A DNA stretch of 64,000 bases from Endomicrobiia bacterium (GCA_039630545.1 JBCNUU010000001.1:96001-160000); one strand, 5' to 3'; positions 1 to 64,000 are shown, numbered from the stretch's first letter. Numbers and translations: made by a program. Notes: generated by a model not told the origin, from the sequence alone.

Positions 1-1
1 T

Positions 2-361
2 AAACTTCAACCTGAAGAGTTAATCATAAATAAAGACACAGCATATGAAATTAACAGATGTATAGAAGAAGGTAAAAATTTATTGTGTGTTGGCACAACA
101 GTAGTAAGATCAATAGAGTTTATGGCTACAAATTTTGGAAAAATAAAACCGTATAATGGAGCTGTTGATATTTATATTTATCCTGGATATAAGTTTAAAA
201 TAGTAAAAAGTCTCCTTACTAACTTTCATCTCCCAAAATCAACAAATTTGCTGTTAGTAGCTTCTCTTATAGGAAGAGAAAAACTTTTAGAACTTTACAA
301 GATTGCTATTGAGCAAAAATATAGGTTTTATTCTTATGGGGATGCTATGTTGATAATATGA
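2..361 (+). CDS. queA: S-adenosylmethionine:tRNA ribosyltransferase-isomerase, 3' part (5' end outside window)
   Basis: Frame is open from base 2 (KLQPEELIIN...). Motifs VGTTVVR, LLTNFHLPKSTNLLLV and YRFYSYGDAMLI are typical of the QueA C-terminus; tgt is nearby. Confidence 0.95.
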   Translation, partial: KLQPEELIINKDTAYEINRCIEEGKNLLCVGTTVVRSIEFMATNFGKIKPYNGAVDIYIYPGYKFKIVKSLLTNFHLPKSTNLLLVASLIGREKLLELYKIAIEQKYRFYSYGDAMLII

Positions 362-1023
362 AAATATTTGAACAACTCAAAAATAATCCAGAAGTTTTGG
401 TATATCTTAAACAAGCAGATGAAAACTTTAAAGCACTAGGCTATACAGAACAGGGTATTTTACACGCAAAGTTTACAGCACAACAGGTTTATAATATTCT
501 TTCCAAACTTAGTTTTTCTAAACAGGATATAGATATAGGAATGTCTGCAGGTTTCCTTCACGATATCGGTTGTTGTATTTCTTATAAGGGACATACACAG
601 AATAGCACATTTATAGCAAATAGAATTTTATCTAAAATGAATGTGGATTGCGAAAGTAAAATTAAAATTTTAAGTATAATAGGCTCACATGAAGATACAG
701 AGCCAGATTTTTTTCCTATTTCTGAAGTGGCTGCTTCTGTTACTATTGCTGATAAAACAGATGTAAGAAGGCAGAGAGTAATAAAGACAGATTTTAAATA
801 TTTTGATGAGTACGACAGAGTTCATTATGCAGTTATAGACAATAATTTAGAAGTATTTAATTTGGAAAAAATTATTAGATTAAATATTACAATTGATGAA
901 AATATATGTAGCGTACTTGAATATTTTGAAATATTTCTTTCAAGAATTAATTTCTGCAAAAAGGCGGCAGGAAAGTTAGGAATGAATTTTGAGTTGTATA
1001 TAAATGGTTTAAAATACCTTTAA
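358..1023 (+). CDS. HD-domain phosphohydrolase
   Basis: H...LHDIG...H...IADKTD metal-binding pattern; ATGA overlap with queA. Confidence 0.8.
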   Translation: MKIFEQLKNNPEVLVYLKQADENFKALGYTEQGILHAKFTAQQVYNILSKLSFSKQDIDIGMSAGFLHDIGCCISYKGHTQNSTFIANRILSKMNVDCESKIKILSIIGSHEDTEPDFFPISEVAASVTIADKTDVRRQRVIKTDFKYFDEYDRVHYAVIDNNLEVFNLEKIIRLNITIDENICSVLEYFEIFLSRINFCKKAAGKLGMNFELYINGLKYL

Positions 1024-1028
1024 ACCAT

Positions 1029-2171
1029 ATGCAGATTTTTAAAGTTTTTCATAAAGACCCTCATTCACAAGCACGTACAGGTGTTCTAAGTTTTAAAGAC
1101 TTTCAAATTACTACACCAATTTTTCTTCCGGTGGGGACTTTAGGTGTAGTAAAAACTTTAAGTTATCAAGATCTCAAAGAAATAAAAGTAGAAGCTTTTA
1201 TTGCTAACACATATCATTTATATTTTAGACCCGGTGAGGAAATTCTTAAGAAATTTGGAGGATTAAAAAATTTTATAAACTGGGATAAGATAATATTTAC
1301 GGATTCAGGTGGTTTTCAGGTATATAGTCTAAGAGAACTTAAAAAAATTTCCGAAGAAGGTGTGGAATTTAAGTCACATATTGATGGATCGTTGCATTTT
1401 TTTACTCCGGAAAAGGTGATAGAATTGCAGTCGGTTATAGGATCGGATGTAGCTGTGTGTTTGGATGAATGTGTTGAGTATCCAGTAGAATATAACTACG
1501 CAAAAAGGGCAGTTGAAATTACTACTTTGTGGGCTAAGAGAAGTAAAAAAAGGTTTGAAGAACTAAAGAAAAGTAATTTAAATGTTACTCATCAAAAACT
1601 TTTTGGTGTGATACAAGGTTCAGTTTATAAAGATTTAAGAAAACAAAGTATTGAAGAAATTTTAAATTTGTCTTTTGATGGATACGCAATAGGTGGGTTA
1701 GCTGTAGGAGAGCCTAGAAGTTTAATGTGGGAAGTTGTTGAATTTATCAGTGAAAATTTGCCTGAAGATTTGGTTAGATATATAATGGGAATAGGTGAAA
1801 TTGAGGATATTTTTTTCTGTATAGAAAAGGGATATGACATAATGGATTGTGTTTTACCTACAAGAAATGGAAGAAATGGTCAAGCATTGACTTCTTTCGG
1901 AAAACTTAATATAAAAAACTCCAAATACTCCAAAGATGAAAATCCGTTGGATTTAGAGTGTAATTGTTTTGTTTGCAAAAATTATAGTAGAGCTTTACTT
2001 CATCACTATTATAAATCACAGGAACTGTTGGTGTTGAGGTTAATGTCTTATCATAATGTATATTTTATGATAAACTTATTTAAAAAAATTCAAGAAAAAA
2101 TAAATACTGACAGATTTTTAGAGTTTAAAAAAGAGTTCTTAAAAAAATTTTCTAACTCTGAAAATGAATAG
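1029..2171 (+). CDS. tgt: tRNA-guanine transglycosylase
   Basis: ANTYHL, TDSGGFQV, DCVLPTRNGRNG and CxCxxC...H zinc motifs. Confidence 0.97.
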   Translation: MQIFKVFHKDPHSQARTGVLSFKDFQITTPIFLPVGTLGVVKTLSYQDLKEIKVEAFIANTYHLYFRPGEEILKKFGGLKNFINWDKIIFTDSGGFQVYSLRELKKISEEGVEFKSHIDGSLHFFTPEKVIELQSVIGSDVAVCLDECVEYPVEYNYAKRAVEITTLWAKRSKKRFEELKKSNLNVTHQKLFGVIQGSVYKDLRKQSIEEILNLSFDGYAIGGLAVGEPRSLMWEVVEFISENLPEDLVRYIMGIGEIEDIFFCIEKGYDIMDCVLPTRNGRNGQALTSFGKLNIKNSKYSKDENPLDLECNCFVCKNYSRALLHHYYKSQELLVLRLMSYHNVYFMINLFKKIQEKINTDRFLEFKKEFLKKFSNSENE

Positions 2172-3309
2172 TTTTAAACTGTCAATTTTATTAGCGTTTT
2201 TACTTTTTTTTAATAAATATTCAAATTGTGAAATTACCAAAGAAAAATGTGAAGAATGGATTATTAGCACTTTGAATACTGCAGATGATGCGAGTGTTAA
2301 AATTTATATTTTAGATAGTATTCACTACATTCCATCTAATAGATTCTTACCGGAGATCAAAAAACTTTCTTTATTAAGTAGTAAAACAAACCAGAATATA
2401 TACCTTAAATCCCTGTATGTTCTTTACAAGGTATATAAAAGTACCCCTTCTTTAGAAAAAATAGTTGACTTTTTGCTTCAAAAACCACAGAGATCTCTTA
2501 AAGACAATCCTGTAATAAAGGCAAAAATATATATTAAGAATCAACTCAGAGCAGAAGCAGCAAAAATGCTTGGAGAACTTGGAGATGAAAGACATTTGGA
2601 GGTTTTGTCTAAAATAATAAAAGAAGATGATGAAGGAATGGTTTCCGATGCTTGTTATTTTGCTTTAGCTATGTTATCAAAAAGAGGGAAAATTAAAAAA
2701 TTAGATGAATTAAAAGAATTTTTTTATTCAGGGCTTAAAGATACAGATCCAAAAGTAAGATTAAAAGCTGTCAAATACTTAGGAGAACTTTCTTACCCAG
2801 ATGCTTTAGGACCCTTGAGTCTTCGTTTAAAAGACGTCAATAAAGAAGTAGTTACAGAAACAATTTTAAGTTTAGGTAAAATAGGAGACCCATCTATATT
2901 TCAAGAACTGCTGCAGTTTAAAACTCACCAAGATGTAGCCTTAAGAGTTGCTTTGGCAGAAGCTTTAGGTAATATTGGAAGAAGTATTTTAAATTCTGGT
3001 AATTTTTCTACATTAGAAAAAATAAAAAGTGTAATTAGTAGTTTGATGAATGATACTCATGGGATGGTAAAAGTTACATCTGCGGTAGCATTGTTAAAAA
3101 TTTCTGATAAAAGTGGCCTTGAAGTTATAAAAAAAGGACTTAACAGCACAGATACAGATGTGGTGTTGTATTGTTTAGAAAACTTGGGTAACTATGGAAG
3201 TTTAGAAGACATAAAACTTCTTGAAAATTTTACTCAACATCAAGAACTTATATTTAGAGCTTATTCATATGTGAATATTTTAAAAATTTATTATAGAGAA
3301 GGAAAGTAA
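2164..3309 (+). CDS. HEAT-repeat protein with N-terminal signal/anchor
   Basis: Repeated helical units (RAEAAKMLGELG, VRLKAVKYLGEL, LRVALAEALGNIG); hydrophobic N-terminus. Confidence 0.75.
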   Translation: MNSFKLSILLAFLLFFNKYSNCEITKEKCEEWIISTLNTADDASVKIYILDSIHYIPSNRFLPEIKKLSLLSSKTNQNIYLKSLYVLYKVYKSTPSLEKIVDFLLQKPQRSLKDNPVIKAKIYIKNQLRAEAAKMLGELGDERHLEVLSKIIKEDDEGMVSDACYFALAMLSKRGKIKKLDELKEFFYSGLKDTDPKVRLKAVKYLGELSYPDALGPLSLRLKDVNKEVVTETILSLGKIGDPSIFQELLQFKTHQDVALRVALAEALGNIGRSILNSGNFSTLEKIKSVISSLMNDTHGMVKVTSAVALLKISDKSGLEVIKKGLNSTDTDVVLYCLENLGNYGSLEDIKLLENFTQHQELIFRAYSYVNILKIYYREGK

Positions 3310-3313
3310 TTAT

Positions 3314-4309
3314 ATGAAAATAAATAAACAAAAGCTAATAGCAGTTATTAAAAAATTTCATGGTAAAAAAATCTTAGTAGTAGGAGATATAATGCTGGAT
3401 AAATATATATGGGGTGAAGTAGAAAGAATTTCTCCAGAAGCACCAGTTCCTGTTGTAGATGTAAAAAAGGAAACACAGAATTTAGGAGCAAGTGGCAATG
3501 TGGCTGATAATATAGTTTCAGCTGGAGCACAGGCATATTTAGTCACTGTTGTTGGTAATGATTCCTATGCTGAAGAGTTAAAAAGCATGCTTCTTAAAAA
3601 GGGAATAAACATAGATGGCGTATTTTCTGACAGTTCAAGACCGACTACTGTAAAAACAAGAATTATAGCTCAAAATCAACAAGTTGTAAGAGTTGATAAA
3701 GAAAGCAGAATTCAGATAACCCCAGTTCTTTTTGAAAAAATTAAAAAATATATAGAGAGTATAAAAACAGATCTTGATGGTATTCTTATTTCTGATTATG
3801 GTAAAGGAGTAATAACGCATTCTCTGTTATCTTTTTTAATAAACCTGGCTAAAAAGCTTGATATTCCAATCTGTGTAGACCCAAAAATTGAACATTTTAT
3901 GGAATATAAAAAAGTTACAGTTTTAACTCCAAATTTAAATGAAGCTACCCAAGGTATGAAATTAACCAAAAAACCTCAAAAAGAGCAAGAAATACATGAA
4001 TTAGGAAAAAAAATCTTAAAAAAACTAAATCCAGATGCATTGGTTATAACGAGAGGTCCTGATGGAATGACACTTTTTGAAAAACAAAAAATTTATCATA
4101 TTCCTACAAGAGCAAAAGAAGTTTATGATGTAACAGGAGCAGGGGATACTGTGATATCAATATTAACTTTATGTTTAGCAGCTGGTTCAGATTTTGTGTC
4201 TGGGTGTGAGATTTCTAATTTCGCTGCAGGAATAGTTGTAGGAAAAGTTGGAACGGCTGCTGTATCTTTAAAAGAATTAGAAGAAAGCATTTTAAAATAT
4301 GAACCTTAA
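3314..4309 (+). CDS. hldA: D-glycero-beta-D-manno-heptose-7-phosphate kinase (RfaE domain I / HldA)
   Basis: GDIMLD, RISPEAPVPV, SDYGKG and DVTGAGDT PfkB-family motifs. Confidence 0.93.
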   Translation: MKINKQKLIAVIKKFHGKKILVVGDIMLDKYIWGEVERISPEAPVPVVDVKKETQNLGASGNVADNIVSAGAQAYLVTVVGNDSYAEELKSMLLKKGINIDGVFSDSSRPTTVKTRIIAQNQQVVRVDKESRIQITPVLFEKIKKYIESIKTDLDGILISDYGKGVITHSLLSFLINLAKKLDIPICVDPKIEHFMEYKKVTVLTPNLNEATQGMKLTKKPQKEQEIHELGKKILKKLNPDALVITRGPDGMTLFEKQKIYHIPTRAKEVYDVTGAGDTVISILTLCLAAGSDFVSGCEISNFAAGIVVGKVGTAAVSLKELEESILKYEP

Positions 4310-5072
4310 GGAATCAAAAGTTAGATATTTTTTTGACCTTATTTCAGAGCTCACAAAAAAAGAGATAAAAGTAAGATATAAAAATAGCTTTTTAGGTTAT
4401 TTATGGTCTGTGTTAAGTCCGTTATTTACAGCTTTAGTTTTTTTTGTGGCTTTTAAAGTTGTGATTAAACTAAAAATTGAAAACTATGTGTTATTTTTAA
4501 TTTCAGGACTTTTTTGCTGGCAGTGGTATACTAACTCTATTTTTGCTTCCTCAACGCTTTTTTTGAATAATTCTTCATTGATAAAAAAGGTAAACTTTCC
4601 AAGAGAAACACTTGTGTATTCAATGGTTTTAAGCGATATGTTTCATTTTTTGCTGTCAATACCTGTAATTCTTTTGTTTGTTTTTATATATCGTCAAAAA
4701 TTTCCATATTTTATTTTTTTATTACCTTTTGTGGTTTTTTTTCAGTTTGTTTTTATTTCAGGAATAAGTTTAATAATAAGTTCAATAAATTTATTTTTTA
4801 GAGATTTAGAAAGATTAGTAATAGTTTTCACTAATTTACTTTTTTATATTACTCCCATAATTTATTCTGAAAATATGGTTCCAGAAAAATATAAAATTTT
4901 TTTATATATCAACCCTATGGCGTATTTTGTGATTTTATACAGAAACATATTTTTATTTAATAAAATAAACTTAGATTTACTATTAGTAGCAGCTGCTTAC
5001 AGTCTGGTTGCATATTTTGTAGGATATAAAATTTATAGCTTTCTTAGATGGAAGTTCGCAGAGGTAGTATGA
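4299..5072 (+). CDS. wzm: Polysaccharide ABC exporter permease
   Basis: RYKNSFLGYLWS, LIKKVNFP, RDL and NPM motifs; multiple TM helices. Confidence 0.93.
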   Translation: MNLKESKVRYFFDLISELTKKEIKVRYKNSFLGYLWSVLSPLFTALVFFVAFKVVIKLKIENYVLFLISGLFCWQWYTNSIFASSTLFLNNSSLIKKVNFPRETLVYSMVLSDMFHFLLSIPVILLFVFIYRQKFPYFIFLLPFVVFFQFVFISGISLIISSINLFFRDLERLVIVFTNLLFYITPIIYSENMVPEKYKIFLYINPMAYFVILYRNIFLFNKINLDLLLVAAAYSLVAYFVGYKIYSFLRWKFAEVV

Positions 5073-5809
5073 AAGAAACTGTTGTTATTTTTAAAGATGT
5101 TACAAAGTATTATCCACTTTATCATAGCTTTATAGGGATTAAAAATTTTTTGTTTAATTTACCTTTAGCTATCAAGGAGTTAAAAAGAAATAAATTATGT
5201 GCTTTAAGAAATATTAGTTTTGAAATTTATAAAGGAGAAACGGTTGGGATTATTGGCCATAATGGAGCAGGGAAAAGTACAATTTTAGGACTTATTGCTG
5301 GAGTTTTAAAACCAACAAATGGTGAAATTATAGTAAAAAGTAAAGTTGTAGGACTTTTAGAACTTTCCGCTGGTTTTCATCCAGATTTGACAGGTTATGA
5401 GAATATAATTTTAAATGGTATACTTTTAGGAATGACAAAAAAAGAGATTTTGTCTAAAGTTGATGAAATTGTGGGTTTTTCTGAGTTAGATGAGTTTGTT
5501 TTTCAACCTATCAGGACCTACTCAACTGGCATGCTTGCAAGATTAGGTTTTTCTGTCGCAATAAATGCTCCTGCGGATATTCTGCTGATAGATGAGGTTT
5601 TAGCTGTAGGAGATATTAACTTTCAAAAAAAATGTTATAAAAAAATTGAAGAGATTAAAAGTCAAAATAAAACTATAATTTTTGTTAGCCATGATCTTGA
5701 AAATGTTTTAAGATTATGTAATAGAGTAATTCTTTTGCATCATGGAGAAGTTATAAAAGATGGAGATACTTACGAAGTTATTGATTATTATAAAAAAGTT
5801 TTTTCTTAA
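5069..5809 (+). CDS. wzt: Polysaccharide ABC exporter ATPase (no C-terminal carbohydrate-binding extension)
   Basis: Walker A GHNGAGKST, YSTGM signature, DEVLAVGD. Likely start is ATG 5069, overlapping the wzm stop (ATGA). Confidence 0.93.
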   Translation: MKETVVIFKDVTKYYPLYHSFIGIKNFLFNLPLAIKELKRNKLCALRNISFEIYKGETVGIIGHNGAGKSTILGLIAGVLKPTNGEIIVKSKVVGLLELSAGFHPDLTGYENIILNGILLGMTKKEILSKVDEIVGFSELDEFVFQPIRTYSTGMLARLGFSVAINAPADILLIDEVLAVGDINFQKKCYKKIEEIKSQNKTIIFVSHDLENVLRLCNRVILLHHGEVIKDGDTYEVIDYYKKVFS

Positions 5810-5821
5810 ATTATTTTAAAA

Positions 5822-6568
5822 AACAAAACATATAAGGATCAATGTTTAAAATTGCAGGAAAGTTTCTTACTTAAAAGTTTAAAACAGACTGCTGAAGAGA
5901 TATCTGACTTTGAATATGAGAAATGGAAAAAGAAATATTAGGATGAACTTTTTTATTTTTTATTTGAACAGATATTTAGAGGTAAAACTCAAGAAATTAA
6001 AAATTGGCAAAGAATCTACACAGAATATGTAAAGCAAGCATATGCTGAAAATAAATTTCTACCCTGGCTGGATGTAGGTTGTGGAAGAGGTGAGTTTCTT
6101 GAGGTTTTAAATGAAGAACAAATTAGTTATATAGGTGTTGATAACAATGTTGTGAATGTGGAGATTTGTTTAAAAAAGAATTAAAGGTTGTTAAGGATGA
6201 TGCTATAAGATATTTAGAAAAAATTGGAAATAATTCCTTATGTGGAATTTCTGTTTTCCAGTTAAATAGAACATCTAAGCAGAAATGAACTACAAAGACT
6301 TTTAAAATTATGTTATGATAAAATTTCCTATAAAGGTAAAATTATTATTGAAACTGTAAACATAAGAAATGAAATAGTTTTAAAGAATTACTTCCTGGAT
6401 CCGACACATGGGCTTCTTTTGATGCCGGAGTTTTTAGTTATGTATTTAGAGTTTATTGGTTTTAAAGATATTTTTGTATTATATATGATACATTCCTACA
6501 ACTGCTTGCAAGATAAAAATGATATTTCAATTTATCCTGATGATTATGCAGTTGTTGGAACAAAATAA
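5822..6568 (+). pseudogene. Disrupted class I SAM-dependent methyltransferase (glycan chain-terminator-like)
   Basis: Manual translation: ...FEQIFRG...WLDVGCGRGEFL...IGVD / LKVVKDDAIRYL...VFQL / IEHL...IETVN...FLDPTH...DYAVVGTK*. In-frame TAG at 5939-5941, frameshifts near 6180 and 6264; original start unclear. Confidence 0.85.
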
Positions 6569-6588
6569 AAATAAGAAAAATATAAAAA

Positions 6589-7776
6589 GTGAACAATCTA
6601 CCACATGTTTCATATAACTCACTTAAAGGAAATATTAAATCTTCATTTATAGTTTTGTTCTTGTATAGTTTTTTTATTTTTTTAAGATTAAATAATTTTG
6701 AATATAAACCATCTTATTTTATTAATGCTGGTGAAATTTTCTGTGATACTAAAAGAATACCAAAAAATCTTGTTGTCGTTAAAAAAAGTGGTTATGATGG
6801 ACAGTTTTACTATAGGTTTAGTTTAAATCCATTTACTTCAAAACTTACAGAATTTGGTATAACACTAGATGCTCCTCCTTATAGACATCAGCGTATAGTT
6901 TATCCATTTTTAGTGTGGCTGTTGTCTTTTGGTGGTAATTTTGAGTTAGTTCCTGCAGTAATGATAATAGTAAATCTTTTTTTTATTTTTGGTTTTTCGT
7001 TTATGGTAGCAGAATATTTAAAATTTCTTGGTTACAGCTGGATAGAGGTTGTTTTATTTTCTTTACAACCAGGATTTATTTTGTCTCTATCAAGAAACCT
7101 AACAGAAATAGTTGGAAGTTTTTTTCTCGTTTCATTTTTTGTCTTTTTTAAAAAAAATAAATTTTTTTTGGCAAAAGTTTTTTTAATACTGGGTTTATTA
7201 AGTAAAGAGACATTGTTAGTTGTTCCTGTAGTTGGTATTTTAATAAGTATTTACTTTTATTTTAGAAAAAAAATAAATAAGAATTATTTTTTGGCTGTAG
7301 TTAGAGTGTTTATTATAAGCAGTATTGTTTGGTTTTTATGGCAGATAATTTTATTTTTTAACTGGGGTAAATTTTCTTTTTATTATGGCAGAGATAATTT
7401 CGGTATGCCATTTAGTGGAATATATACATATCTGACTAATTTGTCTATATTTAAAGATACATATTTTTTGGGTTTTGCTTTGATATTAGTATTTGTATTT
7501 TTTGTTTCTTTAGGAGTAATTTTTTCTTTCAGATTTGTTAAAAAAAACTTTGTGGATAGTTTAATAAAGTTTGTTTGGGTCGGTTATCTGTTAGAATTAA
7601 TATTTGCATCCCATAAACTGTGGGACAATGTTAATCCTTTAAGGGTATTTTTGGAATTTTTTATATTAAGTTTTATGATTTTATATATTACAAGAAATAA
7701 ATTTAGAATTTCGTTTAATATAATTTATATTTTTATGTGGTTAGGAATTTTTTATATAAGAATTAAAATGTTATAA
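6589..7776 (+). CDS. Polytopic membrane protein, GT-C-like (resembles AZOBR_p60025 glycopolymer-formation family)
   Basis: GYDGQFYY and YRHQRIVYP loop motifs, LSKET, many TM helices; located in the glycan cluster. Confidence 0.65.
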   Translation: MNNLPHVSYNSLKGNIKSSFIVLFLYSFFIFLRLNNFEYKPSYFINAGEIFCDTKRIPKNLVVVKKSGYDGQFYYRFSLNPFTSKLTEFGITLDAPPYRHQRIVYPFLVWLLSFGGNFELVPAVMIIVNLFFIFGFSFMVAEYLKFLGYSWIEVVLFSLQPGFILSLSRNLTEIVGSFFLVSFFVFFKKNKFFLAKVFLILGLLSKETLLVVPVVGILISIYFYFRKKINKNYFLAVVRVFIISSIVWFLWQIILFFNWGKFSFYYGRDNFGMPFSGIYTYLTNLSIFKDTYFLGFALILVFVFFVSLGVIFSFRFVKKNFVDSLIKFVWVGYLLELIFASHKLWDNVNPLRVFLEFFILSFMILYITRNKFRISFNIIYIFMWLGIFYIRIKML

Positions 7777-7781
7777 TTGTC

Positions 7782-8999
7782 ATGAAAAAAATAGTAGTCA
7801 ACTCAGTTCCTCTTCTATCTCCCTTAACCGGTGTAGGAAGATACTTATTTAGCATTCTTGAAAATATAGAACAACTTGACAAAGTAAATAAATATTACTT
7901 CTACTACGGAATAGGAAATACTGATAAATTTTTTAAAAGGAAACCTAATTTTTGGGAAATTAGTCCATGGAGTAAGTTTTCAATTATTGTTAAATATTCT
8001 ATTCCTGGGGTAAAATCTATCTTTAATTTTTTTATGATAAATAAGTTTCTTCACACTTCGTTTGGATATAAAACCGAACGTTTTGTGAAGCGTTTCATAA
8101 AATTTTACTTAAGACTACTGTTTCACTATGATAAAAACCATTACGACATATATTTTGAACCAAACTTTATCCCATTAGATGAGATTAAAGCAAAAAAGAT
8201 TGTCACTACAGTGCATGATTTTTCTTTTCATTTATATCCCCAATGGCATCCTGAAGATCGTGTTTTGTTCTTTAGAAAAAATTTTTGGAGAAATATTTAT
8301 AAATCAGATATAATAGTTACAGTTTCCAATTATGTAAAAGAAGAAGCTAAAAGATTGCTTAAAGGATATAAAGGAGAAATAGTTACAATCTACAATGGAT
8401 ATGATAAAAACAAGTTTTGTTTAATAGAAAAAAGTGTTTTACAAGAATATAGAAATAAAAAAAATCTTCCTGAAAATTTTCTTTTATTTGTTGGAAGTGT
8501 AGAACCAAGAAAAAATCTTTTAGGACTTCTTAAAGCATATAGTTTGTTGCCAGAATACATAAGAAAGGACATAAAACTTTTAATTGTTGGTTTTCGTGGA
8601 TGGAAAAATAAAGAAGTGATGCAGATTATTTCTAAACTTAAAAATGATATTTTTTATATAGGATATGTTGATGATTTTGAGCTTCCTTTGCTTTATAACT
8701 TAGCTTTGGCAAGTATTTATCCATCTTTCTATGAGGGATTCGGTTTGCCTAATATAGAAGCGATGGCATGTGGCTGTCCTGTTGTCACTTCTGATATACC
8801 TTCAATTAAAGAGATATGCCATGATGCTGTATATTATGTAAATCCACATGATATTGAAAGCATAAAAGATGGTATAATAAAGATAGTTGAAGATGAAAAA
8901 ATAAGAGAGACTTTAAAGGCAAAAGGGCTTAAACATGTAGAGAAATACTCTTGGAAAGAATCAGCCAAAAAACATATCGAATTATTTAACAAGCTATAG
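7782..8999 (+). CDS. Glycosyltransferase family 4 (mannosyl/rhamnosyltransferase-like)
   Basis: TGVGRY, VGSVEPRKN and YEGFGLPNIEAMACG motifs. Confidence 0.9.
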   Translation: MKKIVVNSVPLLSPLTGVGRYLFSILENIEQLDKVNKYYFYYGIGNTDKFFKRKPNFWEISPWSKFSIIVKYSIPGVKSIFNFFMINKFLHTSFGYKTERFVKRFIKFYLRLLFHYDKNHYDIYFEPNFIPLDEIKAKKIVTTVHDFSFHLYPQWHPEDRVLFFRKNFWRNIYKSDIIVTVSNYVKEEAKRLLKGYKGEIVTIYNGYDKNKFCLIEKSVLQEYRNKKNLPENFLLFVGSVEPRKNLLGLLKAYSLLPEYIRKDIKLLIVGFRGWKNKEVMQIISKLKNDIFYIGYVDDFELPLLYNLALASIYPSFYEGFGLPNIEAMACGCPVVTSDIPSIKEICHDAVYYVNPHDIESIKDGIIKIVEDEKIRETLKAKGLKHVEKYSWKESAKKHIELFNKL

Positions 9000-9001
9000 T
9001 A

Positions 9002-10963
9002 ATGAAAGAAAATATAAATGATAAAATAACCTTCAACAAAGAAGCCTTGGAGTATAAAATTCTTAAAACAACCAAAACACTAAAGAATTTTAAAATTGGT
9101 TTTGTTTTGTTTATAATAGGTGTTATTGTATTTTTTTTAGAAGTATGTCCACCACCGGGTAGATTAAGTTTTAACTGGTGGCTTTTGTTTTTTTGTGTTG
9201 TTAGTTTTTTTTGGGGGTTTTTATGTAAAGATTATAGCATAGCTGGGCTTATATTGCCAACAGCTAATGGACTTTCAACATTTTTGTCTTCTTACTATTA
9301 TCCTGTAGTATCACTTTTGATTTTATTTTTAGTTTTGGGTTTTGTTTTATCTAATAAATTTAGTGGGAATATTTTTTATAATTATAATAAAAATAAAGCT
9401 ATAATACTTTTAGTGTTTTTATTCTTTATAATAAATATAATTTCAGCATTCTGGAGTTTCTTTTATCTTATATACCCTGGGATAGTTTATCCTGTTAATT
9501 ATAAAGGTGAAGATAGTTTTAATATGGTAGTGCATGTGGTAGGATATTTTTTTGTTCCTTTTGTGGTTAGTATCTTGTTGTTTATTTTGAACTTGCTTTT
9601 TAAAAGTGAGATCGAAATTGAAAAGTTTTTTAAATTTTTAATAATAGGTTTTATAATTGCTTGCATTGGTGGAATTTTTCAGCATTTTGGAGTTATAACA
9701 ACTAATTTTGGTTACGGAGTTCCATGGGAAAAAAGGATAAATAGTTCCTTTTCTAATGTTAATTCTTTTGCTTTAAGTTCTTCGTTAGTTGTTTTTATTT
9801 TTGCTTATTATTTACTTGTTTTTAGAAAACTTGAATATAAAATAGTAACTTTTATTGCTATAGGACTTATTGTCAGTACAAATTTGTTACTTACAGGTTC
9901 TAGAAGTGCTTTAGTTCTTATGATTTTAGTTGCTGTTTTCAGTGTTTTATATGTAATAAGTAACCGAAAAGTTTTTTTTTCTGTTAAATTAGTTTTTTTT
10001 ATTTTAATACTTATTTTTATTTTTTGCTTTTTGATATTAAAAATAAATACTTTCGGGTTAACTAGAATTTTGAAAACCAATTTAAAAGAAGAAATACAAG
10101 GTAGAAGTATTTTTTGGAAAGTTGGATGGAGACTTTTTAAAAACAATATATTAGTTGGGAATGGAATAAAAAGTGTTTATATAAATTTTTACAATATTAT
10201 TCAATCAGGATATTTATCAGATAATGCTTGTAATACTTATGTACATTTTCTTGCGGAGATAGGAGTGTTAGGTTTGTGTTTGTTTGGTTTAATTGTTGTT
10301 TTTATTTTAAAGTCCTTTTTTTATTCAGTAAAAAATAAAAACCATTTTGAAGTAATAATAAGCATAATTCTGGTTTGTTTTTTAATTGTAAGTTTTTTTG
10401 GTCACCACTTAGATGCAGAAGAAGTTTCTATTTTGTTTTGGATGCTGCTTTCTTTTGTCTCTCATGATAAAATTTTTGAAAAAAATTTTTATATAACAAA
10501 GTGGATAGTTTTTGGATTAGTAAGTTTATTTTTTTTAATATCTTCTTATGTAAACATTAAAAAATTGAAAAACTTTAATGTTTTAATGTATAAACCTTAT
10601 GCAGGTATATATGGCAAAGAAAAATTTCAAGACAAAAAAAATGTATTTTTTACAGATAAATACGCTATATTTAGCACTAAATATTTTAAAAGTAATAAAG
10701 TTATTCTAGAATTTTACAACAAGCACATAAAAGATCAAGAAGTAACTGTGTTTTTAGATATGCAAAAATATTCTACTTTAAAACTAGAACCAGACAGATG
10801 GTGTCGGTTAGAGGTAGCTTTAGATAAACCTGAGATTTCAACTATAAAGATTATAGTAAAAAAAACTTATTACGAAGCAGGAATGTTAAGATACATCTTT
10901 CCATTTATCGGTAAAGATTACAGGCGCTTAGGAGTACTTGTTAGTTTTTATGAACTTAACTAA
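9002..10963 (+). CDS. O-antigen ligase-like (Wzy_C) membrane protein with C-terminal soluble domain
   Basis: Many TM helices; RINSSFSNVN, LTGSRSA, R..FW, GNG and LAEIGVLG motifs. Confidence 0.7.
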   Translation: MKENINDKITFNKEALEYKILKTTKTLKNFKIGFVLFIIGVIVFFLEVCPPPGRLSFNWWLLFFCVVSFFWGFLCKDYSIAGLILPTANGLSTFLSSYYYPVVSLLILFLVLGFVLSNKFSGNIFYNYNKNKAIILLVFLFFIINIISAFWSFFYLIYPGIVYPVNYKGEDSFNMVVHVVGYFFVPFVVSILLFILNLLFKSEIEIEKFFKFLIIGFIIACIGGIFQHFGVITTNFGYGVPWEKRINSSFSNVNSFALSSSLVVFIFAYYLLVFRKLEYKIVTFIAIGLIVSTNLLLTGSRSALVLMILVAVFSVLYVISNRKVFFSVKLVFFILILIFIFCFLILKINTFGLTRILKTNLKEEIQGRSIFWKVGWRLFKNNILVGNGIKSVYINFYNIIQSGYLSDNACNTYVHFLAEIGVLGLCLFGLIVVFILKSFFYSVKNKNHFEVIISIILVCFLIVSFFGHHLDAEEVSILFWMLLSFVSHDKIFEKNFYITKWIVFGLVSLFFLISSYVNIKKLKNFNVLMYKPYAGIYGKEKFQDKKNVFFTDKYAIFSTKYFKSNKVILEFYNKHIKDQEVTVFLDMQKYSTLKLEPDRWCRLEVALDKPEISTIKIIVKKTYYEAGMLRYIFPFIGKDYRRLGVLVSFYELN

Positions 10964-12080
10964 CATAAAAGTAGCTTTAGTTCATGATTGGCTTACTGGG
11001 ATGCGAGGAGGAGAAAAGGTGCTTGAGGCGTTGTGTGAAATTTTTCCGTCAGCGGATATTTATACTTTAGTTTATATTCCAGGTAGTACTTCAAAAATTA
11101 TAGAAGACAGAAAAATTCATACATCATTTATTCAGAAATTTCCTAATATTGAAAAAAATTATAGATATTATCTGCCAGTTATGCCGTTAGCAATATCTCA
11201 ATTTGATCTTTCTGGTTATGATTTAGTTATAAGTTCAAGCCATTGTGTAGCTAAAGGAGTAAAAATTGGAGATAAAACACTTCATATATGTTATTGTCAT
11301 ACTCCTATGAGATATATCTGGGATATGTATGATTTATATTTTGGTAAAAACTCCAATTCCTCTTTTTTTGCAAAATTAGCTATGAGAGTAATTAGAAAAC
11401 ATCTTCAACACTGGGATGTTAAAACCTCACAAAATGTAGACTTTTTTGTTGCTAACTCCAACAATGTAAAAGAAAGAATAAAAAGAATTTATAATCGTGA
11501 TTCTTTTGTTATTTATCCACCGGTGAATACAGATTTTTTTGTCCCTGCCAGTTTTAAAAATAATCCAGACTTAAAGAAAGATAGTTATTATCTTGTTGTA
11601 TCTGCATTTGCTCCTTATAAAAAAATTGATATCGTAATAGAAGCATTTAAAATGTTAAAAAGAAATTTAAAAATAATTGGTTCTGGTCAGCAGGAATTCT
11701 ATTTGAAGAAATTAGCTAAAAAACATAACAATATAGAATTTTTAGGATGGGTTGATGATGAAAAGTTAAAATATTACTATCAAAATGCAAAAGCTTTGAT
11801 ATTTCCTGCAGAAGAAGATTTTGGGATAGTACCTGTTGAAGCCCAAGCGTGTGGTATTCCTGTTGTGGCTTATCGCAAAGGTGGGGTTTTGGAGACGGTT
11901 ATTGAAAATCACACGGGTATTTTTTTTGATACCCAAACACCTCAAGCTGTAAAAGAAGCAGTTTTAAAGTTTGAGAAAATGGTATTTGAACCTCAGAAAA
12001 TAAGGCAACAAGCATTGAAATTTAGCAAAGAAAGATTTATAAAAGAAATAAAAGAATTTATAAAAGAAAAGTTGATTTAA
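10950..12080 (+). CDS. Glycosyltransferase family 4 (WbaZ-like mannosyltransferase)
   Basis: VHDWLTGMRGGEKV, CYCHTPMRYIW and EEDFGIVPVEAQACG; ATG at 10950 chosen as start. Confidence 0.9.
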   Translation: MNLTNIKVALVHDWLTGMRGGEKVLEALCEIFPSADIYTLVYIPGSTSKIIEDRKIHTSFIQKFPNIEKNYRYYLPVMPLAISQFDLSGYDLVISSSHCVAKGVKIGDKTLHICYCHTPMRYIWDMYDLYFGKNSNSSFFAKLAMRVIRKHLQHWDVKTSQNVDFFVANSNNVKERIKRIYNRDSFVIYPPVNTDFFVPASFKNNPDLKKDSYYLVVSAFAPYKKIDIVIEAFKMLKRNLKIIGSGQQEFYLKKLAKKHNNIEFLGWVDDEKLKYYYQNAKALIFPAEEDFGIVPVEAQACGIPVVAYRKGGVLETVIENHTGIFFDTQTPQAVKEAVLKFEKMVFEPQKIRQQALKFSKERFIKEIKEFIKEKLI

Positions 12081-12081
12081 T

Positions 12082-13461
12082 ATGAACTCTATAATTTTAG
12101 CTGGAGGAGCAGGTACTCGTCTGTGGCCATTATCAAGAAAATTTTCACCTAAATTTTTGTTAAAAATTGGTTCTTCCAGGTATTCTTTGTTTCAACAAAC
12201 ATTTCTTAGGGTAAAAAAATTTACTGCTTTAGAGAAAATTTTTGTTGTGGTAAATAGAGAATATAAGTTCTTAATAAAAGAGAATCTTCAAGATTTAAAT
12301 ATAGATTTCCCACTGGAAAATATAATTGCCGAACCCGAGGTAAGAAATACTCTTGTTGCTGTTGGTTTAGGTTGTTGGTTTATAAAAAATAAATTTTGTG
12401 ATGAAGAAATAGTAGGAGTTTTCCCTTCAGACCATATTATTAAACCATCAGGTGAACTTGTCTCATATGTTAAAAAAGCAGAAAAACTGGCAGAAGATGA
12501 AAACATAGTGTTATTCGGAATAAAACCCAATAGAGTTGAGCCAGATTATGGTCATATAAAGGTAAAAAATAAAAGTAAAAATAATGTTTGCTATAATGTT
12601 GAAGAATTTATAGAAAAGCCTGAGTATAACTTGGCTAAAAAACTGATGAAAAATCAAAATATATACTGGAATAGTGGAATTTTTGTTTTTAAAATAAAAA
12701 CCTTTTTTGAAGAATTAAAAAAATTTCAAAATGATTTATATAAAAATTTTGAAAAATTTAACTATGATGAAGTTGATAAATTGTATGAAAAGCTAAAACC
12801 TATATCAATTGATAAAGGATTGATTGAAAAAACAAATAAGTTAAAACTCATCCCTATTCAAAAAGTTTTCTGGGATGATGTTGGCAGCTGGATATCTTTT
12901 GAAAGAATTTACAAAAAGGATAAAAATAATAATGTTATTCTTTCAAAAAATTTTGATTTAGAGAGTACAAATTCAATAATAGTAGGAGACCAGAGTCGAA
13001 TAATAGTTACAGCTGGATTAAAAGACACAATTGTAGTTGATACAGAAGATGCTTTATTAGTTTTAAATAAAAGTTATATCTCCAAAATCAAACAGATAAT
13101 TGAAAAAATAAAAGATGAAACAACAAAATACCACAAAACCACAAAAAGACCGTGGGGATTTTATACAGTTTTAACAAAAAAAGACAACTACAAGGTAAAA
13201 CTCATAAATGTACAACCTAACAAAAAAATAAGCTTACAAAAACACTTAAAGCGCAGTGAGATGTGGTTTGTAGTATCAGGTGTGGCTAAAATTACCTGTA
13301 ATGGAAAAACAAAGTATGTCAAAAATGGAGAAACTTTTAAAGTAAATAAGGGTGTTCCTCACAGAATAGAAAATCCTTCCTCTACAGATATTCTTGAGAT
13401 AATAGAAGTAAGCAGAGGTAAGTATCTGGATGAAGATGATATAGTAAGGTTAGAAAAATAG
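12082..13461 (+). CDS. manC: Mannose-1-phosphate guanylyltransferase / mannose-6-phosphate isomerase
   Basis: ILAGGAGTRLWPLSR, FIEKP, WNSGIF, WDDVGSW; C-terminal cupin with RPWG and SLQKH. Confidence 0.95.
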   Translation: MNSIILAGGAGTRLWPLSRKFSPKFLLKIGSSRYSLFQQTFLRVKKFTALEKIFVVVNREYKFLIKENLQDLNIDFPLENIIAEPEVRNTLVAVGLGCWFIKNKFCDEEIVGVFPSDHIIKPSGELVSYVKKAEKLAEDENIVLFGIKPNRVEPDYGHIKVKNKSKNNVCYNVEEFIEKPEYNLAKKLMKNQNIYWNSGIFVFKIKTFFEELKKFQNDLYKNFEKFNYDEVDKLYEKLKPISIDKGLIEKTNKLKLIPIQKVFWDDVGSWISFERIYKKDKNNNVILSKNFDLESTNSIIVGDQSRIIVTAGLKDTIVVDTEDALLVLNKSYISKIKQIIEKIKDETTKYHKTTKRPWGFYTVLTKKDNYKVKLINVQPNKKISLQKHLKRSEMWFVVSGVAKITCNGKTKYVKNGETFKVNKGVPHRIENPSSTDILEIIEVSRGKYLDEDDIVRLEK

Positions 13462-13499
13462 CTAATAAAATTTTTAAAATTTTACTGGATGGGTTTAAT

Positions 13500-15116
13500 A
13501 TGACTATATATATACTGGTTGTAATTTGTATTTTTGTTCTAGCTTACTTTATATATGCTAATTTTTTAGAAAGAAACTTAGAAATAAAAGAAACCGAAGA
13601 AGTTCCTTCACAAGTTAAAAAAGATGGAGTTGATTTTGTTCCTACAAATAGACTTGTACTTCTTGGCCATCACTTTTCTTCTATTGCTGGAGCAGGCCCC
13701 ATAGTTGGACCAATTTTTGCTGGTTTTAGTTTTGGTTGGGTACCAACTTTGTTGTGGATTGTTATTGGCGCAATTTTTATAGGAGGGGTACATGATTTTT
13801 GTTCTCTTGTAATTTCTGTTCGACACCAAGGAAAATCAATTGCAGAAATAGCAAACAAATACATAGACAAAACTACATATAAGGTACTGCTTGTTTTTAT
13901 ATGGTTTTCTTTGATGTATGTGGTAGCAGTATTTGCAGACATAGCAGCTGATACTTTTTCATCTAATGCCTCGGTAGCGCAGGTGAGTATGTGGTATGTT
14001 GGTGTGGCTGTTTTATTTGGAGTTTTAGTTTATAGAGTTAAATTTGATTTAGTAACTTCAACTGTTATTGCTTTAATTTTGATACTTCTGGGTATAGTTT
14101 TTAACTTAAATTTTAAAATAATTTTTTTGTCAAAAAATATATGGATTTGGATTTTGCTTCTTTATTGTATATTTGCTTCTGTGTTGCCTGTTTGGTTTTT
14201 ACTTCAACCACGGGATTACCTTTCAAGTTATTTTTTGTATTTTAGTGTGTTAATAGGAATTTTAGGACTTATCTTTGGAAAAAACAAAATTTTATATCCC
14301 GGGTTTGTAAGTTTTTATTCTGGTTCAGTTGGACCTCTTTTTCCTTTTATTTTTATAACAGTAGCTTGTGGTGCAATATCTGGGTTTCATTCACTGGTTG
14401 CTTCTGGAACAACTTCTAAACAGCTTGACAATATTAAAAATGCTAAATTTGTAAGTTATGGTGGAATGATCCTTGAAGGAATAGTAGCAGCTGTATCTTT
14501 AAGTACTTTAATGATGTTGCCCTTTAATACAGATTTAAAAAATCCTCAACAGATTTATGCTTCAGGCCTTTCTAAGTTTATAAACGTTTTTGGGATAGAG
14601 CCAGAAATTGGCAAAACCATCGGGTTTCTTACAATATCAGCTTTTATTCTTACTACACTTGACACCGCTACAAGAATCTCAAGATATATTTTTCAGGAAC
14701 TCATAGAAAAACATACAAGTTCTTTAATAGATAGAATAGTTGCTACTCTGGTGTCGCTTTTGTTGCCTTTTATTCTTTTAAGTGTAAAAATAAAAGATGC
14801 TTCTGGAAATATAGTACCTTGCTGGAGAATAATCTGGCCGTTGTTTGGTGCTACTAACCAGCTTCTTGCTGCTTTAGTTTTACTTGTAGTTTTTGTCTGG
14901 TTTAAAAAACAAAACTATAAAGGTGGTTACAGTATATCTTTGCCGATGATATTTATGGTTATTACTACTTTGAGTGCTTTAGTTTATACCATATATGTAA
15001 AAATTTTCCATAGAATTATTGACATATCTATAATTATGGCATCAATTTTAACAATTCTGGCAATATTTGTGATAATAAAATCAATTGAAAAATTAAGTAT
15101 TTATAAAAAAGTGTAA
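13500..15116 (+). CDS. cstA: Carbon starvation protein A family transporter
   Basis: GHHFSSIAGAGPIVGP, LLQPRDY, ACGAISGFH and WPLFGATNQL. Confidence 0.93.
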   Translation: MTIYILVVICIFVLAYFIYANFLERNLEIKETEEVPSQVKKDGVDFVPTNRLVLLGHHFSSIAGAGPIVGPIFAGFSFGWVPTLLWIVIGAIFIGGVHDFCSLVISVRHQGKSIAEIANKYIDKTTYKVLLVFIWFSLMYVVAVFADIAADTFSSNASVAQVSMWYVGVAVLFGVLVYRVKFDLVTSTVIALILILLGIVFNLNFKIIFLSKNIWIWILLLYCIFASVLPVWFLLQPRDYLSSYFLYFSVLIGILGLIFGKNKILYPGFVSFYSGSVGPLFPFIFITVACGAISGFHSLVASGTTSKQLDNIKNAKFVSYGGMILEGIVAAVSLSTLMMLPFNTDLKNPQQIYASGLSKFINVFGIEPEIGKTIGFLTISAFILTTLDTATRISRYIFQELIEKHTSSLIDRIVATLVSLLLPFILLSVKIKDASGNIVPCWRIIWPLFGATNQLLAALVLLVVFVWFKKQNYKGGYSISLPMIFMVITTLSALVYTIYVKIFHRIIDISIIMASILTILAIFVIIKSIEKLSIYKKV

Positions 15117-15208
15117 AAAATTTGACATAATGTAAAAAATTTTTGTTAAAAAAGTTTAATTTTTAAATTTATTTTTAGCAAAAAAATTGCATCCTCCACC
15201 ACTATGGG

Positions 15209-15922
15209 ATGGGAAAAACAAAATTTTTAATATTTTTTCTGCCACTGTTTATTAGTATTATATATGGTGGAATTATATGTGACAGATGTGGGATTGAAAA
15301 TCCTGATGAGAATATGTTCTGTCAAGATTGTGGTGCGAGGTTAGTCAAATCTAAATCAACAATCTTTCATGATGAAAAGCCAGCTTCTCAAAATCAAGAA
15401 AAAATTTGTCTCTCCTGTAAAACAAAAAATTTAATTTCTGCTAAATTCTGTCAAAATTGTGGTGTAAAATTATCAGAAATTTCATATAAAAAAGAGCAGT
15501 CTTTAAAGTTCACAAATATAGATGCTTCAAAAAAAACAGGGGCTATTGTTTTTTCTATGCTGTTCCCAGGAGCAGGACACATCTATTTAGGTCATAAGCA
15601 AGAAAAAATAAAAGGGATAATTCTTGCCTCTGCATCTGGGGGTTTGATTTTAAGTAGCATCTTAATGTGGAGTTATGCCGAAGCAAGATATAAAGAATAT
15701 GAAGACACCAAAGATGAGTTTGCCTATGAAGATTATTCATCAAGTATAGATATTGTAAACTTTTTGCTTGTGACACTTGCTGGTGTATGGGTTTATAATG
15801 TAGTAGACATCTTCATTACTACTTCAAAAGTTGGCAAATTTTCACATTTTGGTAAGGATTTTGAAATTTCAATAAATTTTTCGTCTAAGAAGTTTGAAGT
15901 ATGTTTTGCTAAAAAATTTTAA
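15209..15922 (+). CDS. Double zinc-ribbon membrane protein
   Basis: Signal-like N-terminus, four CxxC pairs, then SMLFPGAGHIYLG and TM helices. Confidence 0.65.
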   Translation: MGKTKFLIFFLPLFISIIYGGIICDRCGIENPDENMFCQDCGARLVKSKSTIFHDEKPASQNQEKICLSCKTKNLISAKFCQNCGVKLSEISYKKEQSLKFTNIDASKKTGAIVFSMLFPGAGHIYLGHKQEKIKGIILASASGGLILSSILMWSYAEARYKEYEDTKDEFAYEDYSSSIDIVNFLLVTLAGVWVYNVVDIFITTSKVGKFSHFGKDFEISINFSSKKFEVCFAKKF

Positions 15923-15949
15923 ATTCTAATTAAAAAGGAGGTACAAAAT

Positions 15950-17188
15950 ATGAAGCATAAAATAATAAAAATAGCTACAGCAATACTGGTTGTTGTGTTG
16001 TTTTTTAGCTGTAGCCAAAGAAAAACTGCTCCATCGAGTGCACAAACCCAAACATACTCATTAAATGTGATTATTAACCCTCCCGGTGCAGGAACAGTTA
16101 CACTTAATCCTTCCGGACCCACATACAACGCAGGAACAGTTGTAACACTTACAGCCACCCCACACAGTGGATATGTGTTTTCTAGTTGGGCTGGAGATTT
16201 AACCGGGACAACAAATCCTGCTACTATTACTATGAACTCAAACAAAACTGTAGTAGCTAACTTTACTCAAACCGGAAGTGGCGGTGGTGGCAGTGGTGGT
16301 GGCAGTGGTGGTGGCAGCGGTGGTGGCGGCGGTACTACTACTACTTATACTCTTAATGTATTAATTTCTCCACAAGGAGCGGGAGCAGTTACCTTAAATC
16401 CTGCAGGGGGGACGTATCCTGCTGGGACTCAAGTTACACTTACAGCAACTCCTTATTCAGGTTATATATTTTCATCTTGGTCAGGTGACCTAACAGGAAC
16501 TTCAAATCCTGTAACAATTATTATGAACTCTAATAAATCTGTAACAGCTGTTTTCACTGCCTCTGGTGGTGGCAGTGGCGGTGGCGGTGGTGGTGGCGGC
16601 GGTGGTGGTGCTGATACTGCAAAATATAATTTTGAGACTACTGCTCAAGGTTGGCAGGCACAAACTTGGAGGGATTCTCAAGGAATTACTGCTGTAGCAA
16701 GAGATACATCAAAAGCAAAAAATGGAGTGGCAAGCTTAAGGTGTACGGTAAATATACAGGGAGGAGATGAAACAGTTTTACCTAACACAAAAGGTGAAGC
16801 ATGGGTAGATATGCAAAATAATCGCCCTTCTGGAGTTACTACTGTGCCTGTAAATTTATCTAATGCAACTGTTTCTGTATGGGTATTCTTACCAGATGAA
16901 GCAGCAGGAGATCCACAAAAACCAAATGGTATTCAGATTTTCTTTAAAGATAGCAATTGGAAAAATAGATATAGTTCTTGGAAAAACATAGGTAATCCAC
17001 CTTATGGACTTGAAACGAATACTTGGGTGCAGATTACGATTGATTGTGCTACTGAACAGTGGGCATATGATGAAGCAGGATTTGATATGACTAAAGTTAG
17101 AGCAGTTGGTGTAAAAATTGGAACTGGTGGTGGCTCAACAGCTACATTTAATGGCTACATCTGGATTGATTCTTTTGATTGGCAGTAA
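15950..17188 (+). CDS. Surface lipoprotein: 2 divergent InlB B-type repeats, Gly linkers, C-terminal CBM-like domain
   Basis: Lipobox FFSC; two ~73-aa repeats (VTLTA...GYxFxxWxGD...ANF); Trp-rich C-terminal beta domain (YNFE...QGW...YIWID); strong SD AAGGAGG. Confidence 0.8.
   Translation: MKHKIIKIATAILVVVLFFSCSQRKTAPSSAQTQTYSLNVIINPPGAGTVTLNPSGPTYNAGTVVTLTATPHSGYVFSSWAGDLTGTTNPATITMNSNKTVVANFTQTGSGGGGSGGGSGGGSGGGGGTTTTYTLNVLISPQGAGAVTLNPAGGTYPAGTQVTLTATPYSGYIFSSWSGDLTGTSNPVTIIMNSNKSVTAVFTASGGGSGGGGGGGGGGGADTAKYNFETTAQGWQAQTWRDSQGITAVARDTSKAKNGVASLRCTVNIQGGDETVLPNTKGEAWVDMQNNRPSGVTTVPVNLSNATVSVWVFLPDEAAGDPQKPNGIQIFFKDSNWKNRYSSWKNIGNPPYGLETNTWVQITIDCATEQWAYDEAGFDMTKVRAVGVKIGTGGGSTATFNGYIWIDSFDWQ
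16274..16333 (+). repeat. Low-complexity (GGN)n repeat encoding a GS/G linker
   Basis: ggtggtggcagt units; a second poly-Gly tract lies at about 16565-16609. Confidence 0.85.
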
Positions 17189-17200
17189 TTTTTGTGTTGA

Positions 17201-17246
17201 AAAGAGGGGGTACTCTTTTAATGAAGCGAGAGTGCCCCCTCTCTTT
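17201..17246 (+). terminator. GC-rich stem-loop (terminator or 3' stabiliser)
   Basis: GAGGGGGTACTCT / AGAGTGCCCCCTC inverted repeat just after the stop codon; short T tail. Confidence 0.65.
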
Positions 17247-17266
17247 AAATTGTATAAATTTTAATT

Positions 17267-17345
17267 TCAGTTTCATCTTTTAAAAAGGAGAGCTATTTTA
17301 AATCTTATATTAGAAAGATAGCTCCTTTTTAATAGATGAAATTGA
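17267..17345 (+). promoter_or_regulatory. Long imperfect hairpin containing SD and anti-SD sequences
   Basis: Arms TCAGTTTCATCTTTTAAAAAGGAGAGCTATTTT and AAAGATAGCTCCTTTTTAATAGATGAAATTGA are near reverse complements. Confidence 0.6.
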
Positions 17346-17389
17346 TATAAATTTAAAATTTTAATGATCAAAAAAGGAGAAGCAAATTT

Positions 17390-19399
17390 ATGAAGAAATT
17401 GTTTATTTTCTTTCTAACTGTAAATTTTATATTATTTAATTTCTTAAGTTGTGCTAAAAAATCAAAATCACCAGTAACTACATCTACAACCACTTACACG
17501 TTAGTTGTGGTATGTAATCCTCAGACTGGCGGTGAGGTAGTATTAAATCCTCCAGGTGGAACATATAATGCTGGTACAGTTGTTACTATTGCTGCTTCTG
17601 CAAAAAGTGGCTATGTTTTTAGCGGATGGAGTGGTGATTTGACAGGTACACAAAATCCTGTTACTGTTTTGATGGATAGAAACAAAACAATAGTAGCTAA
17701 TTTTACACAACAAAGTACAACTGCTTATTATACACTTACAGTTAATATCTCTCCAGCTGCAGCAGGAGTAGTTGTACCTTCAAGTGGTACATATGCTGCT
17801 GGGACACAACTTACTTTAACAGCCACTGCTTCAAGCGGGTATGTGTTTAGTCACTGGAGTGGAGATTTAACAGGCACAACAAATCCTGCACAAATCACTA
17901 TGGATTCAAACAAAGTAATTACAGCTAATTTTACACAGCAGCAAGTAAGCACCTACACTCTTACTGTAAACATAAATCCTTTAGGTGGTGGTACTGTACT
18001 ATTTAATCCTCCTGGTGGTACATATCCTGCTGGAACACAAGTGACACTTACAGCTAAGGCAAATCCTGGTTATGTGTTTAATAACTGGAGTGGTGATGCA
18101 AGTGGGAATTCTGCCTCTGTGAGTATCGTGATGGATTCGAATAAAACTGTTACGGCAAACTTTACTCAGACAGGTGGTGGAGGTGGAACGACTTATACTC
18201 TTCTTGTTAGTATAGAGCCCTCTGAAGCAGGAACGGTTTCTTTGAATCCAGCTGGTGGAGTGTATACGGCTGGAACTGTGGTGACACTTCAGGCACACCC
18301 TGAAAGTGGTTGGGTATTTGAAGGATGGAGTGGTAATCTTTCTGGCAACCAAAATCCAACTACTATTACAATGAATTCAAACAAAGTAGTTACAGCTAAT
18401 TTTACCAAACAGCAGACCACCTATACGCTTACTGTTAACATAAATCCAGATGGTGGTGGAAATGTTACGTTGAATCCTGCTGGTGGCACATATACTGCTG
18501 GAACGCAGGTGACCTTAACAGCTACTGCTTCAAGTGGGTATGTATTTAGCCACTGGAGTGGAGATTTAACAGGAACAACAAACCATGCAACGATAACAAT
18601 GAACTCAAACAAAGTAGTTACAGCTAATTTTACCCAACAGCAACAGCCCACCTATACACTTACTGTTAACATAAATCCAGCTGGTGGTGGAAATGTTACA
18701 CTGGATCCTGCTGGTGGTACATATACTGCTGGACAGGTAGTAATATTAACGGCTACTCCTTCAAGTGGATATCAGTTTTTAAACTGGACAATAGGACAAA
18801 ATACAGTAACCTCAAACCCAACTACAGTTACAATGGATTCTAACAAAACAGTAACAGCTAATTTTGAACAAGTAGGTTCTGATACAGCAAGGTATAATTT
18901 TGAAACATCTGTTCAGGGTTGGGTCCATCAGACATATACTGATTCTCAAGCAATTACAGCGGTATCAAGAGATACATCAAAAGCAAGATATGGTCAGGCA
19001 AGTTTAAGATGTACAGTTAACCTTCAAGGAGGACATGCTAACTATTCTAAAGGTGAGACATTTGTAGACCTTCAAACGCCGACTGATTTAAGTAATAAAA
19101 TAGTTACAGTATGGGTATGGGTCCCTTCTGAAACAGTTGCTACACCATCTAACGGTATCCAGGTATTTTTTAAAGACTCAAATTGGAATAGTAAATATAG
19201 TAGCTGGCGCAATATAGGTGGTGATATTACTCCTGGAGTATGGAATCAGATCTCAGTAAATACAGCTAATGAAGTATGGGGTTGGGATAATGGTTGTAAT
19301 TTGTCCCAGGTAAGGTTGGTTGGAGTGAAGATAGGGACCGGAGATGGTTCAACTTTTACATTTAATGGTTATATTTGGATTGATTCTGTAAACTGGTAA
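17390..19399 (+). CDS. Surface lipoprotein: 6 divergent InlB B-type repeats plus C-terminal CBM-like domain
   Basis: Lipobox FLSC; six repeats counted; C-terminal domain clearly paralogous to that of 15950-17188. Confidence 0.8.
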   Translation: MKKLFIFFLTVNFILFNFLSCAKKSKSPVTTSTTTYTLVVVCNPQTGGEVVLNPPGGTYNAGTVVTIAASAKSGYVFSGWSGDLTGTQNPVTVLMDRNKTIVANFTQQSTTAYYTLTVNISPAAAGVVVPSSGTYAAGTQLTLTATASSGYVFSHWSGDLTGTTNPAQITMDSNKVITANFTQQQVSTYTLTVNINPLGGGTVLFNPPGGTYPAGTQVTLTAKANPGYVFNNWSGDASGNSASVSIVMDSNKTVTANFTQTGGGGGTTYTLLVSIEPSEAGTVSLNPAGGVYTAGTVVTLQAHPESGWVFEGWSGNLSGNQNPTTITMNSNKVVTANFTKQQTTYTLTVNINPDGGGNVTLNPAGGTYTAGTQVTLTATASSGYVFSHWSGDLTGTTNHATITMNSNKVVTANFTQQQQPTYTLTVNINPAGGGNVTLDPAGGTYTAGQVVILTATPSSGYQFLNWTIGQNTVTSNPTTVTMDSNKTVTANFEQVGSDTARYNFETSVQGWVHQTYTDSQAITAVSRDTSKARYGQASLRCTVNLQGGHANYSKGETFVDLQTPTDLSNKIVTVWVWVPSETVATPSNGIQVFFKDSNWNSKYSSWRNIGGDITPGVWNQISVNTANEVWGWDNGCNLSQVRLVGVKIGTGDGSTFTFNGYIWIDSVNW

Positions 19400-19448
19400 T
19401 ATCGTTTTTCTTAGAACAAATTAATTTAGAAAGGAGCCCACCTTATCA

Positions 19449-20354
19449 ATGAGAGGTTATTGCAGATTTAAGCCCTTGTTGCTTTATATTTTTTTATTGT
19501 CATTATCTTTTTATGTTTTTTGTAGCGGATTTAGTGGATTAAAACTGTTTTTTGGAGCAAGAACCACTGGGTTAGGTGAAAATTTATGTGGTTTATCAGA
19601 GGAAGTAGAAAATATTTACCACAATCCTGCCGGTCTTGTGGGAATAAATCCTTTTGAATTTAAAATTATGTATTCAAATTGGGTAGCAGATATAAATAGA
19701 AGTGATTTGATTTTAGCAAAATCTTTTAAAAATAAATCCGTGGTTGCTTTTTCTTTTAACTATATGTGGACAAGACTTGAAAGTGAATATAATAGTAGTG
19801 ATTATTTTTCTTTAATACACACTATAGCATACGCAAGAAAATTAAATAAAATTTATTTTGGATTAGGCACAACAATAGTATATGAATCTTTTTCTTTAGA
19901 AGAGGGTTATAATCTAGCTGGAGGTTTAGATTTAGGTGTACTTATCAGAAAACAAAGAGCTGCTTTAGGCTTTAGTGTAAAACAAATAGGAAAAAGTTTT
20001 GTTTATATGGGAGAAGACTCAGAGATTTTGCCTTTTAATTTAAACTGTGGAGTAAGTTATATAATGCCTAACAATTTTGTTGTAGTTGGTAACATAAAAT
20101 ACAATTTGGATGGTTTAATTTCATTCCATACAGGATTAGAAGTTCCTCTATATAGAGGAATAAAAGAAGAAATAGCTATAAGAGCAGGCAATGTATTAAA
20201 ATTACCATCCCTTAGTGATTTGCCTATAATTTCAAATTTTAGATTAGGTTTTGGATTTAGAAAAGAAGGTTTAAAGATAGATTATTGTTTGGTGCCTCTT
20301 GGAGAAAATATAGGTTTTTTTCATTATATATCTTTAGGATTTATTTTTTATTAA
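19449..20354 (+). CDS. PorV/PorQ-like outer-membrane beta-barrel
   Basis: Signal peptide, GARTTGLGE...IYHNPAGL (PorV/FadL-like N-terminal motif), amphipathic strands, aromatic C-terminus. Confidence 0.75.
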   Translation: MRGYCRFKPLLLYIFLLSLSFYVFCSGFSGLKLFFGARTTGLGENLCGLSEEVENIYHNPAGLVGINPFEFKIMYSNWVADINRSDLILAKSFKNKSVVAFSFNYMWTRLESEYNSSDYFSLIHTIAYARKLNKIYFGLGTTIVYESFSLEEGYNLAGGLDLGVLIRKQRAALGFSVKQIGKSFVYMGEDSEILPFNLNCGVSYIMPNNFVVVGNIKYNLDGLISFHTGLEVPLYRGIKEEIAIRAGNVLKLPSLSDLPIISNFRLGFGFRKEGLKIDYCLVPLGENIGFFHYISLGFIFY

Positions 20355-20358
20355 AGTT

Positions 20359-22569
20359 ATGAAGAAAATATTTTTTATAACAACCTTAATAATACTTAAT
20401 TCCAACATTTTTTTGTTTTCTCAACTTAAACCTAACCAGCTTAGAGTAAATGGAAGAAATTTATTAGATGGAAATGGACAAGTGATTCGTTTGGTTGGAA
20501 TAAATCATGGGCATGCATGGTATAGAGGATATTTAGGTTCTGCTCTTCAGGGTATAAAAAGTTGGGGTGCAAATTCTGTAAGAGTAGTTCTTTCTTGCGG
20601 TTATAGATGGACAAAAATTCCAGCTCATGAAGTTTCTGCAATAATAAGTGAAGCAAGAAATTTAGGTTTTAAAGCAATAGTTTTAGAAGTACATGATACA
20701 ACAGGTTATGGAGAAGACAGTGCTGCATGTGATCTACAAACAGCAGTCAACTACTGGATTGAGATAAAGAATGTTTTAATTGGACACGAGGATTTTGTAA
20801 TAATAAATATAGGCAATGAACCATGGGGTAACCTCAACACCAGCGGCTGGGTGAATGCTACCAAAAATGCAATATCTGCTTTAAGAAATGCCGGGTTTAC
20901 TCATGTTATAATGGTAGACGCACCTTGTTGGGGTCAGGATTGGAATAACACTATGAGATATAATGCCACAAATGTGTTGAGTGCTGATACTTTGAATAAT
21001 ACAATTCTTTCGGTTCATATGTATGGTGTCTACAATACAGCTTCAAAAGTTCAGTATTATTTAAGTTATTACTATAATAATAATTTACCACTATGCATAG
21101 GCGAATTTGGACATTATCACTCTGATGGAGATCCTGATGAACAAGCAATAGTTAATTATGCAAGACAGTACGGAATGAGTATATTTGGATGGTCCTGGTG
21201 TGGAAACAGCGGAGGAGTCGAGTATTTAGATATGGTATATAATTGGAATCCGAATAGTCCTACTAATTGGGGAAGCTGGTATAAAAATAATGCATTAAGT
21301 GATCTTCCTCAAACTTATACTATTTCTATCAACATAAATCCTCAGAACTCAGGAAGTGTCACTTTATCTCCACCAGGTGGAACATATACAGCAGGCACTC
21401 AAGTTACACTTACAGCGCAGGCTAACAGTGGATATGTATTTAGCAGCTGGTCAGGAGATATAACTGGCAGTCAAAACCCGGCCACTGTTGTTATGAACTC
21501 AAATAAAAATATAACTGCTAATTTTATTCAATCAACTGTTAACACTTACAGGTTATCTTTAAGTATTTCTCCTTCCGGTTCAGGTGTGGTTTATCTAAAC
21601 CCTTCAGGTGGGTTATATATAGCAGGAACTCAGGTGACTCTTACAGCACAACCTAACAGTGGTTATGTATTTAACAGCTGGAGTGGGGATCTCTCTGGTA
21701 GTCAGAATCCCGCAAGTATTGTTATGGACTCCAACAAAAGTATTACAGCAAACTTTGTACAATCAGGTTCAACCAGTATTACTTATACTTTAAATATAAC
21801 TATTTCACCACAACAAGCCGGAAAAGTAAGTGTGAATCCGGTTGGAGGTGTGTATCAAGAAAATACACAGGTTGAAATTACTGCCTTTTCAAACAATGGA
21901 TATGTGTTTTCTGGATGGAGTGGTGATATAACAACTAATGAAAATCCTTTAAAAATCACTATGAATTCTAACAAAAACATAACAGCTAATTTTTCCTCTA
22001 TAAGTAGCACAACTTACACAGTTACAGTTATAATTTCACCTCAAAATGCTGGATTTGTGTACTTGAATCCAATAGGGGGTGTATATACAGCCGGGACTTT
22101 ACTTACACTTGTTGCCTATCCTCAAGATGAGTATGAATTTTTAAACTGGTCAGGAGATATTTTCTCAGAGGCCCAAACTGTAAGTATTGTGGTTGATTCT
22201 AATAAAGTAATACAAGCAAATTTTATTTTAAAATCTTCAACAGCTCCTTTTTCAGATCAAAAAGAATTTTTAGATTCTATAATTATTCTTCCTCCTTCTG
22301 AAAACCCTTTTTATTTAAACAAAACCAACAGCTATGTTAAACTAAAATATTATCTTAAACAGTCAATGTCTGTAAGGCTGAAAGTATATGATGTGTCTCT
22401 AAATTTAGTAAGGATCACAGAATACCAACACAATCAAGCTGGAGAAAATTATTTCATATTTGATGCTAAAGATGACGAAGGATATCTTTTGCCAGCAGGA
22501 CTTTATTTGTATCAAATTGAATCTCATAGTTCAAAAAGTAGTTTTGGTAAAATTTTTATAGTAAGGTGA
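20359..22569 (+). CDS. Secreted GH5 endo-beta-1,4-mannanase (GH5_8-like) with 4 B-repeats and T9SS-like C-terminal domain
   Basis: GINHGHAWY, LEVHDTTG, INIGNEP (acid/base), SVHMY, IGEFG (nucleophile), WSWCGN; C-terminus NPF...VYD...GLYLYQI...GKIFIVR. Confidence 0.88.
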   Translation: MKKIFFITTLIILNSNIFLFSQLKPNQLRVNGRNLLDGNGQVIRLVGINHGHAWYRGYLGSALQGIKSWGANSVRVVLSCGYRWTKIPAHEVSAIISEARNLGFKAIVLEVHDTTGYGEDSAACDLQTAVNYWIEIKNVLIGHEDFVIINIGNEPWGNLNTSGWVNATKNAISALRNAGFTHVIMVDAPCWGQDWNNTMRYNATNVLSADTLNNTILSVHMYGVYNTASKVQYYLSYYYNNNLPLCIGEFGHYHSDGDPDEQAIVNYARQYGMSIFGWSWCGNSGGVEYLDMVYNWNPNSPTNWGSWYKNNALSDLPQTYTISININPQNSGSVTLSPPGGTYTAGTQVTLTAQANSGYVFSSWSGDITGSQNPATVVMNSNKNITANFIQSTVNTYRLSLSISPSGSGVVYLNPSGGLYIAGTQVTLTAQPNSGYVFNSWSGDLSGSQNPASIVMDSNKSITANFVQSGSTSITYTLNITISPQQAGKVSVNPVGGVYQENTQVEITAFSNNGYVFSGWSGDITTNENPLKITMNSNKNITANFSSISSTTYTVTVIISPQNAGFVYLNPIGGVYTAGTLLTLVAYPQDEYEFLNWSGDIFSEAQTVSIVVDSNKVIQANFILKSSTAPFSDQKEFLDSIIILPPSENPFYLNKTNSYVKLKYYLKQSMSVRLKVYDVSLNLVRITEYQHNQAGENYFIFDAKDDEGYLLPAGLYLYQIESHSSKSSFGKIFIVR

Positions 22570-24260
22570 AAATTCTTTTTGTTATATTTTTATCTTTTCT
22601 TGTTTATTTAAACACATTAAAAAATGATTTTGTTTGGGATGATACATCAATTATTGTAAATAACAAATGGATTAGAACTCCCTCAAATTTTTTTAAATTT
22701 TTTATATTGAAAGAAACTATTTCCGAAGATACAAGAACAAAGCCATACATATATAGACCACTTGTAACCTTTAGTTATTCTTTAGATTATTCAGTCTGGA
22801 GACTTTCTTCGTTTGGTTATCATTTAAGCAATATAATTTTTCATACAGTTACGGTTATATTTTTATACATACTTACAGATTTGATTTTAAATAACAAAAA
22901 AATTTCTTTATTTAGTAGTGTAATTTTTGCAGTGCATCCTGTGCATACAGAGGCAGTAAGCTGGATAAAAGGCAGAGCTGATATTTTGGCTTGTATGTTT
23001 TGTATGTTATCTTTTATATTCTACATATTGTATTTCATTAGAAATGAAAGATTTATTTATTACTTTTTGTCCTTATTGTTCTTTATTTTTGGATTATTTT
23101 CAAAAGAATCAGCAGTTGCTTTAGTTGGTATTATAATTGCATATGATATAATTTTTAAAAAGAAATTTCTCTTTAAGAGTTATATTTTGTTTATAATAGT
23201 TTTATTTCTTTACATTATTTTAAGAAAAAGTGTATTAGGAAGCAATCTACCTTATAGATGGTGGGCAGGAAGTCAGTATTATACTTTTTTAACTGCTATG
23301 AAAGTTCTAGTTGAGTATTTCAGGTTGTTGGTTTTTCCTATAAATTTATGTGCTGATTATGTCGTTGAGATTTCGTTTAATGTATTTGACTTAAAAGTAA
23401 TTTTTTCAATTCTATTTTTAATTTTTTTAATTACTATTTCATTTATTTCTATTAAAAGATTTTCAATTTTTTCTTTTTGCATTTTTTTTATCTTGATTTC
23501 ATTACTACCAGTTGCAAATATTATTTTCCCGATTGAAGTATTACTGGCAGAAAGATTTTTATATATGCCTTCTGTTGGCATGTGTTTATTTTTTGGCTGG
23601 TTAGTGTATAGAATTTTAACAAGAAACAAAACATTGGGATATATAGTTTTTGTTTTAATTGTGCTTCCTTATTCAATTTTAACCTGTAATCGCAACAAAG
23701 ACTGGAAAGATGAATTTAACCTGTGGTCTAAGACAGCAAAACAATTTCCTGATAACTTTAGAGCACACAACAACTTAGGTATGGAGTATGAAAAATCAGG
23801 AAATTTAGAAAAAGCTCTTTACCACTACAAAATAGCATCAAACCTCACACCTAATCTGTCATGGTTACACAATGATAAGAACCAGACATATGCAAGAGTA
23901 TATAATAATATTGGAAATGTTTATTTCAAACAAAAAAATTTTAACACAGCAATTGAATATTATAAAAAAGCTATTGATTTAGATCCTTTATATTCTTCAC
24001 CTTACTTTAACTTAGGCTTATTATATAGAAATAAAGGTTTACTGGATTTAGCTATCTATTACTACAAAAAAGCAATAGAACTTAATCCGTATGTTGCAGA
24101 CTACTATAACAATCTTGGAGTGGTGTATGCATTAAAGGATGATTTTAAAGAAGCTATTATTCAATATGAAAAAGCAGTGGAGTTGTCTTCAGATGAAGAT
24201 TTTAAAAAACAAGTGCTTAAAAATATAGAGATAGCAAAAAATTTTTTGAGGAGAAAATGA
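22566..24260 (+). CDS. TMTC-like (DUF1736-type) GT-C membrane protein with TPR repeats
   Basis: NDFVWDD, YRPL, HPVHTEAVSWIKGRAD, SKESA and AERFLYMPSVG motifs; C-terminal TPRs. Overlaps both neighbours (GTGA, ATGA). Confidence 0.8.
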   Translation: MKILFVIFLSFLVYLNTLKNDFVWDDTSIIVNNKWIRTPSNFFKFFILKETISEDTRTKPYIYRPLVTFSYSLDYSVWRLSSFGYHLSNIIFHTVTVIFLYILTDLILNNKKISLFSSVIFAVHPVHTEAVSWIKGRADILACMFCMLSFIFYILYFIRNERFIYYFLSLLFFIFGLFSKESAVALVGIIIAYDIIFKKKFLFKSYILFIIVLFLYIILRKSVLGSNLPYRWWAGSQYYTFLTAMKVLVEYFRLLVFPINLCADYVVEISFNVFDLKVIFSILFLIFLITISFISIKRFSIFSFCIFFILISLLPVANIIFPIEVLLAERFLYMPSVGMCLFFGWLVYRILTRNKTLGYIVFVLIVLPYSILTCNRNKDWKDEFNLWSKTAKQFPDNFRAHNNLGMEYEKSGNLEKALYHYKIASNLTPNLSWLHNDKNQTYARVYNNIGNVYFKQKNFNTAIEYYKKAIDLDPLYSSPYFNLGLLYRNKGLLDLAIYYYKKAIELNPYVADYYNNLGVVYALKDDFKEAIIQYEKAVELSSDEDFKKQVLKNIEIAKNFLRRK

Positions 24261-26230
24261 GAGGTTTTTTAATAAGTTTTATTTTTTATACAAATGTATG
24301 TTTTTGTTTACCTACTATTAATACAGTGCTGCCTGAAAAAAACAGAGTAGGTAAATATGAAAAATTTGAATTAGTGGTTGAAATTTCGGCAACATACACA
24401 AATCCATATGATCCTCACCAAGTAGACCTATCGTGTGTGTTTTTTTCTCCAAGTAATAAAGAATGGAGAATATTTGGTTTTTATGACGGGACAAAGTGGA
24501 AAATAAGATTTACTCCAAATGAAACTGGAGTTTGGAGCTACAGAGTTTTTTTAAAAGATCAAACAGGACAAACTGAATCTAATCTTTTAAGCTTTGAATG
24601 CATGGAGTCTGATTCCCATGGTTGGATTAAAGTAGCACCTAACAAAAGATATCTAATGTATGACGATAATACTCCGTTTTATGGAGTTGGATTTTGTAGA
24701 GCGTGGAATTCTCTAAGTGTCCCGTTTGAAACATTAAAAGAGTTTGGAGTTAACATGATATTAATCTGGGTTGGTCCTCCATGGGTTGGGATGATTGAAA
24801 ATACTTCAAAAGGTATTGGTATTTATGATCAACAGATATGTTATACAATAGAAAACTATATTCAGCAAGCAGAAAAAAATAATATCCATATAATACTCTG
24901 TTTGTGGCCTCACGATGCTTTAAGAATTCCAGGACAGCCATGGCCATCAGGAAACTGGGCGAAAAATGCCTACAGTCTTATTACAACTCCAGAAGGTTTT
25001 TATTCAGATACATCTACAGTATGGGATTATCAACAAAAACTTTATAGATACATTATTGCCAGATGGGGATATAGCACATCTTTAGCTATATGGAATATAA
25101 TAGTGGAGATCAATGGAACCACAGGCTACTCTATAAATCCTTCTGCTGCTGAAGAATGGTGTAAAAGAGTGCATAATTTTTTCAAACAAAACGATCCTTA
25201 CAAAAAACCTACATGTGGTTCTAAATCAGGCGATCAGTTTTGGAATAACGGATACAATATTTTTGATATTGCAGAGATTCATACATATAAGGATAAAAAT
25301 AATGCTTCAGAAGTAGCAGATACTATTATAACCTATACAAGACAAATGTGGGCAGGTTTTTTAAAACCAAACTTCGTTGGAGAATTTGGGACAGATGATC
25401 AAAATTTACAGCCATTTCATTTACACAATGCTATCTGGGCAGGTTTGTCTGCAGGAGCAGCTATAACTCCGTTAGATTGGAATGACGGTGGTAGTTGGGG
25501 AGATATTACTGATGATATGCTTCAACATATGAAAATTTTTTCAAACTTTATAAAAGAAATTGATTTTGTGAATGATGATTTTATACCTGCTAATGTTTCT
25601 GTTGTTCCTTCTGGTGAGGTTTTTGGAATGAAAGGGAATAAGTGTTGTTTTGGCTGGATAAGGAAAACAGATGACACTATTGAGAGAGTATTAACCATTT
25701 CAGGAATGACAGATGGCGTATATGAAATGAAGTTTTATGATACATATACAGGAGATTTTTTTTATATTACTTTAGCAACTTCAACTTATGGATTTTTATC
25801 AACAAAAATCCCAGCTATTTCTAAAACTGATTTTGCTTTTAAAGGGTATCTTAAATTTTCTAATAATCAATCTTCGGGTAACAAAGAATTCACCGTGGAA
25901 GGAGAATTACTTAAAATTTTACCATTAGAGAAAAATCCTGTAAAATTTTATAAAGATAAAGAAGTAAAAATAAGATTTCTTGTTAATATTCAGATTCCTT
26001 CTAAAGTGAAAGTTACTATTTATGATATAAACATGAATTTAGTCAAAATTCTTACAAGTTCTTCGGATGGTTGGTTAAAAGTTTTTTCTCCATATCAGGA
26101 ATTTACATGGGATTTAAAAGACGAAAATGGTAGAGAAGTTGACGGTGGTCTTTATATTTACAAAATAGAAGCAATAAATGATTATAAAGTTAAAAGTAGT
26201 AAATTAAATAAAATTATGGTAATAAAATAA
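24257..26230 (+). CDS. Secreted DUF5060 + GH5-like (clan GH-A) hydrolase with T9SS-like C-terminal domain
   Basis: NPYDP...GFYDG...WKIRFTP (DUF5060-like), YIIARWGYS, IHTY, VGEFG; C-terminus IYD...WDLKDENG...GLYIYKI...KIMVIK. Confidence 0.75.
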   Translation: MRGFLISFIFYTNVCFCLPTINTVLPEKNRVGKYEKFELVVEISATYTNPYDPHQVDLSCVFFSPSNKEWRIFGFYDGTKWKIRFTPNETGVWSYRVFLKDQTGQTESNLLSFECMESDSHGWIKVAPNKRYLMYDDNTPFYGVGFCRAWNSLSVPFETLKEFGVNMILIWVGPPWVGMIENTSKGIGIYDQQICYTIENYIQQAEKNNIHIILCLWPHDALRIPGQPWPSGNWAKNAYSLITTPEGFYSDTSTVWDYQQKLYRYIIARWGYSTSLAIWNIIVEINGTTGYSINPSAAEEWCKRVHNFFKQNDPYKKPTCGSKSGDQFWNNGYNIFDIAEIHTYKDKNNASEVADTIITYTRQMWAGFLKPNFVGEFGTDDQNLQPFHLHNAIWAGLSAGAAITPLDWNDGGSWGDITDDMLQHMKIFSNFIKEIDFVNDDFIPANVSVVPSGEVFGMKGNKCCFGWIRKTDDTIERVLTISGMTDGVYEMKFYDTYTGDFFYITLATSTYGFLSTKIPAISKTDFAFKGYLKFSNNQSSGNKEFTVEGELLKILPLEKNPVKFYKDKEVKIRFLVNIQIPSKVKVTIYDINMNLVKILTSSSDGWLKVFSPYQEFTWDLKDENGREVDGGLYIYKIEAINDYKVKSSKLNKIMVIK

Positions 26231-26248
26231 GCTAAAAAGGAGGATGTT

Positions 26249-29200
26249 ATGAAAAGTAAAATATTAGTTTTTATAAATACAGTTTTATTTGCTTTTTTTT
26301 GTTCTGGTTATTCTAAAGATTGGTATGTGCTGGAAGATTTTGAAGGTGTAAACTACTGGTCAATAGTAAGCTGGAAAACAGCTACTAAAGCTGTAAGTAT
26401 TTCAAAAGAAATTTTCTCTGAAGGAGAAAAGGCACTTAAAGTTGATTTTGAAAATTCCGATTGGTCTGAAAAAGCACAGGTTATGATAGAGCAGTTTTTT
26501 GATTTCTCAGGAGTAGAAAAAATTTCCATGGATATTTATAATCCAAATAAAGAAACACTTCTTACTACAATGGCTTTATGTACCGGTGATAAATGGGAGT
26601 GGTATGAATCACCTGAACAAAGGTTAGTTTCTGGATGGAATAAAGAAGTCACTTTTAATTTGCGTTCTCCTAACTGGAAAGCAGAAAGAAGCGGATGGAG
26701 AAACATAATTAAAGTTGAGAACCTCAAAGATGTAAGAAGAATTACTTTAACTTTTGTTGGTGGAAGAGGTCCTGTATATATAGATAATATTAAAGTTTAT
26801 GGGGAAAAGAAAATTGATAAAATTTCACCCACAATAAAACAGATAGGTGATAAGATATTGTTTGAATCGTTTGAAGAAGATAAGACACAATGGAGTATAG
26901 CAGGATGGCGCACTCAAGCAGTGGAAGTAAAATTTAACGAAAAATGGGCTACCGATGGTAAAAAAAGTTTAGAACTTATTTTTGAAGATGTTACTGACTC
27001 TAACAAAGCATCCTACTGTATAGAGGGAGACTTCAATTGGGAGAAAGTCAACAGATTTTATATAGATGTGTTTAATCCTCTTAAAAAAAACATAAAAATA
27101 AACTTAGCTCTTTCCACAGGTGGTGGTTGGATATGGTATGAATCTCCTGACAAAGTGTTAACTCCAGGAGAAAATAAAGATATAGAATTTGACCTCAATG
27201 CGAAAAATTTTAAATGTGAAGCAACAAATTGGACTTACTCAAGTTATGTAAAACATAAGGAGAAAGTAAAAAGAATAGCAATACAGGTTATCGCGCCTCA
27301 GGGAGAGACACTTAGTGGCTCAGTAAGTATTGACAACTTAAGAATCACAGAAGGAGAACCTTTAGTGATACCTGTAGAAATAAAACCACCTAAATATCCT
27401 GAGGTAGTAAATCCTTCCAGATACAGTATACCCAAAATCAAATCGATTACTTCAAATTTAGAAATGGTGGGTCAATATGAAAAGTTTGAACTTACATTAG
27501 AAATTGATTCTTATTTTGAAAATCCATATAATCCTAATGAAGTGCTATTAACTGGGATTTTTATTTCTCCGGATGGAAAAACATATAGAGTTCCTGGATT
27601 TTATTACGAAGATTTTAGAGAAGAAACTGGTCTTTTAAAACCAACTGGTAAGAAGTACTGGAAGATTCGTTTTTCACCGAATAAAATTGGTAGCTGGGAC
27701 TATTATGTGGAATTTAAAAATCCAGCAGGAAAAATTGAAAGTAAAAGACAAAGTTTTGAGTGCGTAAGTTCAAGAAATAAAGGAATAATCGTAGTTTCTG
27801 AAAGTAAAAATTACTTTAAATTTATCACTGGAGGAACATATTTCCCTTTAGGACAGAATGTTTGCTGGGTGACAGCTTCTGATAATTGGAAATACTCTGA
27901 TTATTTGAGAAAACTTTCGGAAACAGGCCAGAACTGGACTAGACTATGGAACTGTCCGTGGGGTTTTATAATAGAATGGGGAGAACCAAGAGGACAGGGG
28001 CTTGGAAGATATAATCAAAAAGATAGTTTTGAGTTTGACAGAATAATAGAACTTGCAGAAAAATTAGGAATTTATATCCAGTTTTGTTTGGATTATCATG
28101 GAGCTTTTGATGAAGAAATAACATGGGAGCAAAATGCTTATAACTTTGTAAATGGAGGACCATGTAAAAAACCAATTGATTTCTTTAAAGATGAAACAGC
28201 AAAAGAGTATTATAAAAGGAGGTTAAGATATGTAGTAGCAAGATGGGGATATAGCTGTGCTATCATGGCGTGGGAATTTTTAAATGAAGCAGACCTAATT
28301 TCTGATTATGATGAAAATATATTAAGAGAATGGCACAAAGAGATGGCTACATACCTTAAAGAAATAGATTACAATGGCCATTTAATTACGACTTCTTTTG
28401 CAAGAGCTTTTGCCGGAGATACTATTTTTAAACTTCCTGAAATAAGCTATACACAAACACATATGTATACAGATGAGGTAATAAATGGAATCTATAGTAT
28501 CGCCATAGAAAAAAGAAACAGATACAAAAAACCTCATTTCTTTGGTGAAATAGGAGGAGCAATTACAGATGCCTCAGTTGAAGCAAAAGATAAAAAAGGT
28601 ATACTTCTGCATGATACTCTCTGGGCTTCTGTGATGAGTTTAAACTCAGGTACAGCTATGTACTGGTGGTGGGACGGTCATATAAAACCAAATAATCTTT
28701 ATTATCATTATGCTGCTGTTTCAAAGTTTTTAAAAGGTATAGATTACGATTCTAAAAACTTCTCTTTAGTAGAAGCAGAATCTATTGGAGAAGCCGACTA
28801 TACAGATTTAGTTTATTCTCCGCCATTAGATTGGGAAAAATCAATTATGTTTTCTGATATGCTTTTAATAGATAAAAGCGGTTTAGTTAAAGGGGGACTT
28901 TTATCAAGATATTTCCAGAGTCCTAAATGGCACAAAGATATGTATGTGGTTCCAACTTTTAGTGTGGAGTATCCTACAGATGGAAGTTTTTCTATTTATG
29001 TTCTTCAGTCAGCAAAAATAGGTGCTAATTTGAAAATCTATATTGATGATAAACTTATGCTTTCAGAAGAATTTCCTAAAGGAAGAAGTGATTTTAAAAT
29101 ACAAAAATCATTTTCAGTACCAGTTTCAAAAGGAAAACATATAATAAAGATAATAAATGACGGAGATGACTGGTTTAATGTTGGAAATCTTACATTTACA

Positions 29201-29500
29201 AATCTTATAAACAAATGTCAGGTAGTTGGTATAAAATCAGCTTCTGGAGATTTTATCCTTTTGTGGCTTAAAAATCCAAGATATAATGTAAAAAACTATC
29301 TTTCAGGGATTCAGCCTCCAAAAGTAAAAAATGCTAGAATCCAAATAAAAGATGTAAATGACGGAGATTATAATGTAGAGTTCTGGGATACATGGAATGG
29401 GAATATAGTTTCAAAGAAAAATTTTACAGCAACAAATAAAACATTAGTTATTCTTGTGCCGGAGTTTGACAGCGATATAGCATGTAAAATTTATAAATAA
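26249..29500 (+). CDS. Multidomain glycoside hydrolase: 2 CBM-like domains + DUF5060 + GH5-like domain
   Basis: Two homologous N-terminal domains (FE...W...SL...TGxxWxWYES...IDN), NPYNP...WKIRFSP, RYVVARWGYS, WEFLNE, HMY, GEIGG; signal peptide; no CTD. Confidence 0.78.
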   Translation: MKSKILVFINTVLFAFFCSGYSKDWYVLEDFEGVNYWSIVSWKTATKAVSISKEIFSEGEKALKVDFENSDWSEKAQVMIEQFFDFSGVEKISMDIYNPNKETLLTTMALCTGDKWEWYESPEQRLVSGWNKEVTFNLRSPNWKAERSGWRNIIKVENLKDVRRITLTFVGGRGPVYIDNIKVYGEKKIDKISPTIKQIGDKILFESFEEDKTQWSIAGWRTQAVEVKFNEKWATDGKKSLELIFEDVTDSNKASYCIEGDFNWEKVNRFYIDVFNPLKKNIKINLALSTGGGWIWYESPDKVLTPGENKDIEFDLNAKNFKCEATNWTYSSYVKHKEKVKRIAIQVIAPQGETLSGSVSIDNLRITEGEPLVIPVEIKPPKYPEVVNPSRYSIPKIKSITSNLEMVGQYEKFELTLEIDSYFENPYNPNEVLLTGIFISPDGKTYRVPGFYYEDFREETGLLKPTGKKYWKIRFSPNKIGSWDYYVEFKNPAGKIESKRQSFECVSSRNKGIIVVSESKNYFKFITGGTYFPLGQNVCWVTASDNWKYSDYLRKLSETGQNWTRLWNCPWGFIIEWGEPRGQGLGRYNQKDSFEFDRIIELAEKLGIYIQFCLDYHGAFDEEITWEQNAYNFVNGGPCKKPIDFFKDETAKEYYKRRLRYVVARWGYSCAIMAWEFLNEADLISDYDENILREWHKEMATYLKEIDYNGHLITTSFARAFAGDTIFKLPEISYTQTHMYTDEVINGIYSIAIEKRNRYKKPHFFGEIGGAITDASVEAKDKKGILLHDTLWASVMSLNSGTAMYWWWDGHIKPNNLYYHYAAVSKFLKGIDYDSKNFSLVEAESIGEADYTDLVYSPPLDWEKSIMFSDMLLIDKSGLVKGGLLSRYFQSPKWHKDMYVVPTFSVEYPTDGSFSIYVLQSAKIGANLKIYIDDKLMLSEEFPKGRSDFKIQKSFSVPVSKGKHIIKIINDGDDWFNVGNLTFTNLINKCQVVGIKSASGDFILLWLKNPRYNVKNYLSGIQPPKVKNARIQIKDVNDGDYNVEFWDTWNGNIVSKKNFTATNKTLVILVPEFDSDIACKIYK

Positions 29501-29525
29501 AACTTTAAAAAAGGAGGATAAAAAA

Positions 29526-31136
29526 ATGGACGTAACCAAAAAAATAATAAGTGTAATAGTTATATTGGTAAGTGTAACAAGCATAATGTATGCCCCTATA
29601 AGGTCTTTTGAATTTATAGGTGAAGTAAGAGCTTGGTGGTCACGTACAAACAACGCCTGGGATAAAACAGAAACTATTCTTCGTCCAGATGGTTCTGCGG
29701 AATTTGATGATGTAAATGACTTTATGTTTTCTGATACAAAATTAGGAGTAAGAGGAAGTATCTTAAGAGATGTGTTTGGAGTAATAGAAGTTGAAAAAAG
29801 AGATACTTTATGGGCAACACATAATAATTCTTTTAACGCAGAGCATTATGGGACAATCGGGGGGTATCTTGGTGATCCTAATATTCAGAATCCTACAAAC
29901 TATACTGGTTATAAAATTACGAAATCCTATATAGTATGGGATAAAATTTATGATTTGTTTTCAGTTGTTGTTGGAAGACAGTTTATTTCAGGAACAGAGT
30001 ATCCTGATCCAGAAAGAATGGATTTAGTTTTGTGTATGACAATGGATGGCTTCAGAGCTGATATTTTTTCAGAATATGGGAAAATTATGCTATTTAAGGC
30101 GAAACTAAACGAATCTACTGCTCCTCTCTATGCTCCACACGGTGGATTAGCCTGGGAGACAAAATATGAAGACAAAGATTTTGATGCTCAGGGAGTTATG
30201 GTAAAATCAGCATCTTTACTTCCAGGACATAGATTAAAAATGTACCTTTTAAATTCCATAATAAATGATCCTGCAGAAACTAATCCTGTTGGAAAAATTT
30301 TTAGTCAATACGATTTAAGGAATATTTTAGGTTTTAGAGTAGATGGAGGACTATCTTTTGGTTTGGACTACGGAGTTGAATTTGCTTATCTTTTTGGAGA
30401 GAAGTATGTTACTACTTACAGAGCACTTGATCCTGTTACATTAAATTATGTAACTAAAGATTATTATGGTTTAGCTTCAAGAAAAGCTTTTGCTTTTCAT
30501 ATTATGGCACAATACAAACGTTCAATGGGTGCACCTATTATGGAGTCGCCTACATTGCTTAAAGTATACACTAATATCCTTGGAGGTTCAGGAGATGATT
30601 CAACCACACCTGATGATGAAGGATTTATTGGTCTAAATGACGATTGGTGGACAAGAGCAAGAGGTTATGATCATCAGGGTTATGGAGAAATTTATAAAGC
30701 TAATCCCTACCAGCATAATAGATTTACTTCAGGTGATAACCCGACAGAGGTATATGATGGAAGGTATGTAGAAAAAAGTATATGTTTATATCCAGCAAGG
30801 ATAATTAATTTAGGAGCAAGATATGAATTTAGTGAAGGAGGAAAACTTCAGGGACTATATGCCGGGTTTGATTTTTATCTTTATAACCACTTAAGTCCTG
30901 ATGGAGTTATAATAACAAACGAAGATAATCAAAAAGAGCAAACGGACGATTTAGGTAAAGAAATAAATCTCCAGATTGGTTATACCTATAAATACTCTAC
31001 TTCATTCAGGTTAGTTTTAGGATGGTTTTTCCCTGGCAGAGCTTACATAAACGGAAAAGATGCTCAGACGGGCGCTGTAATTGGTGCAGATCCTGTCTCT
31101 TTAATAAAATTAGAAACAGCTGTATACTTTTATTAA
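29526..31136 (+). CDS. Outer-membrane beta-barrel protein (alginate-export-like; putative oligosaccharide porin)
   Basis: Signal peptide, VGRQ, DG, DLGKEINL and FFPG patterns, terminal aromatic strand ETAVYFY. Confidence 0.6.
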   Translation: MDVTKKIISVIVILVSVTSIMYAPIRSFEFIGEVRAWWSRTNNAWDKTETILRPDGSAEFDDVNDFMFSDTKLGVRGSILRDVFGVIEVEKRDTLWATHNNSFNAEHYGTIGGYLGDPNIQNPTNYTGYKITKSYIVWDKIYDLFSVVVGRQFISGTEYPDPERMDLVLCMTMDGFRADIFSEYGKIMLFKAKLNESTAPLYAPHGGLAWETKYEDKDFDAQGVMVKSASLLPGHRLKMYLLNSIINDPAETNPVGKIFSQYDLRNILGFRVDGGLSFGLDYGVEFAYLFGEKYVTTYRALDPVTLNYVTKDYYGLASRKAFAFHIMAQYKRSMGAPIMESPTLLKVYTNILGGSGDDSTTPDDEGFIGLNDDWWTRARGYDHQGYGEIYKANPYQHNRFTSGDNPTEVYDGRYVEKSICLYPARIINLGARYEFSEGGKLQGLYAGFDFYLYNHLSPDGVIITNEDNQKEQTDDLGKEINLQIGYTYKYSTSFRLVLGWFFPGRAYINGKDAQTGAVIGADPVSLIKLETAVYFY

Positions 31137-31162
31137 AATTGTGTTGATTAAAGGAGGAGTTT

Positions 31163-32377
31163 ATGAAAAAACTATTTAGGCTGTTTTTTATTTTTCCATT
31201 GATATTGAGTTGTGCCAAAAAAGAACAAAAAAATGTTTTGACATTGTGGCATGTTGGTTCTGAAGAAGAAGCACAAATTATAAAAAATCTTGCTGATAAA
31301 TACTTCACACCAGAAAGTGGTATTTCTGTTGTGTGTGAGTCTGTTTCCTGGTCTGAAGCACATACAAAATATCTTACTGCCATAGCAGGAGAAGTTTTGC
31401 CTGATTTAGGAACCATGGGTTTAACCTGGGCTTCTGAATTCGGGTATAAAGGAGCAATGGTAGAACTATATGAGAGATTTCCTGCTGATGTAGAAACTCT
31501 AAAGAAAAACATATTTAAATCTATCTGGGAGTCTGCAGAACTAAAAGGTAAAGTTTATGGTATCCCTTTTGATTTAACAGTTCAACTTTTATACTATCGC
31601 TCTGATATAATTTCTAAGCCACCTCAGACATGGCAGCAGCTGACGGAAGTTTTAAAAAATCTTAATGCTCAAAATAAATCTATGATGATAGCCTGGGGTT
31701 CGCTTGATTGGATTGGTTTTTCTCCATTTTTGTGGCAGGCTGGTGGAGATTATTATAATAAGGAGGGAACAAAAAGTATAATAAACAGTGAAGAAGCAAA
31801 AACAGCTTTAAAGTTTTTTGCAGATTTATATAAAAAATATAATGTTCCACGTTCAGCAGAGAACTTCGGTGCAGGATTTCGATCAGGTGAGTATCCATTA
31901 GGAATGTGTGGTAACTGGTTAATAAATAGTTTTCCATATGAGATGCCAGAGCTTGAAGGAAAATGGTCTATAGGACTTCTGCCAAAAGGGCCTTCCGGAA
32001 AAAGAACTTCATTTATAGGAGGTAGAGTAATAGGGATATTTAAAACTTCAAAAAACATAGATAAAGCTTTTGAATTTATAAAGTTCTTATCAAAGCCACA
32101 GATACAGAAAGAAATATATATTGAAGTAGCCAAAACAAAAAATATATATTTACCACCTAATGTAAACATATGGAAAGATTTGCCCATAAAAGAAGAATTT
32201 AAAAAAGTTCTTTTTGAACAGATAAAAGAAGCAAAAGGTCCTCCTTCTGTTTTAGGCTGGGATGATAGCACAAAATATGTAGTTGAAGCTATTCAGAATG
32301 TGATAGTGGCGGATAAATCTGTAGAAGAAGAACTTAAAAAATGTGAAGAAAAATTAACTCAGCATATTATTAAATGA
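31163..32377 (+). CDS. Carbohydrate ABC transporter substrate-binding lipoprotein
   Basis: Lipobox ILSC; PDL, YGIPF and LYYRSD motifs of family 1 sugar SBPs. Confidence 0.92.
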   Translation: MKKLFRLFFIFPLILSCAKKEQKNVLTLWHVGSEEEAQIIKNLADKYFTPESGISVVCESVSWSEAHTKYLTAIAGEVLPDLGTMGLTWASEFGYKGAMVELYERFPADVETLKKNIFKSIWESAELKGKVYGIPFDLTVQLLYYRSDIISKPPQTWQQLTEVLKNLNAQNKSMMIAWGSLDWIGFSPFLWQAGGDYYNKEGTKSIINSEEAKTALKFFADLYKKYNVPRSAENFGAGFRSGEYPLGMCGNWLINSFPYEMPELEGKWSIGLLPKGPSGKRTSFIGGRVIGIFKTSKNIDKAFEFIKFLSKPQIQKEIYIEVAKTKNIYLPPNVNIWKDLPIKEEFKKVLFEQIKEAKGPPSVLGWDDSTKYVVEAIQNVIVADKSVEEELKKCEEKLTQHIIK

Positions 32378-33276
32378 AAAAAAGAAAAAAATTTAAAAAA
32401 CATTTAATATCTTATTTATTTATTTTACCTGCTTTTCTTATTCTTAGTATTTTCGTGTTTATTCCGGTGGTGGCTTCTTTCTTTTTAAGTTTTACAGAAT
32501 ATGATGGTATTTCTCCTCCAAAAGTTGTTGGACTTAAAAATTATGTTGATATACTTTTTCATGATAGATTATTCTGGAAAGCCGTGATTAACACTGTCTA
32601 CTATGTTATATTTACTGTACCAATAGGAATAGCCTGTTCTTTAGCTGTTGCTATGGCTTTATACCAAAAAATCAGATTCAGTGCTTTATTTAGAACTGGA
32701 TTTTTTCTGCCGACAGTTACTTCAGTTGCTGCTATTTCAGTTGTATGGAGATGGATATATTCTGGAGACAGATATGGTTTGTTAAACTATATATTGACTA
32801 AATTAGGAGTGCTTGCAGTGTTGCAAGACTGGCTTATGCAACCATCTACAACACTGCCTGCTATAATAGTAATGAGCATCTGGGGTGGTGTTGGATACAA
32901 TACAATTATACTTTTAGCTGGACTCCAGTCTATTCCTGATAGTGTTCTGGAAGCAGCTAAAATAGATGGAGCTACTCCCTGGGAAAGATTCTGGTATGTT
33001 ATACTACCAATGCTTAAACCTGTTATGCTTTTTTTAGTAATAATGTCTACTATTAACTCTTTTCAAGTATTTGAGCAGGTCTACATCATGGCTTCAACCA
33101 CAGAATATTTTGGTGGTGTTTTGTATTCTGCTTTAACGATTGTGCCCTATTTGTATGAAAGAGCATTCAAAAGGTTTTTGCTTGGTTATGCTTCTGCATT
33201 AGCATATCTTTTGTTTGCTATAATTTTTATGATAACACTAATATATATGAAAGTTTCAAAGTTTTATGAACAGTAA
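32374..33276 (+). CDS. Carbohydrate ABC transporter permease
   Basis: EAA loop LAGLQSIP..VLEAAKIDGA. Confidence 0.93.
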   Translation: MKKRKKFKKHLISYLFILPAFLILSIFVFIPVVASFFLSFTEYDGISPPKVVGLKNYVDILFHDRLFWKAVINTVYYVIFTVPIGIACSLAVAMALYQKIRFSALFRTGFFLPTVTSVAAISVVWRWIYSGDRYGLLNYILTKLGVLAVLQDWLMQPSTTLPAIIVMSIWGGVGYNTIILLAGLQSIPDSVLEAAKIDGATPWERFWYVILPMLKPVMLFLVIMSTINSFQVFEQVYIMASTTEYFGGVLYSALTIVPYLYERAFKRFLLGYASALAYLLFAIIFMITLIYMKVSKFYEQ

Positions 33277-34117
33277 AATTAAAAGAAAAATAAACTACAA
33301 AAAAATTTTTAACAAAACAACTTTATATCTTTTTTTATGTTTTGGGTTTATAGTTATGGTTTTTCCGTTTTTTTGGATGTTAATAAGTTCAATAAAACCC
33401 AGAGAAGAACTTTTAGCATATCCTCCTAAATTTTACACTTTAAAACCGACCCTTGAATACTACAAGCAACTTTTTACACTTGTGCCTATGTTCAGGTACT
33501 TGCTTAACAGTATAATAGTGGCAGTAGCAGTGACTGTTACCAACTTGTTTTTGTCATCTTTAGCAGGATATGCTTTTGCAAAACATAAGTTTTATGGAAA
33601 TAAGTTACTTTTTACGATTATATTAGGTTCAATGATGGTTCCCTGGCAGGTAAATATAATACCGAGTTTTATTATAGTAAAAAAATTAGGATGGCTAAAC
33701 TCATTCTACGGACTTATAATTCCTGCTATGGTAAATGCCTTTGGAATATTTTTTATGCGTCAAATAATTTCTACAATACCTGACGAGTTGATAGACGCAG
33801 CTCATATTGATGGTTGTAGTGAATTTTATATATTCTGGAAAATAATTTTGCCGCTATCTAAAAGTGGACTTGCAACTTTAGCGATATTCACCTTTATGAG
33901 CCAGTGGAACAATTTTGTTTGGCCATTAATAATAATTCATAAAAGTGAAATGCGCACAGTTCCTTTAAGCTTAGCAGTATTAAATTCTCAATTTGGTAAC
34001 AACTTTGGGCTTTTAATGGCTGGCTCTACTGTTGCTATAGTTCCTATGCTTTTAGCTTTTATATTTTTGCAAAGGTATTTTGTAAAAGGAATAGTTTTTA
34101 CAGGTTTAAAAGAATAA
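33266..34117 (+). CDS. Carbohydrate ABC transporter permease
   Basis: IPDELIDAAHIDG and WNNFVWPL motifs. Confidence 0.93.
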   Translation: MNSKIKRKINYKKIFNKTTLYLFLCFGFIVMVFPFFWMLISSIKPREELLAYPPKFYTLKPTLEYYKQLFTLVPMFRYLLNSIIVAVAVTVTNLFLSSLAGYAFAKHKFYGNKLLFTIILGSMMVPWQVNIIPSFIIVKKLGWLNSFYGLIIPAMVNAFGIFFMRQIISTIPDELIDAAHIDGCSEFYIFWKIILPLSKSGLATLAIFTFMSQWNNFVWPLIIIHKSEMRTVPLSLAVLNSQFGNNFGLLMAGSTVAIVPMLLAFIFLQRYFVKGIVFTGLKE

Positions 34118-34145
34118 ATTTTAAAAAAGAAAGGAGAATAAAAAT

Positions 34146-35072
34146 ATGGCAAACGAAGTTGTATTTAAAAGATATCCTAACAATCCAATAGTCACTGCAA
34201 AAAATGTGCCAAGAGCCAATAGTATACATAACAGTGCAATTGTAAAATATAAAAATGAGTTTAGAGGTATTTTTAGAGTGGATGAGATCGATATGAGATA
34301 CACACTACATTTAGGAAAAAGTAAAGATGGTATCTCGTGGGATATTGAACCCGAACCGATAAAAATGAAAAGTTCAGATCCTGAAGTTTATGTAACAAAT
34401 CAAAGTTATGATCCAAGAATTACTCAGATTGAAGATACTTATTATATTGTTTGGTGTAACTCTTCTAAACAAGGGCCTGCTTTGGGTTTAGCATACACTA
34501 AAAATTTTGAAGAGTTTATTCAATTAGAAAATCCCATGCCTCCGTGTAATAGAAACGGTGTTTTATTTCCTAAAAAAATAAAAGGTAAATATGCTCTCCT
34601 ATATAGACCTTCTGACAGAGGACACACTCCATTTGGAGATATTTTTTATGCAGAAAGTCCTGATCTTATTCACTGGGGTCACCACAGGTTTGTAATGGGG
34701 CCAATAGATGTGGTATGGCAGAGTCTAAAGGTAGGAGCAGGTCCTGCTCCTATAGAAACAAAAGATGGATGGCTTTTGATTTATCATGGATGCTGGCAGA
34801 GTTGTAACGGTTATCTTTATTACATGGGAGCGGCACTATTAGATTTAGATAAGCCTTGGAAAGTTATTTATAGAACAAAAGATTATCTTTTAGCACCAAC
34901 TGAGTGGTATGAAAGAGTTGGAGATGTGCCTAATGTAGTTTTTCCGTCAGCTGCTGTTCTTTTTGAAGATGGGACTTTAAGAGTTTATTATGGTTGTGCT
35001 GATACATGTGTTTCAATGGCTGAAGCTAAGTTGAGCGATGTTATTGATTTTGTAAAAACACACAGTATTTAA
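34146..35072 (+). CDS. GH130 beta-1,4-mannooligosaccharide phosphorylase-like
   Basis: RYPNNPI, NSA, YDPRIT, NRNGVLFP, RPSDRGHTPFGDIF, GDVPNVVFP and YYGCADT. Confidence 0.92.
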   Translation: MANEVVFKRYPNNPIVTAKNVPRANSIHNSAIVKYKNEFRGIFRVDEIDMRYTLHLGKSKDGISWDIEPEPIKMKSSDPEVYVTNQSYDPRITQIEDTYYIVWCNSSKQGPALGLAYTKNFEEFIQLENPMPPCNRNGVLFPKKIKGKYALLYRPSDRGHTPFGDIFYAESPDLIHWGHHRFVMGPIDVVWQSLKVGAGPAPIETKDGWLLIYHGCWQSCNGYLYYMGAALLDLDKPWKVIYRTKDYLLAPTEWYERVGDVPNVVFPSAAVLFEDGTLRVYYGCADTCVSMAEAKLSDVIDFVKTHSI

Positions 35073-35088
35073 TAAGAAGGAGAAAAAA

Positions 35089-35415
35089 ATGAGAGTAGTA
35101 GAAAAACCATGGGGTAAAGAGATATGGTTTGCCTTAACAAAAAAATATGTTGGTAAAATCATAATAGTAAAAAAAGGCCACAGAATGAGTAAACAATACC
35201 ACAGACTAAAAGATGAAACGCACTACTGTGATAAAGGAAAATATATAATGGAGCTAGGTAGGAAAACTATAACTGTAAAGGAAGGAGACGCTATAAGAAT
35301 AAAACCTAAAACAGTACACAGAATTTATGCAAAATATTGTGATGTAAAAATAATAGAAGTTTCTACTCCTCATCTTAAAGATAGAGTAAGAATTGAAGAT
35401 GACTATGGCCGTTAA
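35089..35415 (+). CDS. Stand-alone cupin, type II mannose-6-phosphate isomerase-like
   Basis: KPWG, SKQYH..KDE, VHRI and IIEVS...RIED; parallels the ManC C-terminal domain in this window. Confidence 0.7.
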   Translation: MRVVEKPWGKEIWFALTKKYVGKIIIVKKGHRMSKQYHRLKDETHYCDKGKYIMELGRKTITVKEGDAIRIKPKTVHRIYAKYCDVKIIEVSTPHLKDRVRIEDDYGR

Positions 35416-35444
35416 CCAAAAATTGAATTTTTTAAAAGAGGTAA

Positions 35445-36551
35445 ATGGAAATGGCAAAGGTAGAAATAAAAAATCTTAAAAAAAACTTTGGTAACAATTC
35501 TGTATTAAAAGATATTAATCTCACAATAGAAGATAAAGAATTCTGTGTTTTGCTGGGTCCTTCTGGTTGTGGAAAGACTACTTTGTTGAGAATAATAGCA
35601 GGATTAGAAGAACCTACTGAGGGAGAAGTATGGATAGGAGAAAAAAATGTAACTGATTTTGAGCCAAAAGATAGAGATATTGCTATGGTTTTTCAAAACT
35701 ACGCTTTGTATCCTCATATGAGTGTTTATGACAATATGTCCTTTGGTTTAAAAATTAAAGGATACTTAAAAGAAGAAATAGACCAGAGAGTCAATTCTGC
35801 AGCAGAAATTCTTGGAATAAAGAATTTTCTTACTCGTCTACCAAAGGCCTTATCAGGTGGACAAAGACAACGTGTTGCTGTAGGAAGAGCTATAGTAAGA
35901 AAGCCAAAGGTATTTTTGTTCGACGAACCACTTTCAAACTTAGATGCAAAACTTAGAGTTGAGATGCGTGCAGAACTTAAGAAGCTTCATGAGCGACTTC
36001 AGGCTACTATCATTTATGTGACTCACGATCAAGTTGAAGCAATGACATTAGGTGACAAAATTGTGGTCATGAAAGATGGAATTATTCAACAAATAGGTAG
36101 TCCTCTTGAGATTTACAATAAACCTGCCAATAAGTTTGTAGCAGGTTTTATAGGTTCTCCTCCAATGAATTTTATAAGCGGCAAAATAATAAAAAAAGAC
36201 AACAGTTTATATTTTGACGAAGGAAGTTTTAGTATAAAAATTCCAGAAGATATGGAGAATAGTTTATATAACTATATAGAAAAAGAAGTAATTTTAGGGA
36301 TAAGACCTGAAGATATATATGATAGAATTTATTCACCAACAGGCGAAATAGAAAATGTGATAGTTGCTACAGTAAATATAGTTGAGTTGTTAGGAAATGT
36401 TAAACATCTTCATCTTATTTCAGGAAACAGTAGTTTTGTGTGCATAGTTAAATCATCCAATCAAGCTGAAGAAGGACAGACAATAGAAGTAGTTTTTGAT
36501 GTATCTAAAATACACATTTTTGATAAAACTACAGAAGAAGCTATAGTATGA
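35445..36551 (+). CDS. Sugar ABC transporter ATPase (MalK/MsmX-like)
   Basis: GPSGCGKT, FQNYALYPHM, LSGGQRQR, DEPLSNLD; C-terminal TOBE-like region. Start may be 35451. Confidence 0.95.
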   Translation: MEMAKVEIKNLKKNFGNNSVLKDINLTIEDKEFCVLLGPSGCGKTTLLRIIAGLEEPTEGEVWIGEKNVTDFEPKDRDIAMVFQNYALYPHMSVYDNMSFGLKIKGYLKEEIDQRVNSAAEILGIKNFLTRLPKALSGGQRQRVAVGRAIVRKPKVFLFDEPLSNLDAKLRVEMRAELKKLHERLQATIIYVTHDQVEAMTLGDKIVVMKDGIIQQIGSPLEIYNKPANKFVAGFIGSPPMNFISGKIIKKDNSLYFDEGSFSIKIPEDMENSLYNYIEKEVILGIRPEDIYDRIYSPTGEIENVIVATVNIVELLGNVKHLHLISGNSSFVCIVKSSNQAEEGQTIEVVFDVSKIHIFDKTTEEAIV

Positions 36552-38152
36552 CAAACATTCTAGAAAAATTTAAAAAATTAAAACTTTTAGCCATTTTTAT
36601 ATTCAATGTCTTAATTGCTGGTTATATTAAACTCAAAAGTTTATATTCTTTCCCTCAACCTGTATGGGCGACTAAATCGTTTATTTTATTTGTGGAGATT
36701 TTTATTGTAGTGGTCTTTATAAGTGTGCTGCTTTTGATAATATTTCATTATTTAAGAAAGATTATTATATTTTTGCTTCATAAATATCAAGAAGGAGAAG
36801 AAAATGTTAATGAGATAAAGCACTTAATGGAAAAGATTTCAAAACAAACGAAATTTCTTAACGAAAAGCTTCAAGAAAATAATCTTCTTAATAAAGTAAT
36901 ATTTGAAATGAATCAAACTATGGAATTAGATAAAGTTTTGAAGATAATTTTAGAAAGTATCTGCAGCTATCTTAATTTTGATAGAGCGGTAATACTTATT
37001 TTAAATGAAAAAAACATGTGCTTAGAACCAGCATATGGAGAAAATATAGATAAAGAAAAACTACAGGAACTCTTTATATCTCTTAGAGATGATGATTTCT
37101 TTTTGGTAAAAATTTTATATAAAAACACTCCTTTAATAATAAAAAAAGTTCCAACAACTCAATACAGTTATTTTAAAGATATTACCAAGCAAAATACTTT
37201 GATTTGTGTCCCTTTGCAAGCAAAAAAGAAAACCGTAGGAATGCTTTTAGCTGACACATCTAAATCTCAAAGGCAACTTACAGAGAAAGATCTTCGTCTC
37301 CTTATAAATTTTTCGAATCAAGCTTCATTGGCAATAGAGAATGCGAAATTATTTGAAACAGAAAAAAAATTTAAAGAGAAGCTTCAAGAAGAAGTTGAGA
37401 TTGCCTTAAAAAAACTTCAAGAAGCTCAGAAACAACTTATTCAATCAGAAAAACTTGCTGCTTTAGGTGAAATGGCGGCAGTTGTGAGTCATGAAGTAAG
37501 AAATCCGTTATCCACCATCCTTATGTCTGCGCAGGTATTAGATGAAGAAGTAAAAGATGAAAAATACAGAAAATATATAAATTATATTATCTCTGAAGTA
37601 AAACGCTTAAATAAAGTGGTTTCAGAAATTTTGACTTTTTCACGACTTCCAAAACTGGAACTTAAGCTTTCAGATATGCATAAATTAATAGATGAAGTGA
37701 TAAGTTTTCTTGAAATAAGTGATTTTATAAAATATGACATTAAATGTTATAAAGAATATAAAGCAGAAATTTCAGAGATCATGGTGGATGTAGATCAGAT
37801 AAAACAGGTCCTGTTTAACATAATTCAAAATGCCTGCCATTTTATGTTAAACAAAAACATAAGAAATTTGCACATCACAACTGAAAATAAAAATGGATTA
37901 TTTGTTTTAAAAATAAAAGATACAGGTACAGGTATTCCACCTGAAAATTTAAACAAAATATTTGAACCATTTTTTACTACAAAAACAAAAGGAACAGGGT
38001 TAGGACTTACCATTTCTAAAAATATAATAGAGTCTCACAGAGGAAAAATAGAAGTGGAAAGTGTGCTTGGAGAAGGAACTACTTTTAATATTTTTTTACC
38101 TATAAAACTATCAGAAATAAAAAATGAAAAAAATTTTAATAGTGGAAGATGA
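36548..38152 (+). CDS. Membrane GAF-domain sensor histidine kinase
   Basis: Two N-terminal TM helices, GAF (SLAIENAKL), H-box SHEVRNPL, N/G boxes DTGTGI and KGTGLGL. Confidence 0.92.
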   Translation: MTNILEKFKKLKLLAIFIFNVLIAGYIKLKSLYSFPQPVWATKSFILFVEIFIVVVFISVLLLIIFHYLRKIIIFLLHKYQEGEENVNEIKHLMEKISKQTKFLNEKLQENNLLNKVIFEMNQTMELDKVLKIILESICSYLNFDRAVILILNEKNMCLEPAYGENIDKEKLQELFISLRDDDFFLVKILYKNTPLIIKKVPTTQYSYFKDITKQNTLICVPLQAKKKTVGMLLADTSKSQRQLTEKDLRLLINFSNQASLAIENAKLFETEKKFKEKLQEEVEIALKKLQEAQKQLIQSEKLAALGEMAAVVSHEVRNPLSTILMSAQVLDEEVKDEKYRKYINYIISEVKRLNKVVSEILTFSRLPKLELKLSDMHKLIDEVISFLEISDFIKYDIKCYKEYKAEISEIMVDVDQIKQVLFNIIQNACHFMLNKNIRNLHITTENKNGLFVLKIKDTGTGIPPENLNKIFEPFFTTKTKGTGLGLTISKNIIESHRGKIEVESVLGEGTTFNIFLPIKLSEIKNEKNFNSGR

Positions 38153-38483
38153 AGAATTACTTTTGGATGCTTTCAGCAGTGCGTTAAAAAAAAGGAATTA
38201 CGATGTTGTTGGTATCTCTAATGGTAAAGACGCCATAGATTATGTTAAAGACAACAGTGTTGATCTTATAATTTTAGATATAAAACTTCCCGATATGAGT
38301 GGTTTAGAGGTGTTAGAAAACATAAGAAAACTACTGCCAAATGTGCCTATAATAATGTGTACAGCATATGATAGTTTTAAAACCGATTATCAGATATGGG
38401 CAAACAAGGTTTCTGACTATGTTGTAAAACCTATTGTTTTAGAAGATATAGAAGAAAAAATCAGAAAAATTTTTAGTAAGTAA
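38124..38483 (+). CDS. Single-domain response regulator (receiver only)
   Basis: ILIVEDE, LDIKLPDMSG, TA and KP. Confidence 0.92.
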   Translation: MKKILIVEDEELLLDAFSSALKKRNYDVVGISNGKDAIDYVKDNSVDLIILDIKLPDMSGLEVLENIRKLLPNVPIIMCTAYDSFKTDYQIWANKVSDYVVKPIVLEDIEEKIRKIFSK

Positions 38484-38493
38484 TCAATTATGT

Positions 38494-39582
38494 ATGTTGA
38501 ATTTGTTTTTATTTATTGTAATAATCATTCAGATCGTAATATTTGCGTATTTTCTCTATCTAAATAAAAAAAATAAACAAGAAATAATTTCTTCCTTTAA
38601 AGAAAGTCTGGAAAATATATTAAAAATAACCGAGACACTTCGTAGTTCTCTTGACTTAGAAAAAATCTTTATAGAGATACTTAATATTTTTTCAAAAAAC
38701 TTTGGATATAAGAAGGTATTTATCTATTTGGTAGAAAAAACTCCAGATCATCTGGAATTCAAATGTATTGCGTGTCCTGGTCTTGTCTCAGTGGAAGGAA
38801 TTGGTATTTATAGTTTTATAATTGATGATGTAAAAAATCCGATTTTTCAGATAGTTGAGAATTATAATGAAATTGAGCTTACTTCTTACCTTTTGCCTCA
38901 ACTAAAAGAGAAACTTAAATTTACCGAAATGTTTTTGTTGCCTATAATATTAAAGGATACTTTAGAAGGTTTTATAATAACTGAAAAACCTATAAATTCT
39001 CAATTTATTTTTCCTTTAAGAATTTTTGCCAACGAATGTGGAGTAGCTTTAGAAAATGCAAGACTTTTTAAAAAAATTCAGGAGATGTCTATCACTGATG
39101 CCCTTACTGGAGTCTACAATAGAAGATATTTAGAAAAAAAACTTCCAGAAGAAATTGAGCTGGCAAAAAGATACAAAAGTTTTCTATCAATAGGTATTTT
39201 AGACATAGATGATTTTAAACATTACAATGATACCAATGGGCATCTTTTAGGGGATGAGTGTCTTAAAAAAGTTGCAGAGGTTGTTACTTCCACTTTAAGA
39301 AGTGGTGATATAGTGTTTAGATATGGGGGAGAAGAATTTATTGTAGTTTTACCTGCCACAGACAAATCTGGTGCTTTTATTGCCTGTGAGAAAATAAGAA
39401 AAAACATAGAAAGTTATCCATTTGAAAATAGAGATAAACAACCTTTAGGAAAAATTACAGTAAGTATTGGTATTTCTGTGTATCCTGTAGATGCTCAGGA
39501 GGAAACCTCACTTATAAAAATAGCAGACGAAAATCTTTATAGAGCAAAAAAATCGGGTAAAAACAGAGTTTGTTGTTTATAA
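38494..39582 (+). CDS. Diguanylate cyclase (GAF-like + GGDEF)
   Basis: DALTGVYNRR, DIDDFKHYND, RSGD I-site and GGEEF active site. Confidence 0.92.
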   Translation: MLNLFLFIVIIIQIVIFAYFLYLNKKNKQEIISSFKESLENILKITETLRSSLDLEKIFIEILNIFSKNFGYKKVFIYLVEKTPDHLEFKCIACPGLVSVEGIGIYSFIIDDVKNPIFQIVENYNEIELTSYLLPQLKEKLKFTEMFLLPIILKDTLEGFIITEKPINSQFIFPLRIFANECGVALENARLFKKIQEMSITDALTGVYNRRYLEKKLPEEIELAKRYKSFLSIGILDIDDFKHYNDTNGHLLGDECLKKVAEVVTSTLRSGDIVFRYGGEEFIVVLPATDKSGAFIACEKIRKNIESYPFENRDKQPLGKITVSIGISVYPVDAQEETSLIKIADENLYRAKKSGKNRVCCL

Positions 39583-39585
39583 TTT

Positions 39586-40659
39586 ATGAAAAAAGAAATA
39601 AAATTAAACATTAACCAGCAATTAAAGCCTTCAGTTTTGCCTTTTCTCAAAATTAAACTTACCGGTAAACTTTCTTTAAAAGAAGAAGAAGTTGTGTCTT
39701 TAATTAAACAAATAGAAGAAACAGATGATTTTCAGAAATTGTTAGAATTAAAGATAATAAAGCGCACTCCATTTCCATCATTTCATGTCTCTATAAAACC
39801 TTTATATGAATATAAAGAAGATTTGTTTGAGATATTATCTTTTTCACTGCCAGATATTAATAGTATTATTCAGCAAAATCCTGATGTTGTGGAAACTATA
39901 AGAAAAATTGGTGAGGAAAATTATAAAAAATTTTTTTTAGGTTACGAAAGTTACTCCTTTGAAGAGATTTCAAAATTTTTAGGAATTTCTTGTTTAGAGG
40001 TAAAAAAAATTTTTGAATTTACAAACAATATATTTATTCATACTGAAATAAAATTACCAGATGGTAGTTTAAAAAAAGAATTAGTCGCAAAAAAATATAC
40101 TAGAATAGCGAAGGTAGAACTTTCAGGAAATAATATTTTAATAACATATTTTAGCCCATTTATGTTTCGGGGTGTTTATGTTGTAGATTATGAGAAATTT
40201 AACAATTTTATAAAAGATCTTCCATCCTCAAAGAAAAAATACCTAAAACAGATAGTAAAAGAAATAGAGCTATTAGAGATAAAAAAAAGAACTTTTCACA
40301 GATTATTGGAAGAAATTCTTTTTATCCAGAAAGAATTTATTAAAACAGAAAAAGAAAACGACCTTAAAATCTGTACTCAAAAGGATTTAGCAACAAAAAT
40401 TGGTGTTTCTCCTTCTACAATTTGCAGGTTAATAAAAGAACGATCTATAATTTTGCCTTCAGATAGAGAATATCCTCTGAATTATTTTTTTGTTAACAAA
40501 AAAAGAATAGCCCTTATTTATATTTCTGAAATTTTAAAAAATAATAAGAATATAAAAGATAAAAAAATCAAAGAAATTCTTTTTGAAAAATTGAAAATTA
40601 AGTATTCTATTAGAAGCATAAATTATTATAGAAATCTTTTAAAAAATAGAAATGTATAA
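39586..40659 (+). CDS. Short, divergent sigma54 (RpoN)-like protein
   Basis: Q/L-rich region-I-like N-terminus; HTH QKDLATKIGVSPSTICRL...YPLNYFF; degenerate RpoN box SIRSINYYRN. Confidence 0.65.
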   Translation: MKKEIKLNINQQLKPSVLPFLKIKLTGKLSLKEEEVVSLIKQIEETDDFQKLLELKIIKRTPFPSFHVSIKPLYEYKEDLFEILSFSLPDINSIIQQNPDVVETIRKIGEENYKKFFLGYESYSFEEISKFLGISCLEVKKIFEFTNNIFIHTEIKLPDGSLKKELVAKKYTRIAKVELSGNNILITYFSPFMFRGVYVVDYEKFNNFIKDLPSSKKKYLKQIVKEIELLEIKKRTFHRLLEEILFIQKEFIKTEKENDLKICTQKDLATKIGVSPSTICRLIKERSIILPSDREYPLNYFFVNKKRIALIYISEILKNNKNIKDKKIKEILFEKLKIKYSIRSINYYRNLLKNRNV

Positions 40660-40730
40660 ATATCTGAATTTGAAAGAGTTGTTGAAATGTGGTTGAATTT
40701 ATTATTTTTATTTTATAATTATGTTTTTGT

Positions 40731-41294
40731 ATGGATATAAGCGATGAAAAATTATTGGTGGCGTTAGCACAAAAAGGTGACATAAAAGCTTTTGAAAAAC
40801 TTATAGAAAAATATCAAAAAGAAATTTATAATCTCGCCCTGTTTAAAACTCAAAATCCAACATTAGCAGAAGAAATAACTCAAGAGACAATTATCAGGAT
40901 ATATAGAAACATTCATAAATTTAAATTCAAAAGTTCTTTTTCCACCTGGATGTATAGAATTACTTATAATATTTTAAAAGACATCGTTAAAAAATTTAAA
41001 CCTCTTGCAGAAATATCAATAGAAGATGAAACTTCAGGATGTTTCTTTAAAGCAGATGATGAAGATGTTGAAGAAAAAATTAACAAGTTAGAAAAATCAA
41101 AAAAAATAAGACAGCTTATTTCAAAAATACCACATAAATTTCAGTTTGTTCTTATTCTTTATGATATAGAAGGAAAAACATATCAAGAAATAGCTGAGAT
41201 TCTTAAAATAAGAATTGGGACAGTAAAATCAAGACTTTTTAGAGCAAGAAAAATTTTAAAGGATCTAATAATAAAAGAAAAATTGGAACTATGA
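40731..41294 (+). CDS. ECF sigma-70 family sigma factor
   Basis: GDIKAFEKL, SSFSTWMYRI and YQEIAEIL...GTVKSRLFRAR. Confidence 0.93.
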   Translation: MDISDEKLLVALAQKGDIKAFEKLIEKYQKEIYNLALFKTQNPTLAEEITQETIIRIYRNIHKFKFKSSFSTWMYRITYNILKDIVKKFKPLAEISIEDETSGCFFKADDEDVEEKINKLEKSKKIRQLISKIPHKFQFVLILYDIEGKTYQEIAEILKIRIGTVKSRLFRARKILKDLIIKEKLEL

Positions 41295-42862
41295 GGTTTT
41301 TAATTTTAATTTTTTTATTAGTTGACTTAGTTTTTTGTCAAGAAGAATTTAACCAACAAAATATCGAAGAAATAAAAAAACTTATAAAAACTGGCAACTA
41401 TCAAGAAAGTTTGCAGAAACTTTTAGAATATGAAGTATTCATTTCAAGTTTTCCAGAGATTGGATATTATTTGGGGATATGTTATTTCCGATTAAAAGAT
41501 TATTTAAACGCTGAGAAGTTTTTTGAATTAAGTTTTAATTTTAACTACAATACACACCAGCTTTACTATAATCTTGGGATGACAAAATATAAACTTAAAA
41601 AATATAAAGAAACTATTGAATGGTTAAAAAAAATAGAAAATGTTATAGAGTTTGAACCCAAAAGTTTATATGTGATTTTAGCCTGTTTTTTAAAATTAAA
41701 TGATAAAGAAAAGGCTTTAGAAACCTTCAAAAAATTATTCTCTAAATATCCATATTCTGTTTATGTATTAAAATCTCAAACTTTGTTAGATAAATTAAAT
41801 ATTGACTATTCCAAAGTTTTAACGGATTCTGATTCTAAAAGAGTGTTTCATAGATTTTCAATAAATTTTAACTATGGTCAAGATAATAATATTTCATATG
41901 TGTCATCACAGGACTACTCTAGTATTAGTAGTTCTCATGTTGCTGATAATTTTTTTTCATATTATCTTTATGGTTCATTAGCTTTTAAAAAATTTTTTGG
42001 TTATTACAAATATTATAAAAAATCTCATTCAAATTATGTTAACTCTGATTATAATTTTTCCTTGCATTCTCTTTTCGGTAATATTAGAGTATATAGAAGT
42101 AAAAATTTTATTTTATCTTTAGGATGTAACGGCAACTACTATGAATATGAAAAACCCTATAGTTATTTTCTATCAGGAGATGTTAATTTGGAAATTTTAG
42201 ATGATAAGGATACATCATTGGAGATAGGTTATTCATATACATCTAATAACTACTTTGAAGGGAAAGAATATCTTGAGGGTGGCACTCATTTAATAGAAGT
42301 TGCTCTTAAAAATTTAGCTAAAACTAAATTTATTTTTACAAGCTCCTTTAAAAGAAAAGACACACTTTCAGAATATGTGGCTTCAGAATATAACTATTCT
42401 TATTACATAGTTGATGGAACATCAGTTTATATTAATCATGTATATACTCCGCTGCTAAGAAGTTATGCATATAACTCTTTTGATTTTGAAATTTTAATAA
42501 GTCGCTTTATTTCAGAGAATTTAAATCTGAATTTAAATCTCAGTTATGAGATTTTCGAATACTTCCCTTTATATGAACATTATGGAAAAATTAAAGATAT
42601 ATACGCCTACGATGTAGAAGATAATTTATGGTTTGTTTATACGGCTACTGGTTGGGAAGAAACCACTCAACCACCTCAGCTCGAAAAAATATATACTAAA
42701 AGAAAAGATAATTTATTTTCTTTATCTGCAGTTTTAAGTTTAGAGTTATTTGATAATGTAGAGCTAATTTTTACATATAATTATCTTCTTAATGAATCCT
42801 CTTTAGATGCTTATCAATGGACAAAGCAAATATATCAAGCCTCTTTAAAGATATCTTTTTAA
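41291..42862 (+). CDS. TPR plus outer-membrane beta-barrel protein
   Basis: Signal peptide, N-terminal TPRs, DNNI, Tyr-rich amphipathic strands, C-terminal Phe. Confidence 0.65.
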   Translation: MRFLILIFLLVDLVFCQEEFNQQNIEEIKKLIKTGNYQESLQKLLEYEVFISSFPEIGYYLGICYFRLKDYLNAEKFFELSFNFNYNTHQLYYNLGMTKYKLKKYKETIEWLKKIENVIEFEPKSLYVILACFLKLNDKEKALETFKKLFSKYPYSVYVLKSQTLLDKLNIDYSKVLTDSDSKRVFHRFSINFNYGQDNNISYVSSQDYSSISSSHVADNFFSYYLYGSLAFKKFFGYYKYYKKSHSNYVNSDYNFSLHSLFGNIRVYRSKNFILSLGCNGNYYEYEKPYSYFLSGDVNLEILDDKDTSLEIGYSYTSNNYFEGKEYLEGGTHLIEVALKNLAKTKFIFTSSFKRKDTLSEYVASEYNYSYYIVDGTSVYINHVYTPLLRSYAYNSFDFEILISRFISENLNLNLNLSYEIFEYFPLYEHYGKIKDIYAYDVEDNLWFVYTATGWEETTQPPQLEKIYTKRKDNLFSLSAVLSLELFDNVELIFTYNYLLNESSLDAYQWTKQIYQASLKISF

Positions 42863-42873
42863 AAAATTCTCTG

Positions 42874-42902
42874 GGAACATTTTTAGTTATTTTTATGTCT
42901 AA
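42874..42902 (+). promoter_or_regulatory. Putative ECF-sigma promoter
   Basis: GGAACA-N17-GTCTAA resembles the sigmaE/AlgU-type consensus (GAACTT-N16/17-TCTnA); lies upstream of the anti-sigma gene. Confidence 0.65.
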
Positions 42903-42925
42903 TAAAGTGAAAAAAGGAGAAAAAA

Positions 42926-43612
42926 ATGAAAAACTGTAAAAAAACAGAATATCTTATATGGAAAAAATTAGATGGAAGTATTCTAACCAATGAAGAAGCA
43001 CTTTTAGATAAACATCTTGAAATATGTGATAAATGTAGAAGTGAATATATTTTAAATTCAAAAATTAAGGAAAATTTAAAAGAAATAAAATATCAGGAAA
43101 TTCCTCCCTGGTTTAAAGATAAGCTTCATCAAAAATTAGTTGAAGTTTCAAATGTTTTAAATCATCAAGAGTTTATTAGAAAAGTGATTTATGAGAGTTT
43201 CTATAGATATGCGGTAGCATTAGGTTTAGTTTTAGTTGCAGTGGTTGGATTATTTTTTTATGTTTTTAAAAAACCATCTAATGTGATAATTTATTCTTCT
43301 TTACCTCAGTTAACTTCCAATTATGAAATAAGAAAGGAAATTCCTGTTGGAAAAGAGAGTTACTTGCGACTTAAAGTAACAAGTAAAAGGAACTTAAAAA
43401 ATGTAAAAATTCAAATATTGCTTCCTCCGGAAATTTCAGGAGAAAAAAAACCTAAAGTAGTAAACTGGGAAGGAGACTTAAATACTGGCGACAACTATAT
43501 TATTTTAAAAGTAAAAAGTATAAAAGAAGGACAATATCCCTTGGAGATCAAACTAAGAAAAAACTCTAGAGAAAAAAAGTTTATAAGAAATGTTAAAATT
43601 TCTCATATATAA
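42926..43612 (+). CDS. Zinc-binding anti-sigma factor (ZAS / zf-HC2) with TM helix and periplasmic beta domain
   Basis: HLEICDKC (HxxxCxxC), single TM helix. Confidence 0.85.
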   Translation: MKNCKKTEYLIWKKLDGSILTNEEALLDKHLEICDKCRSEYILNSKIKENLKEIKYQEIPPWFKDKLHQKLVEVSNVLNHQEFIRKVIYESFYRYAVALGLVLVAVVGLFFYVFKKPSNVIIYSSLPQLTSNYEIRKEIPVGKESYLRLKVTSKRNLKNVKIQILLPPEISGEKKPKVVNWEGDLNTGDNYIILKVKSIKEGQYPLEIKLRKNSREKKFIRNVKISHI

Positions 43613-43615
43613 CAC

Positions 43616-43688
43616 TTATCTTCTGCTTAAATCTAAATGGAGGAAAGGAGGTGGTTTGAAAGTTTACTCCATTTTAAGCAGAAGATAA
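43616..43688 (+). promoter_or_regulatory. Long hairpin with an SD-like sequence in the loop
   Basis: TTATCTTCTGCTTAAA(TCT)AAATGGAG pairs with CTCCATTTTAAGCAGAAGATAA; the loop contains AAAGGAGGTGG. Confidence 0.6.
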
Positions 43689-43710
43689 ACAAAAAGGAGG
43701 TAGTAAATAA

Positions 43711-44832
43711 ATGAAAAAACTGCTTATATTTTTAATCTTGTTGTCATTTCTGTTTAGCTTTATAACTGCTCAGGAGGAAGCAAATGTTGAAAACGATTGG
43801 GATGTAGATGTGGAGATAGATGTTATAGTAGAAAAAGAGGATGTTCCTTTTGAACCGTTGACTTCTGAAGAGATTGTGGAAGTTATCTCTGAGAAATTAG
43901 AGGATAACAAAAAAATTTCTGAAGAAACAAAACAAAAAATAATAGAAATAATAAGACAGAAAATAGAAGAAAAAGAAGTGCCTCCTGTTCAGCTTTGTAT
44001 AGAAGTGTGTAAAGAAATAGAAACCAGCTGGAAGAAAGGTTGTGATGTTGAAAGATGCAGAAAGGATATCGAAAAAATTGAGAAGAATATAGAGCAACAA
44101 ATCAAAGAAGTAGAAAAAAAATTAGAAAAAAAATATGAGAAAATATCAAGAAGAAAAGGAAGAAAACCTGAAGAGCCACCAGTTGTGCCAAAAGATCCTG
44201 AAAAGAAAGAATCTCCTGTAGAAGAACCGCCTCTGAGAACTCTTCCATATCCTCCTGTAGAAGAACCGCCTCTGAGAACTCTTCCATATCCTCCTGTAGA
44301 AGAACCGCCTCATCCTCCTGTAGAAGAACCGCCTCTGAGAATTCTTCCATATCCTCCTGTAGAAGAAGATTTCTCTAAAGTAAAAGAAGTTATGAAGGCA
44401 TTGATTGAGGTTGGAATTCCCCCAGATAAAAGTTTAGATATTGTAATCTCTGCAGAGTTATATGGTATTAAGAGAGGAGAGATAAATATGTATAACAGGG
44501 CTCTTTTGGAAGAAAATGTAAAAGAAATCATTGAAAAAAGAATTCAAAATGGAGAAGAGATAATTCCTGAAATTCTTCCTGAAGAAATACAGAACAAACT
44601 ACAACTAAAAATAAAAGAACATTTAGAAACAAATCTTTCTACACAACTACATTTAAATGCTAGTAGTGGCACTTCAGATTCTACTATTTCTCCAATGGCT
44701 TCTAATGTGTCAAATTCTGTTATTTCAATACTTACTAATAAACCAGATGATCTATCCTCTATTACACCACTTTTGGAGAAATCCAATAATGAAAATTTAA
44801 CATCTCATCAATGTAGTGGATGTGACAAATAA
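43711..44832 (+). CDS. Exported Glu/Lys-rich protein with Pro-rich tandem repeats
   Basis: Signal peptide, strong SD, PVEEPPLRTLPYP repeats, terminal CxxC. Confidence 0.7.
   Translation: MKKLLIFLILLSFLFSFITAQEEANVENDWDVDVEIDVIVEKEDVPFEPLTSEEIVEVISEKLEDNKKISEETKQKIIEIIRQKIEEKEVPPVQLCIEVCKEIETSWKKGCDVERCRKDIEKIEKNIEQQIKEVEKKLEKKYEKISRRKGRKPEEPPVVPKDPEKKESPVEEPPLRTLPYPPVEEPPLRTLPYPPVEEPPHPPVEEPPLRILPYPPVEEDFSKVKEVMKALIEVGIPPDKSLDIVISAELYGIKRGEINMYNRALLEENVKEIIEKRIQNGEEIIPEILPEEIQNKLQLKIKEHLETNLSTQLHLNASSGTSDSTISPMASNVSNSVISILTNKPDDLSSITPLLEKSNNENLTSHQCSGCDK
44213..44367 (+). repeat. Intragenic 39-bp tandem repeat (three full units, one shortened internal unit, one partial)
   Basis: Unit CCTGTAGAAGAACCGCCTCTGAGAACTCTTCCATATCCT, frame-preserving. 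Confidence 0.92.
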
Positions 44833-44853
44833 TTTTTAACCAATACTTGACTT

Positions 44854-44903
44854 TAGGGAGCGAATTTATATAAATTAACAAAAAATTCGCTCCCTATTTT
44901 TTT
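44854..44903 (+). terminator. Intrinsic terminator
   Basis: TAGGGAGCGAATTT / AAATTCGCTCCCTA stem followed by a T run. Confidence 0.8.
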
Positions 44904-44919
44904 ATATTTGGTTCTTTAA

Positions 44920-45204
44920 ATGAAATTAGAAGAAAGAATAGCAAAAGATCTTTCTTATGTTCTTTTTAAAAATTTAAAAGACAAAAAGAAAAAAGTTAAA
45001 AAGATAATTTTTCATATAGAAGGCTCTCCGCAATTAAATATCTCACTTGTTAAAAATGCTCTTAAAAAATGTGTCTCTTATACTTCATGTGAATCAGCAG
45101 AAATAGTGTTTATGTATAAATATGATGTTGATTTAAAAAGTTTAAGTACTAATGATCCAGGTGCGAATAATATCTATCTACATGAGGTAGAGTATGAGGA
45201 CTAG
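44920..45204 (+). CDS. Small protein with weak HypA/HybF-like pattern
   Basis: KVKKIIFHI...TSCESAEIVF...IYLHEVEYE resembles the HypA scaffold; MHE and CxxC motifs are missing. Confidence 0.4.
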   Translation: MKLEERIAKDLSYVLFKNLKDKKKKVKKIIFHIEGSPQLNISLVKNALKKCVSYTSCESAEIVFMYKYDVDLKSLSTNDPGANNIYLHEVEYED

Positions 45205-45231
45205 ATTGAGTTTGGTTTTATATGGAAATTT

Positions 45232-45304
45232 TGTCCCCGGCGAGAGTCGAACTCGCAACCAACGGATTAAGAGTCCGCTGCTCTTCCAGTTGAGCTACGG
45301 GGAC
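45232..45304 (-). tRNA. tRNA-Lys (anticodon CTT), CCA not encoded
   Basis: Reverse complement GTCCCCGTAGCTCAACTGGAAGAGCAGCGGACTCTTAATCCGTTGGTTGCGAGTTCGACTCTCGCCGGGGACA folds as a cloverleaf with a TTCGA T-loop. Confidence 0.95.
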
Positions 45305-45413
45305 AAAAACTAATTATTCTGTACTAAACTGATAATTAAAAGTCAATAATTAATTTGGAAATTTACAATTATATTTATTTTGTAGGTTTTTATAAATTTT
45401 TTATTCTAACCTA

Positions 45414-45441
45414 TTGACATACTGCTGACTATTATTATAAC
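45414..45441 (+). promoter_or_regulatory. Putative sigma70 promoter of nrdJ
   Basis: TTGACA (45414-45419), 16-nt spacer, TATAAC. Confidence 0.55.
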
Positions 45442-45485
45442 TATATATTGTAGCATAAATCAAAAATAACTACAATATATAGATT
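45438..45485 (+). promoter_or_regulatory. Tandem NrdR boxes
   Basis: taaCTATATATTGtag (45438-45453) and ctaCAATATATAGatt (45470-45485), 32 bp apart; both match the CwATATwTwG core, upstream of an RNR gene. Confidence 0.85.
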
Positions 45486-45502
45486 AAGGGGGCTTAAAAA
45501 TC

Positions 45503-47857
45503 ATGTCAGTAAATATACCTTATCCTCAAGAAAACAAAGAAATAGCAGAAAACACCCTAACTGAAGAGGTTTTAGTTTCTGAGCAAAAGGAGAACATAAA
45601 TGTTATGGGGTATAACACTGGAAAAAAATTTATAAAACCTTCTCTTTCAAGTAACGCCTTAGTCGTTTTAGAGAAAAGATATTTAAGGAAAGATGAAAAC
45701 GGGAATATCATTGAGTCTCCTGAAGATATGTTTAAAAGAGTAGCTAAGGCTATTTCTGAAGCGGATATAAACTATGGAGATGATCCTAATGAATCTTATG
45801 AGAGGTTTTATGAAATAATAGCTTCTCTAGAATTTCTTCCTAACTCGCCTACTTTGATGAATGCTGGTACACCATTTCAACAGCTTTCTGCATGTTTTGT
45901 TTTGCCCATAGAAGATTCTATGGAGTCAATTTTTGAAACATTAAAATACGCAGCTTTAATTCATAAAACAGGTGGAGGGACTGGTTTTTCTTTTTCTAAC
46001 CTTAGACCATCAAATGATGTTGTAAAAACAACTTCTGGAATTTCTTCAGGTCCTATATCTTTTATGAAAGTATACAATGCTGCTACAGAAGCTATTAAAC
46101 AAGGTGGCAGAAGGAGAGGAGCTAATATGGGAATTTTAAGAGTAGACCACCCTGATATTATAAGTTTTATTAAATGTAAAGAAGAAGAGGGAGAGTTAGT
46201 TAATTTTAATATATCTGTTGCCATCACTGATGATTTTATGAAAAAACTCCAGAATGATGAAGAATACGAACTTATAAATCCAAGAACAAAACAAGTAGTA
46301 AAAAGAATAAAAGCAAGAGAAATTTTTGACTTAATTGTGGAGCATGCATGGTTAAATGGAGAGCCGGGAGTAATATTTATAGATACAATTAATAAACATA
46401 ACCCTACACCAGAAGTAGGAGTTATAGAATCCACCAATCCATGTGGAGAACAGCCTCTTTTGCCTTTTGAATCCTGCAATCTGGGATCTATTAATCTTGG
46501 AAAAATGGTGATTCGCAGAGGAGATAGTTGTGAAATAGATTGGCAACGTCTCAGATATGTGACAGAAACAGCAGTTCATTTTTTGGATAATGTAATAGAT
46601 GTTAACCAATATCCTGTAGAAAAAATAAAACAGATGACTTTAGCAAATAGGAAAATAGGTTTAGGAGTAATGGGTTGGGCTGATATGTTGTTTCAGCTTA
46701 AAGTTCCTTATGATTCGAAAGAAGCCCTTTCTCTTGCAGAAAAAGTGATGAGCTTTATAAAAAAAGTAGCAGTAGAAACTTCTCAAAAACTTGCTCAAAA
46801 AAGAGGACCTTTTCCTAATTTTGAAAAAAGTATTTTTAAAAACGAAACTCCAAGACGTAACGCTACACTCACCACTATTGCTCCTACAGGTTCAATAGGA
46901 ATAATTGCTAACGCTTCAACAGGTATAGAACCAGTTTTTGCTTTGGCGTTTGTAAGAAAAAATATTTTAGGAGGAGAAGAACTTTTTGAAATAAATCCTT
47001 ATTTTAAACAAACTTTAATTGCTGAAGGTTTATATTCTAAAGAATTAATTCAAGAAGTAATAGAAAAGGGTTCATTGAAAAATATAAAAGGCATACCTGA
47101 AACTATTAAAAAAATTTTTGTTACAGCATTAGATGTACCGCCAGAGATGCATGTAAGAATGCAGGCAGCTTTTCAAAAATATGTGGATAACGCTGTTTCA
47201 AAAACAATTAATCTGCCTAACTCTGCTACAAAAGAAGATGTAGCGAAGGTTTATATTTTAGCATATAAACTTGGATGTAAAGGAGTTACTGTATATAGAG
47301 ATGGTTCAAGATCAGCTCAGGTATTAAATGTAGGTTCATCCAAAAAGAAATCTCAAAAAGAACAGCTGAAAGAAGAACCAAGAGTAAGACCTAAAGTTGT
47401 TTCTGGTAAAACAGTAAAGATGGTTACAGGATGCGGTAATATGTATGTAACTGTTAACGAAGACGAATTTGGGCCATGTGAACTTTTTACTTCTTTAGGT
47501 AAAAGTGGCGGTTGTACTTCATCTCAATCAGAAGCTATTGGAAGATTGATTTCACTTGCTTTAAGAAGTGGAGTAAACCCCCAAAAAATTATAGAACAAC
47601 TTCGTGGAATTCGTTGCCCTTCTCCTGTGATTTTTCAAGGAGAGTCTATTTTATCTTGTGCTGACGCGATATCAAAAGCACTTGAAATCTATATTAAAGA
47701 GAAAGAGTCACCATCCCTTTTTGACAGCGTAAAAACTCACACTTCTTCATATAATAATATGGGCTTAAATCCAGAATGTCCTGAATGCGGGGGAAGATTA
47801 GAGATATTAGAAGGATGTGCGACTTGCCAAAGTTGCGGTTTTTCTAAATGTTTATAA
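45503..47857 (+). CDS. nrdJ: Class II (adenosylcobalamin-dependent) ribonucleotide reductase with C-terminal TSCPD and zinc-ribbon regions
   Basis: PNSPTLMNAG, SACFV, TNPCGEQPL, TIAPTG, KGVTVYRDGSR, SCAD and terminal Cys pairs; no nrdB nearby. Confidence 0.93.
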   Translation: MSVNIPYPQENKEIAENTLTEEVLVSEQKENINVMGYNTGKKFIKPSLSSNALVVLEKRYLRKDENGNIIESPEDMFKRVAKAISEADINYGDDPNESYERFYEIIASLEFLPNSPTLMNAGTPFQQLSACFVLPIEDSMESIFETLKYAALIHKTGGGTGFSFSNLRPSNDVVKTTSGISSGPISFMKVYNAATEAIKQGGRRRGANMGILRVDHPDIISFIKCKEEEGELVNFNISVAITDDFMKKLQNDEEYELINPRTKQVVKRIKAREIFDLIVEHAWLNGEPGVIFIDTINKHNPTPEVGVIESTNPCGEQPLLPFESCNLGSINLGKMVIRRGDSCEIDWQRLRYVTETAVHFLDNVIDVNQYPVEKIKQMTLANRKIGLGVMGWADMLFQLKVPYDSKEALSLAEKVMSFIKKVAVETSQKLAQKRGPFPNFEKSIFKNETPRRNATLTTIAPTGSIGIIANASTGIEPVFALAFVRKNILGGEELFEINPYFKQTLIAEGLYSKELIQEVIEKGSLKNIKGIPETIKKIFVTALDVPPEMHVRMQAAFQKYVDNAVSKTINLPNSATKEDVAKVYILAYKLGCKGVTVYRDGSRSAQVLNVGSSKKKSQKEQLKEEPRVRPKVVSGKTVKMVTGCGNMYVTVNEDEFGPCELFTSLGKSGGCTSSQSEAIGRLISLALRSGVNPQKIIEQLRGIRCPSPVIFQGESILSCADAISKALEIYIKEKESPSLFDSVKTHTSSYNNMGLNPECPECGGRLEILEGCATCQSCGFSKCL

Positions 47858-47936
47858 TCATATTGAAAAACTTATCCAAATCTAATATATAATTAAGAAA
47901 ATTTTCAAACCCTCCTTAAATTTGAATAGTTCAAAA

Positions 47937-48491
47937 ATGATATTATCAGATTTAGAATTAAAAAAATATGTTAAAAAATATAAAATGATAGAGCCTTTTG
48001 AAGATACAAGACTTTTTAAGTTAGATAAAAAAATTTCCTGGGGTGTGTCTTCTTATGGATATGATTTTAGATTATCTGATGAATTTATTGTTCCTCAAGA
48101 TACTACTCAGATTACAATTGATCCTAAAAATTTTGATGTTTCAAAGTTTAAGAAAATAAAATCTCAAGAATATATAGTTCCAGCTAATAGCTTTGTGTTA
48201 GGAAAGTCAGTAGAATACTTTAGAATTCCAAGAAATATTCTTGTGATAGTATGTGGGAAATCCACATATGCGAGGTCAGGACTTGTGGTGAATGTAACTC
48301 CTCTTGAACCAGAGTGGGAAGGATATATTACAATTTCCATAATTAACCCTTTAAATCATAAAATAAAAATATACGCAAATGAAGGTATAGCACAGGCTGT
48401 ATTTTTAAAAGCAGCAAAAATTTGTAAAATTTCCTACAAAGATAAACAAGGTAAATATCAAGCTCAGAAAGATATTACACTTCCTAAGTAA
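47937..48491 (+). CDS. dcd: dCTP deaminase
   Basis: SSYGYD, GKSTYARSG, TPLEPEWEG and KYQAQ; ATG 47937 chosen as start. Confidence 0.93.
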   Translation: MILSDLELKKYVKKYKMIEPFEDTRLFKLDKKISWGVSSYGYDFRLSDEFIVPQDTTQITIDPKNFDVSKFKKIKSQEYIVPANSFVLGKSVEYFRIPRNILVIVCGKSTYARSGLVVNVTPLEPEWEGYITISIINPLNHKIKIYANEGIAQAVFLKAAKICKISYKDKQGKYQAQKDITLPK

Positions 48492-48528
48492 TATTTATAT
48501 TGAACAAATTTAGCAGGAGGACAAATTT

Positions 48529-49689
48529 ATGGCTTTTTTTATAGGTAGAGACAAAGAGGCAAGAAGAGCATATGGTTTTGACGAGGTTGCTATTGTACCA
48601 GGTAACATTACAATAGATCCTGAAGACACAGACATATCTGTGGAGTTGTGTGGTTTTAAGCTTAAAGTTCCTCTAATAGCATCTGCTATGGATGGTGTGG
48701 TGGATCCAAAAATGGCTGTTGAATTAGGCAAACTTGGTGCTTTAGGTGTTTTAAATTTAGACGGACTATATACCAGGTATAAAGATCCTTATCAGCAGCT
48801 TGAAAAAATAATAAACGCTTCTGATGAAAAAGCTACTGAGATTATTCAACAGATATATAGAGAACCAGTTAAAGAAGATTTAATATATGAAAGAATAAAA
48901 GAAATAAAAAAAGAAAATGTTTTATGTGCCGTGTCTACTATACCTCAAAATGCTCCGAAATATATAAAAATAGCAAAAGAAGCTGGTGCTGATATATTTG
49001 TTATACAGGCAACTGTAGTTACTGTCAAACATTATTCTTCACGATATGGTTGTGTTGATTTAGAAAAAATCTGCAAAGAAAGTGGGTTGCCGGTAATTAT
49101 CGGTAACTGTGTTACTTATAAAGTAGCATTAGAACTTATGGAGATAGGAGCCCAAGCAATTTTGGTAGGAGTAGGACCTGGTGCTGCTTGCACTACAAGA
49201 CAGGTTTTAGGTTTAGGAGTTCCTCAAATTACTGCTACAGTTGACTGTGCTAAAGCACGAGATTTTTATTTCAAAAAAACAGGAAGATATGTGCCAGTAA
49301 TTACAGATGGGGGTATGATAACAAGTGGTGATATTTGTAAATCATTTGTAGCAGGTGCTGATTTGGTAATGTTTGGTAGTGGTTTTGCCAAAGCAAAAGA
49401 AGCGCCAGGCAAGGGTTATCACTGGGGTATGGCTATGCCTCATTTTTATTTACCTCGTGGTGCAAGAATTTATGTTGGAACAACAGGCACGCTTAAAGAG
49501 ATACTTTTTGGCCCTTCTAAAGTTGACGATGGAACACAGAATCTTGTTGGTGCTTTAAGGACATGTATGGGTAATGTTGGTGCAAGAACAATAAAAGAAT
49601 TTCAACTTGCACAACTTATAATAGCTCCGGAAATTAAAACAGAAGGAAAAAGATATCAGAAAGAACAAAAAGTAGGTATGGGTAAATGA
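48529..49689 (+). CDS. GuaB3-family IMP dehydrogenase-related protein
   Basis: [31 protein letters not shown] and HWGMA; no CBS pair. Confidence 0.88.
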
Positions 49690-51239
49690 TATTGATTTTT
49701 GATTTTGGTTCTCAATATACACAGCTCATAGCAAGAAGAATAAGAGAGTTAAATGTTTACTGTGAGATTCATCCTTATAATGTAAATATTAAAAATTTTG
49801 AAACAGAAAAGATAAAGGGAGTTATTTTTTCAGGCGGTCCTGACAGTGTCTATGAGAAAACCTCACCTAAAATTAGCCTCTCCAGTTTGGAATATCTCAT
49901 AAATAAGAAAATACCTATATTAGGTATCTGCTATGGAATGCAGCTTATAAGTTATCTTCTTGGAGGTAAAGTTATAAGAGGTAAAATTCATGAATATGGA
50001 CTTTCAAGAATAAAAAAAGTAAAAGAAAGTGCTTTGTTTTTAAATATTCCTGAATATTCAAATGTATGGATGAGCCATGGTGACACAATTTTAGAATTAC
50101 CGGAAAATTTTGAAGTCGTTGCTAAAACAGAAAACAATTTGTTGGCAGCTGTTGAAAATATAAAATCCTCTTTGTATCTCTTACAGTTTCATCCAGAGGT
50201 AAGGCATACAGACTACGGCACAGAGATTATTAAAAATTTTGTATTCAGAATTTGTAATGCCTCACCAGACTGGCAGATGAAAAATTTTATTGAAAGTTCT
50301 TTAGAAGAAATAAGAACTACATTAAAAGACAAACCAGCAATTTGTGCTATATCTGGTGGAGTGGATTCTTCAGTAGCAGCAACTTTAGTATACAAAGCAG
50401 CTGGCAAAAATCTTTATTGCGTGTTTGTAGACAATGGAGTGTTAAGACATGGAGAAAAAGAAAGAGTAAAAAGGATCTTTAAACCAATGTTTGCTGAAAA
50501 CCTTCATATAGTAGATGCCAGCAAAATTTTTCTTTCAAGACTCAAAGGTGTCATAGATCCAGAAAAAAAAAGAAAGATAATAGGAAAAACCTTTATAGAG
50601 GTTTTTGAAAAAGAAGCAAGAAAAATAGAAAAGAAACTTAAAAAGAAAATAGAATTTTTAGTTCAAGGAACACTTTATCCTGATGTTATAGAAAGTGTTT
50701 CTGTGAAAGGACCATCCAGGACAATAAAAACCCATCACAATGTTGGTGGTTTACCAAGAAAATTAAAATTTAAACTCATTGAACCATTAAAATTTTTATT
50801 CAAAGACGAAGTAAGAAGGTTAGGAAAAGAACTGGGACTTCCTGATGAGATACTTTTAAGACATCCTTTTCCTGGTCCTGGACTTGCGGTGAGGATTATT
50901 GGAGAGGTGAATCCTTCAAGGGTAGAGCTTCTTAAAAAAGCAGACAAAATTATTGAGGAGGAAATAAGAAAAGCAGGACTTTATGAAAAAGTTTGGCAAT
51001 GTTTTGGGGTACTTCTTCCTGTAAAAAGTGTAGGTATTATGGGAGACAGAAGAACATATGAAAATGTTTTAGCAATAAGATGTGTTGAATCACAAGATGC
51101 TATGACAGCTGACTGGGTGAGGTTGCCTTATGATGTTTTAGGAAAGATATCTAACAGGATAATAAATGAAGTTCGCGGAATAAATCGTGTAGTATATGAT
51201 ATATCTTCTAAACCCCCAGCCACAATCGAGTGGGAATAA
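49686..51239 (+). CDS. guaA: GMP synthase (glutamine-hydrolysing)
   Basis: DFGSQY, GICYGMQ, QFHPEV, SGGVDS and KPPATIEWE. Confidence 0.97.
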
Positions 51240-51279
51240 ATCTGTCAATATAAATATATAAATTCACTGGAGGTTTATT

Positions 51280-52698
51280 ATGAAAGAAACAATTTTTAGA
51301 GAGTATGATATTCGTGGAGTGTATCCTGAAGATATAAACAAAGATGTTGCATATAAGATTTCTTTAGCATTTTCAAAATATCTTACAGAAACTATAAAAA
51401 AAACAGAAGACATATGGGTGTGTGTAGGTATGGATGTTCGTAAGAGTTCTCCTGAAATTAAAGAAGGAGTTATTTCTGGATTTGTTGACTCAGGAATAAA
51501 TGTAATAGATATAGATATGGTTCCTACGCCGGTTTTATATTTTTCTTTATTTACAAAACTTATTCCTGTAGATAAGAAAATAAGCCAGCCAGATGGTGGA
51601 GTTATGATAACAGCATCACATAATCCGCCAGAATTTAACGGGATGAAACTTTGTGTAGGCCCCTATGCTTTGTATGGAGAAAAGATAAAAGAAATTTTCA
51701 AGATTGCGATTTCTCAAAATTTTATAACGTCAAAGAAAAAAGGTCAAGTGGTAAAGTATGATATTGTATCTGACTATGTTTGCTTTTTAACAGGGCATTT
51801 TTACAAACTTAAAAAGTTATTTTCTGAATTTAAAAAACCTGTTTTTGCTGTGGACTGTGGAAATGGAACAGCAGGTCCTGTAATAAAAAAGATACTAGAT
51901 AATTTAGAAATAAATTATATCCCTCTATTTTTTGAACCAGATGGAAACTTTCCAAATCACCATCCTGATCCAACTGTTCCTGAATATGTAAAAGAACTTT
52001 CAAACACAGTAAAGAAGAAAAAACTTTTATGTGGCATAGGTTATGATGGTGACTCAGATCGTCTTGGTGCAGTGGACAGCAAAGGAGAAGTTGTATATGG
52101 TGATAAATTACTTCTTTTGTTTTCAAAATATGTGATAAAAGAATTTGGTGCTAAACATAAGTTTATCGGTGAAGTTAAATGTTCTCAAGTTTTATATGAT
52201 GGGATTAAAAAACTTGGAGGGCAACCGATAATCTATAGAACAGGTCATTCTTTAATAAAAGAAAAAATGAAAAAAGAAGGTGCACTTCTTGCAGGTGAAA
52301 TGTCAGGACATATGTTTTTTAACGATAGATACTTTGGTTATGATGATGCAATTTATGCTTCTTTAAGGTTGTTAGAAATTATTGGGTTAGAGAAGAAACC
52401 ACTTGATAAAATCATAAGTTTTATACCAAAAACTTACAACACTCCTGAGATAAGAGTAGAATCTTCTGATGAGAAAAAATTTGAAATAGTAGAAAAACTA
52501 AAACAAGAGCTTAAAAAACTAAAAATGAAATTTATTGATATTGATGGAGTAAGAGTTCAGTTTCCAGACGGTGGTTTTGGGCTTGTAAGAGCATCCAACA
52601 CACAGCCGGTGTTGGTTTTACGGTTTGAAGCAAAAACACCAAAACTGCTTGAACATCATAAGAAGTTTGTAATGGAATTGTTGAAAAAAATAAAATAA
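51280..52698 (+). CDS. Phosphomannomutase/phosphoglucomutase
   Basis: FREYDIRG, TASHNP, DGDSDR, GEMSGH and RASNTQP. Confidence 0.93.
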   Translation: MKETIFREYDIRGVYPEDINKDVAYKISLAFSKYLTETIKKTEDIWVCVGMDVRKSSPEIKEGVISGFVDSGINVIDIDMVPTPVLYFSLFTKLIPVDKKISQPDGGVMITASHNPPEFNGMKLCVGPYALYGEKIKEIFKIAISQNFITSKKKGQVVKYDIVSDYVCFLTGHFYKLKKLFSEFKKPVFAVDCGNGTAGPVIKKILDNLEINYIPLFFEPDGNFPNHHPDPTVPEYVKELSNTVKKKKLLCGIGYDGDSDRLGAVDSKGEVVYGDKLLLLFSKYVIKEFGAKHKFIGEVKCSQVLYDGIKKLGGQPIIYRTGHSLIKEKMKKEGALLAGEMSGHMFFNDRYFGYDDAIYASLRLLEIIGLEKKPLDKIISFIPKTYNTPEIRVESSDEKKFEIVEKLKQELKKLKMKFIDIDGVRVQFPDGGFGLVRASNTQPVLVLRFEAKTPKLLEHHKKFVMELLKKIK

Positions 52699-52741
52699 AA
52701 AAATGCCCGGTCATTCAAGACCGGGCTATCTATATTTTTTG
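52697..52741. terminator. Probable bidirectional intrinsic terminator between convergent genes
   Basis: GCCCGGTC-attcaa-GACCGGGC stem, with an A run on the left and a T-rich tract on the right. Confidence 0.8.
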
Positions 52742-52751
52742 TAAGATTTTT

Positions 52752-53198
52752 TTATTCTATTTCAATTTTTGTAGATTTTTCTTTTGCTTCTTTTGTTTTT
52801 GGCAGTGTAAGTTCTAACACACCATTGTTGTATTTTGCCTTTATAGCTTTTTTATCAATTTCAGCAGGTAGTCTTAAACTGCGGACAAACTCGCCATATG
52901 ACCTTTCTGCATAGTAGTAATTTTTGTCTTTCTTTTCCTGTTCCTGTTTTCTTGTAGCTTTTATGGTTAACACATCGTCAGTTATATTTATATCTATATC
53001 TTTCTTTTCAAACCCGGGAAGTTCAGCTTCAACAACATATTTGTTTTCATCTTCCCATACATCTATTTTAGGAAGATTTACACTTTCAGATGGTAGTTCT
53101 ATATCCCAATCCTCAAAGAATCTTTTTAGCCTTTGAAGTGGCTTAAAAGCTTGTTCAATTGTTTTTTCAAAATCATCTAATGGTTTTATGAGTTTCAT
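52752..53198 (-). CDS. Small heat shock protein Hsp20
   Basis: AELPG, ERSYGEFVRSLRLP and YNNGVLELTLPK; SD AGGAGG upstream of ATG 53198. Confidence 0.95.
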   Translation of the reverse strand: MKLIKPLDDFEKTIEQAFKPLQRLKRFFEDWDIELPSESVNLPKIDVWEDENKYVVEAELPGFEKKDIDINITDDVLTIKATRKQEQEKKDKNYYYAERSYGEFVRSLRLPAEIDKKAIKAKYNNGVLELTLPKTKEAKEKSTKIEIE

Positions 53199-53377
53199 GG
53201 TTATCACCTCCTTTTCATAAAGTTTTTAAAATTTGTATTTTTGCTTTAACTTTTTTTCCATAAATTATAGATGCATAAGACAATTTTTAGGTTTCACTTT
53301 ATCACTGTTAATAAGTTGATTTTTTGTAATAAATTTTGTATTTAGAAAAAAACTTTTTGAAACAACGGGGAGGATAT

Positions 53378-53968
53378 ATGATTACACATTTGACTTACTC
53401 AAGGTATCTTAGCCAGAATATTCTCAAAATCTCAACTCCACTACAGAAATTTATATACATAATTTTTATATCTCTATTTGGAAGTTTTTTGTTAGCAGTA
53501 TCCTCAAAGATAAATTTTGTTTTGCCTTTTACTTTTGTGCCTTTCACTATGCAGACTTTTGTGGTTCTTCTTTTATCAATGATGTTTGGAAGAGAGGTTA
53601 TATACATTCTTATATCCTATGTTTTTGAGGGTATAGTTGGTCTTCCTGTTTTTGCAAAGGGTGGTGGTGTATTGTATATTTTAGGACCTACAGGAGGATA
53701 TATTGTGGGTTTTTTAATTTCTGGTTATATTTGTGGTTTACTTGCTGAAGCTGGTTTCACAAAAAGTTTTCTTAAGACGATTTCTGTTATGATTTTAGGG
53801 ATTTTAATTATATATTTTTGTGGTGCCTTGTGGTTGTTAAGATTTGTTAATTTTAGTATTAAGCAAGCGTTAAAAATTGGGGTTTTGCCTTTTATAATAG
53901 GTGATTTAATAAAAATTATTTTTGTTTCTTTTGTTTTACCTTTAAGTTATAAAAGAATCAATAATTAA
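53378..53968 (+). CDS. bioY: Biotin transporter S component
   Basis: VPFTMQT, GLPVFA, GPTGGYIVGF and PFIIGDLIK; ATG follows GGGAGG. Confidence 0.92.
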   Translation: MITHLTYSRYLSQNILKISTPLQKFIYIIFISLFGSFLLAVSSKINFVLPFTFVPFTMQTFVVLLLSMMFGREVIYILISYVFEGIVGLPVFAKGGGVLYILGPTGGYIVGFLISGYICGLLAEAGFTKSFLKTISVMILGILIIYFCGALWLLRFVNFSIKQALKIGVLPFIIGDLIKIIFVSFVLPLSYKRINN

Positions 53969-54050
53969 TTAATTAATCCTGTAAATTAAGTCTTTACTCC
54001 TCAACAAGCACTTTTCAGATAAAATTTGTTTATTTTAAACTTTTAATTTT

Positions 54051-56897
54051 ATGGATAAAATAGTAATCATTGGAGCCAAAGAACATAACCTCAAAAATAT
54101 AAATCTGGAATTACCTAAAAACAAACTTATTGTAATTACCGGCCTTTCTGGTTCAGGAAAATCATCCTTAGCTTTTGATACGATTTACGCTGAAGGACAA
54201 AGAAGATATGTTGAATCTCTTTCTGCATACGCAAGACAGTTTTTGCCTTTAATGGATAAACCTGAAGTTGACAAAATCGAGGGTTTGTCCCCAGCTATTT
54301 CAATCCAGCAACGTGCTCTATCCCACAATCCACGCTCTACAGTAGGCACAACCACGGAAATTTATGATTACATGCGTCTTCTGTATGCAAGAATAGGAAA
54401 GGTATTTTGTCCTAACTGTGAAGATCACCCCCAGATAAGATCTACTTCTGTTTCTCAAATAGTAGAAGAAGTTTTTAAAAAATACGAAGGTCAAAAAGCT
54501 TTTATATGTTCACCTGTGGTCCGAGGAAGGATTGGAACTTATCAGGAGCTTATTAATAAAATATTAAAAGATGGTTTTATTCGTATAAGAATAGACGGAA
54601 AAATTTATGATCTGGATGATACACCACCACAAAAAATCAAACTTGATAGATACAAAAAACATAATATAGAAATTGTAGTAGATAGTCTAACTATAAACCA
54701 ACAAAATAAATCTCGTATTGTTGACTCTATAGAAATTGCTCTAAAAAAATCTCAAGGGTTGCTACTTTTGCTTTTCCCTAAGGGAAACTCAAACAATTAT
54801 ATAGAACAAATTTACTCAGAGCATTTTAGTTGTGTAAATTGTGGTTATAGTTTACCTATGTTAGAACCAAGGATGTTTTCGTTTAACTCACCTTATGGGG
54901 CCTGTCCGTCCTGTGATGGTCTTGGGCACAAATTAGAAATAGATCCTGATCTTGTGGTTCCAGATAAAAACATTTCTGTTAAAGAAGGCGCTATAAAACC
55001 ATTTGATGAACCTATTACTACAAGAACTCATAGATGGAGATCTTCCTGGAGAAGTTACTATGAAGAGATACTGGAAGAGGTAGCAGAAAGACATAAAATT
55101 GACCTTTCAAAACCTTTTAATAAGCTATCTAAGGAACATCAAAAAATAATTCTATACGGTGACGGAATATTTGAAGGTGTAATACCACATCTTCAAAGAA
55201 GATATCAGGAAACTGATTCTGAATATGTTAAAGAAGAAATTTATAATAAATATATAAGCAAAGTTGTTTGTAATACCTGCCAAGGCAAAAGATTAAAAAA
55301 AGAAAGTTTATATGTAAAAATTAATACAAAAAATAAGGGATTTCTTAACATAGCAGAGATGAGTGCTTTTTCAGTAAAAGAATTTAAAGAAGTTATAAAT
55401 AATTTAGCAATTTCAGATCAAGAACAAGAAATTGCCAGACCAATATTAAAAGAAATAAATCACAGGATAAATTTTTTAATTTCTGTCGGTATTGACTACA
55501 TAACTTTGGATAGAGAGACTTCAACTTTAGCCGGTGGAGAAGCACAAAGAATCCATCTTGCTACCCAGATTGGTTCTGGACTTACGGGTGTTCTGTATGT
55601 TTTAGATGAACCAACAGTAGGACTTCATCCTAGAGATACGCAAAGGTTAATAGATGCGATGAAGTCATTAAGAGATATAGGTAATACATTGATTGTAGTA
55701 GAACACGATGAAAATGTGATAAGACAGTCTGACTTCATAGTAGATTTAGGACCAAAAGCCGGGATTCATGGTGGAGAGGTTGTTGCTTGTGGTAATCTTA
55801 AGGAGCTTCTTGAAGAAGATTCGAAAGTTAAAAATTCTCTTACCTTGCGATATTTAAAAAAAGAACTGAAAATAGAAATAAATTCTAAAAAAAGAAAACC
55901 TAAAGGTAAATCAATAAAAATTATTGGAGCTAAACAGTTTAATTTGAAAAATATAGATGTAGAAATTCCTTTGGGTTTATTTGTATGCGTTTGTGGAGTT
56001 TCAGGTTCAGGTAAGTCTACTTTAGTAAATGAGATTTTATATAAAGCCTTAGCTAAGAAACTATATGGAAGCAAAGAAGAACCAGGAATACATGATAAAA
56101 TAGAAGGTGTAGAATATATCGACAAAGTGATAGTTGTGGATCAATCTCCAATTGGTAGAACTCCAAGATCAAATCCTGCAACTTATACAGGTGTGTTTAC
56201 TTACATTAGAGAACTCTTTTCTCAGACACCAGAAGCAAAAAGAAGAGGTTACCTTCCTGGAAGATTTTCTTTTAATGTTAAAGGTGGAAGATGTGAGAAC
56301 TGTCAGGGTGATGGGGTATTAAAAATTGAGATGCAATTTTTACCTGATGTCTATGTGAAGTGCGATGTATGTGGTGGTAAAAGATTTAACGAGGAGACCC
56401 TTCAGGTAAAATATAAGGACAAAAATATTTATGAAGTGTTAGAAATGACTGTTGAGGAAGCGTTAGATTTTTTTGGTAATGTAAATAGAATAAGAGAAAT
56501 TCTTTCAGTTATAAATGAAGTAGGTCTGGGGTACATAAAACTTGGGCAGCCTGCTACTACCCTTTCAGGTGGAGAAGCTCAAAGGATTAAATTAGCAGCA
56601 GAGTTATGTCGTAGATCTACAGGAAAAACCTTGTATATCCTAGATGAACCAACCACAGGACTTCATTATGCTGATGTAGAAAAACTGCTTAATGTTCTTC
56701 ATAAACTTGTGGATTTAGGTAATACAGTAGTCGTAATAGAACATAATTTAGAGGTTATAAAGACAGCAGACTGGATTATAGATTTAGGTCCAGAAGGGGG
56801 GGATGCAGGAGGATATGTGGTTTATTGTGGTCCATTTGAGGGGTTGTTGAAATTAAGAAATTCTTATACTGCTGAATATTTAAGAAAAGTGTTATAG
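54051..56897 (+). CDS. uvrA: Excinuclease ABC subunit A
   Basis: GAKEHNLKN, two ABC domains, zinc fingers, [12 protein letters not shown]. Confidence 0.98.
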
Positions 56898-56903
56898 ATT
56901 TGA

Positions 56904-58094
56904 ATGAAAAATTATTCATATATCTACAGAAATACCAAGAAAGAACTGCATGGTTGGTATGTGGTAGATAATCGTAAAGAATGTACTGCTGAGAGATTGC
57001 TTGTAAATCCTTATAATGGTTGTTCTGTTGGATGTTTTTTTTGTTATGCAAGAGCCCTTCCGGGTAATTTTGAAGAGTACCATAAAGAAAATAAAATTTT
57101 TATCTTTGAAAATTTTCCAGAAGTAGTTGATAAACAACTTTCTGAACTTTGTGTGGCTAGTTGTGGATATTTAAGTCCTGTTACGGATCCATTTCAAGAA
57201 ATAGAAAAAAAGGAAAACATTTCAAAAAAAATTATAGAGATTTTTTTAAAGTATAATATACCAGTAGAGTTTATTACAAAATGTGAAATTCCTCAACAGA
57301 TAATAGAACTCATAAGACCATCATTTAACGAAGATAAAACTTCTTGTAAAAAACATTGTTTTGGCCAGGTGAGTATAATAACTATTGATGAAAATTTAAG
57401 AAAAATTTTATCTCCTGGTGGAGCATCTGTTGAAGTTCTCTTTGAAAATCTTGCAAAGCTGGCAAAAAACAAAATTTTTGCGGTATGCAGGATAGATCCA
57501 ATTTTTCCTTTCATTACAGATAAAAAAGAACATCTTAAAGAAATAGTTATCAGAGCAAAAGATAATGGAGCAAATCATATTATAGCAAGTGTTCTTGATA
57601 TTCCACTAAAAATCTATGATTTTATACTGGGAAATATCAAAAAATATTTTGGAACATCTGTTTATTATGATTACAAAAATTTATATATTGAAAAGATAGG
57701 ATATCTTAATGCAAAGCTTGACTATAGATTAAAAGTGTTTGATTATTTAAGAAATCTATGTGATAAGTATAACTTAAGTTTTGCTTTGTGTATGGAATAT
57801 AAAGTAGAAAAAATTACGAAAGAAATTCTGGAAGAAAAAGTTTATTACGAAGGACTAAATAAAATGTTTATGTCATCTGTTAATTGTGAGGGAATAAATA
57901 TTCCTATATATATAAGAAAACCCGGAGAAAGAAAGTTTTATCCAGCCGCAGATTGTAATGGAGCATGTTTAAACTGCAAAGATGCCATCTGTGGTATAAA
58001 AGAACTTGCGCAAGCAAAAACTTCTCCTAAAGGTTTAAAGCTAAAAGATTATAAAAACTTCACAAAAATTTTCAAACAGGAAGTATTATTTTAA
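56904..58094 (+). CDS. Radical SAM protein (SPL/Rv2578c-like)
   Basis: NPYNGCSVGCFFCYAR (CxxxCxxC), TDPFQ, TK and RIDPI; extra C-terminal Cys cluster. Confidence 0.8.
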   Translation: MKNYSYIYRNTKKELHGWYVVDNRKECTAERLLVNPYNGCSVGCFFCYARALPGNFEEYHKENKIFIFENFPEVVDKQLSELCVASCGYLSPVTDPFQEIEKKENISKKIIEIFLKYNIPVEFITKCEIPQQIIELIRPSFNEDKTSCKKHCFGQVSIITIDENLRKILSPGGASVEVLFENLAKLAKNKIFAVCRIDPIFPFITDKKEHLKEIVIRAKDNGANHIIASVLDIPLKIYDFILGNIKKYFGTSVYYDYKNLYIEKIGYLNAKLDYRLKVFDYLRNLCDKYNLSFALCMEYKVEKITKEILEEKVYYEGLNKMFMSSVNCEGINIPIYIRKPGERKFYPAADCNGACLNCKDAICGIKELAQAKTSPKGLKLKDYKNFTKIFKQEVLF

Positions 58095-59287
58095 TGAATT
58101 TAGTCACTATTTTATCCATATTGATAGTAGCATTATTAGTATATTTAATTTATTTATTCAAAAAACTAAATGAACAAAAACTTACAGATTTTATAACCAA
58201 GTTAGAACTCTCATCCCAGCTAGTAAATGAGTTAAAAAATTCTGTGTTTAATTCACTTGCTTTACTTCAAAATCATATTAACCAGACAATAAATCAAGTT
58301 TCTGCAACCGACAACACATTAAGAACTCAACTTGAACTTTTAAGAAACTCAATTAATGAACAGATTTCTTTTACTGTGAAGAACTTAAATATGCAGATTA
58401 AAACCACTACAGATGCGACTTCCAAGAGCCTTGAACTTGTAACACAACAGATAGATGAACGTCTTAAAGGCACAATTGAAATTTTTTCTCAGATGAGTCA
58501 GATGTTAAGTAGACTAAATTTTTTTGCTGAAGAGCTGAAGGTAAATACAGATGAATTAAATAAAATTTTAGGAGCAACAAAATTAAGAGGAAGTTTTGGA
58601 GAGGTTTTGCTTGAAAAAGTTTTACTGGATGTTTTTCCACAAGAAAAAGTAAAATTTAACTACTATGTTAATCCGCATAGCAGTGAACATGTTGAGGCGG
58701 CTGTTCTGTTTAAAGATAAAGTTTTCCCAATAGATTCTAAGTTTAATTTAGACAAAATCCGTCAGTTGGAAGAGGCTAAAGATGAAGCTTCTGTTCGACG
58801 TGCCGAAAAAGATTTAATAGAGACACTAAAAAAACAGATTGATGAAATAGCAGAGAAATATGTATTACCACAATATGGTGCAGATTATGCTTTTATGTAT
58901 ATTCCTTCAGAGTCGGGGTTTTTAAGAATTATAAATTTAAAACTAAAAGATGGAGAAAGTATTGTAAAATACGCATCAAAAAAACATGTTGTAATTGCCT
59001 CCCCACAAACCTTACTTCCTTATCTTCAATATGTTATTATTGGTATCCAGACTGAACAAATTGCAAAAAACGCCGTATATTTAAGACAGCAGATAAATTC
59101 GTTAATTATGAGTATAACTAAATTTCAAGAAAAATTTTCTACTTTAGGTAAACATATAAAAAACGCATATGAGAGATATACTGAAGTAGAAAGCGATCTT
59201 AAAATGTTAGAAATGCAAGTAAAAAACATAACAGCTATAGATACTGTCCAGCAAGAGACTTTAAAGCTTTCTGGAGATTCAAAATAA
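58094..59287 (+). CDS. rmuC: DNA recombination protein RmuC family
   Basis: N-terminal TM helix, coiled coil, RGSFGE, PIDSKF, MYIPSE and SPQTL. Confidence 0.9.
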   Translation: MNLVTILSILIVALLVYLIYLFKKLNEQKLTDFITKLELSSQLVNELKNSVFNSLALLQNHINQTINQVSATDNTLRTQLELLRNSINEQISFTVKNLNMQIKTTTDATSKSLELVTQQIDERLKGTIEIFSQMSQMLSRLNFFAEELKVNTDELNKILGATKLRGSFGEVLLEKVLLDVFPQEKVKFNYYVNPHSSEHVEAAVLFKDKVFPIDSKFNLDKIRQLEEAKDEASVRRAEKDLIETLKKQIDEIAEKYVLPQYGADYAFMYIPSESGFLRIINLKLKDGESIVKYASKKHVVIASPQTLLPYLQYVIIGIQTEQIAKNAVYLRQQINSLIMSITKFQEKFSTLGKHIKNAYERYTEVESDLKMLEMQVKNITAIDTVQQETLKLSGDSK

Positions 59288-59291
59288 AATC

Positions 59292-60053
59292 ATGAAACTA
59301 TTAAATTTATTTAAAACTAAAAAACAACTTATTCCATTTTTAACCTGTGGATTTCCTACAAAAAAAGATACAGTTGATATTATAAAATTACTTCTGGATG
59401 AAGGTATAAGGATTATAGAAATAGGCATACCTTTTTCCGATCCTGTAGCAGATGGTCCTACGATACAGTTTTCTTCTTATGTTGCTTTAAAGAACAAAAT
59501 TACAATTAATGATGTTTTTGAAGTTGTAGACAAAACATTAAACTATGCTGAGTATTTTCCTGTACTTATGGGATATCTAAATCCTGCAGTAATATATGGT
59601 ATGGAAAGATTCATAAAAGATGCAAAAAACAGTGGAGTAAAAGGTATGATCTTTGCAGATTCGATTGTTGAAGAAAAAGATATATTTTATCAATTGACAA
59701 AAAAATATGGAATTTGTAGTATATTCTTGTTGTCTACAACAACTAAATTAGAAAGAAGAAGGTTGATATATAAATTTACTGAAGGTTTTATATACCTTAT
59801 TACTCTTAAAGGTACAACAGGAGCTAAAGAAAAACTGCCTGAAGAGTTTTATAAATTTGTCAAGATAGTAAGAAAAGAGACAGAACATCCTTTATGTGCT
59901 GGATTTGGTATTTCAAAACCCCAGCAAATTCTGCCTGTGCTTGAATATATTGATGGATTTATTGTTGGTTCTGTGATTATAGAACACCTAAAACAAGATT
60001 CCACATACAGATCTTTAAGAAATTTTATTAGAGAATTTATGAAAATACTATAA
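59292..60053 (+). CDS. trpA: Tryptophan synthase alpha chain
   Basis: IEIGIPFSDPVADGPTIQ, MGYLNP, GTTG and GFGI. Confidence 0.95.
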   Translation: MKLLNLFKTKKQLIPFLTCGFPTKKDTVDIIKLLLDEGIRIIEIGIPFSDPVADGPTIQFSSYVALKNKITINDVFEVVDKTLNYAEYFPVLMGYLNPAVIYGMERFIKDAKNSGVKGMIFADSIVEEKDIFYQLTKKYGICSIFLLSTTTKLERRRLIYKFTEGFIYLITLKGTTGAKEKLPEEFYKFVKIVRKETEHPLCAGFGISKPQQILPVLEYIDGFIVGSVIIEHLKQDSTYRSLRNFIREFMKIL

Positions 60054-60062
60054 AATATCTTT

Positions 60063-61415
60063 ATGCAAAAAGAACTTTTAGATAGATTTTTAAGTTCATT
60101 TAATTTAGACAGAAAACTGATAAAATATGATATAGAAGCATGTATCGCGTGGATAACAACACTTTTTGAAAATAAAATCATAGACAAAAAACAATCATCC
60201 AGACTTATTAAAGTTTTAAAAAATTTAAAAAAACAAAAAGACCTAAAAAATATTCAAGCAGAAGATGTACACTATGCTGTAGAAAAAAAACTAGAAAGAG
60301 TTTTAAAAAAAGATAAATATCTAGCCGGAGTTATTCGTACAGCAAGAAGTAGAAATGATTTAGTTGTTTCTGATGAGAGGATGTATATAAAAGATGAGAT
60401 TAATCAAATTATAGTACTTCTTAAAAATTTAATATCTTCAATAGTAGAAGTAGCACAGAAAAATCTTGATGTTCCGATGGTAGGATACACTCATCTTCAA
60501 CCTGCACAACCTGTACTTTTTAGCCATTATATTTTGAGCTTTGCTTGGTGGTTTGTAAGAGATATTGAGAGATTTAAAGATTGTTATAAGAGAGTAGATG
60601 TTTCAACTTTAGGTGCAGCAGCTTTTGCAGGAAGTAGTTTTGAAGTTAACAGACAAAAGGTTGCAGAAAAACTAGGTTTTTTGAAGGTTTCAGAAAATTC
60701 TGTTGATAGTGTTTCAGATAGAGACTACATTATAGAATTTATTTCATGTTGTGCCATCGTAATGATACATCTTTCAAGAATAGCTGAAGAGCTAATCATC
60801 TGGTGTACTCCTAATTTTGGATATATCAGTTTACCTAAAAAGTTAACCTCGGGTTCATCAATTATGCCACAAAAGCAAAATCCTGATTATTTAGAACTAA
60901 TAAGAGGAAAAACAGCAAAAGTAATTTCGGATTTAATTGGAATTCTGGTAGTCATGAAAGCGTTACCTCTTACCTATAACAGGGATATGCAGGAAGATAA
61001 AGTTTATCTTTTTTCATCTGTCGAGACAATAAAAGATTGTCTTAGAGTTATGAGAGTAATTTTTGAAAATCTTATGGTTAATGCTCAAAGATTAAAAGAA
61101 GATATTCAAAAACACGATTTTATTTTTGCAACTGAAGTTGCTAATTTTTTAGTTGAAGAAATGAAATATCCATTTAAACTTGCTCATAAAAAAACTCAAC
61201 TTTTAATAGACTACTGTGTAAAAACAAACAAAAAACTTAAGCAATTAGGCTTAAAAGATTACAAAAAAATTGTAAGCAGAGAATTTACAATTGAAATGTT
61301 TGAAAAACTAAATCGAAAATTCAACAATTCATATTCAAATTACAAAACATTTGGTGGAAGTTCTCTACCACAGGTGAAGCGTCAAATAAAAAATATTAAA
61401 AAATTAATAGTATGA
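60063..61415 (+). CDS. argH: Argininosuccinate lyase
   Basis: RSRND, GYTHLQPAQP, SGSSIMPQKQNPD and YNRDMQEDK. Confidence 0.95.
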   Translation: MQKELLDRFLSSFNLDRKLIKYDIEACIAWITTLFENKIIDKKQSSRLIKVLKNLKKQKDLKNIQAEDVHYAVEKKLERVLKKDKYLAGVIRTARSRNDLVVSDERMYIKDEINQIIVLLKNLISSIVEVAQKNLDVPMVGYTHLQPAQPVLFSHYILSFAWWFVRDIERFKDCYKRVDVSTLGAAAFAGSSFEVNRQKVAEKLGFLKVSENSVDSVSDRDYIIEFISCCAIVMIHLSRIAEELIIWCTPNFGYISLPKKLTSGSSIMPQKQNPDYLELIRGKTAKVISDLIGILVVMKALPLTYNRDMQEDKVYLFSSVETIKDCLRVMRVIFENLMVNAQRLKEDIQKHDFIFATEVANFLVEEMKYPFKLAHKKTQLLIDYCVKTNKKLKQLGLKDYKKIVSREFTIEMFEKLNRKFNNSYSNYKTFGGSSLPQVKRQIKNIKKLIV

Positions 61416-62674
61416 ACATGCAACCAGTAACTCCAAAACTGATATATAAAAACAATACTCTTTATTTTGAAAATGTAGAAATTAAAAAAATCATTGAGAG
61501 ATTCTCTACACCTGTTTATGTCTATTCAAAAAATCAAATAATAGAAAACTTTCTTAATTATAAAAAGGCACTTAAACAAAGAAATCATATAATATGTTTT
61601 GCAATGAAAGCCAATTCAAACTTGCAGATTTTAAAAATAATAAAAGATCTTGGGGGAGGATGTGATGTTACAAGCGGGGGAGAAATTTTTCGCGCTTTAA
61701 ATGCAGGGATTGAGCCTAGAAAAATTGTGTATGCTGGAGTTGGTAAAACACAACAGGAGATAGAATATGCCTTAAAAAACAAAATTCTTATGTTAAATAT
61801 AGAATCAAAAGATGAAGTTTTACTTTTAGAAAAAATTGCTAAAAGAAAAAAAATAAAGATAGATATTTCTGTAAGAATTAATCCAGAAGTAACTACCACA
61901 ACTATCTCTTATATCTCTACTGGAGAAGAAGGCACAAAGTTTGGAATACCTATAAAAGAAGCTGAAAGTTTTATTAAGTATGTTAAAAACTTAAAGAATT
62001 TAAATTTAGTTGGATTACATTTTCATATTGGTTCTCAAATTTGCAATGTGAAACCTTTCGTAGAGGCAACGAAGAAAGTGACAGAATTGATAAAAAAAAT
62101 GAAACTTAAGTTAAGATATTTAGATATAGGAGGGGGATTAGGTATAAGATATAAAAATGAAACTCCTCCTACACCAGAAGAGCTGATGGATGAGTTGTTA
62201 AAACATATTCCTGAAGATTTGACAATTATATGTGAACCAGGCAGATACATTGTAGGAAACGCAGGAATACTTGTAAGTAAGGTATTATATCATAAAAATG
62301 TAAAAAATAAAAAATTTTTAATAATAGATGCAAGTATGACAGATCTTATAAGACCTGCATTCTATGATGCATACCATAATATAATTCCTTTGAACTTAAA
62401 TTTAATTAACAACTCTAAAATTAAAAAGTATGAAGTAGCTGGTCCTGTATGTGAAACATCTGATTTTTTAGGCAAAAATATACGACTTCCTGAGATATCA
62501 AATGGTGACTATGTAGTTATAGAAACAACTGGTGCTTATGGTTTTGTAATGAGTTCAAATTATAATTCAAGATTAAAAGTAGCTGAAGTGATGGTAGATG
62601 ATAATAAGTTTTATTTGATTCGTAAAAGAGATACTTATCAAGATTTAATAAACAAAGAATTAAAAGTATCATGA
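61412..62674 (+). CDS. lysA: Diaminopimelate decarboxylase
   Basis: AMKAN, HFHIGSQI, EPGRY, GPVCETSD and GAYGFVMSSNYN. Confidence 0.96.
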   Translation: MNMQPVTPKLIYKNNTLYFENVEIKKIIERFSTPVYVYSKNQIIENFLNYKKALKQRNHIICFAMKANSNLQILKIIKDLGGGCDVTSGGEIFRALNAGIEPRKIVYAGVGKTQQEIEYALKNKILMLNIESKDEVLLLEKIAKRKKIKIDISVRINPEVTTTTISYISTGEEGTKFGIPIKEAESFIKYVKNLKNLNLVGLHFHIGSQICNVKPFVEATKKVTELIKKMKLKLRYLDIGGGLGIRYKNETPPTPEELMDELLKHIPEDLTIICEPGRYIVGNAGILVSKVLYHKNVKNKKFLIIDASMTDLIRPAFYDAYHNIIPLNLNLINNSKIKKYEVAGPVCETSDFLGKNIRLPEISNGDYVVIETTGAYGFVMSSNYNSRLKVAEVMVDDNKFYLIRKRDTYQDLINKELKVS

Positions 62675-63513
62675 AAAAAATAAAATTTGCAAAATTTGTT
62701 GCCGCTGGAAATGATTTTGTTATCATTAACAATTATGATAAAAAAATATCATCTAAAAAATACCATGAACTTGCAAAAATTCTGTGTCAGCCCAAATTTG
62801 CTGTAGGTGCTGATGGTTTTTTAGTGATAGAGCCTTCTTTCAAAAAAAACTGTGATTTTAAAATGGTTTATTATAACTCAGATGGTTCTTTTGCTTCAAT
62901 GTGTGGAAATGGTGCAAGATGTATTGCTTATTATGCTTATGAGTTAGAGTTATGTGAAGAAATTGCGAATTTGGAGACGGCAAATGGAGTGGTAAAATGT
63001 ATAATAAACAAGAAAAAAAACTCAGTTAAAATTTCGCTTCCCGATCCTAAAAATCTTAAATTGAATATTTTATTAAAACTTGAAAATAATAAAGAGATAA
63101 ATGTGGACTTTATCAACACAGGTGTGCCCCATGTAGTAATTTTCGTTGATGACATAGAAAGAATAGATGTTCACAATTTAGGTAAAGAAATAAGGTATCA
63201 CAAAACTTTTGCCCCTGAGGGTGCAAATGTTAACTTTGTAAAAATAAAAGATGAGCATACTTTATATATAAGGACATATGAAAGAGGGGTTGAAAACGAG
63301 ACACTTTCCTGTGGGACGGGATCTACTGCTTCAGCATGTGTGGCTGCTGTGAAAGGTTTTGTGAAATCACCTGTTAGTTGTGTTACAAAAAGCAAGGAAA
63401 TACTTAAGATAAGTTTCAATTTAAACTCACCTGAAGATATGATATCTCCAGTTTCAAGTTTGTATCTTGAAGGAAAAGTTAAACATGTTTTTGACGGAGA
63501 ATTTTATATATGA
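62671..63513 (+). CDS. dapF: Diaminopimelate epimerase
   Basis: GNDF, MCGNGARC, GVPH and ERGVENETLSCGTG. Confidence 0.96.
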   Translation: MKKIKFAKFVAAGNDFVIINNYDKKISSKKYHELAKILCQPKFAVGADGFLVIEPSFKKNCDFKMVYYNSDGSFASMCGNGARCIAYYAYELELCEEIANLETANGVVKCIINKKKNSVKISLPDPKNLKLNILLKLENNKEINVDFINTGVPHVVIFVDDIERIDVHNLGKEIRYHKTFAPEGANVNFVKIKDEHTLYIRTYERGVENETLSCGTGSTASACVAAVKGFVKSPVSCVTKSKEILKISFNLNSPEDMISPVSSLYLEGKVKHVFDGEFYI

Positions 63514-63558
63514 AGTTGTAAGTGTTAAAATTAAATTTAAAAATTGGAGGGTAGTTGT

Positions 63559-64000
63559 ATGTTTAAAGGTTCTATAGTAGCATTGGTTACTCCGTTCAAG
63601 AATGGAGAAGTTGATGAAAAAAAACTTTGTGAACTGGTAGAGTGGCACATTTCAGAAGGGACTGATGCGCTATTACCTTGTGGTACAACAGGAGAGTCAC
63701 CTACTTTATCATATGAAGAACACAACAGAGTAATAGAAATTGTAGTAAAGCAAGCAAGAAAAAGAATTCCTGTAATAGGTGGAACAGGAACTAATTCTAC
63801 CTCAGAGAGTTTACTTTTATCTGAACATGCAAAAAATGTGGGGTGTGATGCTTTATTGCTTGTTGTTCCTTATTATAACAGACCGACTCAAGAAGGCATG
63901 GTTCAACATTTTAAGTTGATCGCAGAAAAAACAGGTATGCCGATAATTATTTATAACATTCCTGGAAGGACTTCTTCTAATTTAGAACCACAATCTTTCG
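63559..64000 (+). CDS. dapA: 4-hydroxy-tetrahydrodipicolinate synthase, 5' part (runs off window)
   Basis: Manual translation MFKGSIVALVTPF...CGTTGESPTLS...PYYNRP...YNIPGRT; SD GGAGG upstream. Confidence 0.95.
   Translation, partial: MFKGSIVALVTPFKNGEVDEKKLCELVEWHISEGTDALLPCGTTGESPTLSYEEHNRVIEIVVKQARKRIPVIGGTGTNSTSESLLLSEHAKNVGCDALLLVVPYYNRPTQEGMVQHFKLIAEKTGMPIIIYNIPGRTSSNLEPQSF

Follow-up and report, generated by a model that had tools for sequence, protein, structure and literature searches.

The locus raises the question of what a membrane glycosyltransferase does when its gene is locked between two secreted hydrolase genes, and on which acceptors it would act. The window, the whole stretch of DNA analysed, comprises 64,000 nucleotides from an Endomicrobiia bacterium, and its relevant genes are collected in Table 1. 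A sequence-only reading had proposed a TMTC-like protein O-mannosyltransferase forming a dedicated glycosylation system for the neighbouring B-repeat stalks or exported enzymes, possibly fed by mannose from the same locus. The reading favoured here, held tentatively and at somewhat under even chances, is that of an inner-membrane TMTC-like GT-C enzyme that glycosylates preferentially the exported proteins of its own mannan operon.

Table 1. Genes discussed in the text, with their positions in the window and the basis of each assignment.
Feature	Coordinates	Strand	Basis or detail
ManC-type mannose-1-phosphate guanylyltransferase / mannose-6-phosphate isomerase	12082..13461	+	Pfam NTP_transferase, MannoseP_isomer, ManC_GMP_beta-helix
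Lipoprotein-like surface protein, 2 B-repeats, Gly-rich linkers	15950..17188	+	Pfam Flg_new_2; N-terminus ...FFSC/S
Lipoprotein-like surface protein, 6 B-repeats	17390..19399	+	Flg_new_2 E 3e-105; N-terminus ...FLSC/A
PorV/PorQ-like outer-membrane barrel	19449..20354	+	NCBIfam PorV_fam E 2.5e-23, 83.2 bits, below cut-off 90
Secreted GH5 beta-mannanase, 4 Flg_new_2 B-repeats, FlgD_ig-type C-terminal domain	20359..22569	+	Pfam; PDB
TMTC-like GT-C glycosyltransferase	22566..24260	+	564 aa, GTG start
DUF5060-type putative glycoside hydrolase	24257..26230	+	Pfam DUF5060 E 1.4e-15
1083-aa protein, two mannanase-type galactose-binding-like domains and DUF5060	26249..29500	+	Pfam
536-aa protein, possible outer-membrane barrel	29526..31136	+	Weak Alginate_exp E 4e-4, below cut-off
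ABC sugar importer, 1 solute-binding protein and 2 permeases	31163..34117	+	Pfam SBP_bac_1, BPD_transp_1 x2
GH130 beta-1,4-mannooligosaccharide phosphorylase	34146..35072	+	Pfam Glyco_hydro_130 E 2.8e-70

The GT-C protein is composed of a membrane module (residues ~1-382) followed by a TPR array (~383-563). The motifs on which the sequence-only reading relied were all found in the translation, namely FVWDD (22-26), YRPL (63-66), HPVHTEAV (124-131), the KE motif within SKESA (179-183) and AERFLY (328-333), and so were the C-terminal TPRs (Pfam TPR_1, E 3e-34, four stretches). All 60 aligned homologues keep the nine residues D25, D26, R64, P125, E181, Y251, P258, L261 and Y333, and hence the frame is not a chance ORF. 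PMT_2 (PF13231) passes its gathering cut-off of 26.1 with 29.3 bits over residues 69-218. The match to TMTC_DUF1736 (PF08409) is below threshold (16.4 bits where 27 are needed, E 0.0091), although it falls at residues 239-288, the place expected from TMTC, and 17 of the 60 aligned family members match this domain at E<=0.01. No match to PF11028 (TMEM260-like) was obtained at E<=0.01, and a phmmer search of solved chains with the membrane module gave no hit at E<=10. A chordate DUF1736 cluster is among the feature neighbours of the protein in the protein atlas (score 0.91).

The motif set of the TMTC enzymes, in which M1 is a strictly conserved DD of the first extracytoplasmic loop, was taken from PMC7801869, and the motifs of the protein, which include the invariant D25, D26, R64, E181 and Y333, map onto M1, M2, M3, M4 and M7 as given there. 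The M1 pair is D25-D26 in FVWDD, right after the first hydrophobic segment, and both residues are kept in 60/60 homologues. M3 (RxD) is represented by R137-x-D139, kept in 55 and 45 of the 60, and M7 (ERxxY) by E329-R330-x-x-Y333, kept in 57, 48 and 60. For two motifs only the core is present: Y63-R64-P65 (kept in 54, 60 and 59) corresponds to M2 (SHKSYRP) with a different SHKS part, and K180-E181 (54 and 60) to M4 (KE(T/Q)xxT) with a different (T/Q)xxT part. At the place of M5, the DW of the TM7-TM8 loop in the DUF1736 region, the protein has D264-Y265; position 264 is D in 33 of the 60 homologues, H in 11 and E in 9, while Y265 is kept in 49.

The AlphaFold2 model reached a pLDDT of 94.2 over the full length and of 95.6 in the N-terminal module, where 11 hydrophobic segments were counted in a crude hydropathy scan; residues 383-563 are modelled as helical hairpins. 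Comparison of the module with known structures gave Z scores of 17.5-21.4 to AglB, ArnT, STT3, Pmt1/2/4 and PglB, with AglB at 21.4 (324 aligned, rmsd 4.4), ArnT at 20.4 (340 aligned, rmsd 4.9), Pmt4 at 18.8 and Pmt1-Pmt2 at 18.7; ALG12 scored 18.2, AftA 14.7 and PimE 12.4. GT-C chains take all of the first 20 places (Z 21.4 to 10.1, the next match being at 8.1), 19 of them from glycosyltransferases and one a GPI-transamidase subunit U chain. Because ArnT, whose acceptor is lipid A, and the glycan-directed ALG12 and AftA score nearly equally well, the fold is silent on the class of acceptor. From the topology of the matched structures it follows that, in the model, the TPR arm and the active site would share one side of the membrane. 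The fold, the TMTC motif set and the TPR arm agree in the comparison with TMTC/GT105 that had been suggested, and support the assignment of the product as a GT-C enzyme of the TMTC-like kind.

The animal TMTC1-4 enzymes (CAZy GT105; TMTC_DUF1736 plus TPR) are ER protein O-mannosyltransferases for cadherins, and they have in common with the GT-C protein an N-terminal GT-C module of ~11 membrane segments followed by a TPR array, as well as the DD of the first loop, YRP, RxD, KE and ERxxY, with a possible counterpart of the D-aromatic pair of the DUF1736 loop. The bacterial protein differs in being shorter (564 aa), in its location in the inner membrane facing the periplasm, in having DY instead of DW at M5, in its putative donor, a bacterial polyprenyl-phosphate sugar, and in sharing an operon with the genes of its candidate substrates. 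The PMT (GT39) enzymes of fungi and actinobacteria and the ArnT-type PMT_2 enzymes share with it the Pfam PMT_2 clan and the GT-C fold, but compared with PMT it has a TPR arm instead of a MIR domain. TMEM260 (CAZy GT117; Pfam TMEM260-like/DUF2723) also combines GT-C and a TPR arm but is of another family. In the source genome, PF11028 is matched by three other genes (46.5-99.4 bits), and with the first gene of a tandem TMEM260-like trio (C12:40799-47017) only the TPR part aligned in hhalign.

The gene is embedded in its surroundings as had been described. Its GTG (22566-22568) overlaps the TGA (22567-22569) of the mannanase gene by four nucleotides (GTGA), and the ATG at 24257 of the next hydrolase overlaps the TGA (24258-24260) of the GT-C gene, again by four (ATGA), within a run of 11 same-strand genes from 17390 to 35072 with gaps of at most 49 nt. 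The best solved relative of the upstream product is the beta-mannanase 1bqc (E 7e-90), and the downstream product has matches among solved chains annotated as 'DUF5060 domain-containing protein', for example 9gmj (E 2e-32), its FlgD_ig match being weak (E 6.8e-4; 20 bits where 27 are needed). Both lipoprotein-like proteins carry weak mannanase-type galactose-binding-like matches to Mann_GBD_bact (cut-off 27), that of the first with E 4e-5 and 24.3 bits and that at the C-terminus of the second with E 9.8e-4 and 19.8 bits. The PorV-like barrel gene is conserved in relatives and its product is a possible carrier for proteins with a C-terminal sorting domain; the 1083-aa and 536-aa products are 70-84% and 76-89% identical in relatives. 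The count of 12 Thr/Ser-rich repeat modules was reproduced, with 2+6+4 Flg_new_2 stretches in Pfam (a regular expression recovers 11) and Ser+Thr contents of 21.8%, 24.7% and 17.9% in the first and second lipoprotein-like proteins and the mannanase; in 11 other tabulated locus proteins the content is 9.7-13.9%. A Wzy_C (O-antigen-ligase-type) gene, two GT4 genes and the ManC gene lie 9-15 kb upstream.

As for the donor, the GH130 product, judged by its sequence, would yield mannose-1-phosphate and the ManC-type enzyme is a possible source of GDP-mannose. No GT2 was detected by Pfam in 46 of the 51 window ORFs of at least 120 aa, the other five being four inside larger genes and an end-cut ORF at 63544, which agrees with the earlier remark that the window holds no visible polyprenyl-phosphate-mannose synthase. 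In six related loci a GT2 is adjacent, with polyprenyl/dolichyl-phosphate sugar synthases as best NCBIfam matches, and the proposed search for a Dpm1/Ppm1 homologue returned four Dpm1-like GT2 candidates elsewhere in the source genome, of which G000:C56:16614-17303 is the best counterpart for five of the six adjacent GT2s.

Evidence for a link to the operon comes from the inheritance of the gene. The order GH5/B-repeat, GT-C, DUF5060 is kept in the congeners G003, G002 and G001, with GT-C proteins 63%, 61% and 49% identical, and also on the metagenome contigs L141 and L142; the start positions are conserved in relatives and the abutment of start and stop is kept down to 49% identity. Among 41 genomes, orthologues of at least 47% identity occur only in G000-G003, exactly those bearing the locus, and the DUF5060 hydrolase encoded downstream is confined to the same four. 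The congeners G004-G007 have GT-C homologues of ~30% identity or none. By profile, the gene is the sole copy of its subfamily in the genome, the N-terminal module giving one strong match among 1497 ORFs. The four locus-bearing genomes are closely related, so that this co-inheritance may merely reflect one variable island.

That caveat leads to the strongest alternative, an unlikely but serious one, in which the protein is a general periplasmic glycosyltransferase with many unlinked substrates and owes its place in the mannan operon to a lineage-specific accident of gene order, having been carried along with a variable island. At E<=0.001 this huge family counts 80,335 cluster representatives, and the majority of its members lie in unrelated or housekeeping contexts (LeuRS/ComEA-like, MarC/CrcB, YdjC/SmpB). 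The sequence-only reading had counted scattered, unlinked paralogues against itself, and on this point the answer is divided: the wider family fits that picture, whereas the subfamily is single-copy and locus-linked. Of 75 related loci in which the family gene could be identified, 12 have an LTD-repeat gene as the upstream same-strand neighbour, three a gene for a pilin-like N_methyl protein and two a gene for an SLH protein. Signal-peptide-like proteins, called by a crude in-house heuristic, make up 22/64 of the upstream neighbours versus 147/655 of the other flank ORFs and 14/55 of the downstream neighbours, an enrichment that is modest and, since the related loci are kin, still overstated. 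Animal TMTCs likewise serve a whole protein class and not one neighbour, according to PMC7801869 and PMC10214176. The predicted co-occurrence with B-repeat proteins failed across the family: a B-repeat gene lies within 8 kb of the family gene in only one of 78 related loci, that one of the same lineage, and the congener G005 (96% complete) has seven B-repeat modules and gives no hit with the GT-C module at E<=1e-20. In the source genome itself, 11 of the 23 B-repeat modules are outside the locus, as are all but two of the 13 FlgD_ig matches. A housekeeping role, however, predicts presence throughout the genus, against which stand a single-copy gene confined to four locus-bearing genomes and the conserved overlaps at both its ends. 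From the idea of a dedicated system, the TMTC-like enzyme, the operon packing and the co-inheritance within the genus stand, and a tie to B-repeats across the family does not.

Slightly less probable still is an acceptor that is not a protein, be it a surface polysaccharide, an LPS-like anchor for proteins with C-terminal sorting domains, or periplasmic manno-oligosaccharides. Periplasmic TPR arms occur also in polysaccharide-export machinery, the structural scores of ArnT, ALG12, AftA and PimE are comparable to those of protein transferases, and the locus offers the PorV-like barrel, FlgD_ig-type C-terminal domains and the Wzy_C, GT4 and ManC genes upstream. Against these, the motifs that PMC7801869 ties to protein O-mannosyltransferases are kept, and the characterised enzymes combining GT-C and TPR that are considered here (TMTC, TMEM260 and TfpW) all act on proteins. 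Moreover, the recurring upstream neighbours elsewhere are structural surface proteins and not polysaccharide genes. That the protein has lost catalysis and acts as a scaffold or chaperone, its TPR arm only aiding the folding or sorting of the exported hydrolases, is very improbable, for although TPR arms can serve as such modules and the gene varies more than any other of the locus (49-63% identity versus 57-89% for its neighbours), the catalytic and donor-binding positions are all retained, invariant or nearly so in 60 homologues, and a complete GT-C fold is modelled with high confidence.

For an enzyme dedicated preferentially to its own operon, a precedent in gene arrangement is TfpW of P. 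aeruginosa. According to bioRxiv 10.1101/2020.04.19.049825, this GT-C protein with 11 predicted TM segments and a DDx motif carries a TPR domain at its C-terminus in the periplasm; its gene follows directly on pilA, which encodes its substrate, and pilin glycosylation requires it. By that description the arrangement is analogous here, a secreted GH5/B-repeat protein, the candidate substrate, being encoded directly upstream in the source genome, three congeners and two metagenome contigs, and the first half of the YX6P motif has a counterpart in the invariant Y251-x6-P258. The upstream LTD-repeat, pilin-like and SLH genes of the related loci also speak for a protein acceptor encoded next to the enzyme. 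TfpW differs in that it transfers and polymerises D-arabinofuranose onto a pilin, while the neighbours of the GT-C gene encode glycoside hydrolases and binding proteins. For human TMEM260, bioRxiv 10.64898/2026.03.17.711096 reports that the TPR domain by itself suffices to bind the acceptor peptide and that mannosylation takes place on an extended strand within a beta-sandwich (IPT) domain. TMTC enzymes are known to modify Ser/Thr in the beta-strands of repeated beta-sandwich modules, and the candidate B-repeat stalks resemble these substrates.

The proposed mechanism would begin in the cytoplasm, where a Dpm1/ArnC-type GT2, the best candidate being that of contig C56, would load a single sugar, plausibly mannose, onto polyprenyl phosphate, and the lipid-linked sugar would be flipped to the periplasmic face. 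The GT-C module, recognized from sequence and fold, would bind the donor phosphate and a metal through D25-D26 of the first periplasmic loop, Y63-R64-P65, R137/D139, K180-E181, D264-Y265 and E329-R330..Y333, and transfer the sugar. On the model of TMEM260 and TfpW, the TPR arm in the periplasm would keep part of a freshly exported protein extended and thereby bring a Ser or Thr within reach of the active site. Operon structure and co-inheritance point to the secreted proteins of the mannan locus as the most likely targets, of which we infer the Thr/Ser-rich B-repeat stalk of the upstream GH5 mannanase to be served first, followed by the pair of lipoprotein-like B-repeat proteins, the DUF5060 hydrolases or both. 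The sugar would be added before transfer to the cell surface and would probably shield the stalks from proteases and heat.

Prokaryotic homologues of TMTC are already mentioned in the literature, and the gene is an ordinary member of a very large bacterial GT-C family related to the animal TMTC enzymes. What is unusual here is that it is inherited together with a mannan-degrading cluster.

The glycosyltransferase gene that the sequence-only reading had placed in the mannan locus (GT-C gene) is real. Its plus-strand ORF has a GTG start codon and a 564-residue product, all the motifs listed for it were found in the translation (FVWDD, residues 22-26; YRPL, 63-66; HPVHTEAV, 124-131; SKESA, 179-183; AERFLY, 328-333), and the overlaps claimed with both neighbours exist, the GTG being shared with the TGA of the preceding ORF and the TGA with the ATG of the following one. 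A longer form is impossible because an in-frame stop lies upstream and the GTG is the first start after it; four orthologues, starting at GTG or ATG codons, line up with this N-terminus. G+C over the gene (window 22001-24000) falls to 27.3%, with 32-34% in the neighbours. Among congeners it is also the least conserved gene of the locus, at 49-63% identity, the other locus genes showing 57-89%.

Features of the window and of other contigs of the same genome (G000; contigs C1, C12 and C56); positions without prefix count within the window
Feature	Position	Description
GT4 - Wzy_C - GT4 - ManC	7782-13461	Wzy_C of O-antigen-ligase/PglL type, 653 aa
ManC	12082-13461	just upstream of mannan locus
Aligned B-repeat modules	15950-22569	11 modules
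Terminator-like site	17228-17243	sole intergenic one
Gene run	17390-35072	eleven genes on one strand, gaps <=49 nt
Preceding ORF	20359..22569	TGA shared with GTG of GT-C gene
In-frame stop	22548-22550	upstream of GT-C gene
GT-C gene	22566..24260 (+)	TMTC-like glycosyltransferase
Following ORF	24257..26230	ATG shared with TGA of GT-C gene
Two lipoprotein-like proteins		2 and 6 B-repeats; mannanase-type galactose-binding-like domain (weak Pfam matches, both below cut-off)
PorV/PorQ-like barrel		below NCBIfam cut-off
GH5 beta-mannanase		4 B-repeats and FlgD_ig-type C-terminal domain; 1bqc, E 7e-90
Two DUF5060 proteins		first matches solved chain 9gmj, E 2e-32
536-aa protein		weak alginate-export match, no other
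ABC sugar importer, GH130 mannooligosaccharide phosphorylase, MalK-type ATPase		mannan locus
Sigma-54-domain ORF	39586-40659	357 aa; sole match, sigma-54 DNA-binding domain, E 2.5e-10; adjoins GGDEF gene and ECF-type sigma factor
Phosphomannomutase-type gene	at 51280	
TMEM260-like trio (L060)	G000:C12:40799-47017	tandem overlapping genes, 682, 683 and 717 aa, each with C-terminal TPRs
Fusion gene (L062)	G000:C12:147331-150090	919 aa; GT2 (polyprenyl-phosphate sugar synthase type), PMT_2 GT-C and PAP2 phosphatase
PMT_2-type cluster (L061)	G000:C1:204755-212704	five GT-C genes, about 45 kb past window end
Dpm1/ArnC-like GT2	C1:209112-209864	enclosed by L061 cluster
GT2	C56:16614-17303	229 aa, no predicted membrane segment; adjoins GT4 and RibD

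Matches in Pfam, NCBIfam and the PDB define a beta-mannan utilisation cluster around the GT-C gene, and the gene travels with it. Orthologues at least 47% identical were found in three congeners only (G001-G003), each flanked by GH5/B-repeat and DUF5060 genes with overlaps or gaps of 0-4 nt; the same gene order recurs on two metagenome contigs. The contig of locus L141 is probably not independent of G001, since its identity values equal those of that genome. The DUF5060 hydrolase occurs in four of 41 genomes, precisely those with the orthologue, and neither gene was found in the congeners G004-G007 (96, 96, 91 and 77% complete). As the four carriers are close kin, this co-inheritance counts as one evolutionary observation, not four. 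Our tentative preference, held at somewhat less than even confidence, is that the GT-C gene encodes a periplasmic protein O-glycosyltransferase dedicated to the locus. We infer both the class of its donor and the identity of its acceptor; the TPR arm would bind the acceptor by analogy with TMEM260 (bioRxiv 10.64898/2026.03.17.711096).

Co-occurrence with B-repeat proteins, which the sequence-only reading proposed to test, holds in four genomes of the genus and fails across the family. Modules were found in six of 13 genomes searched, and they coincide with a GT-C orthologue in four, the own genome (23 modules), G001 (20), G002 (38) and G003 (26), the other two being G005 (7) and G010 (1), with none in G004, G006 or G007. 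However, searches of G005 for the GT-C module (E<=1e-20) and the DUF5060 hydrolase (E<=1e-10) found neither, so B-repeat proteins can exist without the enzyme; 11 of the 23 modules of the own genome lie outside the mannan locus, and among 78 related loci a single one, from the same lineage, carries a B-repeat gene at a distance of no more than 8 kb. It is on such grounds that a general protein glycosyltransferase merely riding on the mannan island has to be weighed, with the strict sharing of GT-C and DUF5060 genes on the other side; we regard it as rather unlikely, though the foremost of the alternatives.

Within the window, Pfam counts 12 B-repeat modules, and Ser plus Thr make up 18-25% of the three B-repeat proteins and 10-14% of the remaining locus proteins. 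The aligned modules open their first strand with an invariant Thr-Tyr (T4, Y5); T32 is nearly invariant, and P13, G17, P23, G25, W49, N67 and K68 are invariant. T4 and T32 would be the natural candidate glycosites. A glycan or lipid acceptor is unlikely in our estimate. The type IX translocon family SprA_N had no match in the own genome, but the control genomes were equally silent and the negative is uninformative. The sequencing runs listed for this DNA were three DNA runs from one hot-spring metagenome study, with none of RNA. Promoter-like sites between 15100 and 35090 numbered 80, with 86.4±11.4 expected by chance, and terminator-like sites 13, with 8.9±3.6 by chance; both counts are at chance level and do not help to set operon limits. 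Between the mannan locus and the Wzy_C-containing group upstream of it, a surface-glycan or possibly protein-glycosylation cluster, lie only CstA and zinc-ribbon genes; ManC and CstA likewise adjoin the mannan locus in G003.

The enzyme has a GT-C fold and retains its catalytic motifs. Pfam assigned PMT_2, at 29.3 bits with a cut-off of 26.1, together with a strong TPR array. AlphaFold2, given a 60-sequence alignment, reached a pLDDT of 94.2 over the full length; for residues 1-395 the value was 95.6. Foldseek returned only TPR proteins with the whole model and weak GT-C matches (E 3e-4 and worse) with the membrane module alone; the structural placement thus rests on an exhaustive structural aligner with that module as query. 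The matches included AglB (Z 21.4), ArnT (20.4), STT3 (19.2), Pmt4 (18.8), Pmt1-Pmt2 (18.7), ALG12 (18.2) and PglB (17.5); the best 20 all belong to the GT-C class, 19 of them being glycosyltransferases and the other a GPI-transamidase subunit, and the next scored 8.1. No solved TMTC chain was among the matches listed by Foldseek or the exhaustive aligner, and phmmer with the membrane module found no solved chain at E<=10.

According to PMC7801869, by Eisenhaber and colleagues, human TMTC1-4 share the motifs DD, SHKSYRP, RxD, KE(T/Q)xxT, DW and ERxxY. Counterparts here are D25-D26, Y63-R64-P65, R137-x-D139, K180-E181 and E329-R330-x-x-Y333, with D264-Y265 at the place of DW. Across 60 homologues most of these positions show little or no variation, and an inactive scaffold is highly improbable. 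The TMTC-like identity proposed from sequence stands as to fold, most of the motifs and TPR array, but not as to the Pfam TMTC loop domain (DUF1736), for which the protein scores 16.4 bits against a threshold of 27; at E<=0.01 the domain is found in 17 of the 60 relatives, and a chordate DUF1736 cluster is among the protein-atlas neighbours (0.91). Because this formal test fails, the protein is classed as a TMTC-like member of the PMT_2 clan, and strict GT105 membership is not claimed. The gene adds one more member to a family already known; prokaryotic homologues of TMTC and TMEM260 are mentioned in PMC7801869 and PMC10214176.

The own genome holds 14 PMT_2-type matches, the tandem trio and the fusion gene on contig C12 among them. 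A profile of the membrane module run against its 1497 ORFs recovered the protein itself (E 4e-149) and one weak match (9.5e-8), and the single protein as query met only TPR matches elsewhere. The tandem trio on contig C12 was considered as a set of paralogues and rejected, its members being TMEM260-like (PF11028, 99, 46 and 98 bits); in this 1.6-Mb genome, therefore, both classes of animal TPR-type O-mannosyltransferase have bacterial look-alikes. The fusion gene on the same contig is predicted to combine donor synthesis, transfer and lipid recycling within one chain.

The sequence-only reading saw no polyprenyl-phosphate-mannose synthase in the window, and Pfam found no GT2 there in the 46 ORFs scanned out of the 51 that reach 120 aa; the Dpm1-type synthase that the reading proposed to seek in the genome has candidates outside. 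The genome has nine GT2 matches in eight genes. Four are similar to polyprenyl-phosphate hexose synthases, though none attains an equivalog cut-off. The GT2 on contig C56 is the best counterpart (27-48% identity) for five of the six small GT2s that adjoin TMTC-like genes in other loci, and all six have polyprenyl/dolichyl-phosphate sugar synthases as best NCBIfam matches, again below cut-offs. Mannose is one plausible donor sugar, given GH130, ManC and the phosphomannomutase-type gene in the window, but these genes may be unconnected with the GT-C enzyme.

The family is very large. Cluster representatives related to the membrane module number 80,335 at E<=0.001, 48,621 at 1e-10 and 4,875 at 1e-30, and at least 583 stretches of species-representative genomes, from Omnitrophota, Ignavibacteria, Planctomycetia, Bacteroidota, Peribacteria and Elusimicrobia, encode relatives. 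All 141 immediate neighbours of related loci were scanned with Pfam. In 12 Ignavibacteria/Bacteroidota-type loci (L078, L079, L084, L090, L096, L098, L099, L107, L109, L113, L125, L130) the same-strand upstream protein has 1-4 lamin-tail (LTD) domains, three of the 12 bearing a sorting tail (FlgD_ig or CHU_C); this is a second, different arrangement of repeat protein followed by transferase. In three Omnitrophota loci (L068, L072, L080; also L137) the TMTC-like gene comes after a small pilin-like (N_methyl) gene, and in two from Peribacteria of the candidate phyla radiation (L103, L127) it comes directly after the gene of an SLH-domain protein. These arrangements recall TfpW of P. aeruginosa, a GT-C+TPR enzyme whose gene immediately follows pilA and without which pilin is not glycosylated (bioRxiv 10.1101/2020.04.19.049825). 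In L068 and L072 a Dpm1-like GT2 follows, and by analogy with TfpW these sets are candidates for substrate, transferase and donor synthase. A family-wide rule of an upstream substrate was nevertheless downgraded, signal-peptide-like upstream neighbours amounting to 22/64 (34%) against 147/655 (22%) of other flank ORFs by a crude heuristic of our own. Since many related loci have housekeeping contexts and the enrichment is small, a surface protein as neighbour recurs in the family without being the rule.

The interpretation given by the sequence-only reading is thus partly supported. In the most far-reaching reading, which we consider quite unlikely, the locus would be a bacterial equivalent, complete in itself, of animal domain-specific O-mannosylation, with a TMTC-type enzyme and its clients on the same message and single sugars placed on conserved Thr of the B-repeat stalks (e.g. 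the invariant T4 of each module) of surface-anchored mannan-degrading proteins. Mannose would be salvaged from the degraded polymer, through GH130 to Man-1-P, ManC to GDP-Man and then a Dpm1-like GT2. If true, a single rule, surface repeat protein first and TMTC-like transferase second, would cover the LTD-repeat proteins of Ignavibacteria-type genomes, the pilin-like proteins of Omnitrophota and the SLH proteins of Peribacteria.

For the bacterial TMTC-like family, with tens of thousands of members in many phyla, no published sugar or target was found in the literature searched, supplements aside; a search on DUF5060 likewise returned nothing related. The mannan locus offers a compact pairing of a single-copy transferase with a handful of co-inherited secreted proteins, whose candidate acceptors hold 12 near-identical Thr-rich modules, and few candidate donor synthases. 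The value of the GT-C gene lies in a small, concrete enzyme-substrate hypothesis. Should the pairing fail, the gene would be just another member of a common family; should it be true, it would provide the first substrate rule for the bacterial TMTC-like family and would bear on the stabilisation of surface glycanases from a hot-spring metagenome.
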